Part shown: piece after piece, positions 1 through 64,000 of the stretch | Numbering within the stretch: position 1 is the first letter of the stretch | Layout of the letters: every line of letters begins with the position of its first letter | Assembly (NCBI GenBank): GCA_016930695.1 | Contig: JAFGGD010000026.1 | Coordinates: 114,904-178,903 of the forward strand | Direction: 5' to 3' | DNA length: 64,000 nucleotides | Source: Candidatus Eiseniibacteriota bacterium | GTDB taxonomy: Bacteria > Orphanbacterota > Orphanbacteria > Orphanbacterales > Orphanbacteraceae | The notes under the pieces: model-generated | The model's input: the letters and a program-made list of their open reading frames with translations, nothing else | The model's database searches: none | What the model was told of the DNA's origin: nothing | Translations under genes and position numbers: made by a program

Positions 1-13
1 GGGATCACGAACC

Positions 14-1558
14 ATGAAGTGTGTTCTACGGTTTGTCCGCGTCTTTTTCCCGGCCGGCGTGTTTTGCATCGGAGCCTTGATCGGCTTCGCGAACGCCGGC
101 ACGGATTCAACGCTCGAAGCGCCCGCCTTCCCCGTGGAGCATGGTCCCTGGCCGGTAGGCTACCGGACGGCGCTCACCTACGACGCCGGCCGGAGCTTCG
201 GCGCCCGCGCCGAGGTTGGCGGCGCCGTACATCCGGATCTCCGCTCGCGGCCCGTGCGGATCCATCTGTGGTATCCGGCCGTGGCGGGAACGTCTCCCGC
301 GATGCGATACGGCGATTTCGTCCTGGCCGCCGATCCTCTGGGTGAGCGGTCGCATGCCGAGGATGCGAAGGTTCTCGCCGCGTACAAAGCGCGCATGCTC
401 GAACGCGGAGTGGAGGAAGCGCGCCTCGACGCGCTCCTCGCGGCGCCGACCCGCGCCCGCCGGGACGCGGCGCCCGAACGAGGTCCCTTCCCGCTCATCG
501 TCTACGCCCCCAGCATCAATGCGGATTCCTACGAGAACGCCCTCTTCTTCGAGTATTTGGCCGGTCACGGCTTCGTCGTCGCTTCGTCCGCCTGTATTGG
601 CGCCGAAGAACCGGAAGTGGGGCGCGACCTCCGAGGGGCGCTCGCGCAACTCGGCGATGTGCGGCACGTGCTGCGATCGGTATCCGGGGAGCGATTCGTC
701 GATGCGAATCACGTCGGCCTCATGGGTTTCAGCTGGGGCGGGACCAGCGTGCTGCTCCTGGCCCTCCAGCACGCGGGGATCGACGCCGTCGTCACCCTCG
801 ACGGAGGTTACGCCTTTCCCCGATACCGGAGTATCCCGGAGGCCACGCCGTGGTGGGCGCCGCGCGATCTGCGGGCGGCTTTTCTGCATTTCACGTTGCT
901 CGATGATGATCGCGATCTCTCCTTCGCCGCCCGGAGCCTCTACGCGGATACGTGGGGCCGCCGCGTGCCCGGTTTCCGGCACGCGGACTTCGCGACCGAC
1001 GCGATCCTCAAGCGACGATGGGCGGCCGCGGATTCTCTGGCGGCGGTCTTGATGAAGGAGCACGCGGCGATCCAGCGCTCGGTCCTCGCCTTCTTCGGCG
1101 CCTACCTCGAAAAAGACGGCGCGGCGGCGGATCGGTTGAAAGACGAAGTGCCCCGCGGCGCCGCGACGGGATGGAACGTTCGGCCGGCGCTTCCGGCGCC
1201 GCCGCCGGCCGCGCAGTTCGACGAGATCATCGCGGAGCAAGGTGTGGACGCGGCGGTGGCTCGATTCCATGAGGCGCGCCGTCTCGATCCCGAGGTCGTC
1301 ATCTTCGGGGAGAATCGCCTCCTGCGCTATGCGGTGGAGTGGGGTCCGGAACGCGCCGAGGACATGTGGAAGCTTCTCGTCATCAACAACGAAGCATGGC
1401 CCCATTCGGCGGAGACGCACTACTGGATGGGCCAGGTCGAACTGGTCCGGGGCGACGAAGCCGCGGCGCGCGAGCGCCTCGAGACCGCGCTGCGACTCGA
1501 TCCGGAACACGAGCGGGCGCGGAATCTTCTCGCCCGGATCACCGGCTCCGGAGGTTGA
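14..1558 (+). CDS. Secreted alpha/beta hydrolase (dienelactone-hydrolase / PAF-acetylhydrolase-like) with a C-terminal TPR region
   Basis: N-terminal hydrophobic signal-like segment. GFSWGG nucleophile-elbow motif (GxSxG). C-terminal TPR-like repeats (YWMGQVELVRGDEAAARERLETALRLDPEHERARNLLARI). 514 aa with normal composition. Confidence 0.6.
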   Translation: MKCVLRFVRVFFPAGVFCIGALIGFANAGTDSTLEAPAFPVEHGPWPVGYRTALTYDAGRSFGARAEVGGAVHPDLRSRPVRIHLWYPAVAGTSPAMRYGDFVLAADPLGERSHAEDAKVLAAYKARMLERGVEEARLDALLAAPTRARRDAAPERGPFPLIVYAPSINADSYENALFFEYLAGHGFVVASSACIGAEEPEVGRDLRGALAQLGDVRHVLRSVSGERFVDANHVGLMGFSWGGTSVLLLALQHAGIDAVVTLDGGYAFPRYRSIPEATPWWAPRDLRAAFLHFTLLDDDRDLSFAARSLYADTWGRRVPGFRHADFATDAILKRRWAAADSLAAVLMKEHAAIQRSVLAFFGAYLEKDGAAADRLKDEVPRGAATGWNVRPALPAPPPAAQFDEIIAEQGVDAAVARFHEARRLDPEVVIFGENRLLRYAVEWGPERAEDMWKLLVINNEAWPHSAETHYWMGQVELVRGDEAAARERLETALRLDPEHERARNLLARITGSGG

Positions 1559-1886
1559 CGCGAAGTCGAATGAGGCGGCGGGCGCGATTCTCGTTTCGAA
1601 GCTCGCGGAGCGCTCTCTCCCCGTTTCGAGAGAGAGACGGGGCCTTGTTGCCCGATTCCTCTTCGCCTCGATACCGGCGATCCATTTGACATCAAGATCT
1701 TCTCTGTCTATGATCCAAGCGACTCCCACCGTCGGATTCGGAGAATATTGCGTGCCTGTCCGACCCGTCTTCCCGCGCCGCGGAATACCGACCCATCCAG
1801 TGTTCGACAAGGGATAGCGTCCGCCGGCCGGCGGATCGGCCGCCCACCGCGCGGTGGAGGTCTTCGTCGACGTCGCAAGGGGGTAA

Positions 1887-2219
1887 GTGATGACCGGGCC
1901 TAAGGTAGAGATTTCGAGGGAAGAAGCGGCGGAGATCATCGCGCGGCTGAACCGAAAGCGCCGGATCCAGATCGTCGGTCTCGCCATCGCCGTGCTCGCG
2001 ACCTTTCTGGCGCTTCTGTCGAGAGTCATGCCGATGGCCGTCCCGGGGCTGTCCTTCTCTTTCTGGGGTCCGCTCGCCGCCGTCCTGCTATTGGCGAAGC
2101 TGGTCCTGTTCTTCGCGGCTTGGCGCTGTCCGAAGTGTGGGGCGTCGCTGGGTTCCAGCTATCGCCCACGCTTCTGCCCCGGGTGCGGGATCGCCCTGGT
2201 GGATGCCGGCGATCGGTAA
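1887..2219 (+). CDS. Small membrane protein with C-terminal CxxC...CxxC zinc-ribbon
   Basis: 110-aa ORF with two hydrophobic helices and CPKCG...CPGCG motifs. SD-like aagggggtaag lies upstream of the ATG. No recognised family. Confidence 0.35.
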   Translation: MMTGPKVEISREEAAEIIARLNRKRRIQIVGLAIAVLATFLALLSRVMPMAVPGLSFSFWGPLAAVLLLAKLVLFFAAWRCPKCGASLGSSYRPRFCPGCGIALVDAGDR

Positions 2220-2235
2220 TTCCCGTTACACACCA

Positions 2236-2405
2236 CCGGTACCGCATACCCGACCTCGATTTGCCCGGGTACCGGATACCTCTCAACCAAGCGATGGTGT
2301 GAGGGGGGGGCCGGACATCATGATGTGCCGTTTCCCGGCGAAGAAGGTATCCGGTACCCTCTTGCAAGAGAAAAGGTATCCGGTACCAAGGTTCCATCCG
2401 GTACC
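2236..2405. promoter_or_regulatory. Array of five copies of a 13-bp motif GGTATCCGGTACC (two inverted, three direct) in the 5' region of the gene at 2590
   Basis: Copies read directly in the sequence at 2238-2250 (GGTACCGCATACC), 2268-2280 (GGTACCGGATACC), 2346-2358, 2375-2387 (GGTATCCGGTACC) and 2395-2405 (CATCCGGTACC). The region is non-coding in every frame. Confidence 0.4.
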
Positions 2406-2589
2406 AGGGTTCCCTAGGCGCTCATTGCGCGTTATTGTCCCCCATCTCCCGGCGATTCCCCTGGAACGGCCGCCTTTCCTTCCCTTATGCTTGAACCGGG
2501 TTACGACATCGGGCGAGTTTTACTTCACCGAAGCACATCCGGAAAACAGGGATCTCGCGTAAATGACCCTTTCGACGGAGGACGGGCCG

Positions 2590-3828
2590 ATGCATTTCCA
2601 TCTATTGAGCGATCGGGACATGCGCGCCATCGACGCGCTTATCGACTCCTACGGCGGCGCGGAGGCGATCGGAAAGAAGATCGCCGAAACGCGGCTCTAC
2701 AACACCCGCAAGCGGATCGCCGCCGACAAGGGCTTCGGTGAGATGCTCGAAAAGGCGGAATCCTACGCGAGCGACTTCCCGAAGCTCGAGGACTTCCTGA
2801 AGAAGGAGGGGATCCGGCCGGAGAAACAGGGTGTCTGCACCACCCAGGTCTCCGGCTTCCAGGGGGCTCGGGTCACATTCGATTGCATGCGGCGGATCGC
2901 CGAAAACGGCGACGTCCTCTTCCCGACCGAAATGATCTCCGTCGTCGCTCTTACCGAGCGCTACGTCTACAGCGGCGACCTCCTCGCCACCCTCGCCATG
3001 GCGGAAAACATCCTCGGCGCGAGCAAGTTCTGCTCCACCAACCTGATCGGCATTCCGCTCCCGGAGGAGCGTTTCGCCCGCATCGAGAAGGTGACCGGCG
3101 AGAAGTTTCACCGCCGTGATCTCGGCGGGGGGATGAGCCAGATCATCCTGAAAAACATGGGGACCGCCTTCGGCAACCTGGGCGGCGTGGAGGTGGCGGA
3201 TAACAACCACCTCGTCTATCTCGACGGGATCACTCGGGCCGCCCTCGAAACGGGCGCCGACTTCTTCCTCAACCCGAGTTGGTCCACCATCGTCGCCGCC
3301 TGTTACTACGCGCGCCGGATTCCTGAAATCAGCTTCAAGATCTCCATGCTTCTCTCGACGCAGAACGCGATCCAGTTCCGGATGCTGATGAACATCGTCA
3401 AGTCTTACCTGCGAGACGACGGCACCACGCCGATCTACGAGATCAACATCGGAAACGGGGCGAGCCCCGAGACCTTCATGCAGTGCGCCGATGATCTGAA
3501 AGGGGCGGCCGGGATGCCCAACATTTCCCTGACCGCACACCTGCGCATCAACCCGGACCTGGGCATGGAGAATTTCGACTGGACCGAGAACGCGCACAAG
3601 GTGCTCGACGCCGGTTACGACATGACCATCAAGTACGAGAGCGACGGCGCCTCGCGCCCCTACGACACGATGGCGGCCTACTTTCTCCCCGACGAGGAGC
3701 GGGACGAGAAAGCGGAGCTGATCGGAGACGTGATCTACCACAAATGCGTGCGCTGCGATCTGGACGCGAAGGAGATCCTGCGCCGAGGCCACCCGGTCCG
3801 TTACGCCGATATCAGCGTGCGGTCCTAG
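2590..3828 (+). CDS. Conserved hypothetical protein, probably an enzyme; family not recognised
   Basis: Long ORF with balanced, non-repetitive composition. GGAGGA sits 7 nt upstream of the ATG at 2590, so the ATG at 2563 is less likely. It heads a tightly packed four-gene cluster. Confidence 0.55.
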   Translation: MHFHLLSDRDMRAIDALIDSYGGAEAIGKKIAETRLYNTRKRIAADKGFGEMLEKAESYASDFPKLEDFLKKEGIRPEKQGVCTTQVSGFQGARVTFDCMRRIAENGDVLFPTEMISVVALTERYVYSGDLLATLAMAENILGASKFCSTNLIGIPLPEERFARIEKVTGEKFHRRDLGGGMSQIILKNMGTAFGNLGGVEVADNNHLVYLDGITRAALETGADFFLNPSWSTIVAACYYARRIPEISFKISMLLSTQNAIQFRMLMNIVKSYLRDDGTTPIYEINIGNGASPETFMQCADDLKGAAGMPNISLTAHLRINPDLGMENFDWTENAHKVLDAGYDMTIKYESDGASRPYDTMAAYFLPDEERDEKAELIGDVIYHKCVRCDLDAKEILRRGHPVRYADISVRS

Positions 3829-3837
3829 GAGAGAGCC

Positions 3838-4194
3838 GTGAAAAAGTGGATGCAAGAGTGGGACGGAACCCCCTACCCGGAGATGGTGCGCGGCCTACCG
3901 GAGATCGCCGTCCCCTTCGAAGGCGTGCGGGGCTGGCTCCTGCAGGGATCGAGCAATCAGGTCGTTTTCTTCGACATCGAACCGACCGCCCAGGTCCCCC
4001 CGCACTCCCATTGCGCGCAATGGGGTCTCGTGCTCGAGGGGGAGATGGAACTCGCCATCGGCGGTAAGCCCGGGGTCTATAAGAAAGGCGATTGGTATTT
4101 CATCCCGGCCGGCACGGAGCACGCGGCGTCCTTCCGGACCCGATGCGCCGTCATCGATCTGTTCGAGTCGCCGGACCGGTATCGCGTGAAATAG
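3838..4194 (+). CDS. Cupin-domain protein
   Basis: Cupin-like motifs (PPHSH...G, GDWYFIPAGTEHAA). GTG start preceded by AGGAGAGAG. 10 nt downstream of the previous gene. Confidence 0.6.
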   Translation: MKKWMQEWDGTPYPEMVRGLPEIAVPFEGVRGWLLQGSSNQVVFFDIEPTAQVPPHSHCAQWGLVLEGEMELAIGGKPGVYKKGDWYFIPAGTEHAASFRTRCAVIDLFESPDRYRVK

Positions 4195-4266
4195 GAGCGG
4201 CGCTTCGCCGGGCGGTGCCGACGGTCCGCCCGGAACGAGCGAACGCAAGCGACGAAGGAGGATACG

Positions 4267-5286
4267 ATGCGTCTGCTCTTGATCGGTTTCGGCACGGTCG
4301 GCCGCGGGCTCGCCGAGCTGTTGATCGGAAAGCGGGAGACACTGAAGGAGCGATACGGGATCGAACCCGTGGTGGTCGGGATCTCGGACATGAAGACCGG
4401 GAGCCTCTACGATCCGAAGGGAATCGACCTTGCGGCGGCGGTCCGCGAGGCGGAGGAGAAGGGGAGCCTCGCCGGGTTGCCGGGCGGCTTCGACGGCGAC
4501 GCCCTCACCCTGATCGGCTCGGCCGAAGCGGACTGCGTGGTGGAGATGACCTACACGGACATTAAAACCGGCGAGCCGGCCACGAGCCACGTCCGGGCCG
4601 CGCTCGAGCGCGGGATGCACGTGGTCACCACCAACAAGGGACCGGTGGCCCTGAACCTCCCCGCCCTGAACGCCCTGGCCGCGAAGAAAGGGATCCGTTT
4701 CCTTTACGAGGGAACGGTGATGAGCGGCACGCCGGTCTTGAACCTGATCCGGGAGACGTTGGCCGGCTGCGCGATCACCGAGATCAAGGGGATCCTGAAC
4801 GGGACGACCAACTACATCCTCTCCAAAATGGAAGAGGGAATGGACTATGAAGGCGCGCTGAAAAAGGCGCAGGAGTTGGGCTACGCCGAGGCGGTGCCCG
4901 ACGCGGACGTGCTCGGCTGGGACGCCCTGGGCAAGGTGACGATCCTGGCGAACGCCGTTTTCGACGCGCACAAGAAGCCCGCCGATTTTCCCTGCGAAGG
5001 GATTACCGGGATCAGCGCCGAGAGGGTGGCGGACGCCAAGGCCCGCGGAAAACGCTACAAGCTGATCGGCCGCGTGGCGATCGAGAAGGGGAAAGTGGTC
5101 GGCGGCGTCGGCCCGCAAGAGATCGATCTCTCCCACCCGCTCGCCGGAGTCATGGGCGCCGTCAACGCCCTCACCATCACCACCGACGCCCTCGGCGACG
5201 TGACCATCGTCGGCCCGGGCGCGGGACGGGTCGAGACCGGCTACAGCGCGCTGATCGACATCATCCATGCGGGAGGTGCGCGATGA
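4267..5286 (+). CDS. Homoserine dehydrogenase family protein (short form, no ACT domain)
   Basis: N-terminal Rossmann motif LLIGFGTVGRGLAELL. Central region GTTNYIL...A(Q)ELGYAE(A)VP(D)ADV(L)G(W)DA resembles the conserved homoserine dehydrogenase catalytic region. AAGGAGGA SD. Confidence 0.65.
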   Translation: MRLLLIGFGTVGRGLAELLIGKRETLKERYGIEPVVVGISDMKTGSLYDPKGIDLAAAVREAEEKGSLAGLPGGFDGDALTLIGSAEADCVVEMTYTDIKTGEPATSHVRAALERGMHVVTTNKGPVALNLPALNALAAKKGIRFLYEGTVMSGTPVLNLIRETLAGCAITEIKGILNGTTNYILSKMEEGMDYEGALKKAQELGYAEAVPDADVLGWDALGKVTILANAVFDAHKKPADFPCEGITGISAERVADAKARGKRYKLIGRVAIEKGKVVGGVGPQEIDLSHPLAGVMGAVNALTITTDALGDVTIVGPGAGRVETGYSALIDIIHAGGAR

Positions 5287-6704
5287 AGATGCTTCTCGAA
5301 GGCCGGTGGGTCGATCGGGACGAGAAGATCGAGGTCACCGATCCTTTCGATGAATCGGTGATCGACACCGTGCCCAGCGCGTCCCCGAGTGACGTGGAGA
5401 AGGCGCTCGCCGGCGCGGTGCGCGGTTTCGAGATCACCAAACGGATGAGCGTGTACGACCGGGCGCAGATCCTCTTCCGCGCGGCGAGGATCATCGAGGA
5501 GCGGGTCGAGGAATTCGCGACCGTCATCGCCCGGGAAGGCTCCAAGACGATCCGCGAGGCGCGCAAGGAAGCGGGGCGCTGCGTCAACACGCTCACCTGC
5601 TCCGCCGAGGAGGCGAAGAGGATCCTGGGCGAGACGATCCCCTGGGACTCCTTCCCGGGCGGCGAGAAGAGGCGCGGTTATTACTATCGCTTTCCCATCG
5701 GCGTGGTGCTCGCGATCACCCCATTTAACGATCCGCTCAACCTGGTCGCCCATAAGCTCGGTCCCGCCGTGGCGGCGGGGAACGCGGTGATTCTGAAGCC
5801 CGCGACGGTGACCCCCCTTTCGGCGATCAAGCTGGTGGAGGCGCTCGTCGAGGCGGGATTGCCGCCGGAGGCGATCCAGCTGATCACGGGCGTCGGGTCT
5901 CGAATCGGAGAGCCCCTCGTGCGGGACGACCGGGTGCGGATGGTCAGCTTCACCGGGGGCGTGGAGGCGGGGAAATCGGTCGCCGCCGTCGCGGGGATCA
6001 AGAAGATCGGCATGGAGCTGGGGAGCGATTCGCCGGTGATCGTATGGAAGGACGCCGACCTGGAACCGGCGGTGGAATCCTCCGTCTCCGGCGCCTTCTG
6101 GGCGGCGGGCCAGAACTGCATCGGGGTACAGCGGCTCCTGGTGCACGACGCGATATACGACGAGTTCAAGGAGCGCTTCGTCGCGCTGGCCAAGAAGTAC
6201 GTCATCGGCGACAAGATGAAGGAAGAGACCGACATGGGCCCGATGATCACGCGCCGCGAGGCGGAGCGCGTCGAGGAGTGGGTGCGCGAGGCGGCCGAGG
6301 CGGGCGCCGGGATCCTCTGCGGCGGCGGGCGCGACGGCGCTCTTTTCGAGCCGACGGTGATCGAGGAACCTCCCAAGAACGTGCGCATTCACAAAGACGA
6401 GGTTTTCGGGCCGGCGGTGAATCTCTACCGCGTGAACGATCTGGACAAGGCGATCGCCGAGGCGAACTCCCTGCCGTACGGGCTGCTGGCGGCGATCTTC
6501 ACCCGGGACGTGGAGACCGCCTTCAAGGCGGCTTACGAACTGGACTGCGGCGGCGTGATGATCAATGACTCGACCGACTACCGGCTCGACTCGATGCCCT
6601 TCGGCGGCGTCAAATACTCCGGCTTGGGTCGTGAGGGTCTGAAGTTTTCTCTGCAGGAAATGACCGAGCCGAAGGTGGTCTGCTTCCATCTGCCCGGCAT
6701 CTAA
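5283..6704 (+). CDS. Aldehyde dehydrogenase family protein
   Basis: ALDH hallmarks FTGGVEAGK and ELGSDSPVIV, catalytic Cys context GQNCIGVQRLLVH, and EPTVI. 473 aa. ATGA overlap with the upstream gene. Confidence 0.85.
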   Translation: MKMLLEGRWVDRDEKIEVTDPFDESVIDTVPSASPSDVEKALAGAVRGFEITKRMSVYDRAQILFRAARIIEERVEEFATVIAREGSKTIREARKEAGRCVNTLTCSAEEAKRILGETIPWDSFPGGEKRRGYYYRFPIGVVLAITPFNDPLNLVAHKLGPAVAAGNAVILKPATVTPLSAIKLVEALVEAGLPPEAIQLITGVGSRIGEPLVRDDRVRMVSFTGGVEAGKSVAAVAGIKKIGMELGSDSPVIVWKDADLEPAVESSVSGAFWAAGQNCIGVQRLLVHDAIYDEFKERFVALAKKYVIGDKMKEETDMGPMITRREAERVEEWVREAAEAGAGILCGGGRDGALFEPTVIEEPPKNVRIHKDEVFGPAVNLYRVNDLDKAIAEANSLPYGLLAAIFTRDVETAFKAAYELDCGGVMINDSTDYRLDSMPFGGVKYSGLGREGLKFSLQEMTEPKVVCFHLPGI

Positions 6705-6746
6705 TCGGTTCGGAGACGGGAAGGGTTTCGGAAAGGGCTCCCCGGG

Positions 6747-8659
<1,913 letters not shown>

Positions 8660-8663
<4 letters not shown>

Positions 8664-9115
8664 GCTTCCTCGTTCGATGCGCGCATGGCGTCGATTCCGT
8701 GGGCGGCGAGCAGCGGGGCGATCCGCGCCGCTTCCCGTATCGCGTCGTCGCGGAACGGCACGGGCACGCCGACCACGAGTATCTCGGGCGCCGGGTGGTC
8801 GAGAAGGTAGGGGAGGCAGCGGATCAGGTAGCCGATCCCCGCGGAGTGGCCGAAGGTCTCCGCGCCGGTTCGCGCCGCCTCCGCCCCGGTGGTCACCACC
8901 AGCCCTTCCCCCGGGTCGAATCCGATCGCCGCGTCGACGAATACGACGCGGTCCGCGCCCTCGACCCTCGGGAAGAGGTCCAGACCGGCCAGTCCGCCGT
9001 CCACCGCCTCCACCCCGGCGGGAAGCCCGTTCCGCGCGATGAGGTCGTACACGCGAGGCCCGGCGGAATCTTCCGGATGGTATCGGTTCCCGACGCAGAC
9101 CACTCGGTTCACCAT
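8660..9115 (-). CDS. [NiFe] hydrogenase maturation endopeptidase (HyaD/HybD/HoxW family)
   Basis: 151 aa. Family-typical N-terminus [18 protein letters not shown] and GVPVP motif. Immediately follows the large subunit. Confidence 0.8.
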
Positions 9116-9119
9116 CCCG

Positions 9120-10673
9120 TTAGACCTTTCTCCGCGGGAAGGATCGCCCGCCGCGGAAGGCGTGCACCGAACAGACCTGGCAGGCGTCGAAGGAGCGAAT
9201 CACATGGCCGAGTTCGACCGGGTTCTCCGTGTCCCGCACCGGCGTGCCGACGAGCGCCTCTTCCCAGGGGCCGCGAAGGTCCGCCGAGTCGCGCGGCGAG
9301 CCGTTCCAGGCGGTGGGGGTGATCATCTGGTATCGGGCGATCCGCCCCCTCTCGATGCGCAACCAATGGCCGAGCGCCCCACGGGAAGCCTCGACCGCTC
9401 CCAATCCCTCCCCCTCCTCGGGGTGCGGAGATGCCGTGTAGTAACGCTCTCCCGGATCGATTTCGTCGATCCACCGCCCGACGGCGGGGAGCAGCTCGGC
9501 GGGCCGGGTCATCCGGGCGAGCTGGCGGACGAAGGCGTTCGGGCCGGACGGCCGGAGCAGGTCCCGCACGAGCGGAACGCCGGCGAGAACGGCCTCGGCC
9601 AACGGGCCGGTCTCGGCGGGCCGGTTCCCGTAGCGGGGCGCCTTGACCCAGGAGTACTTCCGCCCCTCCGCGCCCGTTGCGTAAGGTTTCGTCTCGCCCT
9701 CGAACGGGTGTCGCCCCCCCTCGTAGTCTTCGAACCAGGAGTGGGCGACGTGTTCGGAGATGCGGGCTTGGTCGAGCGGCGTCACTTCCGTTCCCGTGGC
9801 GAAGCCGCCCGGGAGGAGGAACGGCACGTTCTCGCGGCGCCCCCGCACCGCGGACCCCTCGGGGATCGGCAGGCCGTCGAAACCGATATAGGCGTCGTGC
9901 CCGCGGCCGATTCGATCGAGCCCGATGTCGCGGGCGAAACGGACGAAGAAACCGACCTCGCCGTCCCGGTGGGCCGGGCTCTCGTCGAGCCAGGCGTCGA
10001 GATCACCGGCGGAACGTACCTCGCGCCAACGATCGATCGAACAGCCGAGGATGCGCTTCTCGTACCAGGCGCGGTAGCGGTCGAGGAGGTAGCGGCACTG
10101 GCAGATGTCGCTCATGTTCGGCAGCGTCGTGATGCCGCCCGGGACCATGTAGGAGGAGTGGGGCCACTGGCCGCCGAGAATCGCCACCACCTCCACCACG
10201 CTCCGCGTCTCCCGGATCGTCTCGATCACCGTTTCTCCGCGGAAGGGAGCGTACCGGCGCGCCGCTTCCTCGTAGAGAGGCCGGTCCCGATAGGCGGGAT
10301 TGACGAAGTCGGCGACGAACATAAGGAAGGCGTGCCGCATGTCGCTCTGCAGGTGTTCCACCGCGAGGGCCGTGTTCCGCACGCGGATCGCGTTGGCGGG
10401 CGGCCGGACGCCCATGATCGCTTCCAGCGCCCTCGCCGCCGCCTGCAGGTGGGCGGTGCCGCAGATGCCGCACACTCGCGGCGTCAGCACCAAGCCGTCC
10501 AGGGCGCCCCGGCCGCGGAGCAGGTTCTCGAAACCGCGGTACATCACACCCGCGCTCCAGGCGTCGACCACCCGGTCGTCCTCCAACTCCACGCGGATCT
10601 CCAGGTCTCCCTCGACCCGGTTCAGAGGGGTGAGGATCGTTTTCGTCTTCGCTTTTGTCTCCGTCGCGGGCAT
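9120..10673 (-). CDS. [NiFe] hydrogenase large subunit with a cleavable C-terminal extension
   Basis: N-terminal RVCGICGTAH (RxCGxCxxxH) and C-terminal DACQVCSVH (DPCxxCxxH), followed by a 13-aa tail. 517 aa. Confidence 0.9.
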   Translation of the reverse strand: MPATETKAKTKTILTPLNRVEGDLEIRVELEDDRVVDAWSAGVMYRGFENLLRGRGALDGLVLTPRVCGICGTAHLQAAARALEAIMGVRPPANAIRVRNTALAVEHLQSDMRHAFLMFVADFVNPAYRDRPLYEEAARRYAPFRGETVIETIRETRSVVEVVAILGGQWPHSSYMVPGGITTLPNMSDICQCRYLLDRYRAWYEKRILGCSIDRWREVRSAGDLDAWLDESPAHRDGEVGFFVRFARDIGLDRIGRGHDAYIGFDGLPIPEGSAVRGRRENVPFLLPGGFATGTEVTPLDQARISEHVAHSWFEDYEGGRHPFEGETKPYATGAEGRKYSWVKAPRYGNRPAETGPLAEAVLAGVPLVRDLLRPSGPNAFVRQLARMTRPAELLPAVGRWIDEIDPGERYYTASPHPEEGEGLGAVEASRGALGHWLRIERGRIARYQMITPTAWNGSPRDSADLRGPWEEALVGTPVRDTENPVELGHVIRSFDACQVCSVHAFRGGRSFPRRKV

Positions 10674-10679
10674 GATCCT

Positions 10680-11618
10680 TTATACCTCGTTTTCCCGGCC
10701 CAGGAGCCGCTCCGGCGCGGCCGCCGCCGCCATTCCCTTGTAAGCCATGTAGTGGGCTCGGTCGACGCCCTCGGGCAGCTCGATCGGCAGGTTTTCGATG
10801 TTCGGCGTCTCGAAGAAGGGCGTGGCCTGCGGAAATCCCGGCTTGGTGCAACCGAAGCAGGGAACGCCGGCGCGGGTCTTGGAGCTGCGGCGATTCCAGA
10901 GCAGTTTGTTGCATGGCCCGTGGGCGAGCGGCCCGTGGCATCCCATGTGGAAGAAGAGGCAGCCCCTTTCGCCGAACTCCTTCTCCTCCACGCGGTACTC
11001 GTGATACTCGTTTCGCGTGCAGCCCTGGTGGACCAGCATGCCGTACCACTCCGTAGGGGTGCCGAGGCGGTCCAGGTGCAAGGGGACACCGCCCACCAGC
11101 GCCGTGAGGGTCCCGACCACCACGGACGGATGGCATGGACAGCCGGGGAGGTTGATCACCGGCATGCCGCTCCCGGAGGTCCAGGAGTCGCCCAGGAATC
11201 CCCCCTTTTGATCGCGGGTGAACTGAACGCCGCAAGCCTCCACCTCGCAGCTCGCCGGAATGCCGCCGAAGCTGGCGCACGTCCCGACGGCGATCACGTG
11301 TTCCGCCCGCGCGGCGAGCGCGGCGAGAAGGTCCTTCTTCGGGCGGCCGCTATGGGTGGCGTACATCCCCGTACCGGTGGGTCCGCGGATGACCGAGCCC
11401 TCCACGCATAGAATATGAAGGGGAAGGTCCCCCGCCGTGATCGCGCCGACCGTTCTCTCACGCTCCTTCGCATCGCACGCCGTCATGGAAGGGTGCCAGA
11501 GAACGCGCAGATCCAGTTTGTCCAATACCTGAACAAATCCCGGGGAATCGGCGCAAAGAAGGGACATGGTGTCGCCGCCGCAGGCGCCGCACTGCAACCA
11601 GAAAAGATTCAAGGACAT
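10680..11618 (-). CDS. [NiFe] hydrogenase small subunit, no Tat signal peptide (cytoplasmic, group-2-like)
   Basis: Begins directly MSLNLFWLQCGACGGD, the proximal-cluster motif. GTCASFGG and PGCPCHP present. Medial and distal cluster ligands HMGCHGP...C...CFGC present. No RRxFLK leader and no C-terminal TM anchor. Confidence 0.9.
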   Translation of the reverse strand: MSLNLFWLQCGACGGDTMSLLCADSPGFVQVLDKLDLRVLWHPSMTACDAKERERTVGAITAGDLPLHILCVEGSVIRGPTGTGMYATHSGRPKKDLLAALAARAEHVIAVGTCASFGGIPASCEVEACGVQFTRDQKGGFLGDSWTSGSGMPVINLPGCPCHPSVVVGTLTALVGGVPLHLDRLGTPTEWYGMLVHQGCTRNEYHEYRVEEKEFGERGCLFFHMGCHGPLAHGPCNKLLWNRRSSKTRAGVPCFGCTKPGFPQATPFFETPNIENLPIELPEGVDRAHYMAYKGMAAAAAPERLLGRENEV

Positions 11619-11629
11619 GACCGCCCCCC

Positions 11630-12910
11630 TCAGTCTCCTTTATTCATGGCCGGCAAGACCCCGCCGATCAATTCGGCGACCCTCTCCGGCGCTTTGTACT
11701 TGGCCGGCCGGTCGAGTTCGTCGAGCAATCCGTTCACTTCCGCCTTGAGCTGCACCATCCGCGTTTCCCGCTCCACCGTCTGACCCACGAGAATCTCCAG
11801 GCGGTGCTTCGCCTCGGAAATCTCCTTCATGTGCCGCTTCAGTTCTTCCTCGCTACTCTTCCTCTCCGTGATGTCCACGAAGGTCTCCAGGAGGAGCTCC
11901 TCATCGTCGAGCAGAAGCGGAAGAACGGACTTGAGAACCGGAATGGAACCTCCCGACGCGTCCAGCACGACCCCCTCGCGGTTGTGGATCGATTCCTCTC
12001 CACGCAGGACGGGGCACTCCTTCATCGGACTGGAACAAAAGGTGTCCCGGCAGCTTCGGCCGATCAGTTCCCCCTCGGTCCTCTCCAGGAGGGCCAGGGC
12101 GGCTTCGTTGACGCTGCGGATAGTCCCTCGCCGGTCCACGAGGACGACCGCGAACGGGAGCCCCTCCAAGGTGGCCCGCATCGTCTCGAGGGTCCGGCGC
12201 ACCGATTTCTCCGCCTCCCGGCGGCGCGTTTCCGTGGCGATGGCGTTGCGGATCACCGTGAGCAGGAGGATCACGACCACGCCGAGGATGGCCAGGAGCA
12301 CCCAGGCGAGCCGACGGGTCATCGCCGTGATTTCCCGCCGTTCGTCCTCGACGTAAAGACCGGTGCCGACGATCCATCCCCAGGCTTCGCAACCCTTCAC
12401 GTAGGATATTTTCGGCGCCACTCGGTCGGGATCGTCCTTCCACTGCCACATGTAATCGACGAAACCCTCTCCCCGTTCGCGCACGATGCGGACCATTTCG
12501 ACGACGAGGAGTTTTCCGTTCGGGTCGGCGTAATCACTCATGTCAGTCCCGTCCATGTCGGTGCGGTAGGGATGCATGAGCATGGTGGGATGCATGTCGT
12601 TGATCCAGAAATAGTCCTTCTTCTCCGGGCCGTAGCGGAGATGCCGGACATGATCCATCGCCGCTTTCTGCGCCGCTTCCCGCGTCAGCGTCCCTTCCTG
12701 TTCCAGGCGGACGTAGTAGTCGATCACGCTCCAGGCGATCGCGGTCTGTTCGCGCACCATCTCCATTTTCTTCGATCGGAGGCTTTCCTCGAACTGCGGC
12801 AGGATGAAGAGGAAGGCCGCGACCGTGAAGAGCGCGAGCGAGGCGAATACCGGCAGGAAGATACGGAGATGCAGGCCGTTCCAGATGGATGTCCGGTCGT
12901 CGTCCGGCAT
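11630..12910 (-). CDS. Membrane sensor protein: TM, Cache-like periplasmic domain, TM, PAS, coiled coil; no output domain
   Basis: Start chosen at MPDDD (GGAGAG SD). The upstream portion of the ORF is Gly/Arg-rich junk. Cache-like motif YFWINDMHPTMLMHP. Two hydrophobic segments. PAS-like region LEGLPFAVVLVDRRGTIRSVNEAALALL. C-terminal coiled coil. No kinase or GGDEF domain. Confidence 0.7.
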   Translation of the reverse strand: MPDDDRTSIWNGLHLRIFLPVFASLALFTVAAFLFILPQFEESLRSKKMEMVREQTAIAWSVIDYYVRLEQEGTLTREAAQKAAMDHVRHLRYGPEKKDYFWINDMHPTMLMHPYRTDMDGTDMSDYADPNGKLLVVEMVRIVRERGEGFVDYMWQWKDDPDRVAPKISYVKGCEAWGWIVGTGLYVEDERREITAMTRRLAWVLLAILGVVVILLLTVIRNAIATETRRREAEKSVRRTLETMRATLEGLPFAVVLVDRRGTIRSVNEAALALLERTEGELIGRSCRDTFCSSPMKECPVLRGEESIHNREGVVLDASGGSIPVLKSVLPLLLDDEELLLETFVDITERKSSEEELKRHMKEISEAKHRLEILVGQTVERETRMVQLKAEVNGLLDELDRPAKYKAPERVAELIGGVLPAMNKGD

Positions 12911-13355
12911 GTAATCTCTCCCGGTCCCCGGCGGTCCCGTGGCTTCTTGTAGATCGTATGGGAGGGCGATGGCCCCGAAGGCCATTCCCCGCGAGAACGT
13001 ACCCGTCCCTTCCCGGGTCCTTGTCCCGCTCGGGCTTGTGGCGGAGCGGGGCGCAAGGACCGTCCTCGAACGAGTTATCGGCATTCCCGAGAATTTCTTG
13101 CCCGTCGGGAAACGATCTGTCTTTCCCGGGGAAACCGGGGAGCGGAGCGGCGGGGGCGGGGGAGTGGGGCGAAAAATCCGCGCGGTTCCGTGCCGTTCGT
13201 CTCGAATCGGCCGGAAAGAGCGAGAAAGAGGAAAATCTTCCCTCCGCGTGGCCGGAGGGGCGGCGTTTCGGGAGGCGTGGACCCTTCATAAGAGAAGTCT
13301 TTGTGCCGAAAAATGATATAGAGACGATTTTCGGTTCCAGCAAGGGAGGGACGGA

Positions 13356-14846
13356 ATGTTCGCTACGGGAACATCGCGATACGGCGGCATCGCCGGTCGG
13401 GTGCTCCGCGAGACGATGACGCCGGGTACTTTTGTGACCGGCCTCGCGGTGGCGTTGCCGATCGGCCTGCTCGCCATTGTATCCGAACGGGCCGGGTCGA
13501 AGGTGTCGCCGGCCGCTCTGGTGCAGGTGGCCGCCACGCTCGCCCTGGCGCGGATCGCGTTGAACGGATACGCGGGGCAGTGGCGCGGCACGGTCTTCTC
13601 GAAAACCGGCGGCTCCGATTTCGACGTACTGACGGTCGCCATCCGCTTCGTTCTTCTCAGTTCCTGTTGGTTGATCCCCCTCTATCTGCTCGGCTTCCGT
13701 CCCGGAAACACGATGGAGTCGGCCGGAATGATGATGATGGGGATGGGGGGTGGAGAAAAAGCCTTGCTGGGCGCCCTCTACGTCATGCTCGTCGCCCTTT
13801 CGCCCCCCGTGTTTTTGATCGCGTCGGTGGGCGCTTCGAACATCGTCGATCTTTTCAGCGCCGAATACTGGCGAAACACATTCGGCGGCCGGGTGGGCGA
13901 CATATTCCTGGTTTACGCCCTCTACCTCGGCGGGCTGACGATGGCGGTCGTCCTCTCCCTGCCTCTGTTGGTTCTTGTCGGCGCGCGCAGCGGTCAGGGC
14001 GGCATTCTCGTCGGAGGCGCCGTGGGTGTCTATCTTCTCGGCTTCGCCGTGACTCTTCTCGGGAGGTTGTGCGGATTCTTCGCCGCCTCGGGTGGTCCCG
14101 GCGAGGAGGAGACGGCGGATCTCGACCCTTCACCGATTCTGGACGTGATGGCGAAGGCGGACCGTCCCGCCCAGGCGAAGGGGGGACGGACGCCGGTTCA
14201 CCGGGCCGTCACCCGAAGCGCCGAGCGGGATTCGCGCAGACTGCGCGCCTCCATGCCCGCCGTTGTCGCCCCGAACGGCCGCCCCGTCGTCACCGATGCG
14301 GTGGGCAGGGTGAGTAAAGCGGAGGCGCGTTTCGCCGACGACCCGGACGGCGCCATCGAGGAACTGCGCCGGCTGGACGCGGAATACGAACCGAATCCGC
14401 TCGTTCTTTGCGGTCTCTGCCGGTTCCTGATCGGCGCGGGACGCGAGGATGAGGCGGTGCGTCTCGCCGACCGGGCGATCCCCTGGAGTCTGGCGCGGGG
14501 GAGCCATAGACCGGCCGCCGAAGCGTACCGCGAATTCGGGGAGCGGGCGGGGCGATTGCAGCTGAACGATGATGATCTGCTGCGGATCGGGAACACCCTC
14601 CGGACCATGCTCGATCTGGAAACCGCCGGCCGCGCCTACCGCGCGATTCTGGACCGGCGCCCCTCCGACGCGGGTGCGGTGAAGGGGATGCTCCAAACCG
14701 CCGAGGCGTACGTCCACGGCAAGGGATCGCCCCAGGACGCGATCCGCGTCTACGATTATCTGCTCGAGCGCTGCCCCGATTCCCCTCTCGCCGACTTCAT
14801 GCATGCGGGGAAGGAGGAGGCGGAACTCCGCATCGCCCGGAGGTGA
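13356..14846 (+). CDS. Polytopic membrane protein with C-terminal TPR-like domain
   Basis: Six or more hydrophobic helices in the first 250 aa. C-terminal helical repeats. AAGGGAGGG SD. No family recognised. Confidence 0.5.
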   Translation: MFATGTSRYGGIAGRVLRETMTPGTFVTGLAVALPIGLLAIVSERAGSKVSPAALVQVAATLALARIALNGYAGQWRGTVFSKTGGSDFDVLTVAIRFVLLSSCWLIPLYLLGFRPGNTMESAGMMMMGMGGGEKALLGALYVMLVALSPPVFLIASVGASNIVDLFSAEYWRNTFGGRVGDIFLVYALYLGGLTMAVVLSLPLLVLVGARSGQGGILVGGAVGVYLLGFAVTLLGRLCGFFAASGGPGEEETADLDPSPILDVMAKADRPAQAKGGRTPVHRAVTRSAERDSRRLRASMPAVVAPNGRPVVTDAVGRVSKAEARFADDPDGAIEELRRLDAEYEPNPLVLCGLCRFLIGAGREDEAVRLADRAIPWSLARGSHRPAAEAYREFGERAGRLQLNDDDLLRIGNTLRTMLDLETAGRAYRAILDRRPSDAGAVKGMLQTAEAYVHGKGSPQDAIRVYDYLLERCPDSPLADFMHAGKEEAELRIARR

Positions 14847-14953
14847 CGCCCGCGCCGCGGAACCGATCAAGCGAAAAAGCCGCCCGCCGGGGCGGCATTT
14901 TTTGCGCGTCCCCCGGCGCCCGTTCGAATCGAAAACGCCCGCCTTTCTCGGCG

Positions 14954-17206
14954 CTATCGGTTCTCCAGCCGGCGCAGCGCCCGGATCGACGATGAAAAGG
15001 TGGGATCGATGCGGAGCGCCTCGCGGTACTCGTCGATCGCCTCTTCGCGCCGCCCCGTTTCGACGAGCGCCTCACCCAGGCTGTCGTGCGTGTTCGCCAC
15101 GTCCGGGTACAATTCCGCGTTCAGCCGGAAGAGTGCGAGCGCCGCGTCCAACCTCTCCTGCATCAGGCGGTAGCCCGCCGCGTTCAACAGGTCGGGCCCG
15201 AAATCGTAGTAGTCCGGCCATCGCCGCCGCAGCTCCCGGTAGAGGGCGATCGCCGCGCCTCCCCCTTCGCGGCTCCCCCTGTCGACGAGGGCGGAGCGGA
15301 TGTCCGGCGTCTCGACGGCGCGCGCCGAGTCGAGAACGGAAGCGTCCACCCAGAAGACGTCTCCCTGCCCGTTGCGCGGTTCGGCGGCGCGGGCGATCAG
15401 ATCCGCGAAGGAGAGCGGTTCGCGGGAATGGTCCGGCCGGTCGTCGCCGGCGTGGTTGTAGAAGAGGTAGCGCCCGCAGGGGGAGAGGAAGGGCATCCGC
15501 GTCTGTCCGCCGCCGTTGATGCGGTGGCCGAGCCGGCGCGCCGGCTCCCAACCGCCGAGTGCGTCGCGGAAGCTTACGAAGAGACCGTCCCCTTCCGGCC
15601 GGCCGAAGGAGCTGAGGATGATGTATCGTTCTTCCGGATCGATGAAATGCCATGCGTCGAAATAGGGCGAATTCACGGCCGGCCCGAGATCGCGCGGCTC
15701 CGACCAACCGCCGTCGGGGAGCGGTTCGGCGACGAAGATGTCCAGGTTCCGCGGTCCCCCTCCGTCTCGCGCCGCCACGGCGAAATAGGCGTTTCCGTTT
15801 TCGGCGAAGACGGGCATGAGGGCGCCGGTCCGGGTAAGCGCCGTGTCGAGAACCGGCTCTCCCCAGTCGTCGCCGCTCCGGTCCACGTACCAGCAGCGCC
15901 ACGAGTCGTGGGGCGCCGCCGCGCCCGGGTCTGGACGGCGGGAGCTGAACCGGAGCCGGCTCCCCCCGCGCGTGAAACAGGGGTTGTCGTCCCTGTGGCG
16001 GCCCGAGAAGGGGGCGACCTCCGGACCGGTCCATCGTCCGTTTGCTCTTCGCATGTGAAGGAGCGTGTGCTCCACGGCGCCGGCCGCGGTCCAGAACACC
16101 TCGTTCCCGTCTGGGGAGAAGACGGCGGCGCTGTGTTCGTGGAGCCCGGTGGAGATGGTCCCACGGCCGAAGAGACGCGGCTCCGGGCCGGGCGGTTCCT
16201 CGCCGAGATAGTCCCCGTCGAGGATCATTGTCGACCCCGGCCGGGCGGGATCGAGAACGGCGGCGCTCATCCGGTAGATGTCGTTTCCCATGTTTTGGGG
16301 CGCCTTCATCCTGTCCCGGATGGAGGCGATGTTCCGCGGCGGTCCGTCGGGATCGAATTCCTGGAACCGCCTGCCGGTGAAAAAGATCCATTCGCCATCC
16401 GGAGAGAAGGTGGGGAAAAGATCGTTACCGTCGGCGGCGTACAGCTCCTGTAGGGGACGCGGATCGGTCCACGGTCCGCCGTTTTCGCGGAAGGAGACGA
16501 AGCCGCCGCTCCGCCGGGGGCCGCCGAAGACGGTGAAGAGGAGCGTATTCCCGTCGGGCGAGATCGACGGCCGCGTCTCCTCTGCCTCGCTGTTCACCGC
16601 CGCGCCGAGGGAAACCGGCTCCCCCCAACCGGTGCCGTGGCGCGGAAGGAGAAAGAGATCACTCCCTCCCTCGCCGTCGGCGGAGGGGATCCAGGCGTAA
16701 CCGTTCCCCTCGGCGTCGAAGGAGTAGGGGATGGCCGGGTCGAAATCGGGAAATCGCTCGGGAGGACCGAAGCCGCCATTCCGCCTCTCCACCACGTAGC
16801 ACCTGTAGTAAGGCAGCGGGTCGTCTTCCCCGCCGTCCGGCCTTCGAGAGCGGAAGAATACGCGCCGACCCCCGGGGGACCAGACCGGCAGTTCGTCCGG
16901 CCAACGGCCGGAGAAGGGAGCCGTCTCGGGACCGATCCATCGTCCTCCTTCACGGTGAATCCGGAGGATGACGTGATGGTCGCCCTCCTCGACGTGCCAG
17001 AGCGCTTCGTTCCCGTCGGGCGAGAAGCGGACGGCGCCCGCCTCGTCGAGGCCCGTGGAAACGAGCCCGGCGGCGAACAGTCCGGGGGAGCGCCCGGGTT
17101 CCCGACGGCCCTCGGGGTAATCGATCTCCCCGGCGCCGGCGGGGTCCGAGGCGGCGAGGACGAAGAGGAGAGAGGCGGCTACGGTAAGGCGCGCTCGATC
17201 GAACAA
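14954..17206 (-). CDS. Secreted TolB-like beta-propeller (PD40 repeat) protein with C-terminal TPR
   Basis: Signal peptide. Repeated PD40 signatures FSPDGNEALW, WSPGGRRVFF, ISPDGNTLLF, FSPDGEWIFF, FSPDGNEVFW. C-terminal TPR (ALFRLNAELYPDVANTHDSLGEA...). TTG start preceded by AGGAGG. Confidence 0.7.
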   Translation of the reverse strand: MFDRARLTVAASLLFVLAASDPAGAGEIDYPEGRREPGRSPGLFAAGLVSTGLDEAGAVRFSPDGNEALWHVEEGDHHVILRIHREGGRWIGPETAPFSGRWPDELPVWSPGGRRVFFRSRRPDGGEDDPLPYYRCYVVERRNGGFGPPERFPDFDPAIPYSFDAEGNGYAWIPSADGEGGSDLFLLPRHGTGWGEPVSLGAAVNSEAEETRPSISPDGNTLLFTVFGGPRRSGGFVSFRENGGPWTDPRPLQELYAADGNDLFPTFSPDGEWIFFTGRRFQEFDPDGPPRNIASIRDRMKAPQNMGNDIYRMSAAVLDPARPGSTMILDGDYLGEEPPGPEPRLFGRGTISTGLHEHSAAVFSPDGNEVFWTAAGAVEHTLLHMRRANGRWTGPEVAPFSGRHRDDNPCFTRGGSRLRFSSRRPDPGAAAPHDSWRCWYVDRSGDDWGEPVLDTALTRTGALMPVFAENGNAYFAVAARDGGGPRNLDIFVAEPLPDGGWSEPRDLGPAVNSPYFDAWHFIDPEERYIILSSFGRPEGDGLFVSFRDALGGWEPARRLGHRINGGGQTRMPFLSPCGRYLFYNHAGDDRPDHSREPLSFADLIARAAEPRNGQGDVFWVDASVLDSARAVETPDIRSALVDRGSREGGGAAIALYRELRRRWPDYYDFGPDLLNAAGYRLMQERLDAALALFRLNAELYPDVANTHDSLGEALVETGRREEAIDEYREALRIDPTFSSSIRALRRLENR

Positions 17207-17381
17207 GGGAACCTCCTGATTTCGATGAAGAAAGGGGAACCGTTACGAGTCGATCCGAATACATGACGCCCCGGCCGGTGCGGACGATCAAGATTTTTCC
17301 GGCGACTCCTTCGGGTCCCCGGCGGGAAACCGCGGCGCCGCGGTTGATTGTAACGATAATTCAAGCAAACAGTTGACCGGC

Positions 17382-17410
17382 TTGCGCCCCGGAAGAACGC
17401 GGGGTACAAT
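17382..17410 (+). promoter_or_regulatory. Candidate sigma-70-type promoter (TTGCGC-N17-TACAAT) for the MFS gene
   Basis: Hexamers read in the sequence with 17-bp spacing, about 85 nt upstream of the start at 17495. Confidence 0.3.
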
Positions 17411-17494
17411 CGGCGGATTGAAGCAACGGGGTGGCCGGACCGAACGGCCGCGCGAGAAAGCCCACTTCCAAAAGAGAAACGAGGGCGTGAGAAC

Positions 17495-18910
17495 ATGAGC
17501 AACAGCGCGGGGAGCGTGTCGGACGGCGGCCTCTGGGGCAACCTCGTCCGATACTTCCGGGATTTCAAGGTCCTTCGTCACACCCGGTCCGAGTACTGGG
17601 GCATCCAGATCATCAATTTTCTCGACAGCACCACCTTCTTTTCCATCCTGACCATCGCCGTCATTCTCCTCTCCGACGATTTCGGGTTCAGTGACGAGAA
17701 GGCGGGGTACGTGGTCACCCTCTACGCGAGCACGACCACCATCTGTCTCTTCTTCTCCGGCATGGTCACCGATTGGCTCGGGATCCGGCGGGCGTTCTAC
17801 ACCGCCATGATCGGCCAGTTCCTTACACGCGGCGCGATCATGGTGCTCGCCCTCTCGCCGATGCTCTTCCCCGAGTACCGGGGCGTCATCGTCACCATCG
17901 CCTTCTTCTTGATGGCCCCCTTCGTGGCGATGATCCAGACCGTCTACCAGGCGGCGAACAAACGGTTCACCACCAAAAAGTCGCGCGGCGCCGGCTTCAA
18001 CCTCTGGTATCTCTTCATGAATATCGGCGCCTTCGCCGCGGGCCTGCTGATCGACTTCATCCGTCTTACCTTGGGGCTGCCGAACGGCCACATCTTCACC
18101 TTCGCCGTGATCGCCCACGTGATCTCCTTCTTCCTGATCATGGGATTCATCCGGCGCGAGGAGCAGATCTACGACGAGGGGGAGGAGCCGACGCCCGAGG
18201 AGGCGGCGAAGCCGAAGGAGCGCAAAACCCCTTGGCAGATCGCCGGCTCGGTGCTGAAAGAGTCGATCTTCTGGCGCTTCCTCGTTCTCATCTCGCTCCT
18301 CATCGGCGTGAGGGCGTGCTTCCTCTATCTGCATCTCCTTTGGCCCAAGTACTGGCTCCGGGTGATCGGCCCGGAGGCGAAGATCGGCGTGCTTCAGGCG
18401 ATCAATCCGTTTCTGGTGATCTTCGGGCTCATTCTGCTCATCCCGATTCTGAATCGGTTCAGCGTGTACAAGATGCTCACCTTCGGCGGCATGATCTCCG
18501 GCCTCTCTCTCTTCGTGTTGGCGGTCCCCTCCTACGGACACATGACCTACGTCTACTCCATCATCGCCCTGGTGGTCCTGACCGTGGGGGAGGTGATCTG
18601 GTCGCCGAGGCTGAACGAGTACACGGCGGCCATCGCGCCGGAGGGGCAGGAGGGGACCTACCTCGGATTGTCCATGGTCCCCTACTTCTTCGCGAAAACG
18701 GTGGTGAGCCTGCTTTCCGGCCACATGCTCACCCGCTGGGTTCCCCTCGACATGGGCGAGCGGCTGCGCGCCGGCACGGTCGCCTTCGTCGACTCGCCGA
18801 GTATGCTCTGGCTGATTCTGGGCGCATTCGCCCTCGGCGGTCCTCTCGTGGCGCTGCTGCTGAAGGACTGGTTCACCAAGGGAGCGCACTGGGAGAAGGC
18901 GCGCCGGTAA
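17495..18910 (+). CDS. MFS transporter
   Basis: Twelve predicted hydrophobic helices. MFS-like loop motif GMVTDWLGIRR after TM2. 471 aa. Confidence 0.8.
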   Translation: MSNSAGSVSDGGLWGNLVRYFRDFKVLRHTRSEYWGIQIINFLDSTTFFSILTIAVILLSDDFGFSDEKAGYVVTLYASTTTICLFFSGMVTDWLGIRRAFYTAMIGQFLTRGAIMVLALSPMLFPEYRGVIVTIAFFLMAPFVAMIQTVYQAANKRFTTKKSRGAGFNLWYLFMNIGAFAAGLLIDFIRLTLGLPNGHIFTFAVIAHVISFFLIMGFIRREEQIYDEGEEPTPEEAAKPKERKTPWQIAGSVLKESIFWRFLVLISLLIGVRACFLYLHLLWPKYWLRVIGPEAKIGVLQAINPFLVIFGLILLIPILNRFSVYKMLTFGGMISGLSLFVLAVPSYGHMTYVYSIIALVVLTVGEVIWSPRLNEYTAAIAPEGQEGTYLGLSMVPYFFAKTVVSLLSGHMLTRWVPLDMGERLRAGTVAFVDSPSMLWLILGAFALGGPLVALLLKDWFTKGAHWEKARR

Positions 18911-18933
18911 GAACGCCCGAGCCGTCCGGCCGA

Positions 18934-19647
18934 TCAACCCGCCGCCGCGACTTCCGCGAAACGGCGGAGGATCGCCGCCGCTTCCGGCGTCTCTCTTACG
19001 CCGGAGATCAGACGGTCCGGGTCGAGCCCCCCGGCGGCGAGTTCTTTGCGATAGGCGTCGACATAATCCGCGGTGATTCCGGCGTCGAATTCGGGGTGGA
19101 ACTGGACTCCCCAAACGCGGCTCCCGGCCCGGAACGCGGCGTGCGGGTCCGCGTCGGCGGAGGCGAGCAGAACCGCTCCGGGGGGAAGACGGAGCACGCG
19201 CTGGGCGTGGCTCGCCTGCGCGGGAAACGAATCGGGGAACCCACGGAAAAGAGGATCCCCCGCCGCTCCGGCGGCCGACCGGAAGGAGACGGTGCCGAAG
19301 TTCCTTCCCGCCGGGTTCGGCCCCACCTCGCCGCCGAGGGCGTAGGCGAGGATCTGATGGCCGAAACAGATCCCGAGAAGGGGCACTTCTTGCCGGACCG
19401 CGCCGGAGAGCCATTGCGCCGCGCGGATCATCCACGCCGTCCCGTCGGTCACGTTCTCCCGAGAACCGGTGACGACCACGCCGGCGTACTCCGCCGGGTC
19501 CGGAAGCGCCTCTCGCCGCCCGTCGGCGACCCGTACCGGAAGCCCTCCGCCCAAGCCCCGTCCGATCCAGTCCTCGAAATCGCCGCGTCTTTCGCGTATG
19601 CCGGGAAGCGCTTCCCCGACCTTCAAGATCAGCACGCCCTTCTTCAC
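18934..19647 (-). CDS. Class I glutamine amidotransferase domain protein
   Basis: GATase1 catalytic-Cys context GICFGHQIL and VQFHPE motif. 237 aa. Confidence 0.8.
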   Translation of the reverse strand: MKKGVLILKVGEALPGIRERRGDFEDWIGRGLGGGLPVRVADGRREALPDPAEYAGVVVTGSRENVTDGTAWMIRAAQWLSGAVRQEVPLLGICFGHQILAYALGGEVGPNPAGRNFGTVSFRSAAGAAGDPLFRGFPDSFPAQASHAQRVLRLPPGAVLLASADADPHAAFRAGSRVWGVQFHPEFDAGITADYVDAYRKELAAGGLDPDRLISGVRETPEAAAILRRFAEVAAAG

Positions 19648-19787
19648 GTTCTCTCCTCCGTTTCCATTCTAAAGGATCCCCGGCGCCCGCGCACGGGAAG
19701 GCGGTGGGGGAGATGAGACTTGAGATTGAGATCCTAAGAATGTAGACTGGGAACGCGTCTTTCCCCGGACGATCGCACGGAGGATTC

Positions 19788-22700
19788 ATGTCGCGCCGAA
19801 CCCCGCCCCGCATGCCTGCCGGTTATCGCGTGGAGAGCGTGCTCAAATCGGACGGCGAACGGGTGGTGGCGATCGCCCATCCCGCGGACGGCGGCGACAG
19901 GGTCGTATTGAAGGTGGTCGGCCCGCGCGCGGAGGAGATGGCCCGGGTCCGTTTCCATGACGTGATCCGCCTGCAGGGAGACCTCGTTCATCCCGGCATC
20001 TGCCCGATCATCAATGTCGGACGCACGCCCGACGGCGGCGTCTTCGCCGTCTATCCTTACGTGAAAACCGTCGATCCGGCGGCGTGGACGGCGGTGGATC
20101 GGAAGACCCGTTTTCCTCTCGTCGTGCGCGCCCTCTCGGAGCCGGTCGCCTTTCTCCACGAACACGGCCACGTTCACGGCGACCTCAAACCGTCGAACAT
20201 CCTGTTCCGGGCGGAGGAGGGGGAGATTCGCGATCTTCTTCTTACCGATTTTCTCCCTCCCCTCTTTTTTCGCGGGGACCGGCTCGGGACGATCGCCGGA
20301 ACATTGGGATACCTCGCCCCCGAGGCGATCCGCGGAAACGAACCGGATCACCGTTCCGATCTCTACTCGCTCGGCGCGACCCTCCACGAGATCCTCACCG
20401 GAAGCCCTCTCTTCACCGGTTCGGCGGAGGAGGTGGCTTGGGGGCATCTGTCGGCTCGGCCGCGGGTCGGCGCGCCGCGGGAGTGGAACCTTCCCGCTCG
20501 ATGGAACGAAGCATTGGAGCGTTTGCTCGCGAAGAGCCCCGCGGACCGGCCTCAGACGGCGCGGGATTTCCTGGCCGACTTCTTCGATGAAAAGCCCGGA
20601 AGCGGGCGCGTCACCGTGGTCGCCCGTCCCCCCCTGGTCGGCCGGGACTCCCTGCTCGAGGAGATGCGCGATTGGTCGAGCCTGGACGACCGCCCCTGTC
20701 TCGCCCTCCGGGGGGAGAAGGGGTGGGGGAAGACCCGCCTTCTCCGCGAATTCTCCCTTCAGCTCCGTTTGGACGGCGAGAAAGTCGCCTTCCTCTCCGT
20801 CCCGGAGGCGGTGTGCGACCGGCCTTACGAGGGGGCTCGCCTCCTCCTCGCGGCGATCTCCGCCGATCCCCTGCGGTGGGATCTGGGGCGCATCGCGTCG
20901 TCGCCGAGGCGCTCGGGGACGGCCGGGTCGAGCGGCGAACTCTCCCTCTTCCGCGCGATCTACCGGATCTGGGAAGAGAGGATCGCCGGTTTCGCGGATC
21001 GGGGAGGAAAGCCGATTCTCGTGATCGTCGACAACCTGGATCATTTCGACGACTCCTCTCTCCGTTTCTTCCGTTTCCTCCTTGATCGTGACGGTCCGCC
21101 GCCGGTCCGTTTTCTCGCCTCGATCGGATCGGTCGAATCCCCTCAGCTCTCCTCCCTTCTCGACCGTTTCGAGGAGCGAGGATTGCTCCGGACCTTAATG
21201 CTCGAGGTGCTCAGTGATTCCGACGTGGAAGAGTGGATTCGAGGCGTCCTCGGAAACGGAAAGGTCGACCCCGGGTTGACGCGGGAGGCGGTTCGTCGTT
21301 CCGGCGGCGTGCCGGCGCGGCTGGAGGGGCTGGCCAGGCGGTGGATCGCGCGCGGGCGCGTGCGGCGGAAGTACGGATCCTTCACGCTGTCCGAGACTCC
21401 GGCGCCGGGTGACGACGCGGGCGCCGGGGAGGAGAGCGCCGTCGGGCTCGATCCCGCCGGGCTTCCCCCGCGGGCGGCGCTGCTGGCCGCCGCCGTCGCC
21501 CTCTCGCCCATCGCGGGCGACGCGCCTTTCTATAGGAGGCTTCTCGGCGTTCCCGAGGAGGACTGGCCGGTGCTGGTGAACGCCCTGGTCGGGCGCGGGT
21601 GGATCCGGATCGATCCCGATCCCGCCGGCGATCGCTACTCCTTGAAAGACGAGGCGTTCCGCCCGGCGTTGGCCGGGATGATTTCGGCCGACACGCGGAC
21701 GAAGCTGCATCGCGCCGCGGCGCGGCTCCGCGCGGAGGAGGAGAAGAGGGGGGTGGAGGGAGCCTCGCTGATCGTCGCGCACCACCTGGCGGGCGCCGGA
21801 TCGTTCGCGGCGGCGAGACGGAAGCTCATGAAGGCGGCGGAGGGGATGGAACGTCTCTTTCTCTTCCGGGACGCGGCGCGGCTTTACCGGCGCGCCTCCG
21901 CCGTCGATCCCGGGAGCATCGCTCCCGGCGAGAGGGCGAAACTCCTTCTCCGGCTCGCCGAAACGCGGTTCCGGGCCGGCGAGACGCGGGGCGCCCGGGC
22001 GGCGGCGCGGCTTCTCCTCGCGTGGGGCCGCGACCGTGGGATCGATCGGTCCACGATTATCCGGGCCGGGCTTCTGGACGCCTGGATCTTCTGCAATCAA
22101 GGGAATCCCGGGCGCGCGGAGAAGAAACTCCGGGCCCTTCTGAGTCCCCCGGAGGGACTGTCACCGCGGGACCGGGCGGCGATCCTTCGCGATCTGGGGT
22201 GGGCGCTGCTCGACCAGAACCGGAAGGAGGAAGCCGGCCGGGCGCTCCGATCGGGGCTGGAGGCGCTCAAGGGAACGCGCGAGAGGGTGCTGAAAGGTCA
22301 AATCTTCAACCGTCTCGGAGCGATCGCCTATAACGGCCACGACTGGGCGCGCGCCATCACGTTTTACCGGCGGGCGGTCCGCGTCTTAGAGGGAACCGCG
22401 CCCGGCGAGGCGGTCCCCCCCTTGTCCAATCTGGCGCTCATTTATTATTGGACGGGGCGGCTTCGCGATGCGCGGGAGTCGATGGAGCGGACCCTCCGGA
22501 TCGCCCGGGAGACGGGAAACCTGATCGAGGAGGCGCGCATCTCGGAGGATCTGGCCCGCGTGTTCGCGCGTCTGGGCCGTTGGGAGGAAGCAGGTCGTCT
22601 TTTTCACGAAGCGTTCGTCACCTTCCGGGAGTACGGCGAGAGCGCTCACGAGGCGACCACGCTCCTCAGCATGGGGCACGCGGCCCGGGAGAGGGGAAGG

Positions 22701-24971
22701 CTCGTCGAGGCGCTCCGCCTCTCCGAGGACGGTCTCCGGATCGGTCGCCGGATCGTCAAGCCGATGCGGCTCGTCGACGGATTGAATCTGCTCGCGCTCT
22801 GTCACATCGCCCGGGAAGAACCGGATCGCGCGGAGGCGGTCCTCGCGGAGATCGAATCGCTCGCGCCGGGGGGATTGGGGGGGCGTCAGCTCGCCCTGAA
22901 CACGCGAACCCGGGGGAGGCTCGCCCGCCTGAGGGGAAGTTACGATGAGGCGGAAGTGCTTTTCGAGGAAGCGCTCCGCCTTTTCAAGTCGCAGAAGGCG
23001 AAACTCAACCTCGTTGAAACGCTTCTGATGATCGCGGCGTGCCGTCTGGATCGGGGAACGGGCCGCTCGCCTCTGGAGTCGCTCCGCTACGCCGAGCGCG
23101 CAATGAAACGGGAGGAGTATCCCCTGTTCGCCGTCCGGCTCCGTTTGTTGAAGGGGCGTTACGAGGAGAGCAGGGGACGGATCGCCGAGGCGGAAGCGCT
23201 CTACCGAGGGGTCGTGCGCGACGCCCGGCGGTTGGATCTCCGGATCGATCTGGCCGAGTCACTCGCACGACTGGGCGCCGTTTTCGCCGCGCAGGGGGCG
23301 AAGCGGCGGGCGAAGCGTCGTCTCGAGGAGGCGAAATCCCTTTACGACCGGATCCGTTTCGTCACTCCTCCTCCATTCCTCTCCCGTCTGCTGGCGAGCC
23401 TTCCCGGCCGGGAGGAAGCGCTCGGCGAAAGTTTTCAGACGATCTGCCGCATCTCGGAGGTGATCAATTCCCGGCGCGACGAGGAGCAGGTCCTCGCTTA
23501 TGTGTTGGATCAGGCGGTGGATTACCTTGGGGCGGAGAGGGGGCTGATTCTGCTGCGCGAGCCGGACGGTCGTCTCTTGCCGCGCAAGGCGCGTTCCCTG
23601 GAAGGAGAGAACCTGGCGGACGTGAGCCGATTCAGTCGCACCGTCTTCGGCATGGCGGAGCGATCCGAGGAGCCCTTCGTCACGGACAACGCCCTTCGAG
23701 ACGAGCGGTTCAGCGGCGCGGAGAGCGTGGCCTCCTTCAGCATTCTCTCCGTGATTTGCGCGCCCATCCGCTCCCGCGACCGGTTGATCGGAGCGATCTA
23801 CCTCGATCATCGCGAAACGGAGGGCGTCTTCTCGCCGCGCGACGTGAGGATCCTCGAAGCTCTCTCCCATCTCACCGGCATCGCGTTCGAGAACGCCCGC
23901 TACCGGCGCCTGTTGGAGAGCGAAAACGAGATGCTGCGCGAGGAGATCGACAGGCGGGAGCACGTCCACGACATCGTCACCGAGAGCCCGGTCATGAAAG
24001 GGATCCTCGACCGGCTTCGCCGGGCGGCGCGGGGGCGCATGCCGATTCTTCTCCTCGGGGAGACGGGCGTGGGGAAGAGCCTGATTGCCGGTTTCATCCA
24101 CGAAGAGAGCGACCGCCGGGACAAAGCCTTCCGCTCCCTCAACACGACGGCGATCCCGGAGACGCTCTTCGAGTCGGAGGTCTTCGGTAGCGAGCGGGGC
24201 GCCTTCTCCGGCGCGGATCAGCGCCGGATCGGGGCGTTCGAGCGGGCCGACGGGGGAACCCTCTTCCTGGACGAGATCGGCGGCATGAAAGTGGAGACCC
24301 AAAAGAAACTGCTTCGAGCCCTTCAAGACGGCACCTTCGAGAGACTGGGAGGAAGCGAAACGCTCCGGTCGGACGTCCGCCTCATCTCCGCCACCAACCA
24401 GGACCTCCAGTCGCTCATCGCCCGCGGCCTCTTTCGCAGCGATCTTCTTTACCGGATCAACGCGGAAACGGTGACGATTCCCCCTCTCCGGGAACGGCGG
24501 GAGGACATCATCCCCCTCGCGCGCGCTTTCCTGAAGAAGCACGCCCGGGAGAACCGCCGCCCGGTCCGCTCTATCTCCGACGAGGTCCTTTCCCTGTTTC
24601 TGTTCCACCATTGGCCGGGGAACGTGCGGGAGCTGGACTCCGCCATCGTGCGCGCCGTCTCCCTGTGCGACGGGGAACGGATCGAGGTGCGGGATCTGCC
24701 GGAGCACTTGAGCGCTCTCTTCCCGTCGATGGGGGCGGGTGGCTCGAGATCGAAGAAGCCGGAAGCCGATCTCGGGGCGGAGATGCGGGACATCGAGCGC
24801 GGCCGGGTTCTCGACGCGCTCCGCGGGAGCGATTGGAACAACACGGCCGCGGCGAAAAAGCTGGGCGTCCACGAATCCACGGTTCGGAAAAAGAGGAAGC
24901 AATACGGCCTCGATCGTTTCCGGCCGAAATCGTCTCCGCCGGACGACCCGTACGATCATACGAATCACTGA
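19788..24971 (+). CDS. Giant regulator: Ser/Thr protein kinase, STAND/AAA ATPase, TPR array, GAF, sigma-54 interaction AAA+ domain, Fis-type HTH
   Basis: Kinase motifs HGDLKPSNILF, DFL (DFG variant), GTLGYLAPE. Walker A GEKGWGKT. Long TPR-like helical region. GAF domain. Sigma-54 activator Walker A GETGVGKS, GAFSGA (GAFTGA variant), GGTLFLDEIG and R-finger region. C-terminal HTH AAKKLGVHESTVRKK. Confidence 0.85.
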   Translation: MSRRTPPRMPAGYRVESVLKSDGERVVAIAHPADGGDRVVLKVVGPRAEEMARVRFHDVIRLQGDLVHPGICPIINVGRTPDGGVFAVYPYVKTVDPAAWTAVDRKTRFPLVVRALSEPVAFLHEHGHVHGDLKPSNILFRAEEGEIRDLLLTDFLPPLFFRGDRLGTIAGTLGYLAPEAIRGNEPDHRSDLYSLGATLHEILTGSPLFTGSAEEVAWGHLSARPRVGAPREWNLPARWNEALERLLAKSPADRPQTARDFLADFFDEKPGSGRVTVVARPPLVGRDSLLEEMRDWSSLDDRPCLALRGEKGWGKTRLLREFSLQLRLDGEKVAFLSVPEAVCDRPYEGARLLLAAISADPLRWDLGRIASSPRRSGTAGSSGELSLFRAIYRIWEERIAGFADRGGKPILVIVDNLDHFDDSSLRFFRFLLDRDGPPPVRFLASIGSVESPQLSSLLDRFEERGLLRTLMLEVLSDSDVEEWIRGVLGNGKVDPGLTREAVRRSGGVPARLEGLARRWIARGRVRRKYGSFTLSETPAPGDDAGAGEESAVGLDPAGLPPRAALLAAAVALSPIAGDAPFYRRLLGVPEEDWPVLVNALVGRGWIRIDPDPAGDRYSLKDEAFRPALAGMISADTRTKLHRAAARLRAEEEKRGVEGASLIVAHHLAGAGSFAAARRKLMKAAEGMERLFLFRDAARLYRRASAVDPGSIAPGERAKLLLRLAETRFRAGETRGARAAARLLLAWGRDRGIDRSTIIRAGLLDAWIFCNQGNPGRAEKKLRALLSPPEGLSPRDRAAILRDLGWALLDQNRKEEAGRALRSGLEALKGTRERVLKGQIFNRLGAIAYNGHDWARAITFYRRAVRVLEGTAPGEAVPPLSNLALIYYWTGRLRDARESMERTLRIARETGNLIEEARISEDLARVFARLGRWEEAGRLFHEAFVTFREYGESAHEATTLLSMGHAARERGRLVEALRLSEDGLRIGRRIVKPMRLVDGLNLLALCHIAREEPDRAEAVLAEIESLAPGGLGGRQLALNTRTRGRLARLRGSYDEAEVLFEEALRLFKSQKAKLNLVETLLMIAACRLDRGTGRSPLESLRYAERAMKREEYPLFAVRLRLLKGRYEESRGRIAEAEALYRGVVRDARRLDLRIDLAESLARLGAVFAAQGAKRRAKRRLEEAKSLYDRIRFVTPPPFLSRLLASLPGREEALGESFQTICRISEVINSRRDEEQVLAYVLDQAVDYLGAERGLILLREPDGRLLPRKARSLEGENLADVSRFSRTVFGMAERSEEPFVTDNALRDERFSGAESVASFSILSVICAPIRSRDRLIGAIYLDHRETEGVFSPRDVRILEALSHLTGIAFENARYRRLLESENEMLREEIDRREHVHDIVTESPVMKGILDRLRRAARGRMPILLLGETGVGKSLIAGFIHEESDRRDKAFRSLNTTAIPETLFESEVFGSERGAFSGADQRRIGAFERADGGTLFLDEIGGMKVETQKKLLRALQDGTFERLGGSETLRSDVRLISATNQDLQSLIARGLFRSDLLYRINAETVTIPPLRERREDIIPLARAFLKKHARENRRPVRSISDEVLSLFLFHHWPGNVRELDSAIVRAVSLCDGERIEVRDLPEHLSALFPSMGAGGSRSKKPEADLGAEMRDIERGRVLDALRGSDWNNTAAAKKLGVHESTVRKKRKQYGLDRFRPKSSPPDDPYDHTNH

Positions 24972-25086
24972 CAGATTGACCATCCGCCCGCCACGCTCCC
25001 CGCGATCGTACTTACACTCTGATTCCTATGGAGATAGGGTCGCGGATCGGCCCGCGATGCCCCGATAAATTCGTACGCCCGTACGC

Positions 25087-25129
25087 CCGATTCCCCGGCG
25101 CCCGAATCGCACCCCCCGCTTTTTTTTAT
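25087..25129 (+). terminator. Possible terminator: short hairpin followed by a T8 run
   Basis: CGATTC...GAATCG stem, then CACCCCCCGC and TTTTTTTT. The T8 run is striking in a genome at about 70% GC. Geometry is not canonical. Confidence 0.25.
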
Positions 25130-25253
25130 TCCTCGTGAAGACAAGAGGTTGCTCGGTCATCGCGACGCCCGCGCCGCACGATCCTTGCCATGACGTTCCT
25201 TCGTGCTCGTCGTGTCTGTGAAGAACCGCGGACAAAACAGGAGGTTGTCGATC

Positions 25254-25472
25254 ATGAAGAGCCGCGCCCGATTTTCCGCAACGACGATGTTGATCGCGCT
25301 TTTCGCCTTTCTCTTCCTCTTTCTTCCGCAGATCCGTTTGGAGACGCCAGGGCAAGTTGGGGGGGGGCCTGCTATCGGGGTGATTCACGCCTATGCCGAC
25401 TCGGCGGACACCCTGCATAGCCCTCCCAACCCCTGGCCGCTTCCGGACGATCCGGACGATCCGCACCCCTAA
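25254..25472 (+). CDS. Small secreted or membrane-anchored protein (72 aa)
   Basis: AGGAGG SD before the ATG. Signal-like hydrophobic segment MLIALFAFLFLFLP. Pro/Asp-rich tail. Confidence 0.3.
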   Translation: MKSRARFSATTMLIALFAFLFLFLPQIRLETPGQVGGGPAIGVIHAYADSADTLHSPPNPWPLPDDPDDPHP

Positions 25473-25486
25473 GCAAGGAGAAGGAC

Positions 25487-26068
25487 ATGCCGTCGAAGAC
25501 GACAAGGTGCTTTGCAACCGGTAGGTGGTCTTGGGGGGGGAGCGGACACGTCCGCTCCTTACCCCTCGGAGGATTCAGGGACGATGCACTCGAAGCGTCG
25601 GTCCGGAACCTCCGTCGCTCCCTCGATTGCCGCGCGAACGTACTCATCACCGGAGACGTGGCGGCGGCGCGCGGTTTTTTCCGCGCCCGGCTCTCCTCGT
25701 CGCTTCGGGAAATCGGATGGCGGGATCTCAACAGAGAAGGACCGGCCATTCTCTTCTCTTCCCGCGCGGATCCGGAAGAGACGGTCTTCTTGGACAGGAT
25801 CGAGCGCCTCGACAGCTGGGTGCGCGCGGCACTTCTGGATCTGCTCGAAGCGGAGAACCACGGCGGGCAAGGGGTCGTTCCCCGGCTGATCAGCGGATGC
25901 TATCGGGAATCCGTTCGATCGCTCGGGGAGGCGTGTTTAGAGCGCGCCCTCTTCTATCGGTTGGGGGCGATCACCGTCCACGTTCCTTTCCGAAAGAGAG
26001 AGATTCTGCGGCGGTTTTTCGAAGACGAGGACCGAGCACTCGTCGCGCCGGGCGCGATTCGCGGTTGA
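25487..26068 (+). CDS. Degenerate sigma-54-activator-like AAA+ domain protein; Walker A and GAFTGA lost
   Basis: Aligns by eye to NtrC-type central domains (NVLITGDVAAARGF vs SVLITGESGTGKE; ALFYRLGAITVHVPFRKRE vs DLYYRLNVIxIxLPPLRER), but the P-loop lysine and sigma-54 contact loop are absent. AAGGAGAAGG SD. Confidence 0.5.
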   Translation: MPSKTTRCFATGRWSWGGSGHVRSLPLGGFRDDALEASVRNLRRSLDCRANVLITGDVAAARGFFRARLSSSLREIGWRDLNREGPAILFSSRADPEETVFLDRIERLDSWVRAALLDLLEAENHGGQGVVPRLISGCYRESVRSLGEACLERALFYRLGAITVHVPFRKREILRRFFEDEDRALVAPGAIRG

Positions 26069-26262
26069 CGCCTGAAAATCGGGGGCGGGAGAGCGAGGGC
26101 GCGGACCCGGCGGTGCGACACGCCTGCGTAGCGCCCCGCGCCCGCCCCCTCCGGGGGGGAAGGGCGACGGGGCGGACGAAACCATACGGACACCGAGGGA
26201 GCGGGAATGGGGGACGCGGGGGACACCGGAGCGCCACGGCGCTCCTAAAGGAGAACGGACCG

Positions 26263-27267
26263 GTGGGACCTGACGCGAACCTTTCGAGGAGCGAGAGCGG
26301 AGCCCGGCTCGAGGAGAAGCGGGGGCGCGACACGGAGAGGGACGAGAGGCCGCCCACGGGAGAGGCCGAGCGGCTGCGAAACGAGCTGGAGGAAACCCGG
26401 CGGACCGAGCGGAGGCTGCGGCGGCACAATCACGCATGGAGGCTTCTTTACAGAAAAAAGAAGGAAGACCTTCTCCTCGTCCGCGCGAGGCTGGAAGAGC
26501 TTCGCCGGCTGAGGAACGACTTTCTCACCTCCGTCTCCCACGAGCTTCGAACGCCGCTCACGTCGATCCTCTCCTCATCGGAGTATCTCCTTAACGGAGA
26601 CGAGCCGCCGCCGAAGAGCCGGCATTGCCTGGAAATGATCCGAACGGAAGGGGAGCGGCTGAACCGGATTATCGACGAGATTTTCGAGATCACCCGGCTG
26701 GGGGGCGAAGACTTGGAGTGGCGGGACGAGACGATCGACATGGGCCGGTTCGTTCGCGGGATCGTGGAGAAGGATCTGGACAAGGAGGGGGGGGACGGGG
26801 CGGCCCTTCGGGTGGAGATCGAGTCGAACGTGCCCCGGGCGCGCGCAGACGCCAAGCGATTGGAGGCCGTGCTCCGGTATCTGCTCACGAGGGTCCGGCG
26901 CGTCTTTTCGGGAGGCGGAGAGGTGAGGATCGTCGTGGGGCGCATGCTGTGGGAGCGCGGCGGAGAGTCGCGTCCGTGGGTCCGGGTGGTGATCGGGAAT
27001 GAAGGGTGGGGCGCTTCGGCGGAAGGGGAATACCGGCCGGACGTCGTGTCCATGGAGGAGAGGGGGGAGGAGGGATGGGGGCTCTCCGTCTGTCGTGACG
27101 TGATCACCCACTACGGCGGCGACCTCTGGTTCGAGAAGGCGGAGGGGAGCGCCGGGCGCGTCGTCTTCACCCTGCCCGCGGTGGGGGAGCCGCTGCCGAA
27201 CCGCGACCGGGCGGAAAGGGACCGGAGCTCCGGCGCCGTGGAAGGGGCCGTGCGCCCCCGCCGTTAA
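26263..27267 (+). CDS. Soluble histidine kinase (coiled-coil, HisKA, HATPase)
   Basis: GTG start after AAAGGAGA. H-box SHELRTPLTSI. HATPase G-box region GWGLSVCRDVITHYGGDLW. The upstream part of the long ORF in this frame is Arg-rich junk overlapping the previous gene. Confidence 0.75.
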   Translation: MGPDANLSRSESGARLEEKRGRDTERDERPPTGEAERLRNELEETRRTERRLRRHNHAWRLLYRKKKEDLLLVRARLEELRRLRNDFLTSVSHELRTPLTSILSSSEYLLNGDEPPPKSRHCLEMIRTEGERLNRIIDEIFEITRLGGEDLEWRDETIDMGRFVRGIVEKDLDKEGGDGAALRVEIESNVPRARADAKRLEAVLRYLLTRVRRVFSGGGEVRIVVGRMLWERGGESRPWVRVVIGNEGWGASAEGEYRPDVVSMEERGEEGWGLSVCRDVITHYGGDLWFEKAEGSAGRVVFTLPAVGEPLPNRDRAERDRSSGAVEGAVRPRR

Positions 27268-28844
27268 GAGGCGCCGCGGGCGGTTTTACCGAATCCCTCC
27301 GCGCCGCCTCCGGCCTCCCACGGGCGGTTCTCCCTCTCCTCGATTCGGTAGACCCGGGCGATCCGGTTCGGATTCCGCCGCGGATTCATTCGGTGAATGA
27401 TTCGATCCGCCAGGCTCGGCGTGACCTTTTTCTCCAGCGCCAGCCGCTTTCCGAAGGCGCGACCGAAACGCTCCACCCGCTCGTCGATTCGATCCCCGCC
27501 GTGGAAGACGATGTAATTGGGGAAGGGGAAACGGTCCCGGTTCGCGTCGATCTCCTCCCGGAGCTTCTCCTCGCTTTTTCCGACCGGATAGTTGTATAGC
27601 GGGTGGCGAAAGTCGTCGAGATAGAAGCGCGCCGCGAGCGGCGGCGCGTCCCGATCGGACTCCCAAATCAGGCCGGCCAGGTCCCCTTTTCTCGCGATCG
27701 TCACCATCGGCTCCACGGCGCTCTTCTTGGAGAAAGTGAAGGTGAGCGTCAGGAGAAGGGCCAGGTTGAGCGTCCAAAACCACGCGGTGAGGCTTGTGCG
27801 GAGCGGGTGGAGCCGCCCGCGAAGGCCGAACCGCTCTTCGATGGCGTCCCAACCGGCGGCGCCGAGCAGGAGGAGGAAGGGGAGCGCCGGGAGGATGAAG
27901 CGCTCCTGCTTGCTCGGGAATAAGGAGTGGAAGAAAAGGAAGAGGAAGACCGGCCAGAAGAGGAGCGAAGAACGCCGCCACATCCGGAGAAAACCGGCGA
28001 CGAGGAGCGCGCTCACCGGCGGAATCAGCGCGGCGAGCACGAGGAGGATGTACCGGTACCAGGGACCGACGATGTAGTCGTGCCGGTGCGCGAGGTTGTA
28101 CGCGATGTACATGTGAAGCGAAGCGAAGGGGTATCCCCAGGCGATGTGATCGATCAGACCGGTCGTGATTCCGACCGCGCCGATCGCGCCGGCGGCGTAG
28201 CCGAGAAAGAGGCGCCCCTCGCGGCGCAGAGCGAGAACGAGCCCCACCGGCCCGGCGATGAGCGCCGTCTGATAACGGATCGTGAAGGCGAGGCCGAACC
28301 ACAGGCCCGCCGCGATTCCGTTTCGCAGGGGGCGCTCTTCCCGGCCGGTGAGTAGGCGGTCGAATCCGACGAGGAGCGCCGGAACGCACGCGAATTCGAT
28401 CAGGTTGCGCACGGACATGAAGGGCATCAGCCAGAAGAGAGCGAGGAGGATTCCGGCGCGGCGGGCGACGGCGGGCCCGGCGATCCGTAACGCGATCCTA
28501 TATCCATAAAGCATAGCGAGCATGGACCAGGCGGCGTGCAGCAGCCGGACCACCAACATCTTCGCTTGGGGATCGTCGATCCGGGCCGCCTCGAGGCCGC
28601 GAAAGAGAAGATAGTGAAGGCCCGGATAGACGAGGTTGCGATTCATCGGTTCGCCCAGATCGAACCAGTTTCCGCCGGGCGTGCGGTCCACCCAACGCTG
28701 GGCGATCTCGATCACCTGGAAATGGTCGTCCGACATGGCGTAGCCGGCGGAGAAAATCGCCGCCGCGAGCCGGAAGAGGGCGGCGGCGGCGAGGATCACG
28801 AGGAGCGGTCTTTTGTTCCAGAGCGCGCGCAATCGTTTCATCAT
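27264..28844 (-). CDS. GT-C superfamily membrane glycosyltransferase (ArnT/PMT/Alg9-like)
   Basis: 526-aa polytopic protein. N-terminal acidic loop motif after TM1 (MSDDHFQVIEIAQRW) typical of GT-C enzymes. About 11 helices. Confidence 0.55.
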   Translation of the reverse strand: MMKRLRALWNKRPLLVILAAAALFRLAAAIFSAGYAMSDDHFQVIEIAQRWVDRTPGGNWFDLGEPMNRNLVYPGLHYLLFRGLEAARIDDPQAKMLVVRLLHAAWSMLAMLYGYRIALRIAGPAVARRAGILLALFWLMPFMSVRNLIEFACVPALLVGFDRLLTGREERPLRNGIAAGLWFGLAFTIRYQTALIAGPVGLVLALRREGRLFLGYAAGAIGAVGITTGLIDHIAWGYPFASLHMYIAYNLAHRHDYIVGPWYRYILLVLAALIPPVSALLVAGFLRMWRRSSLLFWPVFLFLFFHSLFPSKQERFILPALPFLLLLGAAGWDAIEERFGLRGRLHPLRTSLTAWFWTLNLALLLTLTFTFSKKSAVEPMVTIARKGDLAGLIWESDRDAPPLAARFYLDDFRHPLYNYPVGKSEEKLREEIDANRDRFPFPNYIVFHGGDRIDERVERFGRAFGKRLALEKKVTPSLADRIIHRMNPRRNPNRIARVYRIEERENRPWEAGGGAEGFGKTARGAS

Positions 28845-28963
28845 CGGACGATCCTATCGCAGAGGAGCGCGCCCCTCAAGCGGGGAGGGTGGGGAGAGAA
28901 AGAAAGCGCCCCGGAGGCGGGTTCCCCCCGGGGCGCGTCGTTCGCGCGGATCGCGGGCGCCGA

Positions 28964-31000
28964 TCAACCGCCGCGGATGAGTGCGATCAGGATCGGCAGA
29001 AGGATCAGGAAGATCCCCATCAGGCTCTCGCCGGCGATCACCCCCGAGGCGACCGGGAAGGTGTAGAGCGCGTCCCGCTTCGGCCATTTTTTCTTCACGA
29101 TGTAAGCGACCACGCCGCCGAGGAACATCGAGAACCCGTAGTAAAAATGGAAGGTGAAGGCGAGGCCGAGCCCCATCGGCGAGGGGATCCACATATGGTG
29201 TTTCGAGGGGACGAGCCGGGTGAGCACCACGAGCAGGATCCCGAGGAGGCCGCCGATGACGAGCGCCGCCTGGGCGGTCGGGTGGAGCGCCCCGAGTCCC
29301 TGGGAGAGAAGGCGCGCCACCGAGGACCAGACCATGGCGGCCGGCGCGGGCCACTGGTCCGTGCCGAGAGCGGAGGCCTGCGGCACGAGCAGGTAGAACA
29401 CGGGGACCGTTACCGCCGTGCCGATGAAGATCCCGGCGAACTGCGCGAGGAACTGTTTCCTCGGGTTGGCGCCGAGCACGTAGCCGCTCTTCAGGTCGAT
29501 CAGCAGGTCCGAGGCGCTGTCCGCCACGCCGGCGGTGATGCAGGCCGCCATCAGGTTGATGTTCATCGTCTGCTGCGGCGCGTTGATGCGGAGCGATTTG
29601 GGGGTGATGGCGCCGTACATCAGCTGCGTCACTTTCCCCATGGCGCCCACGGGAGTCGTGTCCGTCTCGCCGGCGACCCGGCAGGCGACGAGGGCGAGGA
29701 AGAAGGAGAGAACGATCGCCAGGATCCCCATCCAGACCGGCATGCCGAAAACGAGGTAGGCGACGATGACGACGCCGATCCCGCCGACGAGCCCTCCGCC
29801 GGCGAACCAGGAGGAGGGAACCTCGATCTTCTCCATCGCCTCCTCTTCCTCGGTGAGCGCTTTGCGGCTCGACCGGGGCTTGAAGATGGCGGTGATGCCG
29901 CTGAGGGCGCGGCCGACGGCGCGCCACTGGAAGGCGAAGGCCAGAAGCCCGCTGGTCACCATGCAGGAAGCGCCCCCCCAGAGGGACCAGGAGACCATGG
30001 TGCGATAGTTCAGCGCCTCGATGACCCCCAGGTTGTGCATCCAGGGAACGAGAACGGCCCAGCAGAGAACGGAGCCGATCATGACGCTCGTCGCCACGCG
30101 GATTCCCATCAGTGCGCCGCCCGCCACCAGCAGGAGGCTTCCCTCCATGCCGACGGTGTACTGGAAGGCGCGCTCGCCGAAGATCGGGTAGGCGTAGCGG
30201 ATCAGAACGAACTCCCGGGTCATCACGCCGATCTCCCGGAACATCTCGAAGCCCTCGCGGAGGAAGGCGACCGTCGCGCCGATCCCGCCGGCGATGAAAA
30301 GGGAGCGCGCGCTCTTTTCCCCCTCCTCGGCGCTCGTCACCGTCCCCTCCACGTCCGCGAGTTCCTCGAGCGCCGCTTCTTCCGCCGATTTCTTGGGGGC
30401 CCCCTCCTTTTCGGCGGGGGTCTCCTCCGCGGACTCCAACAGGGGACCCTCCAGCGCCGGCTTGTGGTCGATGTCGCTGTGGAGGCTGCGAAGGGTCATG
30501 GCGGCCGCGATCCCCGAGGGGAAGCGGAGGCGCTCGACGTTGATCATCTGCCGCTTCATCGGGATGGCGAGGGTGACGCCGAGCACGGCGAGGAAGAAGA
30601 TCCACGCCGTCAACCAGCCGTAGGGAATGTGCTCCCCCGTCACCAGAAGGTAGGCGGCGATCGCCGAGACGAGCGTGCCGCCGGTGGAGTAACCCGCCGA
30701 CGACGCGGTGGACTGCATGGCGTTGTTCTCGAGCACCGACATGTCCGATTTCACGATCCCCAGCTTGCGGAAGGTCTTCCAGATCGCGAAGCTGAGCACG
30801 CAGGCGGTGATCGCCACGCCGAATCCCCAACCGGTTTTCAGGCCGATGTACAGGTTGGTGAGGGAGAGGACGGCGCCGAGGCAACCGCCCATAATGACCG
30901 CCCGCCATGTGAGCTGGGGCATGTCGCCCCGGTAGTGATCACGGAACCACTGTCGTTCCAGCTCCTCCGGCGACGGTCGATGTGTCTGGGATGAGGCCAT
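28964..31000 (-). CDS. OPT family oligopeptide transporter
   Basis: About 678-aa polytopic protein. N-terminal cytoplasmic segment then the OPT-like pattern LTWRAVIMGGCLGAVLSLTNLYIGLKTGWGFG. Start chosen at MASSQ with AAAGGA SD. Confidence 0.8.
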   Translation of the reverse strand: MASSQTHRPSPEELERQWFRDHYRGDMPQLTWRAVIMGGCLGAVLSLTNLYIGLKTGWGFGVAITACVLSFAIWKTFRKLGIVKSDMSVLENNAMQSTASSAGYSTGGTLVSAIAAYLLVTGEHIPYGWLTAWIFFLAVLGVTLAIPMKRQMINVERLRFPSGIAAAMTLRSLHSDIDHKPALEGPLLESAEETPAEKEGAPKKSAEEAALEELADVEGTVTSAEEGEKSARSLFIAGGIGATVAFLREGFEMFREIGVMTREFVLIRYAYPIFGERAFQYTVGMEGSLLLVAGGALMGIRVATSVMIGSVLCWAVLVPWMHNLGVIEALNYRTMVSWSLWGGASCMVTSGLLAFAFQWRAVGRALSGITAIFKPRSSRKALTEEEEAMEKIEVPSSWFAGGGLVGGIGVVIVAYLVFGMPVWMGILAIVLSFFLALVACRVAGETDTTPVGAMGKVTQLMYGAITPKSLRINAPQQTMNINLMAACITAGVADSASDLLIDLKSGYVLGANPRKQFLAQFAGIFIGTAVTVPVFYLLVPQASALGTDQWPAPAAMVWSSVARLLSQGLGALHPTAQAALVIGGLLGILLVVLTRLVPSKHHMWIPSPMGLGLAFTFHFYYGFSMFLGGVVAYIVKKKWPKRDALYTFPVASGVIAGESLMGIFLILLPILIALIRGG

Positions 31001-31183
31001 GACCGGTTCCTTTCTCGGGTGCGTGTGTACGGGTGCGCGAGACACGAGCATAACGCGGCGCTCCGCCGGTGGCAATCACCGGGACCGCCGCCGATTCCGG
31101 TTGGACCGTCCGCCCGGAAAGGGGAAAATAGGCCTGTGGATCGATCGGGCCGATCCCGGCCCGAGCCCGGAGAGGAGGGACTC

Positions 31184-32227
31184 ATGAACGGCGCTCCCCG
31201 CAGCAGGGGAATCGGTTGGTTTTCGCGGAGCCGGTGGCGCGCGGCGCTCGCGGCGGCGCTTCTGATCGTCCTCGCCGGCGTGGTCTGGTTCGGCGCGCGT
31301 TCCGGCCGGAACGGACTCCCCCGCACGCTTACCCTCTACTGTTTTAGCGGCATGCAGGACGTGATGGAGGAAGGGGTCCTTCCCGCGTTCCGCGCGTTCT
31401 GGCTGGAGAGAACCGGAGAACGTGTGGAGTTCATCACCACCTTCGCCGGTTCGGGAACGATCTCGGACAGGATCGTGGAGCGTTTTCCCGCCGAGGTGGC
31501 GATCCTCTCCTCCGAGATGGACGCGTTCCGCCTGGCGGAAAGGGGTGTGGTCGCCGGGCCGACCTGGCGCCGGCAGCCCCGGGGAGGCGTGCTCGGCCGC
31601 TCGCCGATGGTGATTCTGGTGCGCCCCGGCAACCCGTCGGGTATCGCCGGATTCGCGGATCTCGCCCGTCCGGGGCTCGCCCTCGTGCAGCCCGATCCGC
31701 TCACCTCCGGCGCCGGGGAGTGGGGGCTCCTCTCCGTTTGGACGGCCGCGAATGGGGCTGGGGAGGAGGCGGTCGACCTCTTTCGCGGCGTCCGAAGGAA
31801 CACCGCCGCCGTCGCCCCGAGCGCGCGCGAGGCGCGGGCGATCTTTCTACGCGGCGAGGGGGACGCGCTGATCACCTATGAATCCGAGGCGATCGCCCTC
31901 TCGAACCGCCTCGGTTCGGACGCGGTGGTCCGCCCCGTCCCGACCGTCGTCGCCGAGGCGGTGGTGATCGCCATCGACAAGAACGTCGCCGCTCCGCAGC
32001 GCTCGCTAGTGGATGGCTTTCTCGGTTTCCTGTGGGGCGAAGAGGCGCAGTCGATCCTGGCCGCCGGGGGCTTCCGCGCCGCGGACGACGCCGTGAACGC
32101 CCGGTTCCCCGCCCTTCCTCCCGTCGAGGGCGCGGTCACGCTGGCCGATCTGGGAGGGGCGGCGACCGTGAGAGAAAGGATCCTGGGAGAGGCTTGGGAG
32201 AGGAGCGCTTCGCCGGGGGGCCGTTGA
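31184..32227 (+). CDS. Sulfate/thiosulfate-type periplasmic substrate-binding protein (orphan; no cognate permease or ATPase nearby)
   Basis: Start at MNGAP after GGAGAGGAGGGA. Membrane-anchor-like N-terminus. Resembles the Sbp/CysP fold pattern (TFAGSGTISDRI, VRPGNPSGIAGFADLARPGLALVQPDPLTSGAGEW). Confidence 0.6.
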   Translation: MNGAPRSRGIGWFSRSRWRAALAAALLIVLAGVVWFGARSGRNGLPRTLTLYCFSGMQDVMEEGVLPAFRAFWLERTGERVEFITTFAGSGTISDRIVERFPAEVAILSSEMDAFRLAERGVVAGPTWRRQPRGGVLGRSPMVILVRPGNPSGIAGFADLARPGLALVQPDPLTSGAGEWGLLSVWTAANGAGEEAVDLFRGVRRNTAAVAPSAREARAIFLRGEGDALITYESEAIALSNRLGSDAVVRPVPTVVAEAVVIAIDKNVAAPQRSLVDGFLGFLWGEEAQSILAAGGFRAADDAVNARFPALPPVEGAVTLADLGGAATVRERILGEAWERSASPGGR

Positions 32228-32327
32228 TCGGGGCGCCGGAGGGCGCGCGCTCACAAAAAGAAAGGGAGCCCCGATCGAGGGCCCCCTTTTCCATTCCGTC
32301 GAATCGCTCGAGCGCCGGCGGTTTCCT

Positions 32328-32988
32328 CTATTCGTCGGCCTTCTTGCGGGCCGTCTCTTTCAGTTTCTCGTTCGCCATGATCGCCACCTCGACGCGGCGG
32401 TTCTGCTGTTTCCCTTCGGACGTCTCGTTGGAGGCGACCGGTTGGGTCTCGCCGTAACCGATGGTGGTCATCCGGGCGCTCTTCACGCCGTTCTGCAGAA
32501 GGTACGCCTTGACCGAATTGGCGCGCCTCTCGGACAGGGTCTGGTTGTGCTCCTCCGAGCCGTCCGAATCGGTGTGCCCCTCGATCAGGATGTCGGTGTC
32601 CGGGTACTTGGCGAGAATGGCGCCCAGGCTGGTGATGTTTTCTTGGGCCACCGGACGCAGGTCCGATTTGTTCACGTCAAAAAGGATGCCCGAATCGAAG
32701 GTGATTTTGATCCCCTCGCCGACGCGTTCGACCCGAGCGCCTTCGAGGTCCCGCTCCATCTCCTCCGCCTGGTCGTCCATGTAATCGCCGATGAAGGCGC
32801 CCGCGGCGCCGCCGACCGCCGCGCCGATGATCGCGCCCGCGGCGGTGTTCCCGGTCCGGTGGCCGATCGCGGTGCCGAGCAGCCCGCCGGTGGTCCCGCC
32901 GATGATCGCCCCCTTCTGAGTCTGCGTGCACGCCACGGCCAGCAGAAGCGCCCCGACCAGTCCGAAGACAAAGATCCGCTTGCTCATA
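32328..32988 (-). CDS. OmpA-family (Pal-like) lipoprotein with glycine-zipper region
   Basis: Signal peptide with a Cys near its end (LAVAC). Gly-zipper GAIIGAAVGGAAGAFIG. OmpA C-terminal domain (ITFDSGILFDVNKSDL...GHTDSDGSEEHNQTLSERRA). Confidence 0.8.
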
Positions 32989-33250
32989 TCCGCTCCCTCC
33001 CGCTGAGTGTTCGTGGATTGAAGATAATGCGGTTTTCTACGCATGGGAAGGGAATTCGGGGGGAACGTTTTCGGGTTTTTTTCGGAGGGGAGATTCCCCT
33101 CCGGTACCGGATTCTCTTTTCGCGAACGAAGTGGGTGAATAGGTGTTCGGCACCGACAAGTGGATACGTAATGACGCCTCCCGCATATGGTATCCCTGTT
33201 TTCCGGTGCAGACTCGCCATTTCTTGCGCAGGGAGACGGCAGAGCCTAAA

Positions 33251-34762
33251 ATGAACGGGAAGAGAGCGGATCGACCCGACAAAGAAGGGGCCGGCTTGGA
33301 GAATTCTCCTTCCATCGTATGGTTCCGGAGGGATCTGCGGGTTCGCGACAACCGGGCGCTCGCAGCCGCCGCGGCGCGGGGCGGTACGGTCCTGCCCGTC
33401 TTCATCTGGGCGCCCGAGGAAGAGGGGAAGTGGGCGCCGGGCGAGGCCTCCCGCTGGTGGCTCCACCACTCCCTCGAATCGCTCGGCCGCTCCCTCCGTT
33501 CCCTCGGCGCGCCCCTCGTCCTCCGGCGCGGTCCTTCCCGCGAGGCGCTCCTCGATCTCGCCGGCGAAACCGGCGCCGGCGCGGTCTATTGGAACCGTCT
33601 CTACGATCCGGGGCCGGCGAAGCGCGACCGGAGCATCGCCCGCTCTCTCACCGCCGCGGGGATCCTTGCCGAGGGCTTTCCCGGCGCGCTCCTCTTCGAG
33701 CCGGAGGATGTTCGATCCGGCTCGGGCGGGCCCTACCGGGTCTTCACCCCATTCTGGAACCGCCTTCTCTCCCTGCCGGAGCGCGGCGCCGGTCCGGATG
33801 CTCCGAATCGCATGATCGCTTCCGAGAAAAAACCACGCTCTCTTCCTCTTGCGGACCTCGGCCTCCTCCCGCGCGTCGATTGGGCGGCGGGGCTCCGGGA
33901 AGCGTGGACGCCGGGAGAAGAGGGCGCCGTCGCCCGGCTCGATCGTTTTCTCCGCGAAGGGATCGGCGGCTACGACGCCGAGAGGAACCGCCCCGACCGG
34001 GAGGGAACCTCACGGCTCTCGCCGCACCTCTGTTGGGGAGAGATCGCGCCGTCGCGGGCGTGGAGCGAAGCGCGCCGCCGGGCGTCGCGCCTCCGGAGCG
34101 AGAAGACGCGCGCCTCCGCCCTCGCCTGGCTCCGCCAGCTCGCATGGCGCGAGTTCGCCGCCCACCTGCTCCACCACTATCCGAGCACGGTCGAGCACCC
34201 CCTCCGGGAGGAGTTCCGGCGATTCCCATGGCGGCGGAGCCGGAAGGACCTCGAAGCGTGGCGGGAAGGAAGGACCGGATACCCGATCGTCGACGCCGGA
34301 ATGCGCCAACTGCGGGCGACCGGATGGATGCACAACCGTGTCCGCATGATCGCGGGCAGTTTTCTTGTAAAGGATCTGCGTCTCCACTGGCTCGAGGGGG
34401 CGCGCTGGTTCTGGGATACGTTGGTCGACGCGGATCTGGCGAACAACACGCTCGGCTGGCAGTGGGTCGCCGGTTGCGGGGCGGACGCGGCCCCGTATTT
34501 CCGTGTTTTTAACCCGGTCGCCCAGGGGGAGCGGTACGATCCCGAAGGGGCGTACGTGAAACGCCATGTCCCGGAGCTGGCCGGACTTCCCGCGAAGTCG
34601 ATCCACCGCGCCGGCGAAGCGCCCGCGGAAGCGCCGGCCGCGACCGGCCTCCAAGCGGGTCGCGATTATCCGCCGCCGATGGTCGACCATGCCCGCGCCC
34701 GCGAGGAAGCGCTTCTCGCCCTCGCCGCGATGAAGGGCGTGAAGAAGCGGAACCGGCGATGA
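33251..34762 (+). CDS. phr: Deoxyribodipyrimidine photolyase / cryptochrome family
   Basis: N-terminal IVWFRRDLRVRDNRAL. C-terminal FAD-binding signatures TGYPIVDAGMRQL, WMHNRVRM, GWQWVAGCGADAAPYFRVFNP. Start uncertain between 33143 and 33251. Confidence 0.85.
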   Translation: MNGKRADRPDKEGAGLENSPSIVWFRRDLRVRDNRALAAAAARGGTVLPVFIWAPEEEGKWAPGEASRWWLHHSLESLGRSLRSLGAPLVLRRGPSREALLDLAGETGAGAVYWNRLYDPGPAKRDRSIARSLTAAGILAEGFPGALLFEPEDVRSGSGGPYRVFTPFWNRLLSLPERGAGPDAPNRMIASEKKPRSLPLADLGLLPRVDWAAGLREAWTPGEEGAVARLDRFLREGIGGYDAERNRPDREGTSRLSPHLCWGEIAPSRAWSEARRRASRLRSEKTRASALAWLRQLAWREFAAHLLHHYPSTVEHPLREEFRRFPWRRSRKDLEAWREGRTGYPIVDAGMRQLRATGWMHNRVRMIAGSFLVKDLRLHWLEGARWFWDTLVDADLANNTLGWQWVAGCGADAAPYFRVFNPVAQGERYDPEGAYVKRHVPELAGLPAKSIHRAGEAPAEAPAATGLQAGRDYPPPMVDHARAREEALLALAAMKGVKKRNRR

Positions 34763-34850
34763 GGGACGGGGCGCGCTTGATTTATCCGCGCGTATTCGAT
34801 TATCGGGAGAAGATGCTCCGCGAGATCATCCGGGGCGAGGGGAGGAGGGA

Positions 34851-35813
34851 TTGGTGAACGATCATCGCAAAAAGATCCCCATCGGGGTGAGTCGCTGCCT
34901 TCTCGGCGATCCGGTCCGTTTCGACGGCGGCCACAAGAGGAGCCGTTTCCTCACCGACGTGCTCGCCGAGTGGTTCCGTTTCGTGCCGGTCTGCCCGGAG
35001 GTGGAGATCGGCCTCGGCGTCCCGCGCGAATCGATCCGCCTGGTCCGGAGCGACTCGGGCCCCCGTCTCGTGGGGAGCCGGACCGGAAAAGACCGTACCG
35101 AAAAAATGAACCGTTTCACGGAAGAGAGGGCGGAGGGGCTCGCGCCGCTCCGGCTCCGCGGTTTCGTGCTGAAGAGCACCTCCCCCACCTGCGGATTCGA
35201 GCGGGTGCGTATTTACGATACGAACGGCGTGCCGACCAAGGACGCCCGCGGTTTTTGGGGCGGGCGGCTCATGGACCGCTTCCCCCTGCTGCCGATCGAG
35301 GATGAGGGGCGCCTCAACGACCCGCGAATCCGGGAGAACTTCATCGTCCGTCTTTTCACATACGACCGATGGCTCCGGCTCCGGGAAGGGACGGTCCGGC
35401 CGCGGGATCTGGTGGACTTTCACACCGCCCACAAGATGCTCGTTCTCGCCCACAGCCCGAAGGCGATGACCGAGATGGGGCGTCTCACCGCCCGGGCGGG
35501 CGCGGACCCGATGGAGGATCTGCTGGACCGATACGAGGCGGAGATGATGACCGGGCTGCGGAAGATCGCATCGCCGGGGAAACACGTGAACGTGCTCGAG
35601 CACTTCGCCGGTTTCCTCAAGAAGGGGCTCGACCGGGAATCGAAAGCCGAACTGCACGACCTGATCGGCGAGTACGGGCGGGGATGGGTCCCCCTGATCA
35701 CGCCTCTCTCGCTCCTCCGGCACCACCTGAGGCGGCTCGGCCACGAGTGGGTGGAGGCGCAGGTCTATCTGCGGCCCTACCCGCGGGAGCTGGCGCTCCG
35801 GAGCACGATCTGA
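34851..35813 (+). CDS. ybgA: YbgA-like protein (DUF523 + DUF1722)
   Basis: The N-terminal half (GVSRCLLGDPVRFDGGHK...) and C-terminal helical half match the YbgA architecture. Adjacent to the photolyase gene, as in E. coli ybgA-phr. Confidence 0.65.
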   Translation: MVNDHRKKIPIGVSRCLLGDPVRFDGGHKRSRFLTDVLAEWFRFVPVCPEVEIGLGVPRESIRLVRSDSGPRLVGSRTGKDRTEKMNRFTEERAEGLAPLRLRGFVLKSTSPTCGFERVRIYDTNGVPTKDARGFWGGRLMDRFPLLPIEDEGRLNDPRIRENFIVRLFTYDRWLRLREGTVRPRDLVDFHTAHKMLVLAHSPKAMTEMGRLTARAGADPMEDLLDRYEAEMMTGLRKIASPGKHVNVLEHFAGFLKKGLDRESKAELHDLIGEYGRGWVPLITPLSLLRHHLRRLGHEWVEAQVYLRPYPRELALRSTI

Positions 35814-35905
35814 CCGCGCCCGCCGTTCGCCCCTAAAGAGAATCCCCGGAGGCGCCGCCCCCGGGGATTCCTCTTTTTCGCCGTCGCCCAAGCGGGCGGG
35901 CCGGC

Positions 35906-37090
35906 CTAGAAGCCGGTGACCATGCCGATCACCCCCCGGTCCGTCTCCCGCTCCAGGTCCCGGGTGTACTCCGCGAGGAAGCGCAGATTGCGCGCAAAGA
36001 GATAGGTGACGCCCGCCGTGGCGGTCTCGTAATCGTAATCGTCCAGATCCGAATCGATCCGGTTGTAGAGCCCGGTGAAGAAGAAACGGGAGCGGTCCTC
36101 TTGGGGCGAGACGACCACCTCCACCACGATTCCCTCGGTCTCCACGTCTTCCGGGGAATCGATGAAAGTGGGATTGGTGTCTTTCCGGAGGAGGTACTGG
36201 ACGGTCGCTCCCACCGGCCCGTATCCCCCGTTCGCGTCCGGGCCCCAATAGGTGATCTCGTTCTCCTCGCCGCCCACGGTCCGTTCCTTGCCGTAGTAAA
36301 TAAAGCCGCCCACGGAGGCGTACTCGCCGATCCCCTGGGCGAGACGGAAGCCGTAGTTCTTGAATTTGTCGTTGTCGAACTTCAGGTTCTCGTCCGCCTC
36401 CGGCTTGCCGTTACCGTTCACCACCATGCCGACCAGGTCGGTGCCGGTCCGCTCGATGCCGTAGAGAAGCATCACCCCCCGGTCGTAGGCGAGATTGTTC
36501 ATCGAGTCGCCGATCCGGGTCTTGTAGATCTGGTAATCTTCGAAGGTGAGCCGCAGCTCGCGCTTCATCAGAGGATCCGAGGTCTGGAACTGGCCGACCA
36601 GCACGTCGAGGGGGACGCCGAAGACGTCGTTGAAGTGGACGTAGGCGTCCTCGATGCCCGCCACCTCCCCCCGCTCGGACATGTAGAAGTAGAAGTAGTA
36701 TCCGATGTTCCGGTAGAGCGCCCCGCCGGACATCAGCTTGATTCCCCAGGGGGACTGCAGGTCGTACTCCACGTCGCCATCTTCTAACGCGTCCTCGTAC
36801 ACGCCGTAGGCGTCGAAGCGGATCGCGACGGGGAAGTCTTTGTTCAGCCAGAGAAGGTCGTCGCCCGCGGTGATATAGTCGCGCTCCTTCTCCTCCTCGG
36901 GGATCATGAATCCGTTGCCGGCGAATTCGTCGCCGTACGGCTTCAGCTTGGGGAAGGGAACGTGGCAGGTGGAGCAGGAGAGCTTGTGCCGCCGCGCGAA
37001 CGCGGGGATCGCGCCTGCTTCTTCGGGGAGGACGGCGGCGAGAACCGTCGCCGCCAGTGCCGCGCACCACACAATCTTCGATCGATTCAT
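35906..37090 (-). CDS. Putative Cyc2-like fused monoheme cytochrome c / outer-membrane beta-barrel
   Basis: Start at MNRSK. Signal peptide. A single CxxCH (CSTCH) about 20 aa after the cleavage site. The remaining roughly 350 aa are rich in alternating aromatic/Gly/Asp residues typical of a beta-barrel and end in ...MVTGF. Lies 50 bp downstream of a multiheme cytochrome gene. Confidence 0.5.
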   Translation of the reverse strand: MNRSKIVWCAALAATVLAAVLPEEAGAIPAFARRHKLSCSTCHVPFPKLKPYGDEFAGNGFMIPEEEKERDYITAGDDLLWLNKDFPVAIRFDAYGVYEDALEDGDVEYDLQSPWGIKLMSGGALYRNIGYYFYFYMSERGEVAGIEDAYVHFNDVFGVPLDVLVGQFQTSDPLMKRELRLTFEDYQIYKTRIGDSMNNLAYDRGVMLLYGIERTGTDLVGMVVNGNGKPEADENLKFDNDKFKNYGFRLAQGIGEYASVGGFIYYGKERTVGGEENEITYWGPDANGGYGPVGATVQYLLRKDTNPTFIDSPEDVETEGIVVEVVVSPQEDRSRFFFTGLYNRIDSDLDDYDYETATAGVTYLFARNLRFLAEYTRDLERETDRGVIGMVTGF

Positions 37091-37142
37091 TCTTTCCGTA
37101 CCTCCCTCTCCGCGCCGCGCGCGCCTCACCGCGCCGCGCGGT

Positions 37143-38489
37143 TCAGTCGTACACTTCGATCCACGTCTCGGCGTGATTGATCGGAACGACCGCGCTCTCG
37201 TCGGCCGGAACATTCAACAGGTCCGCCACCGGCTTCACCAGTTTTTGAAAGTTCAACTCCGCGTGGAATGTCACCCGGCCGGGGGAGAGGTCCTCGGGAA
37301 TTTCCCAGGTGAAGGTCTCGATCTTGGTTTCCCGCGGGCCGATCCGGTAGTCGACGCCGAAGCTCTTCGTGTTCCACTGCATGATGGTCATCCGGCCTTG
37401 GGGATCGAAGTAGGGCATCCGGAAGATCCGGTCGCCGAACGGAACGCCGTCGCGCTGCACGCCGGGGAAGTCCGGATCGTCCAGCGGAACAGCCATGTCC
37501 TGATAGGCGAGCACGTCGGCGGCGATCGTGTACTCCTCTCCGCTGAAACCTTTCGGATCCACGGGAAGGTGCCACGTCCGTCCTTCCTCGTCTTCGGCGG
37601 TCACGTGGAGCCATACGATGCGGTCCTCCACCGAGCCGGTCGGGATCTTGTGGCCCGCCTTCCCGTTGAAGAGCTGCACCTTCACGACAGCGATCCCGTC
37701 GTAGGGGACCTCGCGTTCTTCGGGGTGCATCCGGAGTTCCACGGCGCCGGCCACCTTTCCGGGGTCGTGAGCGCCGTGGAAGAGGTGTTGCGCCACCGAG
37801 TCCGCCTCGACCATGGAGGCGCTCTTCCCCCAGGCGCGCGGCTCGTGACAGCGCTGGCAGGGAACCCCGTCGGCGCCGTAAGGACCGGCGGCCCACTCGA
37901 TCTGGGTCGCCTTCACCCACGCGCCGTAGGGGCTCATCTCGTTGTGACAGGTCCCGCAGAACTCCGCCTGCCGGAGGAAGGGGTTGTACTCCGTGTCGTG
38001 ATGGGGGGAGACGCGCCCCGGTTTGGGGCCGTACTTGGTGCGCCCCGGCGTCGAAATCCAATTGAAGTTAAAAGGGGTGTCGCCGGCGTAGCCGCTCACC
38101 GTGTGGCAGACGTCGCAGCTCACCGATTCGTTGGCGCGGCTGTTCTTCTCCGGGCGCGGCGGAGGGGTGTCCCCCGCCAGATAGGCGATCGGCGTGTGAC
38201 AGCCGTTGCACCCCGGTTCCGCCTTCGCCGCGATCGGGTCCCTCTTGGCGTGCTCCACCGCCAGGCCGAAATACTCGATCTCGTCCCAGTGATGGGTGAA
38301 TGCCTGGGCCATCATCGACTGCTCCCACTGCCGGAAGAGATCGGTGTGACAGCTGCGGCAAGCGGCCGGCTTCTCGTAATCGTCGTAACTCTTGGTGTTG
38401 TAGGCTTCTTCGCCGGAAGGACCGCCCCCCGCAGCGAAGGCGACGTGGGCGGCGAGGAGAAGAACCGGGAGGAGGGTGAAACGTTTCAT
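37143..38489 (-). CDS. Secreted pentaheme c-type cytochrome
   Basis: Start at MKRF (AAGGAGG SD). Signal peptide. Five CxxCH motifs (CRSCH, CNGCH, CDVCH, CGTCH, CQRCH). Confidence 0.8.
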   Translation of the reverse strand: MKRFTLLPVLLLAAHVAFAAGGGPSGEEAYNTKSYDDYEKPAACRSCHTDLFRQWEQSMMAQAFTHHWDEIEYFGLAVEHAKRDPIAAKAEPGCNGCHTPIAYLAGDTPPPRPEKNSRANESVSCDVCHTVSGYAGDTPFNFNWISTPGRTKYGPKPGRVSPHHDTEYNPFLRQAEFCGTCHNEMSPYGAWVKATQIEWAAGPYGADGVPCQRCHEPRAWGKSASMVEADSVAQHLFHGAHDPGKVAGAVELRMHPEEREVPYDGIAVVKVQLFNGKAGHKIPTGSVEDRIVWLHVTAEDEEGRTWHLPVDPKGFSGEEYTIAADVLAYQDMAVPLDDPDFPGVQRDGVPFGDRIFRMPYFDPQGRMTIMQWNTKSFGVDYRIGPRETKIETFTWEIPEDLSPGRVTFHAELNFQKLVKPVADLLNVPADESAVVPINHAETWIEVYD

Positions 38490-38661
38490 CCGGACCTCCT
38501 TTTCGTAGGCCCGGTTCCCGGGATTCAGGGCGCCGGGCGGAAAACCCCTGGGGGACGGCACCATAAGAACAAAAACCGACCCCGGAATCCAGCATTTTTA
38601 CACGATTTGCCTGTTTGTCCTCCGCCGCGCGCGCCGGGTCGCGGGGGATGCGTTTCCGGGG

Positions 38662-38690
38662 TTGACAGGAAGACGAAATGGACATATGTT
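38662..38690 (+). promoter_or_regulatory. Candidate sigma-70 promoter TTGACA-N17-TATGTT for the DUF134 / NifX-like / MinD-like operon
   Basis: Consensus -35 at 38662-38667 and -10 at 38685-38690 with a 17-bp spacer, immediately upstream of the start at 38709. Sits in a divergent intergenic region. Confidence 0.4.
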
Positions 38691-38708
38691 CAATACGAGG
38701 TGACCGGA

Positions 38709-39185
38709 ATGCCACGACCGATGCGAAGAAAAATCATCTCTCACGGAATCGACCGGCGCGCTTTCAAGCCGGTCGGCGTTCCCCGCACCGGGCTCGAAAC
38801 CGTCTACCTCACCCTCGACGGGCTGGAGGCGATCCGCCTGGCCGACGGCGAGGGTCTTTACCAAGAAGCCGCGGCGGAGAGAATGGACGTTTCGCGCACC
38901 ACATTTTCGCGGATTCTCGCGGCCGCGCGGCGCGCCGTGGCGGAAGCGCTTCTTGAAGGAAAAGCCCTCGAGATACGCGGCGGAGTCGTGGACCGCTCCC
39001 CCGCGGGACCCCATCCATGCCCGGTGCATGGAGGGGTGAGACGGACGGGGCGGGGTTGCCGTTGCGGTCCCAGAGACGGACACGGGCGGGGCATGAGGGC
39101 GGACGGAGAAAGCGAGCAATCTATGGACGAGAAACATCCCGGCGGGGACGACAAAGCCCGGCCGGACGAGGAGGAAAGTCGATGA
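38709..39185 (+). CDS. DUF134 (UPF0251) putative DNA-binding protein
   Basis: Family-typical N-terminus MPRPMRRKI and FKPVGVP, with a sigma-70-region-4-like HTH. The upstream part of the long ORF in this frame is junk. Stop overlaps the next start (ATGA). Confidence 0.6.
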   Translation: MPRPMRRKIISHGIDRRAFKPVGVPRTGLETVYLTLDGLEAIRLADGEGLYQEAAAERMDVSRTTFSRILAAARRAVAEALLEGKALEIRGGVVDRSPAGPHPCPVHGGVRRTGRGCRCGPRDGHGRGMRADGESEQSMDEKHPGGDDKARPDEEESR

Positions 39186-39766
39186 AAATCGCAATCACGG
39201 CGATGGGCGACGGATTGGACGCCGAGGTCAGCCCCGTTTTCGGGCGGGCCCCCTATTTTCTTTATGTGGACGTCGAAAGCGGCGAGGTGGAGGCATTGGT
39301 GAATCCTTCGGTGGACGCGCCGGGAGGGGCCGGAATCCGTTCCGCCCAGATCGTCGCGGACTCGGGGGTGGGCGCGGTCGTGACCGGACGACTCGGCCCG
39401 AACGCCTCACGTGTTCTTCAGGAGACCGGGTTGGACCTTTTCCGCGCGCGTGCCGGCACGGTCCGGGAGAATCTGGACGCTTTCCGCGGCGGGACGCTCG
39501 AACGTCTCGATGACGTGGGGGAGGCGGGGTTCGGGGGGAAACCGGGCGCGATGGGCGGCGGTCGTGGCGGCGGCATGGGCGGCGGCGGCGGGAGCGGAAT
39601 GGGGAGTGGTCGTGGTGGCGGCATGGGTGGTGGCGGTGGCATGGGCGGTGGTCGAGGCGGTGGTGGCGGTATGGGGGGCGGCCGTGGCGGCGGCGGCGGT
39701 CGTGGCGGCGGCGGTGGTGGTGGCGGCGGTGGTGGCCGTGGTGGTGGTGGCGGCGGCGGGCGCTGA
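39182..39766 (+). CDS. NifX/NifB-like dinitrogenase FeMo-cofactor-domain protein with an approximately 80-aa Gly/Arg/Met-rich low-complexity tail
   Basis: The first roughly 110 aa (MKIAITAMGDGLDAEVSPVFGRAPYFLYVDVESGEV...) match the NifX/NafY fold family. The tail consists of GGRGGGMGGGG repeats. Confidence 0.7.
   Translation: MKIAITAMGDGLDAEVSPVFGRAPYFLYVDVESGEVEALVNPSVDAPGGAGIRSAQIVADSGVGAVVTGRLGPNASRVLQETGLDLFRARAGTVRENLDAFRGGTLERLDDVGEAGFGGKPGAMGGGRGGGMGGGGGSGMGSGRGGGMGGGGGMGGGRGGGGGMGGGRGGGGGRGGGGGGGGGGGRGGGGGGGR
39535..39763 (+). repeat. Imperfect GGC/GGT tandem-repeat tract encoding (G3-5 R/M)n
   Basis: Read directly: repeated ggcggtggtcgtggcggcggcatgggcggc units over about 230 bp. 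Confidence 0.7.
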
Positions 39767-39783
39767 TTCATCGGAGGGACTGT

Positions 39784-40653
39784 GTGATGATCCTTGCCGT
39801 GGCAAGTGGAAAAGGGGGAACCGGGAAAACGACCGTCGCGATCGGTTTGGCGCGGGCCGCGGCGGCGGAGGGCCGCACCGTGCTTTTCCTGGACTGCGAT
39901 GTGGAGGCGCCGAACGCGGCGCTCTTCCTCCATCCGGAGTGGGAGGAGGAAAGGCGGGTCGGCGTCCTCCTGCCCGAGGTGGACCCGGAGAAGTGCACGG
40001 GCTGCGGGCGCTGCGCCGAGGTGTGCGCCTATTCCGCCCTCGCCGTGGTGAACGGGAAGGTGCTCCTTTTCGACGATCTCTGCCACGGCTGCGGGAGCTG
40101 CATGCGGCAGTGTCCCGAGAAGGCGATCACCGAACGGCTCCATACAACCGGAAGCCTCCATGCGGGCCGGGCCGGCGCGATTCTCTTCGCCCGGGGCGTG
40201 CTCGACGTGGGGCGAGCCATGGCGCCGCCCGTGATCCGCGAACTGAAACGATGGAAGCTCGGGGGCGCGGGCGGGCCGGGACGCCTGGCGGTGCTCGACG
40301 CGCCTCCGGGCGCGTCCTGTCCGGTGGTGGAAACTCTCCGGGGCGCCGACCGCGTTCTTCTCGTCACCGAACCGACCCCCTTCGGCCTGCACGACCTGGA
40401 GCAGGCGATCGGCCTCGCCCGGGACGCCCTCGGGCTCCCCGTCGATGTCGTTCTGAACCGCGCCGACGAGGGAGATGACGCCGTGGAGCGTTTTTGCGAG
40501 AAAGAGGGGATCCCCGTGGTGCTCCGCATACCCTTCGACAGGAAGATCGCCGAGGCGTATTCGGAAGGAATCGCGCCGGACCACGCGGTGCCGGAGGTCG
40601 GGCGCGCCTTTCGGGATCTCCTGCTCGTGCTCGCCGGGAGGGAGGGAGGATGA
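39784..40653 (+). CDS. MinD/ParA-superfamily P-loop ATPase with inserted 2x[4Fe-4S] ferredoxin domain (CooC-like)
   Basis: Deviant Walker A GKGGTGKTT. Two Fe-S cysteine clusters, CTGCGRCAEVC and CHGCGSCMRQCP. Confidence 0.8.
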   Translation: MMILAVASGKGGTGKTTVAIGLARAAAAEGRTVLFLDCDVEAPNAALFLHPEWEEERRVGVLLPEVDPEKCTGCGRCAEVCAYSALAVVNGKVLLFDDLCHGCGSCMRQCPEKAITERLHTTGSLHAGRAGAILFARGVLDVGRAMAPPVIRELKRWKLGGAGGPGRLAVLDAPPGASCPVVETLRGADRVLLVTEPTPFGLHDLEQAIGLARDALGLPVDVVLNRADEGDDAVERFCEKEGIPVVLRIPFDRKIAEAYSEGIAPDHAVPEVGRAFRDLLLVLAGREGG

Positions 40654-41561
40654 TGAAGCAACTGGTCGTGCTGAGCGGCAAGGGGGGCACGGGGAAGACA
40701 TCGGTCGCCGCCGCGCTCGCGGTGCTCGCCTCGCGTGAGAGGAAGATCGTCCTCGCCGACGCGGACGTGGACGCCGCCAATCTCGCCATCCTTCTCGACC
40801 CGATCGAGGAGGAGCGTGTCGACTTCGTTTCGCCCGAAACCGCGGCGATCGATCCGGAGCGGTGCGTCGCCTGCGGCCTCTGCGCCGAGGCGTGCCGCTT
40901 CGACGCGATCCCGGTCGAGGATTCCGTCTACCGGGTCGATCCACTCGGATGCGAGGGGTGCCGCGCCTGCCTCTGGGTCTGTCCCGAGGACGCGATCCGC
41001 ATGGAGCGCGAACCGGCCGGCTTTCGACTCCGTTCGCGCACCCCCTACGGCCTTCTTCACCACGCCCACCTCTTTCCCGGCGCGGAGAATTCGGGAAAAC
41101 TGGTGAGCGAGGTGCGGCGCGAGGCGCGGCGGAGCGCCTTGGACGGAGGCGCGGACTTCATTCTGATCGACGGGCCGCCCGGCATCGGCTGTCCGGTGAT
41201 CGCGGCGAGCACCGGCGTCGATCTCGCTCTTCTCGTCGCCGAGCCGACCGTCTCGGCGATCCACGACCTGGCGCGCGTGCGCGGCGCCGCGGAACACTTC
41301 GATGTTCCCTGCGCGATCGTCGTCAACAAGTGGGATCTGAATCCGGGGAAGACCGCCGAGATCGAGCGCTTCGCCGCGCGCGACGGCTTGGAGATCTGGG
41401 GAAGGATTCCCTACGACCGGGAGGTGCCGCGCACGCTCGTGATGCGCCGTCCGATCACCGAGTGTCCCGCCGAGGGTGTGCGGAAGGCGATCGCGGAAAT
41501 CTGGGAAGCGGCGCGCCGCGCCATGGATGACGCCGGCGATCCCTTTCCGACGCGCGGCTAA
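40650..41561 (+). CDS. Second MinD/ParA-superfamily ATPase with inserted 4Fe-4S ferredoxin domain
   Basis: GKGGTGKTS. CVACGLCAEAC and CEGCRACLWVCP. ATGA overlap with the upstream paralogue. Confidence 0.8.
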   Translation: MMKQLVVLSGKGGTGKTSVAAALAVLASRERKIVLADADVDAANLAILLDPIEEERVDFVSPETAAIDPERCVACGLCAEACRFDAIPVEDSVYRVDPLGCEGCRACLWVCPEDAIRMEREPAGFRLRSRTPYGLLHHAHLFPGAENSGKLVSEVRREARRSALDGGADFILIDGPPGIGCPVIAASTGVDLALLVAEPTVSAIHDLARVRGAAEHFDVPCAIVVNKWDLNPGKTAEIERFAARDGLEIWGRIPYDREVPRTLVMRRPITECPAEGVRKAIAEIWEAARRAMDDAGDPFPTRG

Positions 41562-41641
41562 GCGTACCGGCCGTTCTTCGGCGCGGCGGGCGCTCGGTGG
41601 GCGGGAAAGCAGTCGCCCCAATTCGGACGGAACGGAATTTT

Positions 41642-42055
41642 CTAGAGGCCGAGCACGCGGGCCGCGGTTTCATACTCCTCCGGCCGCACGTGGAGGATAT
41701 AGCCGAAACGCCCCGCGCCGTCCCCCACGGCGTAAGAGGAGTAAACGTTCACGCCGCCGTCGCACAGCTTGCGATGGAGTTCGCCGAGCGCTCCCATCTC
41801 GTCCTTTCCCTGGACAATGAAAGCGTTTTGCGGGCCCGTCAACACCAGGTCCACCGACCCGGCCGCCCGTGTGAGTGCTTGGGGATCCTCGGGGAAGAGA
41901 ACGAGCTGCGTGCTGTCCGCGCCGAAGGGAATGGCGTGGAAGGCGCACAAATTGACCCCCTTCTCCTTGAGGCGGCAGAGAAGGTGGCACGCGCCGCACG
42001 GTTTGTCTTTGACTGTCGTATAGAAATACGCGACCCGACGAATGATCATGTCCAT
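41642..42055 (-). CDS. Hypothetical protein, tandem ACT-like fold
   Basis: 137-aa ORF with two similar halves resembling ACT regulatory domains. No strong motif. Confidence 0.4.
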   Translation of the reverse strand: MDMIIRRVAYFYTTVKDKPCGACHLLCRLKEKGVNLCAFHAIPFGADSTQLVLFPEDPQALTRAAGSVDLVLTGPQNAFIVQGKDEMGALGELHRKLCDGGVNVYSSYAVGDGAGRFGYILHVRPEEYETAARVLGL

Positions 42056-42167
42056 GTCGGTCCTCCCGCCGGGCCGGACGTCCTCCCGGCGATATAGGGC
42101 GCGGGGAGGCCGTGGAAGCCGGGCTTAGCTCCTCTAATCTTATGTCGGGGGGCGCGTCGCGTCCAAG

Positions 42168-42581
42168 TCATTCCGAAGAGCGGCGGGCGGCCGTCAGCAC
42201 GAAAACCGCCCGCGCGGCCGCCCTCTCTTCACCGTCCTGTACGAGGATGGCGCTGGTGCGCATCAGCCGCCGTTTCCGTTCTTCCACACGGGCGGTGACG
42301 GTCAGCGCTCTCTCGGTGCTCACCGGCTTTTTGAAGGAAACGTGGATCTCGGCGGTGGCGGCCCCCTCGGCGAGGCTGCCGGTTGCGTAAGCCATCGCTT
42401 CGTCGAGCAACGTGGAGATGACGCCGCCGTGCAATACGCCGCTCCAGCCCTGGTATTCCCGTTTCGGCGTCCAGGTGAAAACGGCGCTCCCCTCTTCATC
42501 CGTCCGCACGTTCAGATGCAGCCCGATCGGATTGCGGGATCCGCAAGCAAAGCAGTAATCGTTGTCGGTGAATCGGTTCAT
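42168..42581 (-). CDS. PaaI-family hotdog-fold thioesterase
   Basis: The C-terminal 137 aa of a long ORF. Start at MNRF. Motif region HGGVISTLLDEAM typical of PaaI/4HBT thioesterases. The upstream part of the ORF is junk. Confidence 0.7.
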   Translation of the reverse strand: MNRFTDNDYCFACGSRNPIGLHLNVRTDEEGSAVFTWTPKREYQGWSGVLHGGVISTLLDEAMAYATGSLAEGAATAEIHVSFKKPVSTERALTVTARVEERKRRLMRTSAILVQDGEERAAARAVFVLTAARRSSE

Positions 42582-42794
42582 GGTCTCTCCTCTCGGGCGA
42601 ATTCTCTCCCAGTATAGAGCGGACCATGCGCGTGTTCGTAGGATATTTGGGAAGACGACAACTTTTCGCGAAGCGAAAAAGCATCGGGTGCCGAGGCCGG
42701 TTTCCGCGCCCCTACGTTGCCGGGATCGCTCCCGTGTGACACAATGAAAGAAGCGGTGGGCGCCGCCGGCGTCTTCCGCGCGCGTGGGGAGGCG

Positions 42795-44045
42795 ATGATC
42801 GAAGCAAAGGGCACGGTATTGAACCGGCGGGAGTTCCTCCGTCTCGCCGGAATCGGGGGTGCGTGCGCCGCCGCGTCGAGTCCATTCCTGTCCGGGCGGC
42901 TCGGGCGCTTGTTGACGGGCGCGGGCGTCGCGGAGGCGGCGGGCGCGAGCCCTCTGGCGCGCAACGCTCCGGAGGCGCGCTACTACGTCTCCACCCTCGC
43001 TCCGGCGGGGGTCTGCGCTTCCTGTCACGGCGACGCCTCGGACCTCGATGTCTCCTACCGGCACACCTCCCGCGCGGTGAAGTGCTTCCTCTGCGCGAAC
43101 GAGTGCGACATCCCGGACGGCGCGCGCGGGCTTTGCCGTGCACGTGAGAACGTGGGCGGCGTCCTCAAGACCCTCGTCTACGGCCGCCCCGCGGCGATCC
43201 ACGTCGACCCGATCGAGAAAAAACCCTTCTATCATTTCCTCCCCGGCACGACCGCCTTTTCCATAGGCACCGCCGGATGTCCTCTCCGCTGCGAGTTTTG
43301 CCAGAACTGGGAGCTTTCCTCCGCCGCTCCCGAGGAGATCGAAGGGGAGGAGGTGACCCCCGGCGCGATCGTTCGCGCCGCCCTCCGGCGGGGAGCGCCC
43401 ACCATCGCCTTCACCTACAACGAGCCGACGGTTTTTTTCGAATACCTCGCCGACATTTCCCGGGAGGGACGGAAAGAGGGGCTCCGGCACGTGCTGGTCA
43501 GCTCCGGTTACATGAACCCGGAGCCGCTCGAGGAGATGTGCGGTTTCTTGGACGCGATCAAGATCGACCTCAAAGGTTACGACGAGGAGTTTTACAGGAA
43601 GGTCTGCGGCGGCGAGCTGGGGCCGGTGCTCCGGTCGATCCGGGGGGCGGCGCGCCGCGGTGTCCATCTGGAGATCGTCAATTTGGTGGTTCCCACGCTG
43701 AACGATTCGCCGGAGCGCCTGCGCGAACTCTGCCGCTGGGTCGCCGGAGAGACGGGGCCGGACACGCCGGTCCACTTCACCCGCTTTCATCCGGATTATC
43801 GAATGCTGAATCTTCCGCCGACGCCCGTCTCCACGCTGGAGCGCGCCTGGGAGATCGCGCGCGAAGAGGGCCTTCGCTATCCCTACGTGGGGAACGTGCC
43901 GGACCACCCCGGAAACAACACCTACTGCCCCTCCTGCGGCGGGAAGGCGATCGAGAGGATCGGCTTCCACACCATCGGGGTCCGCGTGGACGAGGAGGGA
44001 AGGTGCGCCGCTTGCGGCGCGCCGATCGCCGGAGTATGGAAATGA
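42795..44045 (+). CDS. AmmeMemoRadiSam-system radical SAM enzyme with N-terminal twin-arginine-like extension
   Basis: Family N-terminal motif CFLCANECDIPDGARGLCRAREN. Radical SAM CPLRCEFC (CxxxCxxC). An approximately 65-aa N-terminal extension carries NRREFLRLAG and CASCH. Followed by Memo and AMMECR1 domains. Confidence 0.75.
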   Translation: MIEAKGTVLNRREFLRLAGIGGACAAASSPFLSGRLGRLLTGAGVAEAAGASPLARNAPEARYYVSTLAPAGVCASCHGDASDLDVSYRHTSRAVKCFLCANECDIPDGARGLCRARENVGGVLKTLVYGRPAAIHVDPIEKKPFYHFLPGTTAFSIGTAGCPLRCEFCQNWELSSAAPEEIEGEEVTPGAIVRAALRRGAPTIAFTYNEPTVFFEYLADISREGRKEGLRHVLVSSGYMNPEPLEEMCGFLDAIKIDLKGYDEEFYRKVCGGELGPVLRSIRGAARRGVHLEIVNLVVPTLNDSPERLRELCRWVAGETGPDTPVHFTRFHPDYRMLNLPPTPVSTLERAWEIAREEGLRYPYVGNVPDHPGNNTYCPSCGGKAIERIGFHTIGVRVDEEGRCAACGAPIAGVWK

Positions 44046-45628
44046 AGAGAATTCGAAGAGCGGCCGAACGCCGCGCCGCGCGTCTCCTCGTCCCGGCGAT
44101 CGCCTGCGCGCTCCTCCTCCCCGGAACGGCGGGCTGCGCGGGCGACGCCGGAAACGAGGGACCGGGCGTGCGGGAACCGGCGGTGGCGGGAAGCTTCTAT
44201 CCCGAAGATCCGGATCGGCTGAGACTCGCCGTGCGCGCCTTCCTGAATGAGGCGCCGGTGAAGGAGAAGGGGACGGCGCTCGCGATCCTGGCGCCGCACG
44301 CCGGGTACATCTACTCCGGGCAGATCGCCGCGGACGCCTGGCGGCAGGCGGCGGAACTCCCCATCGAGACGGTGGTGATCCTCGGCACCAACCACACCAC
44401 CGCCCCTTTTCGGGGCGCGTCGGTTTGGGGGAGCGGCGCCTACGGGACGCCGCTCGGCGACGCGCCGGTGGACGCGGAGTTCGCGGCGCGGCTCCGCGAG
44501 GAAGACGACCGTTTCGTCTTCCGCGCCGATACGCACCGGAAGGAACATTCCGTGGAGGTGCAGGTTCCCTTCGCCCAGATCCTTTTTCCCGAGGCGCGCA
44601 TCGTGCCGATGGTGATCGGCGATAAGGACGCGGAGATGTGCCGCGCCCTCGGCCGCGCGATCGGCCGGATCGCCTCGCCCGGCCGCACGCTGATCGTGGC
44701 GAGCACCGACCTTTCGCACTATCCCGCCTACGACGACGCGGTCCGGTCGGACCATGCCGTGCTCCGCGCCGTCGCTTCCCTCGATCCTTCGGAGGTGAAG
44801 CGAACGATCGCCCGCGAGATGGACCGGGGCGCGGCGGATCTCTCCACCTGCGCCTGCGGCGAGGGACCGATCCTCGTCGCGATGCATGCCGCCCTCGAGA
44901 TGGGCGCCGATCACGCCACGGTGGTGAGCTACGCCAACTCGGGGATGGCCGCCATCGGAAACCCCGACCGGGTAGTCGGTTACGGAGCGGTCGCCTTCTC
45001 CTCCGGAGGCGGAGGGACGGACCTTGCGGCGCTCGAATCGCCGGCTCCGGCGCGCGAGGTCGATGGGCCGCTCACCGGGGAACAGCGCGCCTGGTTGATC
45101 GACCTGGCTCGGCGGAGCGTGGAGCAATACATGCTCACCGGCACGGCGCCCCTCGCCCGTCCCGACGATCCGGCGCTTCTGGCGCGGCGCGGCGCCTTCG
45201 TCACGCTGAAGAAGCGCGGCGAGCTGCGCGGCTGCATCGGCCACATGAAGGAGGATCTCCCCCTCGCCCGAACCGTGGGGGCGATGGCCCTGCAGGCCGC
45301 CTTCAACGATCGTCGCTTCCAGCCCGTTCAATGGGAGGAGTGGCGCGACATCACCGTAGAGATCTCGGTGCTCACCCCGTTTCGCGAGATCGACGGGCCG
45401 GAGAAGATCGTGATCGGGCGCGACGGCGTGCTCCTGAAAAAGGACGGGCGCTCCGCGGTCTACCTCCCCCAGGTCGCCCCCGAACAGGGTTGGGATCGGG
45501 AGGAGACGCTCGATCATCTCTGCGCCAAGGCGGGCCTCCCCGGCGGTTGCTGGAAGAGGGGCGCCGCGCTCTACACCTTCCAGGCGGAGGTGTTCGCCGA
45601 GGAGGGGGACGCGGAGGCTTCGCGCTGA
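44036..45628 (+). CDS. Fused Memo-like (AmmeMemoRadiSam protein B) + AMMECR1 (protein A) protein with signal/lipobox-like N-terminus
   Basis: Memo motifs AGSFYPEDPDRL, ILAPHAGYIYSG, LGTNHT. C-terminal AMMECR1 motif GAFVTLKKRGELRGCIGHM. N-terminus MEMKRIRR...LLLPGTAGCAG. Start overlaps the radical SAM stop. Confidence 0.75.
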   Translation: MEMKRIRRAAERRAARLLVPAIACALLLPGTAGCAGDAGNEGPGVREPAVAGSFYPEDPDRLRLAVRAFLNEAPVKEKGTALAILAPHAGYIYSGQIAADAWRQAAELPIETVVILGTNHTTAPFRGASVWGSGAYGTPLGDAPVDAEFAARLREEDDRFVFRADTHRKEHSVEVQVPFAQILFPEARIVPMVIGDKDAEMCRALGRAIGRIASPGRTLIVASTDLSHYPAYDDAVRSDHAVLRAVASLDPSEVKRTIAREMDRGAADLSTCACGEGPILVAMHAALEMGADHATVVSYANSGMAAIGNPDRVVGYGAVAFSSGGGGTDLAALESPAPAREVDGPLTGEQRAWLIDLARRSVEQYMLTGTAPLARPDDPALLARRGAFVTLKKRGELRGCIGHMKEDLPLARTVGAMALQAAFNDRRFQPVQWEEWRDITVEISVLTPFREIDGPEKIVIGRDGVLLKKDGRSAVYLPQVAPEQGWDREETLDHLCAKAGLPGGCWKRGAALYTFQAEVFAEEGDAEASR

Positions 45629-45659
45629 CGGAGACCCCGCGCCCGGAACCGGAAAACCC

Positions 45660-47774
45660 ATGATCCCTCTCCTTCTGACGATCGGTTTTCTCTCCCTCTT
45701 CGGGCAGGTGATCCTGCTCCGGGAAGCGGCGGACGCCTTCTACGGGAGCGAGCTGATCCTCCTTCTCACGATCGCTTTTTGGATGGTGTGGACCGGCGCG
45801 GGCGCGCTTCTCGCGCGCGGTCGCGGCGCCGCGCCCGGCGCGCGGGCGATTCCCGCCGCCCTCGCCGGTCTCGGCGTCGCCTTTCCCGCGTCGGTGCTCT
45901 TTCTTCGCTCGGTCCGCATTCTCTTCCACGGCGTGCCCGGCGCATTTCTCCCCTTCGAGCGCCAGGTCGCCGCGGCCGCGCTCGCATCGGCCCCTGTGGG
46001 GCTACTCCTCGGCGCGCTCTTCGTCCTCGCCGCGCGCCGCCGATCCCGCTCCGGCCGCTTCGCATCCGCCTACGGGATCGAGTCGATCGGCGCGGCGCTC
46101 GGCGGGCTCGCGTCCGTCTTCCTCTTCGCCGGCAGCGCGCCCCCCTTCTCCGCGTCCCTCCTCGCCGGAGCGATCGCCTGGATCGCGGGGGCGGCGCTCG
46201 CCCGCCGGCCCGCGGCGCGCCTCCTTTTCGGCGCCGGTGCGGCGCTTTCGATCGGCTTGGTGTTCTTCGCCGCGGCGTCGTTGGAGAGGGCGACCCTCGC
46301 CTGGCACGCGCCCGGCCTCGTGGAGAGCCGGGACACCCCCTACGGGCGGATCACGCTGACCGAGCGGGGAGGGCAGGCAGTCCTCTTCCGGAACGGCGCG
46401 ATCGTGTTTGAAACACAAAGCACGGACGCGGAGGAGGCGGTTCACCCGGCGCTTTTACAGCGGGAGAGTCCGCGCCGCGTGCTGGTGATCGGCGGCGGCC
46501 CGGCGGGGATGGTCCGCGAGATTCTGCGATACCGCCCCGAGCGCGTGGATGACGTGGAGATCGACGGAGCGGCGATCGACATGATCCGCGGCCGGCTTCC
46601 GGAGACGGAGGGGCGCGCCCTGGACGACCCGGCGGTGAGGTTGATCGCCGGGGATGGGCGCCGTTTTCTGCGCGAGGCCGAAGAGACGTATGACGCGATC
46701 CTGGTCGACATGGGGGAGCCGAACTCCGGCGCGGCGAACCGCTTCTACACGGCCGAGTTTTTCCGTCTCTGCCGGGAGAGGCTTTCCCCGGACGGCGTGC
46801 TCGCCTTCGCCGTTACCGGCGCGGAGCAGTACTGGACGGCGTCGATGGCGCGGCGGAACGGCTCGATCCTGCACGCCCTGAAAGAGGTGTTCGGCGACGT
46901 GGTGGTCCTCCCCGGCGGGCGCAACCTTTTCCTCGCGTCGGAGGAGAGTCTCACCCGCGACCCGGAACCCCTGGTCCGCCGCTTTCAGGAACGCGGAATC
47001 GAGACGAGGCTCCTTTCGGCGCCGCACATTCGTTATCTCTACACGAACGATCGTTTCGATGAGACGGAGAGGAGACTCCGGGAAGCGGACGTTCCGGCCA
47101 ACACCGACCGGCGACCGGTCTGCTATCCCTTCACACTTCTCGCATGGCTCGCCCGCTTCCATCGGCCCCTCGCCGATTTCCGCTTCACCCTCGGCAGGCA
47201 AGTGTGGGCGGTTCCGGCGGTGGCGGCGCTTCTCTTCACGGCGCTTCGCCTGCGTCGCCGGCGGCGGGCGGGACGGCTTTTCCTGGCGGCGTTCGCGGGA
47301 GCATCCGGCGCGGCGCTCGAGTTCGCCCTCCTCCTCCGTTTTCAGACCGCCGCCGGAGCGCTTTACCGGGACGTGGGTGCGCTTCTCGCCGCGTTCATGG
47401 TCGGTCTGGCGGCGAGCCCGCTCGTCGGCCGGCGCGCGGCGCGATCGACGCGCGGGGGGACGGCGCTCGTCGCCGCCTACGCGCTCTTCGCCGGTGCGAC
47501 GGCGCTCTTCCTGCGCGGCGGCTCGGCGGGATATCTCCCGGCGGCCGTTTTCCTGCTCTCCCTCGCCGGGCTCGGCACCGGTTCCGTATACTGCTGGGCC
47601 GCCGAGCGGGATCGGGACGCGGGCGCGTCCCTCTACGGCGCCGACTTGATCGGCGGGAGCGCCGGCGCCGTCGCGGCGACCCTTCTGCTTCTTCCCTTCC
47701 TCGGTCTCGACGCCGCCGCGCTCTGGATCGGGCTTCTCCTCTTCGCCGCGCTCCCCGCGGCCGGCGGGGATTGA
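45660..47774 (+). CDS. Polytopic membrane protein with embedded spermidine-synthase-like (aminopropyltransferase / class I methyltransferase fold) domain
   Basis: N-terminal and C-terminal TM bundles. Central soluble domain with RVLVIGGGPAGMVREIL, DDVEID, ILVDMGEPNSGAANRFYTAEFF. Confidence 0.7.
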   Translation: MIPLLLTIGFLSLFGQVILLREAADAFYGSELILLLTIAFWMVWTGAGALLARGRGAAPGARAIPAALAGLGVAFPASVLFLRSVRILFHGVPGAFLPFERQVAAAALASAPVGLLLGALFVLAARRRSRSGRFASAYGIESIGAALGGLASVFLFAGSAPPFSASLLAGAIAWIAGAALARRPAARLLFGAGAALSIGLVFFAAASLERATLAWHAPGLVESRDTPYGRITLTERGGQAVLFRNGAIVFETQSTDAEEAVHPALLQRESPRRVLVIGGGPAGMVREILRYRPERVDDVEIDGAAIDMIRGRLPETEGRALDDPAVRLIAGDGRRFLREAEETYDAILVDMGEPNSGAANRFYTAEFFRLCRERLSPDGVLAFAVTGAEQYWTASMARRNGSILHALKEVFGDVVVLPGGRNLFLASEESLTRDPEPLVRRFQERGIETRLLSAPHIRYLYTNDRFDETERRLREADVPANTDRRPVCYPFTLLAWLARFHRPLADFRFTLGRQVWAVPAVAALLFTALRLRRRRRAGRLFLAAFAGASGAALEFALLLRFQTAAGALYRDVGALLAAFMVGLAASPLVGRRAARSTRGGTALVAAYALFAGATALFLRGGSAGYLPAAVFLLSLAGLGTGSVYCWAAERDRDAGASLYGADLIGGSAGAVAATLLLLPFLGLDAAALWIGLLLFAALPAAGGD

Positions 47775-48141
47775 CCCGCGCGCTTGCGCACCGGACGCGG
47801 AAGGGATAGGGTTGCGCTGCGTTCCCCCCGTCACGGCCGGACCCGTTTCGCCCGTTACGCACCGGTGAAAAGGGGGCATCCATGGGAGAAGAGAGAACCC
47901 GACGGCGGCATGGAGCCCGCGCGACTCGCGCGTCCGGTACGACGAGTTCAACCCGGACAGCAAAACGCCGGGCGATACGGAGAAGACGGTCACGGCGGGT
48001 CTCGACTTTCTTCCCGCCGGCCACCGTTTCAAGATGATGCTCGAATACGCGAACCACCACCGCCTGGACGCCGGTGACGACCGGAGCCGGGACGAAGACG
48101 AGGTCCGTTTTCTGGTCCAGATCGAGGTGGAATAGGGAGGT

Positions 48142-50217
48142 TTGGGCATGAAAGAGTATCGACGAATCACGCGCGCGGCCGCGTTCATCGCGGCGTTCGC
48201 CGCGCTCGTTCTGTTCGCCGGTTGCGGGACCGACGACGAGGAACTGCTCCCCCGCGACTCCGAAGCGCCACTCTTCATCAACGAGATCCTCGCGGACAAC
48301 GGCGCCGTCGCCGTCGATCCCGACTTCGGCGAGCACTCCGACTGGATCGAGCTGTACAACGCCGGCGCCGCGGCGCTCGACCTGGAGGGTTTCTCCCTCA
48401 CCGACGATCCGTCGAGCGTTTCGCCCTGGACATTTCCGGAAGGATCGACGATCCCCGCCGGCGGTTTCCTACTCGTCTGGGCGGACGACCGGGACACCAC
48501 CGCCGCCGCCCATCACACCGACTTCAAGCTGAGCGCCTCCGGCGAGTCGGTCGTTCTCCGCGACGCGGACGGTCTCACCGCGGACCGGCTCGATTTCGGC
48601 GAGCAGGAGGAAGACATCTCCTGGGGGCGGGTCGCCGACGGCGGCGCGGACTGGGCCGCCTTCGCTTCTCCCACGCCGGGTGTGTCCAACACCGGTTCGG
48701 GGAACGCCGCTCCGGTGATCGTATCGGTCCGGCTCGACCCGTCCACGCCCGGCCCGAACGACACGGTGCGCGTCGTCGCCGTGGTGACCGACGACGATTC
48801 CGCCGCCGTGACGCTCGTCTGGTCCCCCGGCGGCGGAATGATGGAAGCCGCCATGGAGGCTGAGGCGCCGGACACATTCGCCGCGTCGATCCCCCCCTTC
48901 CCCGAGGGATCCACCATCACCTATTGGGTGTCCGCCGAGGACACCGCCGGCGTGGAGGTCCGTTCTCCCGCCAACGCCCCCTCCGAGTCCTACGCCTACA
49001 CGGTCGGGAGCGCCTTCCCCCTCGTTTTCATCAACGAGTTCCTGGCGAGCAACAGCGTCACCGGCGCCGACCCCGACTCCAACGAATACGGCGACTGGAT
49101 CGAGTTGTATAACGGCGGCGCGACCGACGTGGACCTCGCCGGGTGGTTCCTCTCCGACAACCCGAGCGAGCCGCTCCGCTGGACCTTCCCGGAGGGCTCG
49201 ATCGTCGAAGCGGGCGGCTTCTTCCTTCTCTGGGCGGACGGGTACGACTTCGTCGGCCTCGCGGTCCACGCCGATTTCAAGCTCAGTAAGGACGGCGACG
49301 AGGTGATCCTCCTCAGCGACCGGTCCGGGGCGCGGATCGATTCGACGGCGATTGAGCCGCAGACCGTCGATGTGTCGACGGGGCGCGTCACGGACGGCGG
49401 CGCCGCGTGGACCACCTTCACCCTCCCCACGCCGGACGCATCGAACTCCGGCGTCGGCGGGAACACGCCCCCCGCGTTCCTCTCCGCCTCCCTCGCCCCC
49501 GACCCGCCCGCCGCCGGCGAAGCCCCGACGGTGACGGCGGTGATCGTCGACTCCGACGGCGTGGACACCGCCACGGTGCGAGTCGACGTCGGAGCGGGGT
49601 GGACCGAGATTCCCCTGGTACGCGCCGCCGGCGACACCTTCACCGCCGCGCTTCCGGCACGAACGGGAGGGACGCCCGTCGCCTGGTATCTCTACGCCGC
49701 CGACCCGCTCGGCGCCGCTTCCTACGATCCACCCGCCGGGCCGCTCGCCCCGCGCCTGTACACCGTCCCCGGCTCGGCGCCTTCGGTCCTGATCAACGAG
49801 TTCCTCGCCGGGAACGAGACGGGCGCCGCCGATCCGGACTCGGGCGAGACCGGGGACTGGATCGAGCTGTACAACGCGGAAAATTCACCCATCGACCTTT
49901 CCGGCTGGACCATCACGGATGACCCGGAAGCGGAGCCGGCGGAGCGATGGACCTTTCCGCCGGGCGCCTCCATCGCCGCCAAGGACCGGCTCCTTCTCTG
50001 GGCGGACGGCGAGGATTTCGCCGGGATCGCGCTCCACGCCGATTTCAAGCTGAACCGCGGCGGCGAGTCGATCCTCCTCTTCGACGACGCGGGGGACCGC
50101 GCCGACGGAATCACCTTCGGTCCGCAGACGTTGGACGTCTCCTACGGGAGAACGCCCGACGGCGGTTCCGCCTGGACCTTCTTCGCGACCCCCACGCCGG
50201 GCGCGGCCAACCCCTGA
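48142..50217 (+). CDS. Lipoprotein with three lamin-tail-domain (LTD) repeats separated by Ig-like segments
   Basis: Signal peptide with lipobox LFAGCG. Three repeats of LFINEILADN...DWIELYN...GW.L.D...W.FP; HTDFKLS also recurs. Confidence 0.7.
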   Translation: MGMKEYRRITRAAAFIAAFAALVLFAGCGTDDEELLPRDSEAPLFINEILADNGAVAVDPDFGEHSDWIELYNAGAAALDLEGFSLTDDPSSVSPWTFPEGSTIPAGGFLLVWADDRDTTAAAHHTDFKLSASGESVVLRDADGLTADRLDFGEQEEDISWGRVADGGADWAAFASPTPGVSNTGSGNAAPVIVSVRLDPSTPGPNDTVRVVAVVTDDDSAAVTLVWSPGGGMMEAAMEAEAPDTFAASIPPFPEGSTITYWVSAEDTAGVEVRSPANAPSESYAYTVGSAFPLVFINEFLASNSVTGADPDSNEYGDWIELYNGGATDVDLAGWFLSDNPSEPLRWTFPEGSIVEAGGFFLLWADGYDFVGLAVHADFKLSKDGDEVILLSDRSGARIDSTAIEPQTVDVSTGRVTDGGAAWTTFTLPTPDASNSGVGGNTPPAFLSASLAPDPPAAGEAPTVTAVIVDSDGVDTATVRVDVGAGWTEIPLVRAAGDTFTAALPARTGGTPVAWYLYAADPLGAASYDPPAGPLAPRLYTVPGSAPSVLINEFLAGNETGAADPDSGETGDWIELYNAENSPIDLSGWTITDDPEAEPAERWTFPPGASIAAKDRLLLWADGEDFAGIALHADFKLNRGGESILLFDDAGDRADGITFGPQTLDVSYGRTPDGGSAWTFFATPTPGAANP

Positions 50218-50241
50218 GAGGGGCGGCGGGCGGAGGGAACG

Positions 50242-51150
50242 ATGGGGCGGATCGCGGCGATCGACCTGGGCACCAACTCGATGAAGCTTCTCGTCGCCGA
50301 CGCCGGCGACGGGGAGATCGAGACGGTGATCGATCGTTTCCGCGTCACCCGGCTCGGCGAGGGGATGGGGGAGCGCCCCCTTCTCCGTGACGGCGCGGTG
50401 GAGAGGAATCTGGAATCTCTCCGCCTCTTCGCCGACGAGGCGAGGGAGGCGGGGGCGCGGCGGATCGTCGCCGCCGGCACCGAGGCGCTCCGCGCCGCCC
50501 GGAACGCCCCGGACTTTTTGGCGCGCGCCGAGCGGGAGTGCGGCGTCGCCGTGGAGATCCTCACCGGAGAGGAGGAGGCTCGCCTCTCCTGGATCGCCGC
50601 ACTCTCCGCCTTCGATCCCATCGAGGGCCCGGTCCTTCTCTTCGATACGGGAGGGGGGAGCACCGAGTTCGTTTTCGGCCGAGGGGGCGCGATCGCGTCG
50701 CGCGCGAGCCTCCCCCTCGGATCGCGCGTTCTCGCCGAAGCGTTTCTCCGGTCGGATCCACCCGGGCCGGAGGAACGGACACGGCTGGACCACCGTCTCG
50801 CCTTCGCCCTCGATGAGCTGGAGGGAGAGGCGGCTCGGGTGATCGGCGTGGGCGGCACCGTCACCACACTCGCCGCCGTCTTCCTCGGCGTGGAGCCGTA
50901 CGACCCGGCCCGCGTCGGCGGCGCGTCGCTCCCCCTCGCCGAGGTGGAGCGCCAGATCACCCTCTACGCTTCCCTCCCCGGCGAGCGGCGGCGGGAGATC
51001 CCCGGTCTCCATCCGGACCGCGCGGATGTGATCCTCGCGGGCGCCGCGCTCGTCCGGGCCGTGCTCCGCCGCTTCGGCGCTCCCTCTCTTCTCGTCAGCG
51101 ATCGGGGCCTCCGCCACGGCCTTCTGATCGACCGTTTCCTCCGCGATTGA
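50242..51150 (+). CDS. Ppx/GppA phosphatase family protein (N-terminal actin-like ATPase domain only)
   Basis: AAIDLGTNSMKLLVAD and ASKKH-fold motifs. 302 aa. Confidence 0.8.
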   Translation: MGRIAAIDLGTNSMKLLVADAGDGEIETVIDRFRVTRLGEGMGERPLLRDGAVERNLESLRLFADEAREAGARRIVAAGTEALRAARNAPDFLARAERECGVAVEILTGEEEARLSWIAALSAFDPIEGPVLLFDTGGGSTEFVFGRGGAIASRASLPLGSRVLAEAFLRSDPPGPEERTRLDHRLAFALDELEGEAARVIGVGGTVTTLAAVFLGVEPYDPARVGGASLPLAEVERQITLYASLPGERRREIPGLHPDRADVILAGAALVRAVLRRFGAPSLLVSDRGLRHGLLIDRFLRD

Positions 51151-51275
51151 GAGGCGACACGGGCCGCGCGCGGGAGGCGATTTCGCGGGCCGGGCTTGCG
51201 CCATCGCTCTTTTGGGAGGAAAGTAAGGGGAGAGCACCCACCGGCTCGGGACGATCGGAATCACGGAAAAGGAAA

Positions 51276-53378
51276 ATGCGCTCTTTCTCGAGCTTCGCCG
51301 TCCGTTTCCGGGACACGACCACGCGTTTTCGTCTCGGCGCGGCGCTTGCGGCCGCGGCTCTCCTCGCGCTCTTTGCCGCCGGCGCGGGCGCACAGATCGT
51401 CCTCAACGAGATCATGTACAACACGCCCGACTCGCCCGACGTGGAGTGGGTGGAACTGGTGAACGTCTCCGCCGCCGCCGTCGATCTCGATGGCTGGTAC
51501 CTTCTCGACGAAGACGACGGCCACGTTCCCTGCGCGCTCGCCGGCGTTCTCGATCCGGGGGCTTTTCTGGTCGTCGCCGGCGACGACACCCTCTTCGCCG
51601 CCGCCTACCCGGACGTGGAGAACGTGAACCCGAACGTCTTCGGCATGGGACCGGACGGATGGAACCTGGGGAACGGCGGCGACGCGATCCGTCTCTACGA
51701 CGACGACGACGAACTCGCCGACCGCGTGGACTTCGACGACGCCTCCCCCTGGCCGACCGCGCCGGACGGCGACGGTCCCTCGCTGGAGCTGCTGAACCCC
51801 GCCCTCGACAACGCCTCCGCCGTGAGCTGGGCGGCGAGCATCGCCGCCGGCGGGAGCCCGGGAGCGCCGAACACGGTTTACGTGAACGACCAACCGCCGG
51901 CGGTGGGCGCCCTCTCCCGCGACATCCTTCTCCCCGGACCCGCCGACACGGTGACGGTGACCGCCCGCGCTTTCGATGACGACTCCCTCGCGGCCGTGCT
52001 TCTTTACATGGACGACGGGAGCGGCTTCACGCCGGCGCCGATGGCCGACGACGGCCTGCACGGCGACGGCGCCCCGGGCGATTCCCTCTTCGGCGTCCGT
52101 CTCGCCCCGCGTCCCTTCGGCGCGTTGGTCCGCTACTATGTCCTCGCCGAGGACGGCATCAGCCAAACCGCGACCGATCCACCGGACGCCCCGGCCGCCT
52201 ACCATGCCTACACCGTGGGATACGAGCCTCCCATGCTCACGATTTCCGAGGCGCTCGCCGTGAACGATTCCGGCGCCGCCGACGAGATGGGCGAGCGCGA
52301 GGACTGGATCGAGATCCGCAACGGCGGACCGTCGCCGGCCGCGCTCGGCGGAATGTTCCTCACGGACGACTTCGACTCGCCGATGAAATGGGCGCTCCCG
52401 GACACGACGATCCCGGCGGGCGACCATCTGCTCGTCTGGGCCGACGGAGAGCCGGAAGAGGGGCCTCTTCACGCGGACTTCAAGCTCTCCGCCGGCGGTG
52501 AGGAGGTGGGGCTTTTCGAGACGACCGATCACGGGAACGGGCGAATCCACGGATTCACCTTCGGCCCGCAGAGCGCGGATATCTCCTTCGGTTATCTGCC
52601 GGGGGACAACGCGCCCGAGTACCTCGATCCTCCCACGCCGGGCGCGTCCAACGCATCCTCGTCCCCCTACGGCGAAGTCTGCGTCAACGAACTCTTCGCC
52701 GCCTCCACCGCGTCGGGCGGCGAGGACTGGTTGGAGTTGTGGAACCGCGGAGGCGCCGCGGTCGGTCTGGGCGGTTGGTTCCTCTCCGACGATACGAACG
52801 AGCCGGAACGATACCGCATCGCCGACGGGACCTCACTCCCCGCGGGCGCTTTTCTCGTTTTCACCGAAAGCGAACTCGGCTTCGCCTTTTCCGCATCCGG
52901 CGACGAGGCGGTCCTTCTCACGGCGCCGGACGGCGCGACCGGGGTGGACTACTACGACTACGGCCCGCAGATCGCCGGCGCGTCGGTGGGACGCTGGCCC
53001 GATGGAACCGGTTTCTGGAGCGTGATGGAATCCCCCACGCCGGGCGCGCCCAACGGAGACCCGGTCGGGGTGGACGAATCGGCGGCGGCGGCTCCCCCCG
53101 CGGCGGCGCGGATCGCCGCCAACCGGCCGAATCCCTTCAACCCGACGACGACCATCCTCTTCGAGACCTTGAAAAGAGGACGCGCGCGGATCCGCGTCTA
53201 CGACCTCGGCGGGCGGCGTGTCCGCTCTCTCGTGGACGCCTCTCTCGAACCCGGATCGCACGAGGCGCGGTGGGACGGCCGAAACGACGCGGGGCGGCCG
53301 GTGGCCGGCGGATTCTACTTCGCCCGCCTCGAGACGGAAGGTTCCTCGTGCGCGGTGAAGATGCTTCTTCTCCGATGA
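51276..53378 (+). CDS. Secreted protein with three LTD repeats and a C-terminal FlgD-Ig / T9SS-type sorting domain
   Basis: Start at MRSF. Signal peptide. IVLNEIMYNTP...EWVELVN...GWYLLDED repeats. C-terminal approximately 80 aa (RPNPFNPTTTILFE...VYDLGGRRVRSL...GFYFARLE) match the C-terminal sorting/FlgD-Ig-like domain pattern. Confidence 0.7.
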   Translation: MRSFSSFAVRFRDTTTRFRLGAALAAAALLALFAAGAGAQIVLNEIMYNTPDSPDVEWVELVNVSAAAVDLDGWYLLDEDDGHVPCALAGVLDPGAFLVVAGDDTLFAAAYPDVENVNPNVFGMGPDGWNLGNGGDAIRLYDDDDELADRVDFDDASPWPTAPDGDGPSLELLNPALDNASAVSWAASIAAGGSPGAPNTVYVNDQPPAVGALSRDILLPGPADTVTVTARAFDDDSLAAVLLYMDDGSGFTPAPMADDGLHGDGAPGDSLFGVRLAPRPFGALVRYYVLAEDGISQTATDPPDAPAAYHAYTVGYEPPMLTISEALAVNDSGAADEMGEREDWIEIRNGGPSPAALGGMFLTDDFDSPMKWALPDTTIPAGDHLLVWADGEPEEGPLHADFKLSAGGEEVGLFETTDHGNGRIHGFTFGPQSADISFGYLPGDNAPEYLDPPTPGASNASSSPYGEVCVNELFAASTASGGEDWLELWNRGGAAVGLGGWFLSDDTNEPERYRIADGTSLPAGAFLVFTESELGFAFSASGDEAVLLTAPDGATGVDYYDYGPQIAGASVGRWPDGTGFWSVMESPTPGAPNGDPVGVDESAAAAPPAAARIAANRPNPFNPTTTILFETLKRGRARIRVYDLGGRRVRSLVDASLEPGSHEARWDGRNDAGRPVAGGFYFARLETEGSSCAVKMLLLR

Positions 53379-53550
53379 GCGGCGCGGGAGGGCGCGCGCG
53401 CTGGTGTTCCCCGATCCCGGCGGCGGTCCGCGCGCGATCCGCGTTGACAACCACCCTCTCCATCCTTTAAGAAGCGGCTGGGCCGGCGCGCTCCCCGTCA
53501 CGAGCGCCCGCGGCGCCGCGGTCCGTCCCGGAAGCGTGAGGAGGAAGAAC

Positions 53551-54198
53551 ATGTCCGTACTTTTTCGCAAGGCGCGCGAGCTGGAGGCGGAGATCGACCG
53601 CTATCTCGACGCGGTCCTTCGGGGCGCCGGTGTGTTCCGCGAGGGGATTCGCCTCTACGTGGACGGGCGGATCGAGGAGTTCGAGGAACTCCGGGAGAAG
53701 CTGGACCGGTTCGAGAGCGAAGCCGACGGGCTCCGCCGGAGCATCGAGGACCAGTTGTACAAGAGGCTGTTGATCCCGGAGCACCGGGGGGACGTGCTCG
53801 GCCTGCTCGAGAGCAGCGACCGCGTGCTGAATCAACTCGCCGAGACGATGGCCGGCCTCGCCGTGGAGCGCCCCGAGATCCCCGCCGCGGTGCGGGATCT
53901 CTTCGTGGATCTCGGCGTTTCCGCCGTCGGCGCCGTCGAGTCGATGGCGCTTGCGATTCGCGGCTACCTGAAGGATCCGGGGGCGATGCGAGGCGCCGTC
54001 TGCGACGTATCGGTTCGCGAGAAGGAGACGGACCGGACCGGCGAACGGATTCGACGCTCTCTCTTCGCCGACACCGGGCTCGACCTCTGCCGCAAGCTGC
54101 ACGCCCGCGCCTTCGTGCATCACGTGGAGCGGATCGCCGACGCGGCGGAGGACGTCTGCGACCGGCTCGCCGTGGCCGCCATCAAGCGGGACGTTTGA
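53551..54198 (+). CDS. DUF47 / PhoU-like protein associated with PiT transporters
   Basis: 216-aa helical protein. GAGGAGGAAG SD. Immediately precedes the PiT gene with an overlapping stop and start. Confidence 0.7.
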   Translation: MSVLFRKARELEAEIDRYLDAVLRGAGVFREGIRLYVDGRIEEFEELREKLDRFESEADGLRRSIEDQLYKRLLIPEHRGDVLGLLESSDRVLNQLAETMAGLAVERPEIPAAVRDLFVDLGVSAVGAVESMALAIRGYLKDPGAMRGAVCDVSVREKETDRTGERIRRSLFADTGLDLCRKLHARAFVHHVERIADAAEDVCDRLAVAAIKRDV

Positions 54199-55223
54199 TG
54201 TCCGTTCCGACGATCGTTCTCTTTCTACTCAGCGGCCTCTTTCTCGGCTGGAGCCTCGGCGCCAACGACGCCGCGAACGTGTTCGGCACCGCCGTCGGGA
54301 GCCGGATGATCGGCTTTCGGACGGCGGCGGCGGTGACGGCGGCGTTCGTGATGCTGGGCGCGGTGCTGGAGGGGGACGGCGCGACCCGTACGCTGGAGAG
54401 CCTCGGCGCCGTGCGGTCCCTCTCCGGTTCCTTCGTGGTCGCCCTCGCGGCGGCGGTGACGGTGACGCTGATGACCCGCGCGGGCCTCCCCGTCTCGACC
54501 TCCCAGGCGATCGTCGGCGGCATCCTCGGCTGGAACCTTTACCACGGCTCGCCGATCGACGAAGACGCGCTCCTCCGCATCGTCACCGGATGGGCGGCCG
54601 GCCCGATTCTGGCGGGGCTTCTCGCCGCCGGTCTCTTCCTCGCGGTGCGCGCCTGGGCGCGGCGATCGAGAATCCACATCCTGGAATGGGACGCCGCCAC
54701 GCGGATCGCCCTCCTGGTGGTGGGCGCTTTCGGAGCGTACAGTTTAGGAGCAAATAACATCGCGAACGTCGTCGGCGTCTTCGTCCCCGTCTCTCCCTTT
54801 CACGATTTTCAAATCGGCCCCCTCGCCGTCGACGCCGCCCGCCCCCTTTTTCTGGTCGGCGCGGCCGCGATCGGCGTGGGCATCTTCACCGACTCGCGCC
54901 GGGTGATGCGCACGGTCGGCCACGATCTTTTCCGGCTCACGCCGATCGCCGCGCTGGTGGCGGTCGCCGCCGAATCGGTGGTGCTCTACCTCTTCGCGTC
55001 CGGGGCGCTCCGGGCCCGGCTCATCGGGGCGGGTCTCCCCGCCTTCCCGCTGGTTCCGATCTCCAGCTCGCAGGTGGTGATCGGCGCCGTGCTCGGAATC
55101 GGCCTCGCCAAGGGGAGGAGGGGGGTGCGGTTCGGGCTGCTGGGGAAGATCGCCGCGGGGTGGGCGGTGACGCCGCTTTTGGCCGCCCTTCTCTGCTTCG
55201 CGGCGCTCGCGGCGCTTCGCTGA
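54195..55223 (+). CDS. pit: Inorganic phosphate transporter, PiT (PHO4) family
   Basis: GANDAANVFGTAVGS near the N-terminus and a repeat of the motif in the C-terminal half (GANNIANVVGVF). 342 aa. Confidence 0.85.
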   Translation: MMSVPTIVLFLLSGLFLGWSLGANDAANVFGTAVGSRMIGFRTAAAVTAAFVMLGAVLEGDGATRTLESLGAVRSLSGSFVVALAAAVTVTLMTRAGLPVSTSQAIVGGILGWNLYHGSPIDEDALLRIVTGWAAGPILAGLLAAGLFLAVRAWARRSRIHILEWDAATRIALLVVGAFGAYSLGANNIANVVGVFVPVSPFHDFQIGPLAVDAARPLFLVGAAAIGVGIFTDSRRVMRTVGHDLFRLTPIAALVAVAAESVVLYLFASGALRARLIGAGLPAFPLVPISSSQVVIGAVLGIGLAKGRRGVRFGLLGKIAAGWAVTPLLAALLCFAALAALR

Positions 55224-55245
55224 GGGGCGCGCGGCTCCGCCCCTT

Positions 55246-58224
55246 TTACTCCGGATCGGGCATGAACTCCTCGACCAGCGCGTCGAGGCGGACGGCGACC
55301 CGCTCCTGATGGCGGTGGAAGTCGTCGACCAGCTTTTGCCGGGCCGTCACTCCCTTCGAATCGCGATAGCCGAGGATCCGGGCGGGAAGATCGAACTGCA
55401 TCGGATCGAGGCGGTTCATGGGGGCGATCGTGAGGCGGTAGACGTCCCGGAGGCGGTTCAGGAAATTGTAGGATTCTTTGAGTTCCAAAAATTCCTGGTG
55501 TCGCGAGGCGTTGTGCTCCGCCAGCACGTCCCAGAAGCGGCCGCCCAGCGGCTCGGGGATTTCGAAGATCACCTTCCAGAGGAGCATCCCCACTTCCAGA
55601 TCCCGGAGACCGCCGCGACCTTCCTTGATGTTGAAGCTGAGATAATCCCCTTTCCCCTTGACGTAGAGATGGCGGGAGTAGATTTCGCGGATCACCATCC
55701 GGGTGTAGGTGTCCTTTTGCGAATGGATGCAGCCGTGGATGATCCGGTCCTGGAATTCCTTTTCCAGGCGGCCGCTCCCCACGATGAGCCGCGCGCCGAC
55801 GAGCTGGGACATCTCCACGTAGAGGTCCTCGTCGGGCGCTTCCCGGAGGAACTCCTCGAGCTGGGAGAAGCGGCAGACGTAGCCGCCGAACCGGTCGGCG
55901 AAGCGGTGCTGAGGCATGATCCCCCGGCGGCTGATCTCGCGGTTGAGGCGGGTCAGGATCTGGTTCGAGTAGTGGTAGATCTCGGCGTCGTCGGAGTTCA
56001 GCAGCACGACGAGATCGTAGTCGTCCTGATGCGCGCGCTCCCGGCCGTGGCCGCCGGCGACGAAGAGGGCGAGGAGGTCGTGGGTGAGGATGCGGGTCCC
56101 CAGCCGCGCGTCCACCTCGGCCTTGCAGACGTCGAAGAGAAGCTGCAGCCAGTGATCGGCGAATTCGGTGAACTCCCGGTCGAGCTGTTCCAGCGGACGC
56201 CCCTGCAGCGTGGCGAGACCGATCCGCAGGTACTGCACGTCGTAATAGGCGCCCAGCTCCTCCTTCTGTTTCTCCGGTGAGTCGAGTCGCATCAGGTCCG
56301 CCAAAATCCCCTGGGTGATCCGCTTCAGTTTTTCCGGCTCGCCGAAATAGAGGAGGTACTCGGGATTTTGCTCGCCGACGCGGGTGATGGCGCGCTTGAA
56401 GAAGCGGCTGGAGTTCAGGAGGATTTCGCAGAAACGAAGCAGGCGGGCCTGCCAAGCCTTCACCTCCGAGTCCCACACGTCGCCGGAAACCTTTTCATGA
56501 AAGACGCGCTGCGATTCTTCGTCCACGAGCGACAGGTAGCCGTGGACCAACTCCGGGAAGTGAATGAACACGGTGGAGAAACGGCGGATCTCGTCCGGCG
56601 TCCCCTGGATCGAATCGAGAAAAGCGCGGTTCAGCCGGTCGAAAATTTCCTGCCCCTCGTGCCGGCTTCCCGGGCCGCCGAGGATCGACAGGAGGCGGAG
56701 AAGCGTGTAGAAGGTTTCGTGGCCCCAGTAGGCGTAGTAGTTGACGATCTGCTGTCGCCGCATCTCGTCGAGGAGGTAGAGATCGCGGATGAACGCCTTG
56801 AGAAGCCCCGTCTCTTCGTCTTCGAGCGCCTCCAAGAGGTCGTCCCAGTATTTGATCCCGTGGAAGTAGCGGACCCGTTTCAGGAAATCCACCGCCAGGT
56901 TCGGCCGATCGGGAGAGTCCACGGGCTCGTCCGCCGAACGAACCCACTCGGCGAAGACGGTGATCTTTTTGATGTGTTCCCGGATCTCCGGCACCAGCGC
57001 ACGGATCCGTTTGCGGCCGTTGGCGACGTGCTCGCCGTAGTGGACCAGCAGCTGCTGCCAGGCGGGGATCACGCCGGCGTCCTCGTAGCCCATGGCGTGG
57101 GCCACCTTCTGCAGGCACTCCTGCTCGTTCGGATCGGCGAGATCGATCTCCTCTTCCTGGGCGGAGAACTGTTGGTAGAGATGCCGGAAGGTCTCGACGA
57201 ACACGTAGTTTCTCTCGAGCGCCTGCACCGGACCGCCGCGCCCCTTGAGGATCTTCTCCATCGCCTGCAGCACGCTCCAGGTGTCGGAGTCCTTGATGCG
57301 ATGCATGGTCCGGAAACTGAAGAGGGTGCCGCTCATCAGCCGGAGGAGGTCTTCCTTCGGGTTGATGTGCTGCGGGGCGTGGGGCCAGAGAAGGAGCGAT
57401 TCGATCTCGCCGAGAAGCCCGCGCACGTAGCCCTCGTGTTCGCGGATCACCTTGCGTTTGCGGTAGTAGTAGCGGTTGTGCACTTCGCGCTTGAAGCGAT
57501 TGAGGAGCGCCTCGCTTCCCACCAGCCGCTCGGCGGAGAGGATCTCGGTGACGCTGACGAAGTCGAGGATCCTCTTGTCCAGGCGCTTTCGGTACTCGTC
57601 GATGGAGACGATGTATCCCTCGCCGCCGACGTGCTCGGAGAGGTAGAAGTCGGGCACGCTCGCCCAGCGCATCATTTCCCGAGCCATCTTCGCGATCGCC
57701 TTGTTCAGATTGACCCGGGATGCGGAGCCGTCGTCGATGATCCCCAGGTCCACGTCGTCCTGGTGGAAGCGCGTCCCCACGGTGCAGACCACGTACTCCG
57801 GGCAGGGCGTGTCGGCGAGGAAGATGCCGAGGAGGCGATTCATGTAGGCGCGGATCAGGGTGTTGAAATCGTCCCGGGCGCGATGAAGGAAGTCGCGGTA
57901 GGCGATGATCCGGTCCTCGGTGGCGGCGGCGGTGCGGCTCAGATGGTCCACCGACCGGATGTTCATGAGAAGGTACTGGATGGCGTAGTAGCAGCCGAGG
58001 TGGCTCAGCTTCTCCGGATCGTTCAGGCTGGCCTGAAGGACCGTGTCCATCTCGGATTCCACGTCGGCGGCGGGACTCCGGAGATGGACGCGGTCGAAGG
58101 TGCCCGATTCTTCGAGACGGTCGATCAGGCTGCGGCCGTGCCTCTCCACGGCGTGGATGTACTTCCGCCGGTGGTTGCCCAGCTCCTGGGCGCGTTCCTC
58201 CATCCGGTGGAAATAACGCAGCAT
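55246..58224 (-). CDS. glnE: Probable bifunctional glutamine synthetase adenylyltransferase/adenylyl-removing enzyme (GlnE-like; two nucleotidyltransferase domains)
   Basis: 992 aa. Two polymerase-beta-type NT motifs about 540 aa apart (G..FHQDDVDLGII and GGHGRERAHQDDYDLVVLL) with helical linker domains. GlnD is less likely because no HD or ACT domain is seen. Confidence 0.55.
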   Translation of the reverse strand: MLRYFHRMEERAQELGNHRRKYIHAVERHGRSLIDRLEESGTFDRVHLRSPAADVESEMDTVLQASLNDPEKLSHLGCYYAIQYLLMNIRSVDHLSRTAAATEDRIIAYRDFLHRARDDFNTLIRAYMNRLLGIFLADTPCPEYVVCTVGTRFHQDDVDLGIIDDGSASRVNLNKAIAKMAREMMRWASVPDFYLSEHVGGEGYIVSIDEYRKRLDKRILDFVSVTEILSAERLVGSEALLNRFKREVHNRYYYRKRKVIREHEGYVRGLLGEIESLLLWPHAPQHINPKEDLLRLMSGTLFSFRTMHRIKDSDTWSVLQAMEKILKGRGGPVQALERNYVFVETFRHLYQQFSAQEEEIDLADPNEQECLQKVAHAMGYEDAGVIPAWQQLLVHYGEHVANGRKRIRALVPEIREHIKKITVFAEWVRSADEPVDSPDRPNLAVDFLKRVRYFHGIKYWDDLLEALEDEETGLLKAFIRDLYLLDEMRRQQIVNYYAYWGHETFYTLLRLLSILGGPGSRHEGQEIFDRLNRAFLDSIQGTPDEIRRFSTVFIHFPELVHGYLSLVDEESQRVFHEKVSGDVWDSEVKAWQARLLRFCEILLNSSRFFKRAITRVGEQNPEYLLYFGEPEKLKRITQGILADLMRLDSPEKQKEELGAYYDVQYLRIGLATLQGRPLEQLDREFTEFADHWLQLLFDVCKAEVDARLGTRILTHDLLALFVAGGHGRERAHQDDYDLVVLLNSDDAEIYHYSNQILTRLNREISRRGIMPQHRFADRFGGYVCRFSQLEEFLREAPDEDLYVEMSQLVGARLIVGSGRLEKEFQDRIIHGCIHSQKDTYTRMVIREIYSRHLYVKGKGDYLSFNIKEGRGGLRDLEVGMLLWKVIFEIPEPLGGRFWDVLAEHNASRHQEFLELKESYNFLNRLRDVYRLTIAPMNRLDPMQFDLPARILGYRDSKGVTARQKLVDDFHRHQERVAVRLDALVEEFMPDPE

Positions 58225-58261
58225 GTTCGGCGTCCGGGGTTCGGTCGGCGGGCCGGCCGGC

Positions 58262-58828
58262 TCAGGCGGATTCGGGCGACCCTTTGTCCAGCTCCTCCGC
58301 CATGGAGAGGCCGAGATCGAAAGCCTTGATGTTGATCTCCTCGGTCCCCTTCGGCACCCGGGTGAGGATCGCCTCGCGCACCGATTCCGCCGAGACCACC
58401 CGGGCGAAGCGGGTGATGATGCCGAGGGCGACGATGTTCCCCACGATCTCCCGGTTCAGTTTCTCCCGGGCGGCGCGGATCACCGGCGCGCGGAGCGCCC
58501 GGAAGGAGCCCTCGGGAACGCGCCGCACGGCGTCCTCGTCGACGAGAAGGAGGCCGTCCGGCTTCAGATCGCCGATGTAGCGGTCGCACGCTTCCTGCGT
58601 GAGGGCGAGAAGAAGATCGAGTTCGACCGCCTTCGGGAAGTCGATGTCCTCGTCGGAGAGGATCACTTCGGAACGGCTCGCACCGCCCCGCGCCTCCGGG
58701 CCGTAGGACTGGCTCTGGGTGGCGTTGATCCCTTCGTAGATGGCGGCCGCTTCCGCGAAGATCTTCCCGGCGAGAACCAGTCCCTGGCCGCCCTCGCCGC
58801 TCAAACGCATTTCATAGCGGAAGCTCAT
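58262..58828 (-). CDS. 2-oxoacid:ferredoxin oxidoreductase gamma subunit
   Basis: The C-terminal 188 aa of the ORF; start MSFRYEM. Gamma-subunit pattern LSGEGGQGLVLAGKI...YGPEARGG. ATGA overlap with the beta subunit. Confidence 0.8.
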   Translation of the reverse strand: MSFRYEMRLSGEGGQGLVLAGKIFAEAAAIYEGINATQSQSYGPEARGGASRSEVILSDEDIDFPKAVELDLLLALTQEACDRYIGDLKPDGLLLVDEDAVRRVPEGSFRALRAPVIRAAREKLNREIVGNIVALGIITRFARVVSAESVREAILTRVPKGTEEINIKAFDLGLSMAEELDKGSPESA

Positions 58829-59709
58829 AGCTCCTCTCCTTCCGCGCGGGCGGCCCGGGCGGAGATCGTCTCCCGCTCGGGAAGGACCGGTTCTCCGCGC
58901 TCGGCCCGGGACCGCTCGATCAGCCGGTCGTAAAGCTCGCAGTATTCCGGCTTCTCCACATCCGCGAGAACGCCGGTGATCAGTTTGCCTTTTAACTCTT
59001 CTTCGGTCATCGTCTCGGCCTTTTTCCGGCCGACCACGCTTTCTTTGATCCAGGCCAGGTTGTCGAGAGGTTTCCCCATCTTGTTGTGCCGGCCGAAGGA
59101 GGTGGGGCATGGGGTGAACGCCTCGATGAGGGAGAAACCCTTCTTGAGGATTCCCTGCTCGATGTAGCGGCTCATCTGCACGGGGTTGGTGACCGTGCCC
59201 CGGGCCACGAAGGAGGCGCCGGCGGCGATGGCGAGTTTGGAGATGTCGAAGGAGCCTTCGGGGTTGCCGAACTTGGCGGTGGTGGCCCGCATGCCGTGGG
59301 GGGTGGTGGGCGAGCACTGGCCGCCGGTCATGCCGTAGATCCAGTTGTTGTAGAGCACCACCGTGATGTCGATGTTGCGGCGGGCGGCGTGGATGAAGTG
59401 GTTGCCGCCGATGGCGGTGGCGTCGCCGTCGCCGGTCACCACGACGACCGTCAGCTCCGGGTTCGCCAGCTTGATGCCGGTGGCGAAGGCGAGGGCGCGG
59501 CCGTGCGTGGTGTGCAGCGTGTTGAAGTCCACGTAGCCCGTGGCGCGGCTCGAACATCCGATCCCGGAGACCATGGTGACCTTGTTCTGGTCCAGGCCGA
59601 TCCGGTCGACGGCGCCGAGCATCGCCTTCAGGATGATCCCGTTGCCGCAGCCGGGGCACCAGATCAGCGGCATCTTGTCTTTTCGGAGGTATTTCGTGAG
59701 ATCCATCAT
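58825..59709 (-). CDS. 2-oxoacid:ferredoxin oxidoreductase beta subunit (TPP-binding)
   Basis: WCPGCGNG, GIGCSS, and the TPP motif GDGDATAIGGNH...NN.IYGMTGGQ. Start MMDLTKY. Confidence 0.9.
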   Translation of the reverse strand: MMDLTKYLRKDKMPLIWCPGCGNGIILKAMLGAVDRIGLDQNKVTMVSGIGCSSRATGYVDFNTLHTTHGRALAFATGIKLANPELTVVVVTGDGDATAIGGNHFIHAARRNIDITVVLYNNWIYGMTGGQCSPTTPHGMRATTAKFGNPEGSFDISKLAIAAGASFVARGTVTNPVQMSRYIEQGILKKGFSLIEAFTPCPTSFGRHNKMGKPLDNLAWIKESVVGRKKAETMTEEELKGKLITGVLADVEKPEYCELYDRLIERSRAERGEPVLPERETISARAARAEGEEL

Positions 59710-60872
59710 GATTGATTCGCCTCTTCGATCGCGTCCAGGATCTGCCGGGGACGAATCGGTTCGCCGTCCACGCGGTTCACGCGGTGGACCTTCGCGTCGC
59801 ATCCGAGCGCCCACTCGATCTCGTGGGCGTACTGCCCTGCGTTCATCTCCGCCACGATGACGTGATCCACCAGGCGGCCCAGCTCGCGCATCGCCTTTTC
59901 CGGGAAGGGCCACAGCGTGAGCGGCGATAGGAAGGAGACGGCCGTTCCGTTCTCGCGGGCCATCCGAACCGCGCGAGCGGCGGAGCGCGCGGTGGAGCCG
60001 TAGGAGACGACCGCCGTCTTGGCCCCTTCCTGGAAGTCCCGATCGACCCGCACGATCCGGTCCGTGTAGCGATCGATCTTGCGGCCGAAGCGCTCCATGA
60101 AGCGGTTGATGTTCTCCGCCTTGTTGGTCGGGAAGCCGGTCTCGTCGTGAACGAGGCCGGATACGTGGTAGCGATAGCCGGTGCCGAAGCTCGCCATGGG
60201 GGGGATGTCCGAGTCGGTGAAGGCGTAGGGGAGGTACTCCTCGGGGGGGACTTCCGGTTTCACCCGGTCCACGACGCGGACCTTCGTCGGCAGCTCCACC
60301 TTCTCGTTCACGTGAGCGATGATCTCGTCCAGCAGAAGGATCACCGGCGTCCGGTAGATCTCGGCGAGGTTGAAGGCGCGGATGGTGAGGTCGTAGGTTT
60401 CGCGCACGCCGCGGGGACAGAGGACGATGATCGAGTGATCGCCGTGCGTGCCCCATCGCGTCTGCATCACGTCCCCCTGGGCGGGCAGCGTGGGGAGCCC
60501 GGTGCTCGGGCCGCCGCGCATCACGTTCACCACCACGCAGGGGACCTCGGCCATGCAGGCGTAGCCGAGGTTCTCCTGTTTCAAGGAAAAGCCGGGGCCG
60601 CTCGTGGCGGTCATCGACTTCGCCCCGGCGAGCGAGGCGCCGATGATCGCGCCCATGGCGCAGATCTCGTCCTCGGTCTGTATGAACTTCCTGCCCAACC
60701 GCGGAAGGTCGGTGGAGAGGATCTCCGCGATCTCCGAGGAGGGCGTGATGGGATATCCCGCGTAAAAGCGGAGACCCGCGGCGAGCGCGGCTTCGGCGCA
60801 CGCCTCGTTTCCCGTCATGACGCGGACGCCGCCGTGGGGAGATGCGGCTTTCGCCTTCGATTCTTCGGGCAT
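59706..60872 (-). CDS. 2-oxoacid:ferredoxin oxidoreductase alpha subunit
   Basis: Alpha-subunit pattern GNEACAEAALAAG..FYAGYPITPSSEI and MRGGPSTGLPT. 388 aa. Confidence 0.9.
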   Translation of the reverse strand: MPEESKAKAASPHGGVRVMTGNEACAEAALAAGLRFYAGYPITPSSEIAEILSTDLPRLGRKFIQTEDEICAMGAIIGASLAGAKSMTATSGPGFSLKQENLGYACMAEVPCVVVNVMRGGPSTGLPTLPAQGDVMQTRWGTHGDHSIIVLCPRGVRETYDLTIRAFNLAEIYRTPVILLLDEIIAHVNEKVELPTKVRVVDRVKPEVPPEEYLPYAFTDSDIPPMASFGTGYRYHVSGLVHDETGFPTNKAENINRFMERFGRKIDRYTDRIVRVDRDFQEGAKTAVVSYGSTARSAARAVRMARENGTAVSFLSPLTLWPFPEKAMRELGRLVDHVIVAEMNAGQYAHEIEWALGCDAKVHRVNRVDGEPIRPRQILDAIEEANQS

Positions 60873-60879
60873 GACCTCT

Positions 60880-61116
60880 CTACTCCTGGTCTTTACTGAC
60901 TTGAATGGCGAAATCGGGGCAGATCCAGACGCACTGCTCGCAGGCGGTGCACCGCTCCGGATGGACGACGACGGCTTTCTTGTCCTTGGACATTTCCAGC
61001 ACGTCGCGCGGACAGTAGGTCACGCAGAAGCCGCACCCCTTGCACCAATCGAGACGGATCTCGATCTTGGGGATCGGCTTCCCCGTTTTCCGGGGGCTCG
61101 TCTCTTCCTTCTCCAC
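60880..61116 (-). CDS. 2-oxoacid:ferredoxin oxidoreductase delta subunit (2x[4Fe-4S] ferredoxin)
   Basis: 78 aa. CKGCGFCVTYCP and CTACEQCVWICP. Confidence 0.85.
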   Translation of the reverse strand: MEKEETSPRKTGKPIPKIEIRLDWCKGCGFCVTYCPRDVLEMSKDKKAVVVHPERCTACEQCVWICPDFAIQVSKDQE

Positions 61117-61648
61117 TTATTACCTCCTCAGGCCCGCCTCGCCGTCCGGAGTAGAGGGCCGGCCGGGGGGTTCCGGCCGCCGATCGATAGCAAAGAAAGA
61201 AGGATACAACGCATTGGAGTCAAAGACCACCCCCGATCGAGGGGGGGCGCGAAAGAGGATTTCGTGTTTGGTTTTGTCTATCTCTATTAATTACATATGA
61301 TTGCGCCGTTCCGTCCCCGACGGCTTCCCCACGGCGACATACGGGGAATCTTTGAGACCGGCCCGGCTTTCGCCGAGAAAACCCCTATCGGGAAGCCGCC
61401 GTCGTTGCCGCGATAGGCGACTGTCCCCATTTACGCGGCGCGCATTCTTCCTGAGAATAATCGTGACGATCGGTATTGTCGCTGCCCCCTTTCTCGTTTC
61501 ACGTCTCACGATTCGATTCGGAACCCCACCGCCGGTCTTCCTTGCCCGGCGCTTGGCCGTTCCCGTACAATCCGGGGGAACGAGAGGCGCGGGAACGGTG
61601 GTCCGGCCGGAGTCGGGCGGGATGTTTCCCTTTCCCAAGGGGGGAGAG

Positions 61649-63292
61649 ATGGATTGCAAGGGTATGGTGGTCGAGGTGCTCAAGAAGCACCGTAACGTGT
61701 TGGAGAACCTGGAACGAAAAGAGATGATCCGCCACTCCTTGGAGAACAAGGAGGCCTTCGCTTCGGCGAACGGGGCGCTCGCCACCTGGACGCCGGTGGA
61801 GTCGACCGGCCGCTCCCCCAAGGACACGCTGATCGTGAAACGCCCGGAGAGCGCGGGGAACATCGACTGGGATTCCCCCAATAACCTCCCCGTCGATCCG
61901 GAGACCTTCGAGATGCTCTGGAAGGACGCGGTGGAGGTCCTCTCCAAGAAAGACAGGATCTACATCACGGACCGCACCGTGGGCGCCGACTCCTCCTACG
62001 CCCTGCCGATCCGCACCATCGCCGATCAGGCGTTGACGGTCCTCTTCACGGACAACATGTTCCGCGCCGTCCCGGAGGACATCGGCAAGAGCTGCTTCGC
62101 AGGGAAGGGGTTCACCCTCCTGGTCATTCCCTACGACAAGGTGAAGGCGGAGAAGTACGAGGGGCGGCTCCGCAAAACGGCGAGCGGCGCGACCTCCGAC
62201 ATGGCGATCGTCATGGACATGGACAACCATGTCGGGCTCGTCTACGGCAGCGCCTACGGCGGCAGCGTGAAGAAGCTGATGTTCACGGTGATGAATTACC
62301 TGCTCCCGCTGAACGGCGTTCTCCCGCTCCACTGCAGCGCCAACGAGGGTGCCCGCGGGGACTGCGCGCTCCTGCTCGGCCTTTCCGGCACGGGGAAGAC
62401 GAGTCTCTCCGCCGATCCGACCCGCGCGCTTCTCGGCGACGACGAGCACGGCTGGAACGACACGGGGATCGCCAACTTCGAGAACGGCTGCTACGCCAAG
62501 CTGATCAATCTCCGCGAGGCGAAGGAGACGGAGATCTGGAACGCCGTCTTCCACGAGGCGGATCCGCTCGAGCACGGGGCGATCATCGAGAACTGCATGA
62601 TGTACCCGGACGGGCGTTTCGACGTGGATGACGAGCGGCTGACGCCGAACTCCCGCGGTTCCTACCCGCTCCGCTTCCTCAGCAACATCCAGACGCCGCC
62701 CGTGAGCGGCCACCCCAAGACGATTCTCTTCCTCACGGCCGACGCGAACGCGGTGCTCCCGCCGGTGGCGCGCCTCAACCAGGAGCAGGCGATGCTCTGG
62801 TTCCTGATGGGGTACACGAGCAAGCTGGCCGGAACCGAGCGGGGCGTGGTCGATCCGGTCTCCACCTTCTCCCGCTTCTTCGGGTCTCCCTTCATGCCGC
62901 TCAATCCGGACATCTACGCGCGGATGCTCGGCGAGAGGATGGCGAAGCACGGGAGCAGCGTCTATCTGGTGAACACCGGCTGGAGCGGCGGCCCGTACGG
63001 CGTCGGAAAACGGATGGACATCGGCCTCACGCGGGCGATCGTCGCCGCCGCGCTCGAAGGGCACCTGGAGAACGTCGCCTACGAAACGGATCCGCTCTTC
63101 CATATCGACGTGCCGAAGGAGTGCCCCGGCGTGCCGGCTGAAGTGCTTCAGCCCCGAAATACCTGGACGGACAAGAAAGCCTACGACGACCGCGCGAAAA
63201 AGCTGGCGGCCGACTTCGTGAAGGCGTACGATAAGGCGTACGGCAACAAAAACATCGACCCCAAGGTGGCGGGCCAGTGTCCGGGTAAATAA
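61649..63292 (+). CDS. pckA: Phosphoenolpyruvate carboxykinase (ATP)
   Basis: PckA signatures: kinase-1a LLGLSGTGKTSLSADP; LLGDDEHGW; ENGCYAK; C-terminal GW.GGPYG. Start at the ATG after AAGGGGGGAGAG. The upstream part of the long ORF is junk. Confidence 0.9.
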   Translation: MDCKGMVVEVLKKHRNVLENLERKEMIRHSLENKEAFASANGALATWTPVESTGRSPKDTLIVKRPESAGNIDWDSPNNLPVDPETFEMLWKDAVEVLSKKDRIYITDRTVGADSSYALPIRTIADQALTVLFTDNMFRAVPEDIGKSCFAGKGFTLLVIPYDKVKAEKYEGRLRKTASGATSDMAIVMDMDNHVGLVYGSAYGGSVKKLMFTVMNYLLPLNGVLPLHCSANEGARGDCALLLGLSGTGKTSLSADPTRALLGDDEHGWNDTGIANFENGCYAKLINLREAKETEIWNAVFHEADPLEHGAIIENCMMYPDGRFDVDDERLTPNSRGSYPLRFLSNIQTPPVSGHPKTILFLTADANAVLPPVARLNQEQAMLWFLMGYTSKLAGTERGVVDPVSTFSRFFGSPFMPLNPDIYARMLGERMAKHGSSVYLVNTGWSGGPYGVGKRMDIGLTRAIVAAALEGHLENVAYETDPLFHIDVPKECPGVPAEVLQPRNTWTDKKAYDDRAKKLAADFVKAYDKAYGNKNIDPKVAGQCPGK

Positions 63293-63330
63293 TCCCGGCC
63301 CCGGCGGTTGCCGCCGTTCCTTCCGCGTCC

Positions 63331-63356
63331 GGCCCCGGGCTTCACGGCCCGGGGCC
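63331..63356 (+). terminator. GC-rich hairpin (GGCCCCGGG-N8-CCCGGGGCC) followed by ATTTCT, downstream of pckA
   Basis: Perfect 9-bp inverted repeat read directly 40 bp after the pckA stop. The T-tract is weak. Confidence 0.4.
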
Positions 63357-63364
63357 ATTTCTAT

Positions 63365-63430
63365 CGGGTAACCAGATACCCTGTTTGCAACAAGTTGTCC
63401 GGTGCCGCGCAAGTACCGGGTACCCGGTAT
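63365..63430. promoter_or_regulatory. Two GGTACC-containing palindromes (GGGTAACCAGATACCC and GTACCGGGTACCCGGTAT) related to the motif array at 2236-2405
   Basis: Read directly in the intergenic region between pckA and the aminopeptidase gene. Confidence 0.3.
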
Positions 63431-63580
63431 CGCGAAACGCCCGGTCGCGATATAATCGAATGGTTCGGGCCGGCCTCCGGATCCGACCGGCTACGGGCCC
63501 AAAGCGGGGTCGGCCCCGAACACTTTTCCGTCGTGTGGGTTTTAAGCGGCTTGCGCGAAACGAGCCGGAGGAGGGGATCG

Positions 63581-64000
63581 ATGAAGGACGTGCGCGTGGA
63601 GCGCCTGGCCGAGCTGATCTGCCGGTATTCGATCGGCGTCAAGAAGGGGGACGCCATCGTCGTCAACTATGAACCGGTTTCGGAGCCACTCGCCCGGGAG
63701 CTGTATCGGGAGATCCTCCTGATGGGGGGGCACCCGATTCTCGACATCAATCCGGGTTGGCGGGAGGAGATCTACTACCGCGAGGCGCAGCCGCATCAGC
63801 TCGATTACACCAGCCCCTTCCTCCTTCACGAGGCGGAGAACACGCGCGCGCGGATCGTGATCCACGGGTCGACCAACACCCGGCGGAACAGCTCCGTCGA
63901 TCCCAAGCGGATCTCGCGCGCCCAGCAGGCGCGCCGGCCGATCCTGGAGACCTTCTTTGGCCGGATGGATAAAAAGGAATGGAGCTTCGTCATCGCCCCC
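63581..64000 (+). CDS. M29-family aminopeptidase (AmpS/PepS-like), 5' portion; runs off the window end
   Basis: Frame open from the ATG after GGAGGAGGGGA to the window end. N-terminus MKDVRVERLAELICRYSIGVKKGD resembles aminopeptidase T/PepS. Not in the ORF track because no stop falls inside the window. Confidence 0.55.
   Translation, partial: MKDVRVERLAELICRYSIGVKKGDAIVVNYEPVSEPLARELYREILLMGGHPILDINPGWREEIYYREAQPHQLDYTSPFLLHEAENTRARIVIHGSTNTRRNSSVDPKRISRAQQARRPILETFFGRMDKKEWSFVIAP

Follow-up and report, generated by a model that had tools for sequence, protein, structure and literature searches.

The segment at 38709-41561 of the window (by which is meant the whole 64 kb stretch of DNA that was analysed) is a real, single four-gene operon of a Candidatus Eisenbacteria MAG and, judged by its sequence, is a compact, stripped-down module of the ORP/IssA type that is common among anaerobes. 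By analogy with those systems it probably handles inorganic iron-sulfur material. The best reading, to which a probability of roughly one half can be attached, is that it would provide an anionic iron-sulfide scaffold under the control of a DUF134 protein and served by an ATP-gated, electron-transferring heterodimer. The original prediction, which had proposed a role in metallocluster or cofactor insertion, possibly for neighbouring redox enzymes, survives in part: handling of metal clusters is the most reasonable reading of the operon, while the tie to neighbouring redox enzymes is not supported.

Gene order, junctions and promoter

The four genes are co-directional, all lying on the + strand: g1 (38709-39185) encodes a DUF134/UPF0251 helix-turn-helix protein of 158 aa, g2 (39182-39766) a Nitro_FeMo-Co (NifX-like) protein with a Gly-rich tail, g3 (39787-40653) an “A-type” MinD/NifH-class P-loop ATPase (288 aa, 30.3 kDa) and g4 (40650-41561) its “B-type” paralogue (303 aa, 32.7 kDa). 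Genes, coordinates and operon structure are as originally predicted, and HMM searches confirm the DUF134, NifX-like and two MinD-like Fe-S ATPase domains, all above Pfam gathering scores. The further statement that the genes overlap end to start holds at two of the three junctions: ATGA overlaps are seen in the sequence at 39182 (g1/g2) and 40650 (g3/g4), but g2 and g3 do not overlap, being separated by a 20-nt gap inside which the ribosome-binding site (RBS) of g3 can be read (GGAGGGA, 39774-39780, + strand).

The near-perfect sigma-70-type promoter match reported upstream is present at 38662-38690 (+ strand), and comprises TTGACA (38662-38667), a 17-nt spacer and TATGTT (38685-38690). With both strands counted, the whole window contains just two sites that match at 10/12 or better, this one included, where a first-order Markov model gives an expectation of 0.375. 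The predicted transcript start (~38697) coincides with the GAGGTG RBS (38697-38702, + strand) that serves the 38709 start, implying a leader of only ~12 nt; the NCBI annotation of the source MAG places the start of g1 at 38721 (154 aa). Overlapping the -10 hexamer is an imperfect palindrome (38674-38697, no strand assigned; core ACATATGT; repeat I1, with 14-nt arms that are 79% complementary), which is a candidate operator. No sigma-54 consensus was found in the intergenic region (38565-38708).

Conservation of the neighbourhood

Recurrence of the gene neighbourhood in anaerobes was borne out in a set of 80 related loci (genomes) from many phyla. The ATPase genes are adjacent in the order A→B in 73 of these, and a NifX-like gene or domain lies within 6 kb of the ATPases in 76, the NifX-like protein bearing a Gly/Arg tail in 25; a DUF5320-like gene occurs in 28 and Mrp in 36. 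Gene order and fusions in other genomes tie the families together as DUF134-NifX, NifX-DUF5320, ATPase A-B and Mrp-NifX. In the present case the module's usual partners are missing from the 64 kb window, namely Mrp, DUF5320 (for which a coiled-coil HMM detected no stand-alone gene), a zinc-ribbon gene and a further gene of NifX-like type.

It had been said that this neighbourhood has no assigned function. [quoted passage not shown] The ORP complex includes two MinD-like proteins with 2x[4Fe-4S] motifs, Orp3 and Orp4, and a Nitro_FeMo-Co protein, Orp8; Orp3/Orp4 co-purify with Orp8 and take Fe-S clusters from MrpORP (PMC6345978; for regulation see PMC8359166), while experiments tie the complex to cell morphology, not storage (PMC8359166). 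The likeness to the present operon comprises two adjacent MinD-like paralogues of ~30 kDa, each with two [4Fe-4S] motifs and with similar divergence between the paralogues, a single-domain Nitro_FeMo-Co protein encoded alongside, and confinement to anaerobes; as regards the ATPases it is one of architecture, size and divergence rather than of direct alignment of g3/g4 with DVU2103/2104. A further link is provided by six Desulfobacterota loci, in which A/B orthologues 48-53% identical to g3 adjoin ORFs scoring 500-529 bits against the NCBI curated MrpORP equivalog (cutoff 450 bits). There are also clear differences: the genes for MrpORP, Orp5 and Orp7 were not found within the 64 kb window, g2 carries a long Gly/Arg tail and is nearer to MTH1175 than to the orange protein, and a sigma-70-like promoter and a DUF134 regulator take the place of the sigma-54 system of ORP with its OrpR and IHF.

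Flanking genes and the proposed cytochrome link

The divergent upstream gene (37143-38564) encodes a five-CxxCH cytochrome and is separated from the operon by a 144-bp intergenic region, an arrangement that lay behind the suggestion of a dedicated maturation or cofactor-insertion function for the divergent cytochromes or other neighbouring redox enzymes. The term “cytochrome pair” is a loose one, since the partner gene (35906-37213) has one CxxCH only and no family match. The linkage is not conserved: a gene with at least three CxxCH motifs occurs within 8 kb in only 4 of the 80 loci, for which reason the link is unsupported, and no multihaem cytochrome is present in the annotated contexts (L001-L003 and L084-L089). 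The remaining neighbours (photolyase, thiouracil desulfurase, thioesterase and AmmeMemoRadiSam genes) are functionally unrelated, and c-type haem attachment takes place in the periplasm, via the Ccm or Ccs systems, rather than through cytosolic Fe-S ATPases. The suggestion is largely refuted by the missing conserved linkage, and we regard it as very improbable indeed.

g2: a NifX-like domain with a glycine-rich tail

The globular domain of g2 (residues 1-108; 39182-39505, + strand) is acidic (pI 4.7), contains no Cys, and scores 75.7 bits against Pfam PF02579 (Nitro_FeMo-Co). Among PDB matches the clearest is MTH1175 (1eo1; E = 2.7e-28, 102.5 bits, residues 1-114 aligned), those to TM1290 (1rdu; 5.6e-17) and the orange protein (2wfb; 6.1e-15, 58.9 bits) being weaker. 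Earlier description of g2 as a NifX/NafY-fold cofactor-binding protein was right as to the Nitro_FeMo-Co domain, but missed the defining tail, and the nearest solved relative of the domain is the stand-alone MTH1175 family, not NifX/NafY. MTH1175 is not known to have a ligand, and it differs from g2 in having little or no tail; the authors of the IssA study assigned it to the IssA clade (PMC5524996).

The tail itself (residues 109-194 and stop codon; 39506-39766, + strand) comprises 86 aa of degenerate GGGM/GGGR repeats, made up of 61 Gly (71%), 7 Arg, 1 Lys, 6 Met and 1 Phe among others, with a pI of 11.9; its DNA is GGC-rich with a 24-nt period (tandem repeats at 39551-39759). All 120 of the g2 homologues listed have a Gly-rich C-terminal extension (33-205 aa), mostly cationic and in many cases running on into a DUF5320 coiled coil. 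DUF5320 proteins (PF17253) share the Gly/Arg-(Met/Trp/Phe) repeat chemistry of the tail and are adjacent or fused to NifX-like proteins within the same module, but the C-terminal coiled coil by which these small proteins are defined is absent from g2. GHGH tails are seen in some relatives.

The same layout, a NifX-like domain followed by a cationic Gly-rich tail, is found in IssA and in its uncharacterised “IssX” relatives (PMC5524996). In IssA (SipA, PF2025) of Pyrococcus furiosus an N-terminal IPR003731/PF02579 domain, acidic and globular, precedes a disordered cationic Gly-rich tail, and there are few or no Cys; the comparison with g2 is one of domain and composition, not of a g2-PF2025 alignment. 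Against published limits for IssX of pI at least 8, fewer than 10 Cys and at least 10% Gly within the last 40 residues (PMC5524996), g2 has a whole-protein pI of 8.19, 0 Cys and 85% Gly, and so falls within the IssX range on every stated point, whereas its pI lies below the cut of 9 used for IssA. It further differs from IssA in that the tail is nearly pure Gly plus Arg/Met, without a Pro-rich linker and without the Trp and other aromatics usual in IssA tails (a single Phe among 86 residues), and in being bacterial and co-operonic with ferredoxin-ATPases. IssA is a storage protein for thioferrate, and Fe and S are bound by its IPR003731 domain even in isolation (PMC5524996); in Methanococcus voltae grown on FeS2, IssA homologues are upregulated and more iron is accumulated (PMC8516115), while in Thermococcales sulfur co-induces IssA/SipA and a gene pair that is, on annotation only, “CobQ with iron-sulfur binding domain” (PMC6981617).

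On the preferred reading g2 would be the scaffold or store, its acidic domain nucleating an inorganic, anionic iron-sulfide species that the flexible cationic tail would neutralise and wrap. This species might resemble the thioferrate of IssA, or might be some other metal-sulfide cluster such as that of the orange protein. One point that counts against iron sulfide as the bound material is that the orange protein binds a Mo-Cu cluster, holding the anionic inorganic species [S2MoS2CuS2MoS2]3- non-covalently (PMC6345978). An alternative is that g2, like the orange protein, binds or buffers a Mo/W/Cu-sulfide cluster, for supply of molybdo- or tungsto-enzymes or for detoxification of copper or thiomolybdate, with the ATPases aiding insertion. 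The match to 2wfb would fit such a role, as would the six tail Met, which could ligate Cu(I), the molybdopterin oxidoreductase gene found immediately downstream of the module in L001, and the SBP_bac_11 solute-binding protein gene that lies 7 kb upstream here, within the window; together with the GHGH tails of relatives, the Met residues could indicate soft-metal binding instead of iron-sulfide binding. However, g2 resembles MTH1175 much more closely than it does the orange protein, the flanks of the operon are without molybdenum-cofactor or molybdoenzyme genes, and the linkage seen across genomes is to Fe-S carriers (Mrp, in 36 of the 80 loci), no systematic tie to Mo enzymes having been noticed. 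Overall, this alternative seems clearly unlikely.

g3 and g4: ATPases with inserted ferredoxin domains

In Pfam, g3 and g4 each match a CbiA/ParA P-loop domain and two Fer4 motifs. The Walker A motif of g3 is deviant (SGKGGTGKT), and after switch I there is an insertion (~residues 49-140) consisting of a beta-hairpin stalk and a 2x[4Fe-4S] ferredoxin domain, with cysteine motifs C70-x2-C73-x2-C76-x3-C80 and C99-x2-C102-x2-C105-x3-C109 (39994-40113, + strand). All eight of these cysteines are invariant in alignment A1, in which the first ATPase of the L001 and L002 pairs is aligned with g3 (53-54% identity), and seven of eight in A2, the exception being Cys73 (at least 90% conserved in A2). The paralogue g4, 38% identical to g3, shares this architecture, its ferredoxin cysteines being 72/75/78/82 and 101/104/107/111. 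Outside the insert, Cys178 of g3 is invariant within a PPGxxCPV motif (Cys181 of g4, in PPGIGCPV) and sits seven residues past the Walker B Asp; in Azotobacter vinelandii NifH the switch II residue Cys132, a cluster ligand, follows Asp125 at the same distance, a parallel that we regard as a lead only. A protein entry from a Candidatus Eisenbacteria MAG (P0121) is 100% identical to g3, and MBN1825558.1 at NCBI matches g4 exactly.

The AF2 model of g3 (pLDDT 91.6) predicts a MinD/NifH-class fold with the ferredoxin domain directly behind switch I. Foldseek matches it to MinD, FleN, ApbC, HypB and NifH with query-normalised TM-scores of at most 0.61, the closest solved structures being archaeal MinD proteins; none of the solved chains among the sequence matches of g3 covers the P-loop core together with the ferredoxin insert. 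The deviant Walker A, dimeric SIMIBI ATPase fold is shared with NifH/BchL, Mrp/NBP35/ApbC, HypB (Mrp-type) and CooC, but in g3 and g4 the clusters would sit in an inserted eight-Cys ferredoxin domain rather than at the dimer interface. Every curated NCBIfam model for these families scores well below its cutoff. Fusions of A and B (~600 aa) also occur, with the N-terminal half best matching g3 and the C-terminal half g4; among the 150 best cluster representatives, 33 reach 560 aa or more, and all 26 of those checked are A-B fusions in gene order.

These relationships could also be taken to mean that g3 and g4 are MinD-like, membrane-associated ATPases acting in cell division or polar organisation, as was first suggested for the D. 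vulgaris ORP. The MinD-class fold and the archaeal MinD structures would fit this, as would reports that OrpR inactivation causes morphological defects, that MrpORP is polar and that Orp3/Orp4 have predicted C-terminal amphipathic helices (PMC6345978, PMC8359166); g3 also ends in a predicted helix (residues 269-287). Nevertheless, NCBIfam MinD models reach only 56.8-71.1 bits against a cutoff of 201.75, no MinC or MinE model appears among the NCBIfam matches of the scanned locus proteins, and the cell-division role was termed a hypothesis by the ORP authors themselves. The invariant eight-Cys inserts point instead to redox or cluster chemistry, as does an almost universal association with genes for NifX-like and Mrp Fe-S carriers; a positioning role is, in our view, decidedly unlikely.

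Under the iron-sulfide scaffold reading, g3 and g4 would form an ATP-dependent heterodimer with four [4Fe-4S] clusters beside switch I and a conserved switch II Cys, linking nucleotide binding with electron transfer, and would either assemble the Fe-S material bound to g2 or release it reductively so that it can be passed to apo-proteins.

g1: a DUF134 protein with a Cys3His motif

The g1 protein scores 72.5 bits against Pfam PF02001 (DUF134; cutoff 27), and a [quoted passage not shown] (P0241) is 100% identical to it. Its core (residues 25-90) is modelled by AF2 at pLDDT >90, and is best matched in Foldseek by region 4 domains of sigma factors, at a probability of 1.00 but with E ~0.09. Towards the C-terminus is a Cys3His motif (CPVHGGVRRTGRGCRC, 39018-39065, + strand; C104, H107, C117, C119), the positions of which are nearly invariant among 40 g1 homologues (alignment A3); the pattern C-x-[VILM]-H-x(5-14)-C-x-C is found in 74 of 120 DUF134 homologues. 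It is a candidate metal- or Fe-S-sensing site.

Several observations connect g1 with g2. Their genes are translationally coupled; in the closest DUF134 relatives a NifX-like gene comes next in every case; L086-L089 are DUF134-NifX pairs without ATPases, L088 having the same 4-nt overlap; and the two domains are fused (DUF134-Nitro_FeMo-Co) in at least 23 of 120 DUF134 homologues. It might be argued from this that g1 and g2 together make up a transcription factor that responds to a ligand, equivalent to the fusion but split over two polypeptides. In it a cluster or metal ligand would be sensed by the NifX-like domain, the Arg/Gly tail would be an RGG-type nucleic-acid-binding or condensate-forming element rather than a mineral binder, and the ATPases would be the regulated output. 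Gly/Arg/Trp tails also terminate related DUF134 proteins, and RG-rich motifs of DUF134 and DUF5320 proteins in Methanosarcina mazei have been flagged as potential G-quadruplex binders (PMC7565180). Yet similar tails occur on free-standing DUF5320 and NifX-like proteins remote from DUF134 genes, only 10 of the 80 loci have DUF134 at 6 kb or less from the ATPase pair, against 76 for a NifX-like domain, and the sole such tail to have been studied experimentally, that of IssA, binds an inorganic polyanion (PMC5524996). We consider this reading possible but rather unlikely; it is compatible with storage, since g2 could do both.

With g2 as an iron-sulfide scaffold, g1 would bind the palindrome-bearing promoter and tune expression to Fe-S, metal or redox status, sensing this through its CPVH...CRC site, possibly jointly with g2. 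The original prediction had overlooked this Cys3His motif and the NifX fusions of DUF134, as well as the Gly tail of g2, the Orp3/Orp4-type character of the ATPases and their A-B fusions.

Organisation and transcription of the operon

The four genes lie on the forward strand, with limits taken from the ORF table and from reading the sequence at 38300-41800. The first, g1 (38709-39185, 158 aa), encodes a DUF134 HTH protein and the second, g2 (39182-39766, 194 aa), a NifX-like Nitro_FeMo-Co protein with a glycine-rich tail, while g3 (39787-40653, 288 aa) and g4 (40650-41561, 303 aa) encode respectively A-type and B-type MinD-class ATPases with an inserted 2x[4Fe-4S] ferredoxin domain. In the original prediction all four genes overlapped end to start; this is correct for the g1/g2 and g3/g4 junctions, each of which is an ATGA, but g2 and g3 are separate, with a 20-nt gap between them inside which there is a GGAGGGA ribosome-binding site. 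The domains that had been proposed for each of the four products agree with those found by Pfam profile search; against the curated NCBIfam models all four products stay below cutoff.

The operon is real and correctly delimited. The codon-position GC pattern of real genes is seen in g1, g3, g4 and the globular domain of g2 (genome GC 66.6%), and g1, g3 and g4 are identical to annotated proteins of a Candidatus Eisenbacteria MAG (g4 being MBN1825558.1). The exact sequence of g2 is not in a collection of 15 billion proteins, though the collection does contain g1, g3 and g4 of that MAG, and it may be that the tail-bearing g2 gene was uncalled, or differently called, in the deposited annotation. 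A scan 3' of g4 revealed no intrinsic terminator, and folding of this 3' region is at the level of shuffled sequence (z = 0.47); directly downstream of g4 there is a convergent gene (41642-42055, reverse strand) for a 137-aa protein with no Pfam or NCBIfam match.

The near-perfect sigma-70 promoter that had been claimed, TTGACA-N17-TATGTT, is indeed found at 38662-38690. When scored on the sigma-70 consensus (the rules of the host phylum may differ), only two sites matching at 10 or more of 12 positions occur on both strands of the whole window, against 0.375 expected, and as one of these ends just 19 nt before g1 a chance match is unlikely. The other, at 1686-1714 on the forward strand (TTGACA-N17-TATGAT, 11/12), is the better of the two. 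The predicted transcript start coincides with GAGGTG, the ribosome-binding site for a start at 38709, and would leave a leader of about 12 nt; in the NCBI annotation g1 starts instead with the ATG at 38721. Overlapping the -10 element is an imperfect palindrome, of core ACATATGT, which is a candidate operator. Upstream of g1, in 38565-38708, no match to the sigma-54 pattern TGGCAC-N5-TTGC was found.

Conservation of the gene neighbourhood

At least 569 relatives were found in a scan of GTDB species representatives. Neighbourhoods were counted for the best 80 of these loci, annotated with HMMs made from the sequences of this analysis itself, and because many of the contigs are truncated all such counts are lower bounds. 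Many phyla are represented, among them Chloroflexota, Desulfobacterota, Planctomycetota, Omnitrophota and Acidobacteriota, together with Candidatus Aminicenantes, NC10 and Bathyarchaeota. A B-type ATPase comes immediately after the A-type in 73 of the 80 loci, and a NifX-like domain lies within 6 kb of it in 76; also found near the A-type ATPase are Mrp (36 loci), a DUF5320-like gene (28), a NifX-like protein with a Gly/Arg tail (25), a zinc-ribbon gene (25) and DUF134 (10). Contexts annotated with Pfam reveal a fuller order, running DUF134, Fer4, (EncFtn), DUF5320, tail-bearing NifX-like protein, ATPase A and ATPase B, after which come Zn_ribbon_8, AF_2379, a further NifX-like protein, Mrp, DUF364 and radical SAM, while fusions of NifX with DUF5320 and of Mrp with NifX also occur. 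The identities of the components and the mutual linkage of the four families are established.

Within the window, the module HMMs match only the four operon genes and a short ferredoxin-like ORF at 60880-61116 (a weak match to the ATPase models), implying that this is a minimal version of the module. The locus is a pared-down variant of a known anaerobe module, with a tail-bearing NifX-like protein and DUF134 as its putative regulator, and not something categorically new.

In related loci from other genomes, further small genes with a connection to iron lie within the module or next to it: in L002 an EncFtn-like ferritin gene (6228-6479) stands between DUF134 and DUF5320, and in L003 (7697-8077) and L084 (5413-5859) CGGC-domain proteins adjoin NifX-like or DUF134 genes.

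A link between the cluster and the neighbouring cytochrome pair, which the original prediction had proposed, is not borne out, a gene with three or more CxxCH motifs being found within 8 kb of the A-type ATPase in just 4 of the 80 related loci. It fails also on compartment, because the attachment of c-type haem is periplasmic. As for the pair itself, one member is indeed a five-CxxCH protein, but its supposed partner has a single CxxCH and no family match.

The ferredoxin-ATPases g3 and g4

According to Pfam, g3 and g4 each consist of a CbiA/ParA P-loop domain with two Fer4 motifs. Both have the deviant Walker A sequence GKGGTGKT, two CxxCxxCxxxC motifs that supply eight ferredoxin cysteines, and an invariant Cys in PPGxxCPV, 7 residues past the Walker B Asp. 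Between the two, identity is 38% and similarity 53%, and their masses are 30.3 and 32.7 kDa. An AF2 model of g3 (pLDDT 91.6) has a MinD/NifH-class fold, in which switch I is directly followed by an insertion made up of a beta-hairpin stalk with the ferredoxin domain (approximately residues 49-140). Among the sequence matches there was no solved chain that covers the P-loop core as well as the ferredoxin insert.

One rival explanation, that the module serves cell division, must be set against the behaviour of these proteins towards the NCBIfam models. On minD_arch g3 and g4 score 56.8 and 71.1 bits (cutoff 201.75) and on minD_bact 38.4 and 62.6 bits (cutoff 212.9), and the MinD, ParA, ApbC and MrpORP models are all far under cutoff, so that g3 and g4 are MinD-class by fold without being MinD. 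That either might be a bona fide MinD, ParA or CooC was rejected on the strength of these low NCBIfam scores.

An exhaustive HMMER search at E <=1e-30 showed the ATPase family to be large, with 819 representatives of clusters formed at 50% identity. Among the best 150 of these, 33 are at least 560 aa in length, and in all 26 of the long representatives that were checked the N-terminal half best matches g3 and the C-terminal half g4. This fusion order is strong evidence for an A:B heterodimer.

Comparison with the ORP complex

In the Desulfovibrio vulgaris orange protein (ORP) complex, Orp3 and Orp4 are MinD-like proteins having two [4Fe-4S] motifs each and 41% similarity, Orp4 being of 31 kDa (PMC6345978); Orp8, a Nitro_FeMo-Co protein, co-purifies with the pair, and the pair accepts clusters from MrpORP (PMC6345978, PMC8359166). 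Compared with these (DVU2103/2104) through their published description and through genomic context, g3 and g4 have the same architecture, namely two adjacent paralogous MinD-like ATPases with two [4Fe-4S] motifs each, and g2 is the counterpart of the single-domain Orp8-like Nitro_FeMo-Co protein. In contrast, MrpORP (Orp9; Mrp P-loop plus Nitro_FeMo-Co), which is part of the ORP cluster, is absent here, an Mrp query over the 64 kb window having given only weak matches to g3 and g4 themselves; and whereas the ORP cluster has a sigma-54 promoter with OrpR, here a sigma-70-like promoter is followed by a DUF134 gene. The A-B fusions and the conserved adjacency of the genes point indirectly to a physical complex of the Orp3-Orp4-Orp8 type, which the present proteins may form. 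In six Desulfobacterota loci, A/B orthologues 48-53% identical to g3 adjoin MrpORP ORFs, which score 500-529 bits on the curated NCBI model for the MrpORP equivalog (cutoff 450).

A literature search for Orp3/Orp4/Orp8 returned nothing later than 2021, and for SipB (PF2026/TON_0916) the description in the literature is limited to 'ATPase C-terminus'. In L003 (5432-6805), on a Desulfobacterota-like contig, a tail-bearing NifX-like gene stands right after a gene for a PAS-containing sigma-54 enhancer-binding protein, an arrangement that resembles the control of orp operons by OrpR.

The NifX-like protein g2 and its tail

Residues 13-102 of g2 match PF02579 (Nitro_FeMo-Co) at 75.7 bits, within a globular domain (residues 1-108) of pI 4.7 that contains no Cys. 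The remainder, which the original prediction overlooked, is a tail of 86 residues comprising 61 Gly, 7 Arg, 1 Lys and 6 Met, with a pI of 11.9 and, as its aromatics, 1 Phe and no Trp or Tyr. Its coding DNA is GGC-rich, with tandem repeats at 39551-39759 of periods 12, 24 and 48 nt, and may be prone to slippage. The best match to g2 in a homologue search is only 54% identical. The 120 homologues listed, with identities of 33-55% by best local alignment, all have comparable Gly-rich tails, a proportion to be read in the light of candidates having been gathered by shared short words, which biases the search towards tail-bearing proteins. These tails, typically (GGGMGGGR)n with a pI of about 12, in many cases run on into a coiled coil (Pfam DUF5320). 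That the tail might be a translation artefact of GC-rich DNA was considered and rejected, in-frame Gly-rich tails being present behind the same domain in 120 of the 120 listed homologues.

Tail chemistry differs between members of the module but is Gly-rich and cationic throughout. Examples are GHGHGHGRGGRGR on a NifX-like protein in L088 (6387-6857), GRGW repeats on a DUF5320 protein in L001 (5199-5645), and the GGGWGRGRGGRGW with which a DUF134 protein ends in L001 (6593-6907). In two g2 homologues of about 300 aa, P0106 and P0108, the NifX-like domain and Gly/Arg tail are fused to a C-terminal eight-Cys ferredoxin domain.

A protein of this general design has been characterised in Pyrococcus furiosus, where IssA (PF2025) consists of an IPR003731 domain and a disordered, cationic, glycine-rich tail; it stores Fe and S in the form of an anionic thioferrate, its domain can bind Fe and S when isolated, and the thioferrate polyanion has been proposed to be wrapped by the tail (PMC5524996). 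In vitro, handing over Fe-S from IssA to apo-proteins required DTT. Vaccaro et al. (2017) defined IssA, and also an 'IssX' clade of non-thermophiles, by pI, Cys count and the share of Gly among the last 40 residues: for IssA the pI is 9 or more, with fewer than 5 Cys and 20% Gly or more, and for IssX it is 8 or more, with fewer than 10 Cys and 10% Gly or more (PMC5524996). Judged by these published figures, g2 as a whole (pI 8.19, 0 Cys, 85% Gly in its last 40 residues) lies within the IssX definition on all three counts, while against the IssA definition its pI is too low and its Cys and Gly contents fall within the limits. The order of parts, an N-terminal IPR003731/PF02579 domain and then a C-terminal tail, is common to IssA/IssX and g2; however, IssA tails are rich in Trp and other aromatics as well as in Gly and Arg, and the g2 tail lacks this aromatic richness. 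The closest solved relative of g2 is MTH1175 (E = 2.7e-28), assigned to the IssA clade by the IssA authors (PMC5524996), with the orange protein 2wfb farther off (E = 6.1e-15). With regard to the NifX and NafY subfamilies, g2 matches only the generic PF02579, no NifX or NafY structure was found among its PDB matches at E <=0.01, and no nif genes are found among the annotated neighbours of the operon.

The DUF134 protein g1

On Pfam DUF134/UPF0251 (PF02001) g1 scores 72.5 bits (gathering score 27), and on the NCBIfam equivalog PRK04217 56.2 bits (cutoff 115), which places it inside the superfamily but outside that equivalog. Its AF2 model has a confident HTH core resembling sigma-factor region 4, and an unstructured C-terminus. 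The sequence PCPVHGGxRRRGRGCRCG is nearly invariant in its DUF134 subfamily, and C104, H107, C117 and C119 are candidate ligands. Some Fe-S-sensing regulators, such as IscR, use a Cys3His set, and by analogy g1 might be likened to these.

The association of g1 with g2 has parallels elsewhere. At least 23 of the 120 DUF134 homologues listed are DUF134-Nitro_FeMo-Co fusions; in the closest DUF134 relatives a NifX-like gene always comes next after DUF134, sometimes with no ATPases nearby, and in L088 the two genes share a 4-nt overlap, as do g1 and g2. A rival explanation that bears on this pairing is that g1 and g2 constitute a split sensor-regulator with an RGG-type tail, in favour of which a paper on archaeal G-quadruplexes has flagged RG motifs in the DUF134 and DUF5320 proteins of Methanosarcina mazei (PMC7565180). 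A full-text literature search, in which matches to 'DUF134' were mostly prefix matches to DUF134x families, found no functional study of DUF134, of DUF5320, or of COG1149 with MinD and ferredoxin domains.

A possible role in iron-sulfide storage

The mechanism that we favour is one in which g2 would be a scaffold for an anionic iron-sulfide or other metal-sulfide species, and g3 and g4 would pair as a heterodimer, gated by ATP and able to transfer electrons, by which the g2-bound species is assembled or reductively mobilised, while g1 would regulate the operon, possibly jointly with g2. The identity of the metal is where a further rival explanation enters, according to which the module handles a Mo, W or Cu thiometallate. 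Extending the iron-sulfide scheme to the module at large, this might be the core of an ATP- and redox-gated system of iron-sulfide storage and mobilisation, an anaerobe's functional counterpart of ferritin widespread in anaerobic bacteria and archaea, a reading to which we would give roughly one chance in four. Its parts would then be a DUF134 regulator, a NifX-like poly-Gly/Arg scaffold and a ferredoxin-ATPase heterodimer of the Orp3/Orp4 type; the Gly/Arg-(Met/Trp/Phe/His) tails of NifX-like, DUF5320 and DUF134 proteins would serve as disordered regions that template mineral, and the freeing of Fe-S fragments from the stored polymer would fall to the ferredoxin-ATPase as the missing physiological reductant.

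To our knowledge, IssA is the only characterised Fe-S store. The matter is relevant to the storage and mobilisation of Fe and S by strict anaerobes, free of oxygen chemistry, to the agent that releases usable clusters from IssA, and to the ORP complex (described in 2011), the IssA and ORP stories being joined here by gene order and by four kinds of gene fusion. What results is a testable hypothesis in which three parts act together, the scaffold being a tail-bearing NifX-like protein, the heterodimer a ferredoxin-ATPase and the regulator a DUF134 protein with a Cys3His set. If true, it would provide roles for three unannotated families, namely DUF134, DUF5320 and the MinD-like ATPases that carry a ferredoxin insert. 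The window itself holds an ordinary minimal member of the module, from an uncultured phylum, and its value lies in offering a compact four-gene test set for the question of Fe-S storage and mobilisation in anaerobes.

Other flanking genes

The five-CxxCH protein (37143-38564, reverse strand) has 473 aa and weak ExtKL/MtrC-like matches below cutoff. On the same strand, the 435-aa ORF at 35906-37213 contains a single CxxCH (CSTCH) and matches nothing in Pfam or NCBIfam; its true start is likely to be an internal one, with the signal peptide MNRSKIVW..., and its end, ...VTGF, is outer-membrane beta-barrel-like. Together the two proteins might be a porin-cytochrome module.

Beyond the operon there is an AmmeMemoRadiSam-type set (42717-45628, forward strand), in which a radical SAM gene (42717-44045) is followed by a Memo-AMMECR1 fusion whose domains occupy residues 300-773 of the ORF at 43277-45628; a 4HBT thioesterase gene (approximately 42171-42650) lies on the strand opposite to this set. 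Upstream, on the forward strand, 33143-35813 contains a DNA photolyase gene (33143-34762) and then a 2-thiouracil desulfurase/DUF1722 gene (34851-35813), and about 7 kb from the operon there is a gene for an SBP_bac_11 solute-binding protein (31019-32227, forward strand), a family that includes molybdate, sulfate and iron binders.

Follow-up and report, generated by a model that had tools for sequence, protein, structure and literature searches.

Background

To our knowledge, no function is known for the AmmeMemoRadiSam family, and in the literature that we searched no paper gave one for the system. Its members are recognised by three family models, for protein A/AMMECR1 (TIGR04335), protein B/Memo (TIGR04336) and the radical SAM enzyme (TIGR04337). 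TIGRFAMs and Burroughs et al. (2019, JBC) have reportedly described the canonical system in bioinformatic terms.

The radical SAM core that we analyze here has its closest relatives among pyruvate formate-lyase activating enzyme (PFL-AE) and other glycyl-radical-enzyme activases (Foldseek E 4e-15, phmmer E 6e-8), with a TM-score of 0.79-0.81 when normalised to the target. PFL-AE is cytoplasmic and has neither the N- nor the C-terminal four-cysteine motif of our enzyme, no Tat signal and no CxxCH insertion, and no glycyl-radical enzyme gene lies near the radical SAM gene of the window (the whole 64,000-nucleotide stretch of DNA that was analyzed). A radical SAM enzyme depends on SAM, a reductant near -450 mV and Fe-S clusters kept free of oxygen. 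Fe-S proteins that are exported by Tat, e.g., hydrogenase small subunits, the Rieske protein and NapG/NrfC-type ferredoxins, have their clusters inserted before export; they share the twin-arginine signal with the window enzyme but differ from it as electron carriers, and we know of none of this kind that is a SAM-dependent radical enzyme. The anaerobic sulfatase maturase is a radical SAM enzyme that has no signal and stays in the cytoplasm, while its product is exported. A signal-less radical SAM enzyme likewise acts in the cytoplasm in the HXS antiphage system, from which the product is exported (PMC13128918). Both tie radical SAM chemistry to an extracytoplasmic protein, as does the locus described here, in which the enzyme itself bears a signal.

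Results and discussion

A three-gene operon of AmmeMemoRadiSam type

Positions 42795-47774 of the plus strand form an operon of three genes, for a radical SAM enzyme, a Memo-AMMECR1 fusion protein and a 14-TM protein with a SpeE-like domain (Table 1). The original prediction had recognised an AmmeMemoRadiSam system in the first two, and each of TIGR04337, TIGR04336 and TIGR04335 is indeed matched above its cutoff, the first over residues 92-415 of the radical SAM enzyme (370.9 bits, cutoff 220). The locus resembles the canonical system in these three matches, in its adjacent and coupled genes, and in an intact cluster motif, Memo metal site and LRGCIG motif. Unlike the canonical system, it has signals on both of these polypeptides, a linked SpeE-like gene and a CxxCH…H insertion, all of which archaeal and basal members lack. 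We consider it probable, with real room for doubt, that 42795-47774 encodes a version of the AmmeMemoRadiSam system located outside the cytoplasm, with relatives across many bacterial phyla. The best reading is of a variant that is widespread and undescribed, although secreted versions may be mentioned in Burroughs et al. 2019 JBC. Rfam returned no riboswitch or other RNA within the window, and a scan for promoters and terminators gave no signal exceeding that of shuffled sequences.

Table 1 Features of the operon, with positions in the window
Feature	Position	Strand	Basis or detail
Radical SAM enzyme, AmmeMemoRadiSam family, PFL-activase-like, 416 aa	42795..44045	+	TIGR04337, PF04055
Predicted twin-arginine signal peptide, residues ~1-51	42795..42947	+	TIGR01409, clade consensus, AF2
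Clade-specific insertion, residues ~67-94, with C74-x-x-C77-H78 and H90	42993..43076	+	Conservation, AF2
Family N-terminal four-Cys motif (C97, C100, C104, C114)	43083..43136	+	Invariant among aligned homologues
Radical SAM cluster motif C162-x3-C166-x2-C169 (CPLRCEFC)	43278..43301	+	Invariant in 119; aligns with PFL-AE cluster motif
C-terminal CPxC…CxxC four-Cys motif (C378, C381, C404, C407)	43926..44015	+	Invariant
Fused Memo and AMMECR1	44036..45628	+	530 aa from 44036; 528 aa from ATG 44042
Predicted signal peptide with lipobox	44036..44137	+	Arg-rich n-region, h-region LLVPAIACALLL, then G-T-A-G-C34
Memo domain, residues 46-321	44171..44998	+	TIGR04336 248.5 bits (cutoff 26); PF01875 197 bits
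AMMECR1 domain, residues 354-520, LRGCIG motif	45095..45595	+	TIGR04335 178 bits (cutoff 99); PF01871 186 bits
Polytopic membrane protein, 704 aa, 7 TM + SpeE-like Rossmann domain + 7 TM	45660..47774	+	PF01564, AF2
N-terminal TM bundle, TM1-7	45660..46298	+	TM1-6 homologous to TM9-14 (47121-47771)
SpeE-like domain, residues 220-475, predicted periplasmic	46317..47084	+	Positive-inside counts, residue conservation

The radical SAM enzyme and its N-terminus

The radical SAM protein has a 100% identical counterpart in a Cand. Eisenbacteria MAG. Its catalytic motifs (CX3CX2C and YNEPT) are intact, and its AF2 model (pLDDT 90.9) has PFL-AE (3cb8/8fo0) as top PDB match. The N-terminal four-Cys motif probably forms an auxiliary site for a metal or cluster; the C-terminal one (CPxC…CxxC) would be zinc-ribbon or rubredoxin-like.

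Ahead of the family Cys motif, the original prediction had placed an extension of about 65 aa with a textbook twin-arginine motif and a CASCH motif. Both motifs are there (NRREFLR at residues 10-16, CASCH at residues 74-78) and the extension is real; its size needs correction to about 91 aa when measured against the family HMM, and it is not one block. It consists, in order, of a signal of about 50 aa, the family strand APEARYY (the counterpart of the family's EAxFYEKL N-terminal strand) and the CxxCH insertion of about 25 aa, after which comes VKCxLC. The signal portion combines the twin-arginine motif with an uncharged h-region and an A-E-A/A-G-A c-region, and the Tat model TIGR01409 matches residues 9-34 (19.8 bits, cutoff 16.7). 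In the AF2 model, the first ~50 residues are a detached helix (11-27) and a disordered linker (pLDDT <60 for residues 31-50), with a confident fold from residue 51. Of the 120 nearest homologues (57-81% identity, several phyla), 112 retain the RR motif. In a set of 119 homologues (55-81% identity), about 112 carry [ST]RRxFL, and uncharged runs in the h-region average 18 aa, with KD 1.2; TIGR01409, a short HMM of low power, reaches E<=0.01 in only 29 of them. A search of a representative library with the N-terminal 94 aa alone gave three weak matches and is therefore uninformative on clade size.

The Memo-AMMECR1 fusion and the question of starts

The Memo and AMMECR1 domains lie in one ORF, as predicted. 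Its overlap with the radical SAM stop codon also stands, and with it translational coupling of the two genes, while the length of 530 aa gives way to a likelier 528 aa: ATG 44042 is the more likely start because it has GGAG 6 nt upstream, forms an ATGA overlap with the radical SAM stop and is the NCBI call. The fusion had been taken as a departure from the norm, which it is not, since all 120 of the 120 nearest homologues are fused and the JGI name for the fusion is routine. Aligned with human MEMO1, the Memo domain retains every one of the conserved His/His/Asp/His/Cys motif positions (APHAGY, xxH, D-x-x-H, CG), which we take to be metal ligands, so by sequence the Memo metal site is intact. 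The AMMECR1 domain has PH0010 and MM0484 as PDB relatives.

The N-terminus of the fusion reads MEMKRIRRAAERRAARLLVPAIACALLLPGTAG|C, with a hydrophobic window of KD 2.6, and G-T-A-G-C matches a PROSITE-type lipobox pattern; this pattern is a permissive one, and G-T-A-G-C34 has Thr rather than Leu at -3. A lipobox is found in at least 38 of the 120 nearest homologues.

The export signals proposed for both proteins are thus borne out by conservation, and the signal and motif features of the two ORFs are far above chance and retained in essentially all close homologues. The original prediction had also allowed that they arise from mis-called starts, i.e., that the true proteins begin downstream, for instance at a GTG at VKCFLC, and that the ‘signals’ are untranslated. 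High-GC DNA does yield long stop-free stretches 5' of genes, and a GTG codon is present at V95. However, the segment upstream of it is conserved at the protein level in the 119 homologues, where C74, C77 and H78 are invariant (119/119) and RR, A58, P59, A61, R62 and W64 nearly so; a start at V95 would cost the protein an N-terminal strand that belongs to the family; just 5' of ATG 42795 there is a GGGGAGG Shine-Dalgarno-like run; and 110 of the 120 fusion homologues have an N-terminal hydrophobic signal. Comparison of orthologues, which had been suggested as a check, shows the extensions conserved and does not put the true starts downstream of the signals. Because the extensions are conserved, we reject mis-called starts, a reading that is effectively refuted and to which we would attach almost no probability.

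The CxxCH insertion

The canonical AmmeMemoRadiSam radical SAM members lack the CxxCH insertion in our alignment, and among the loci surveyed CXXCH in the radical SAM enzyme is confined to the Tat-signal clade. H90 is kept in 106 of the 119 homologues, and AF2 places a helical turn at 74-78 (pLDDT 77-82 at the insertion). The predicted-exported enzyme hence carries the CXXCH by which c-type cytochromes are recognised in sequence, and with it a candidate distal ligand in H90; no cytochrome-c Pfam or NCBIfam model matches the radical SAM protein, insertion included. We regard the insertion as a candidate bis-His haem-c site, with a Cys2His2 metal site as the alternative. It is speculative that a haem c is bound here and passes electrons on to the radical SAM cluster, and haem c on a Tat substrate would be unusual. 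The organism does encode c-type cytochromes, including a protein with five CXXCH motifs 4 kb upstream, an observation that we counted toward the plausibility of haem.

A 14-TM protein with a SpeE-like domain predicted to face outward

The third gene was not part of the original prediction, nor were the co-variation of partner signals described below and CASCH as a candidate haem-c motif. Its product is modelled with confidence by AF2 (pLDDT 94.5, pTM 0.93) and matches PF01564 at 94 bits. It is like SpeE in its PF01564 fold, in its top PDB relative (1uir, 27% identity) and in keeping the ribose-binding Glu and the adenine-binding Asp, the adenosyl-binding residues E300 (86/90 family members) and D332 (87/90). 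It is unlike SpeE, including the membrane-fused PRK03612 and ‘fused MFS/spermidine synthase’ types, in the active site: where GGG[D/E]G has its acid for dcSAM selection (position 281), the family is hydrophobic (V/A/I/L; P in the window protein), and where D-S-x-D-P has its catalytic Asp (position 350), 73/90 members have G/A and 7/90, the window protein among them, have D. All equivalog HMM cutoffs are missed (156 vs 472 for PRK03612, 119 vs 260, 98 vs 249.6), and only PF01564 passes. A canonical spermidine synthase role was considered for this protein and rejected, as the aminopropyltransferase active-site residues are not kept across the family.

It also differs from SpeE in that its domain is inserted between two six-TM repeats and is predicted to face outward. 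TM1-6 and TM9-14 align by hhalign (probability 90.7%, E 1.3e-6, 156 columns). At the level of sequence, the protein is hence made of two parallel six-TM repeats (6+6), between which TM7, the domain and TM8 are inserted. Pfam assigned neither TM half to MFS or any other family, and among the Foldseek matches listed there were only matches to the SpeE domain. K/R counts on the side opposite the SpeE-like domain versus the domain side are 7:2 and 11:2 in the window protein, and ~54:19 and 70:5 in the 7+7-TM subset; the domain, with few K/R on its side of the membrane, is thus predicted to be periplasmic. It is speculative that this protein of 6+6 TM, whose SAM-fold domain is predicted to be periplasmic, supplies or handles SAM or its products.

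This topology bears on a further explanation, in which the N-termini are uncleaved anchors that keep the enzymes on the cytoplasmic side of the membrane, with all chemistry inside the cytoplasm. The paradox of SAM and reductant would then disappear, and in three surveyed loci (L013, L014, L020) the N-terminal helices are long and very hydrophobic, with no obvious cleavage site. Against it, the positive charges (RR, KK) ahead of the helices favour an N-in/C-out orientation, [ST]RRxFL is the consensus for Tat export, the lipoboxes of the partner imply translocation, the SpeE-like domain is at the K/R-poor side, and in the window enzyme small-x-small (AxA-type) sites, A-E-A and A-G-A, follow the h-region. 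We therefore think anchoring quite improbable. Of the ‘membrane association’ in the original prediction, what survives is a membrane location, predicted at the outer face of the cytoplasmic membrane; the cytoplasmic, membrane-tethered enzyme does not.

Co-variation of signals and linkage across loci

We surveyed 81 loci, 59 signal-bearing and 22 signal-less, after adjusting signal calls by eye and by inspection of reading frames (L002 and L039 were taken as Tat, and the Memo protein of L037 as having a signal peptide). A SpeE-like gene is present in 38 of the 59 signal-bearing loci versus 0 of the 22 signal-less ones (p=2.9e-8), adjoins the radical SAM and Memo-AMMECR1 genes in five more (L082-L086), and remains linked down to 33% identity. 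Across the 81 loci, partner signals were found on both proteins in 24 cases and on neither in 3, with disagreement in 4 (3+1; p=0.016). At first sight L016 and L034 are exceptions too; their genes are frameshifted, and the signal is still encoded in the upstream frame. Other neighbours at the exported loci, which we count in favour of the extracytoplasmic reading, are a Tat-signal DUF362 protein (11 loci), a DUF6599 lipoprotein and a DsbD_2/CcdA-like protein (6 loci). In a tree, radical SAM enzymes with a signal fall together in one large clade of bacteria, and the archaeal and basal members have no signals.

Several observations count against the extracytoplasmic reading. Three loci (L035, L062, L080) have a signal-less radical SAM enzyme alongside an exported Memo, and one (L081) has a CxxCH radical SAM gene without partner genes. 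In a sister clade (Omnitrophota, Chlamydiota and others), the radical SAM enzyme bears very hydrophobic Sec-type signals or anchors, which fits poorly with the export of an enzyme that already holds its clusters. Moreover, we know of neither SAM nor low-potential reductants in the periplasm, and radical SAM chemistry would not be expected outside the cytoplasmic membrane.

Where the chemistry might take place

The computational analysis shows which domains are present, that the signals are conserved and co-vary between partners, and that the genes are linked. From the signals we infer export of the operon products, along the following lines. Fe-S clusters would be inserted into the radical SAM enzyme in the cytoplasm, and the folded enzyme would then leave by Tat, as its signal is canonical and Tat is a known route for Fe-S proteins. 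The fusion would be exported by Sec and probably attached through a lipid at Cys34 to the outer side of the cytoplasmic membrane, where the 14-TM protein would hold its spermidine-synthase-like adenosyl-binding domain. Given predicted Tat export, Sec export and an outward SpeE-like domain, all three would meet outside the cytoplasm and may act jointly on an envelope- or membrane-located substrate, our leading guess being a lipid or isoprenoid-type molecule. The Memo/AMMECR1 pair would thereby gain a testable cellular address, on the outward face of the cytoplasmic membrane beside a polytopic membrane protein, and this address narrows the search for a substrate to envelope or membrane molecules. 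The locus is of interest for its large multi-phylum clade, in which an enzyme, its partner domains and a SAM-fold membrane protein have concordant export or topology signals; if the reading holds, it would mean either periplasmic radical chemistry, for which SAM and electrons arrive by new routes, or a use of Tat for radical SAM enzymes that has gone unrecognised.

A rival explanation is radical SAM chemistry in the cytoplasm, where SAM and reductant are available, on a partner or small molecule, followed by Tat co-export, with the enzyme serving as carrier or chaperone or simply being discarded, and no chemistry outside the membrane. Tat carries folded proteins and complexes, and the usual paradigm is cytoplasmic maturation with export of the product, as in HXS (PMC13128918). 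One locus (L084) has an extra signal-less Memo between its Tat-signal radical SAM gene and its exported fusion, and this Memo could hitch-hike. The main partner, on the other hand, carries its own Sec/lipoprotein signal and would therefore cross the membrane unfolded and separately; the signal is retained throughout a large clade; and CxxCH…H, Tat-signal DUF362 and a periplasmic SAM-fold domain are hard to explain with an enzyme that is inert after export. We consider co-export unlikely.

Radical SAM catalysis in the periplasm itself is a tentative proposal that we would still call doubtful. The enzyme would be reduced by its own covalent bis-His haem c, the 6+6-TM protein would bring SAM across the membrane and the SpeE-like domain would bind it; in sister clades, Tat-exported DUF362 or polyferredoxin would do the reducing. 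If so, it would be a radical SAM system at work outside the cytoplasm and would include a dedicated device for SAM export, each the first of its kind. On numbers that are too small, DUF362 presence and CxxCH absence look complementary.

The operon and its gene starts

The window is high in G+C (~0.62-0.71 in 2-kb windows), and its radical SAM enzyme of the AmmeMemoRadiSam system matches a Candidatus Eisenbacteria MAG protein at 100% identity. The family model TIGR04337 ("AmmeMemoRadiSam system radical SAM enzyme") covers residues 92-415 with 370.9 bits (cutoff 220), PF04055 matches as well, and the twin-arginine signal model TIGR01409 covers residues 9-34 with 19.8 bits (cutoff 16.7). The catalytic motifs CX3CX2C and YNEPT are intact, and a GGGGAGG run stands immediately 5' of the ATG. 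The family has no solved structure, the closest solved relative being the PFL-activating enzyme; in the AF2 model (pLDDT 90.9), residues 11-27 are helical, residues 31-50 form a linker of low confidence, and a confidently modelled fold starts at residue 51.

In the fused partner protein, Memo (TIGR04336/PF01875) spans residues 46-321 and AMMECR1 (TIGR04335/PF01871) residues 354-520, with the Memo His/His/Asp/His/Cys positions and the AMMECR1 LRGCIG motif intact. The ORF begins MEMKRIRRAAERRAARLLVPAIACALLLPGTAG-C, and the DNA at the junction of the two genes reads ...GGAGTATGGAAATGAAG... Both ORFs thus bear the N-terminal signals described in the original prediction, and the fusion start most probably shifts to ATG 44042, which has GGAG 6 nt 5' and overlaps the radical SAM stop codon as ATGA; the resulting 528-aa form is also the NCBI call. 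The fusion had been considered unusual and turns out to be ordinary, as all 120 of its nearest homologues are fused and "protein B/protein A" is the routine JGI name for such proteins. At locus L070, a single 815-aa polypeptide without a signal peptide comprises radical SAM, Memo and AMMECR1, which indicates that the three domains work in physical association.

Coordinates of features in the window and at comparison loci (L-numbers, loci of homologues)
Feature	Locus	Position	Strand	Remarks
Small ORF downstream of [NiFe] hydrogenase genes	window	8660-9115	-	
[NiFe] hydrogenase large subunit	window	9120-10673	-	within 8660-13084
[NiFe] hydrogenase small subunit	window	10680-11618	-	within 8660-13084
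Cache/PAS sensor protein	window	11630-13084	-	upstream of [NiFe] hydrogenase genes
ORF with one CXXCH	window	35906-37213	-	435 aa
Secreted multi-CXXCH protein	window	37143-38564	-	473 aa
MinD/ParA-type ATPase	window	39784-40653	+	
MinD/ParA-type ATPase	window	~40647-41561	+	
ORF containing CGACH	window	41642-42055	-	137 aa
Hotdog-fold (PaaI-like) thioesterase	window	42168-42590	-	
Radical SAM enzyme	window	42795-44045	+	416 aa
SpeE-like gene	window	45660-47774	+	31 nt past fusion stop codon
Lamin-tail protein	window	48142-50217	+	lipobox LFAGC
Lamin-tail protein	window	51147-53378	+	FlgD-Ig-like C-terminus
Frameshift in radical SAM gene	L016	~5200-5440		
Frameshift in radical SAM gene	L034	~2200-2450		
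Triple fusion	L070	5908-8355	+	815 aa
DUF362/polyferredoxin cluster	L082	4935-14322		
Extra Memo	L084	3460-4386	+	308 aa

N-terminal signals are conserved and co-vary

We compared the radical SAM enzyme with its 120 best matches (57-81% identity, ~98% query coverage), whose source names include Eisenbacteria, Acidobacteriota, Thermodesulfobacteriota/Deltaproteobacteria and Hatepunaea. An RR motif occurs within the first 60 residues in 112 of the 120. The consensus of a 119-sequence alignment, [S/T](102)-R(112)-R(113)-x-F(106)-L(104), is by its residues a textbook Tat motif, and an uncharged stretch follows it (mean 18 residues, mean hydropathy 1.2). The same alignment shows C74, C77 and H78 in every sequence (119/119) and H90 in 106/119. 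By comparison with canonical members, APEARYY of the window protein corresponds to the N-terminal strand shared by the family, EAxFYEKL, so that CxxCH...H sits in a ~25-aa insertion between this strand and the family VKCxLCxxxC motif (pLDDT 77-82, helical turn at 74-78). Among the fusion homologues, 110/120 have a hydrophobic signal ahead of the Memo domain and at least 38/120 a lipobox by a PROSITE-type pattern. The proposal that the signals merely reflect mis-called starts is ruled out by this conservation in homologues of RR motif, CxxCH and hydrophobic signal, and we give it almost no credence.

We then collected 80 loci around radical SAM homologues, one genome per species, and sorted N-termini by our own rules with manual corrections. 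A Tat (RR or KR) or Sec-like signal is found on ~55/81 radical SAM proteins; those of archaea and of basal bacteria have none. An NJ tree built from the core domain unites the signal-bearing enzymes in a single large bacterial clade, inside which the CxxCH group is monophyletic. At loci with both radical SAM and Memo genes in the flank, the two signals co-vary (Fisher p = 0.016): both are present at 24 loci, neither at 3, including L060 (separate genes) and the L070 triple fusion, and 3 + 1 are discordant. One locus has a lone CxxCH radical SAM gene. The apparent exceptions L016 and L034 have frameshifted radical SAM genes whose upstream frame still codes for the signal and N-terminal strand; each frameshift falls between these and the Cys motif, and is either a MAG assembly error or pseudogenisation.

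A third gene encodes a SpeE-like membrane protein

The operon has a third gene, absent from the original account, which encodes a 14-TM protein with a PF01564 spermidine-synthase domain. Clustering of all flank ORFs found homologues in 38 loci, every one with a signal on radical SAM or Memo; the gene occurs in 38/59 signal-bearing versus 0/22 signal-less loci (p = 2.9e-8, indicative only, as the loci are phylogenetically non-independent). The order radical SAM, Memo-AMMECR1, SpeE-like gene is repeated in the unrelated long contigs L084-L086, and linkage is retained even for a 33%-identical member (L082/83).

The AF2 model (pLDDT 94.5, pTM 0.93) consists of 7 TM, a Rossmann domain (residues 220-475) and ~7 TM. 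TM1-6 are homologous to TM9-14 (hhalign probability 90.7%, E 1.3e-6), a 6+6 parallel repeat like that of MFS-type transporters, with TM7, the soluble domain and TM8 inserted in its central loop; Pfam gave no MFS match, so that the protein is at most a candidate transporter. Loop Lys/Arg lie overwhelmingly opposite the soluble domain, at 7 : 2 (opposite : same side) in the N-terminal half and 11 : 2 in the C-terminal half, and at about 54 : 19 and 70 : 5 in the ten homologues to which 7+7 TM were assigned; the positive-inside rule therefore predicts a periplasmic location for the domain.

All SpeE equivalog models scored below their cutoffs. Across 90 family sequences, the ribose-binding Glu (E300, 86/90) and adenine-binding Asp (D332, 87/90) are retained, and R334 and R361 are invariant. 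The acid of GGG(D/E)G, which selects decarboxylated SAM in true aminopropyltransferases, is replaced by a hydrophobic residue (Pro in the window), and the catalytic Asp position is Gly/Ala in 73/90. These replacements rule out a canonical spermidine synthase role; together with the retained residues, they mark the domain, as judged from sequence, as one that binds an adenosyl ligand.

A putative outer-face system

We infer that the whole AmmeMemoRadiSam system of the window probably acts at the outer face of the cytoplasmic membrane. The radical SAM enzyme would be exported by Tat, the logical route for a protein that acquires its Fe-S clusters in the cytoplasm; the fusion would leave via Sec and signal peptidase II, and the SAM-fold domain of the SpeE-like protein would face the same side. 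To our knowledge, neither SAM nor very low-potential donors are known in the periplasm, which is a problem for this placement. Radical SAM action in the cytoplasm followed by Tat co-export is an unlikely alternative to it; that the N-terminal segments are membrane anchors on cytoplasm-facing enzymes is slightly less likely still. Further problems for the outer-face placement are the few discordant loci, the lone CxxCH gene and a sister clade whose radical SAM enzyme bears Sec-type signals or anchors, in which case Fe-S clusters would have to be assembled after export or the topology would have to differ.

For the outer-face system we offer a speculative and, taken jointly, doubtful pair of roles: CxxCH...H as a bis-His haem-c electron inlet, and the 6+6-TM protein as exporting or presenting SAM or clearing 5'-deoxyadenosine and methionine. 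Four kilobases upstream of the operon lies a gene whose secreted product has a signal peptide and 5 CXXCH motifs (Pfam Cytochrome_C7/C554/c3, MtrC-like), which implies that the organism matures c-type cytochromes. It would be unusual for a Tat passenger to carry haem c, the insertion matched no cytochrome family, and a Cys2His2 metal site is the alternative. In other clades, DUF362 or a polyferredoxin could serve as the inlet. Gene neighbourhoods also favour the outer face. Eleven Tat-type loci have, directly upstream, a gene for a DUF362 protein that itself bears a Tat signal; at L082, the radical SAM, Memo-AMMECR1 and SpeE-like genes are flanked by genes for two such proteins, a DUF6599 lipoprotein and a Fer4_5 polyferredoxin, which may be a module devoted to electron supply where a clade lacks CxxCH. 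Memo systems are reportedly tied to nucleotide-base and isoprenoid modification; with the membrane context, this leads us to favour a lipid or isoprenoid-like substrate.

We found no description in the literature searched of an exported AmmeMemoRadiSam system or of any Tat-exported radical SAM enzyme. In the nearest published paradigm (PMC13128918), a signal-less radical SAM enzyme acts in the cytoplasm and its product is exported afterwards, whereas here the enzyme itself bears the signal. Databases name the proteins correctly, without comment on localisation. The computationally predicted exported variant is conserved across several phyla and would surprise a specialist.

Other neighbouring genes

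Also in keeping with an outer-face location, a DsbD_2/CcdA-like thiol-reductant transporter adjoins the system in six Omnitrophota-type loci (L006, L009, L017, L021, L027, L037), whose radical SAM proteins have a very hydrophobic Sec-type signal and no Tat motif. At L084, the gene for the exported Memo-AMMECR1 is separated from the Tat/CxxCH radical SAM gene by one for a signal-less extra Memo, a candidate Tat hitch-hiker. In the window, the single-CXXCH ORF, which has no assigned family, is next after the multi-CXXCH gene. The tandem ATPases, encoded co-directionally with the system and immediately upstream of it, are P-loop proteins, each with an inserted ferredoxin-like 4Fe-4S domain (MrpORP/HdrA-like matches). 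The thioesterase gene and the CGACH ORF, which had no family match, are upstream and divergent. Downstream, the two large lamin-tail proteins have three such domains apiece, and a Ppx/GppA phosphatase gene lies between their genes.
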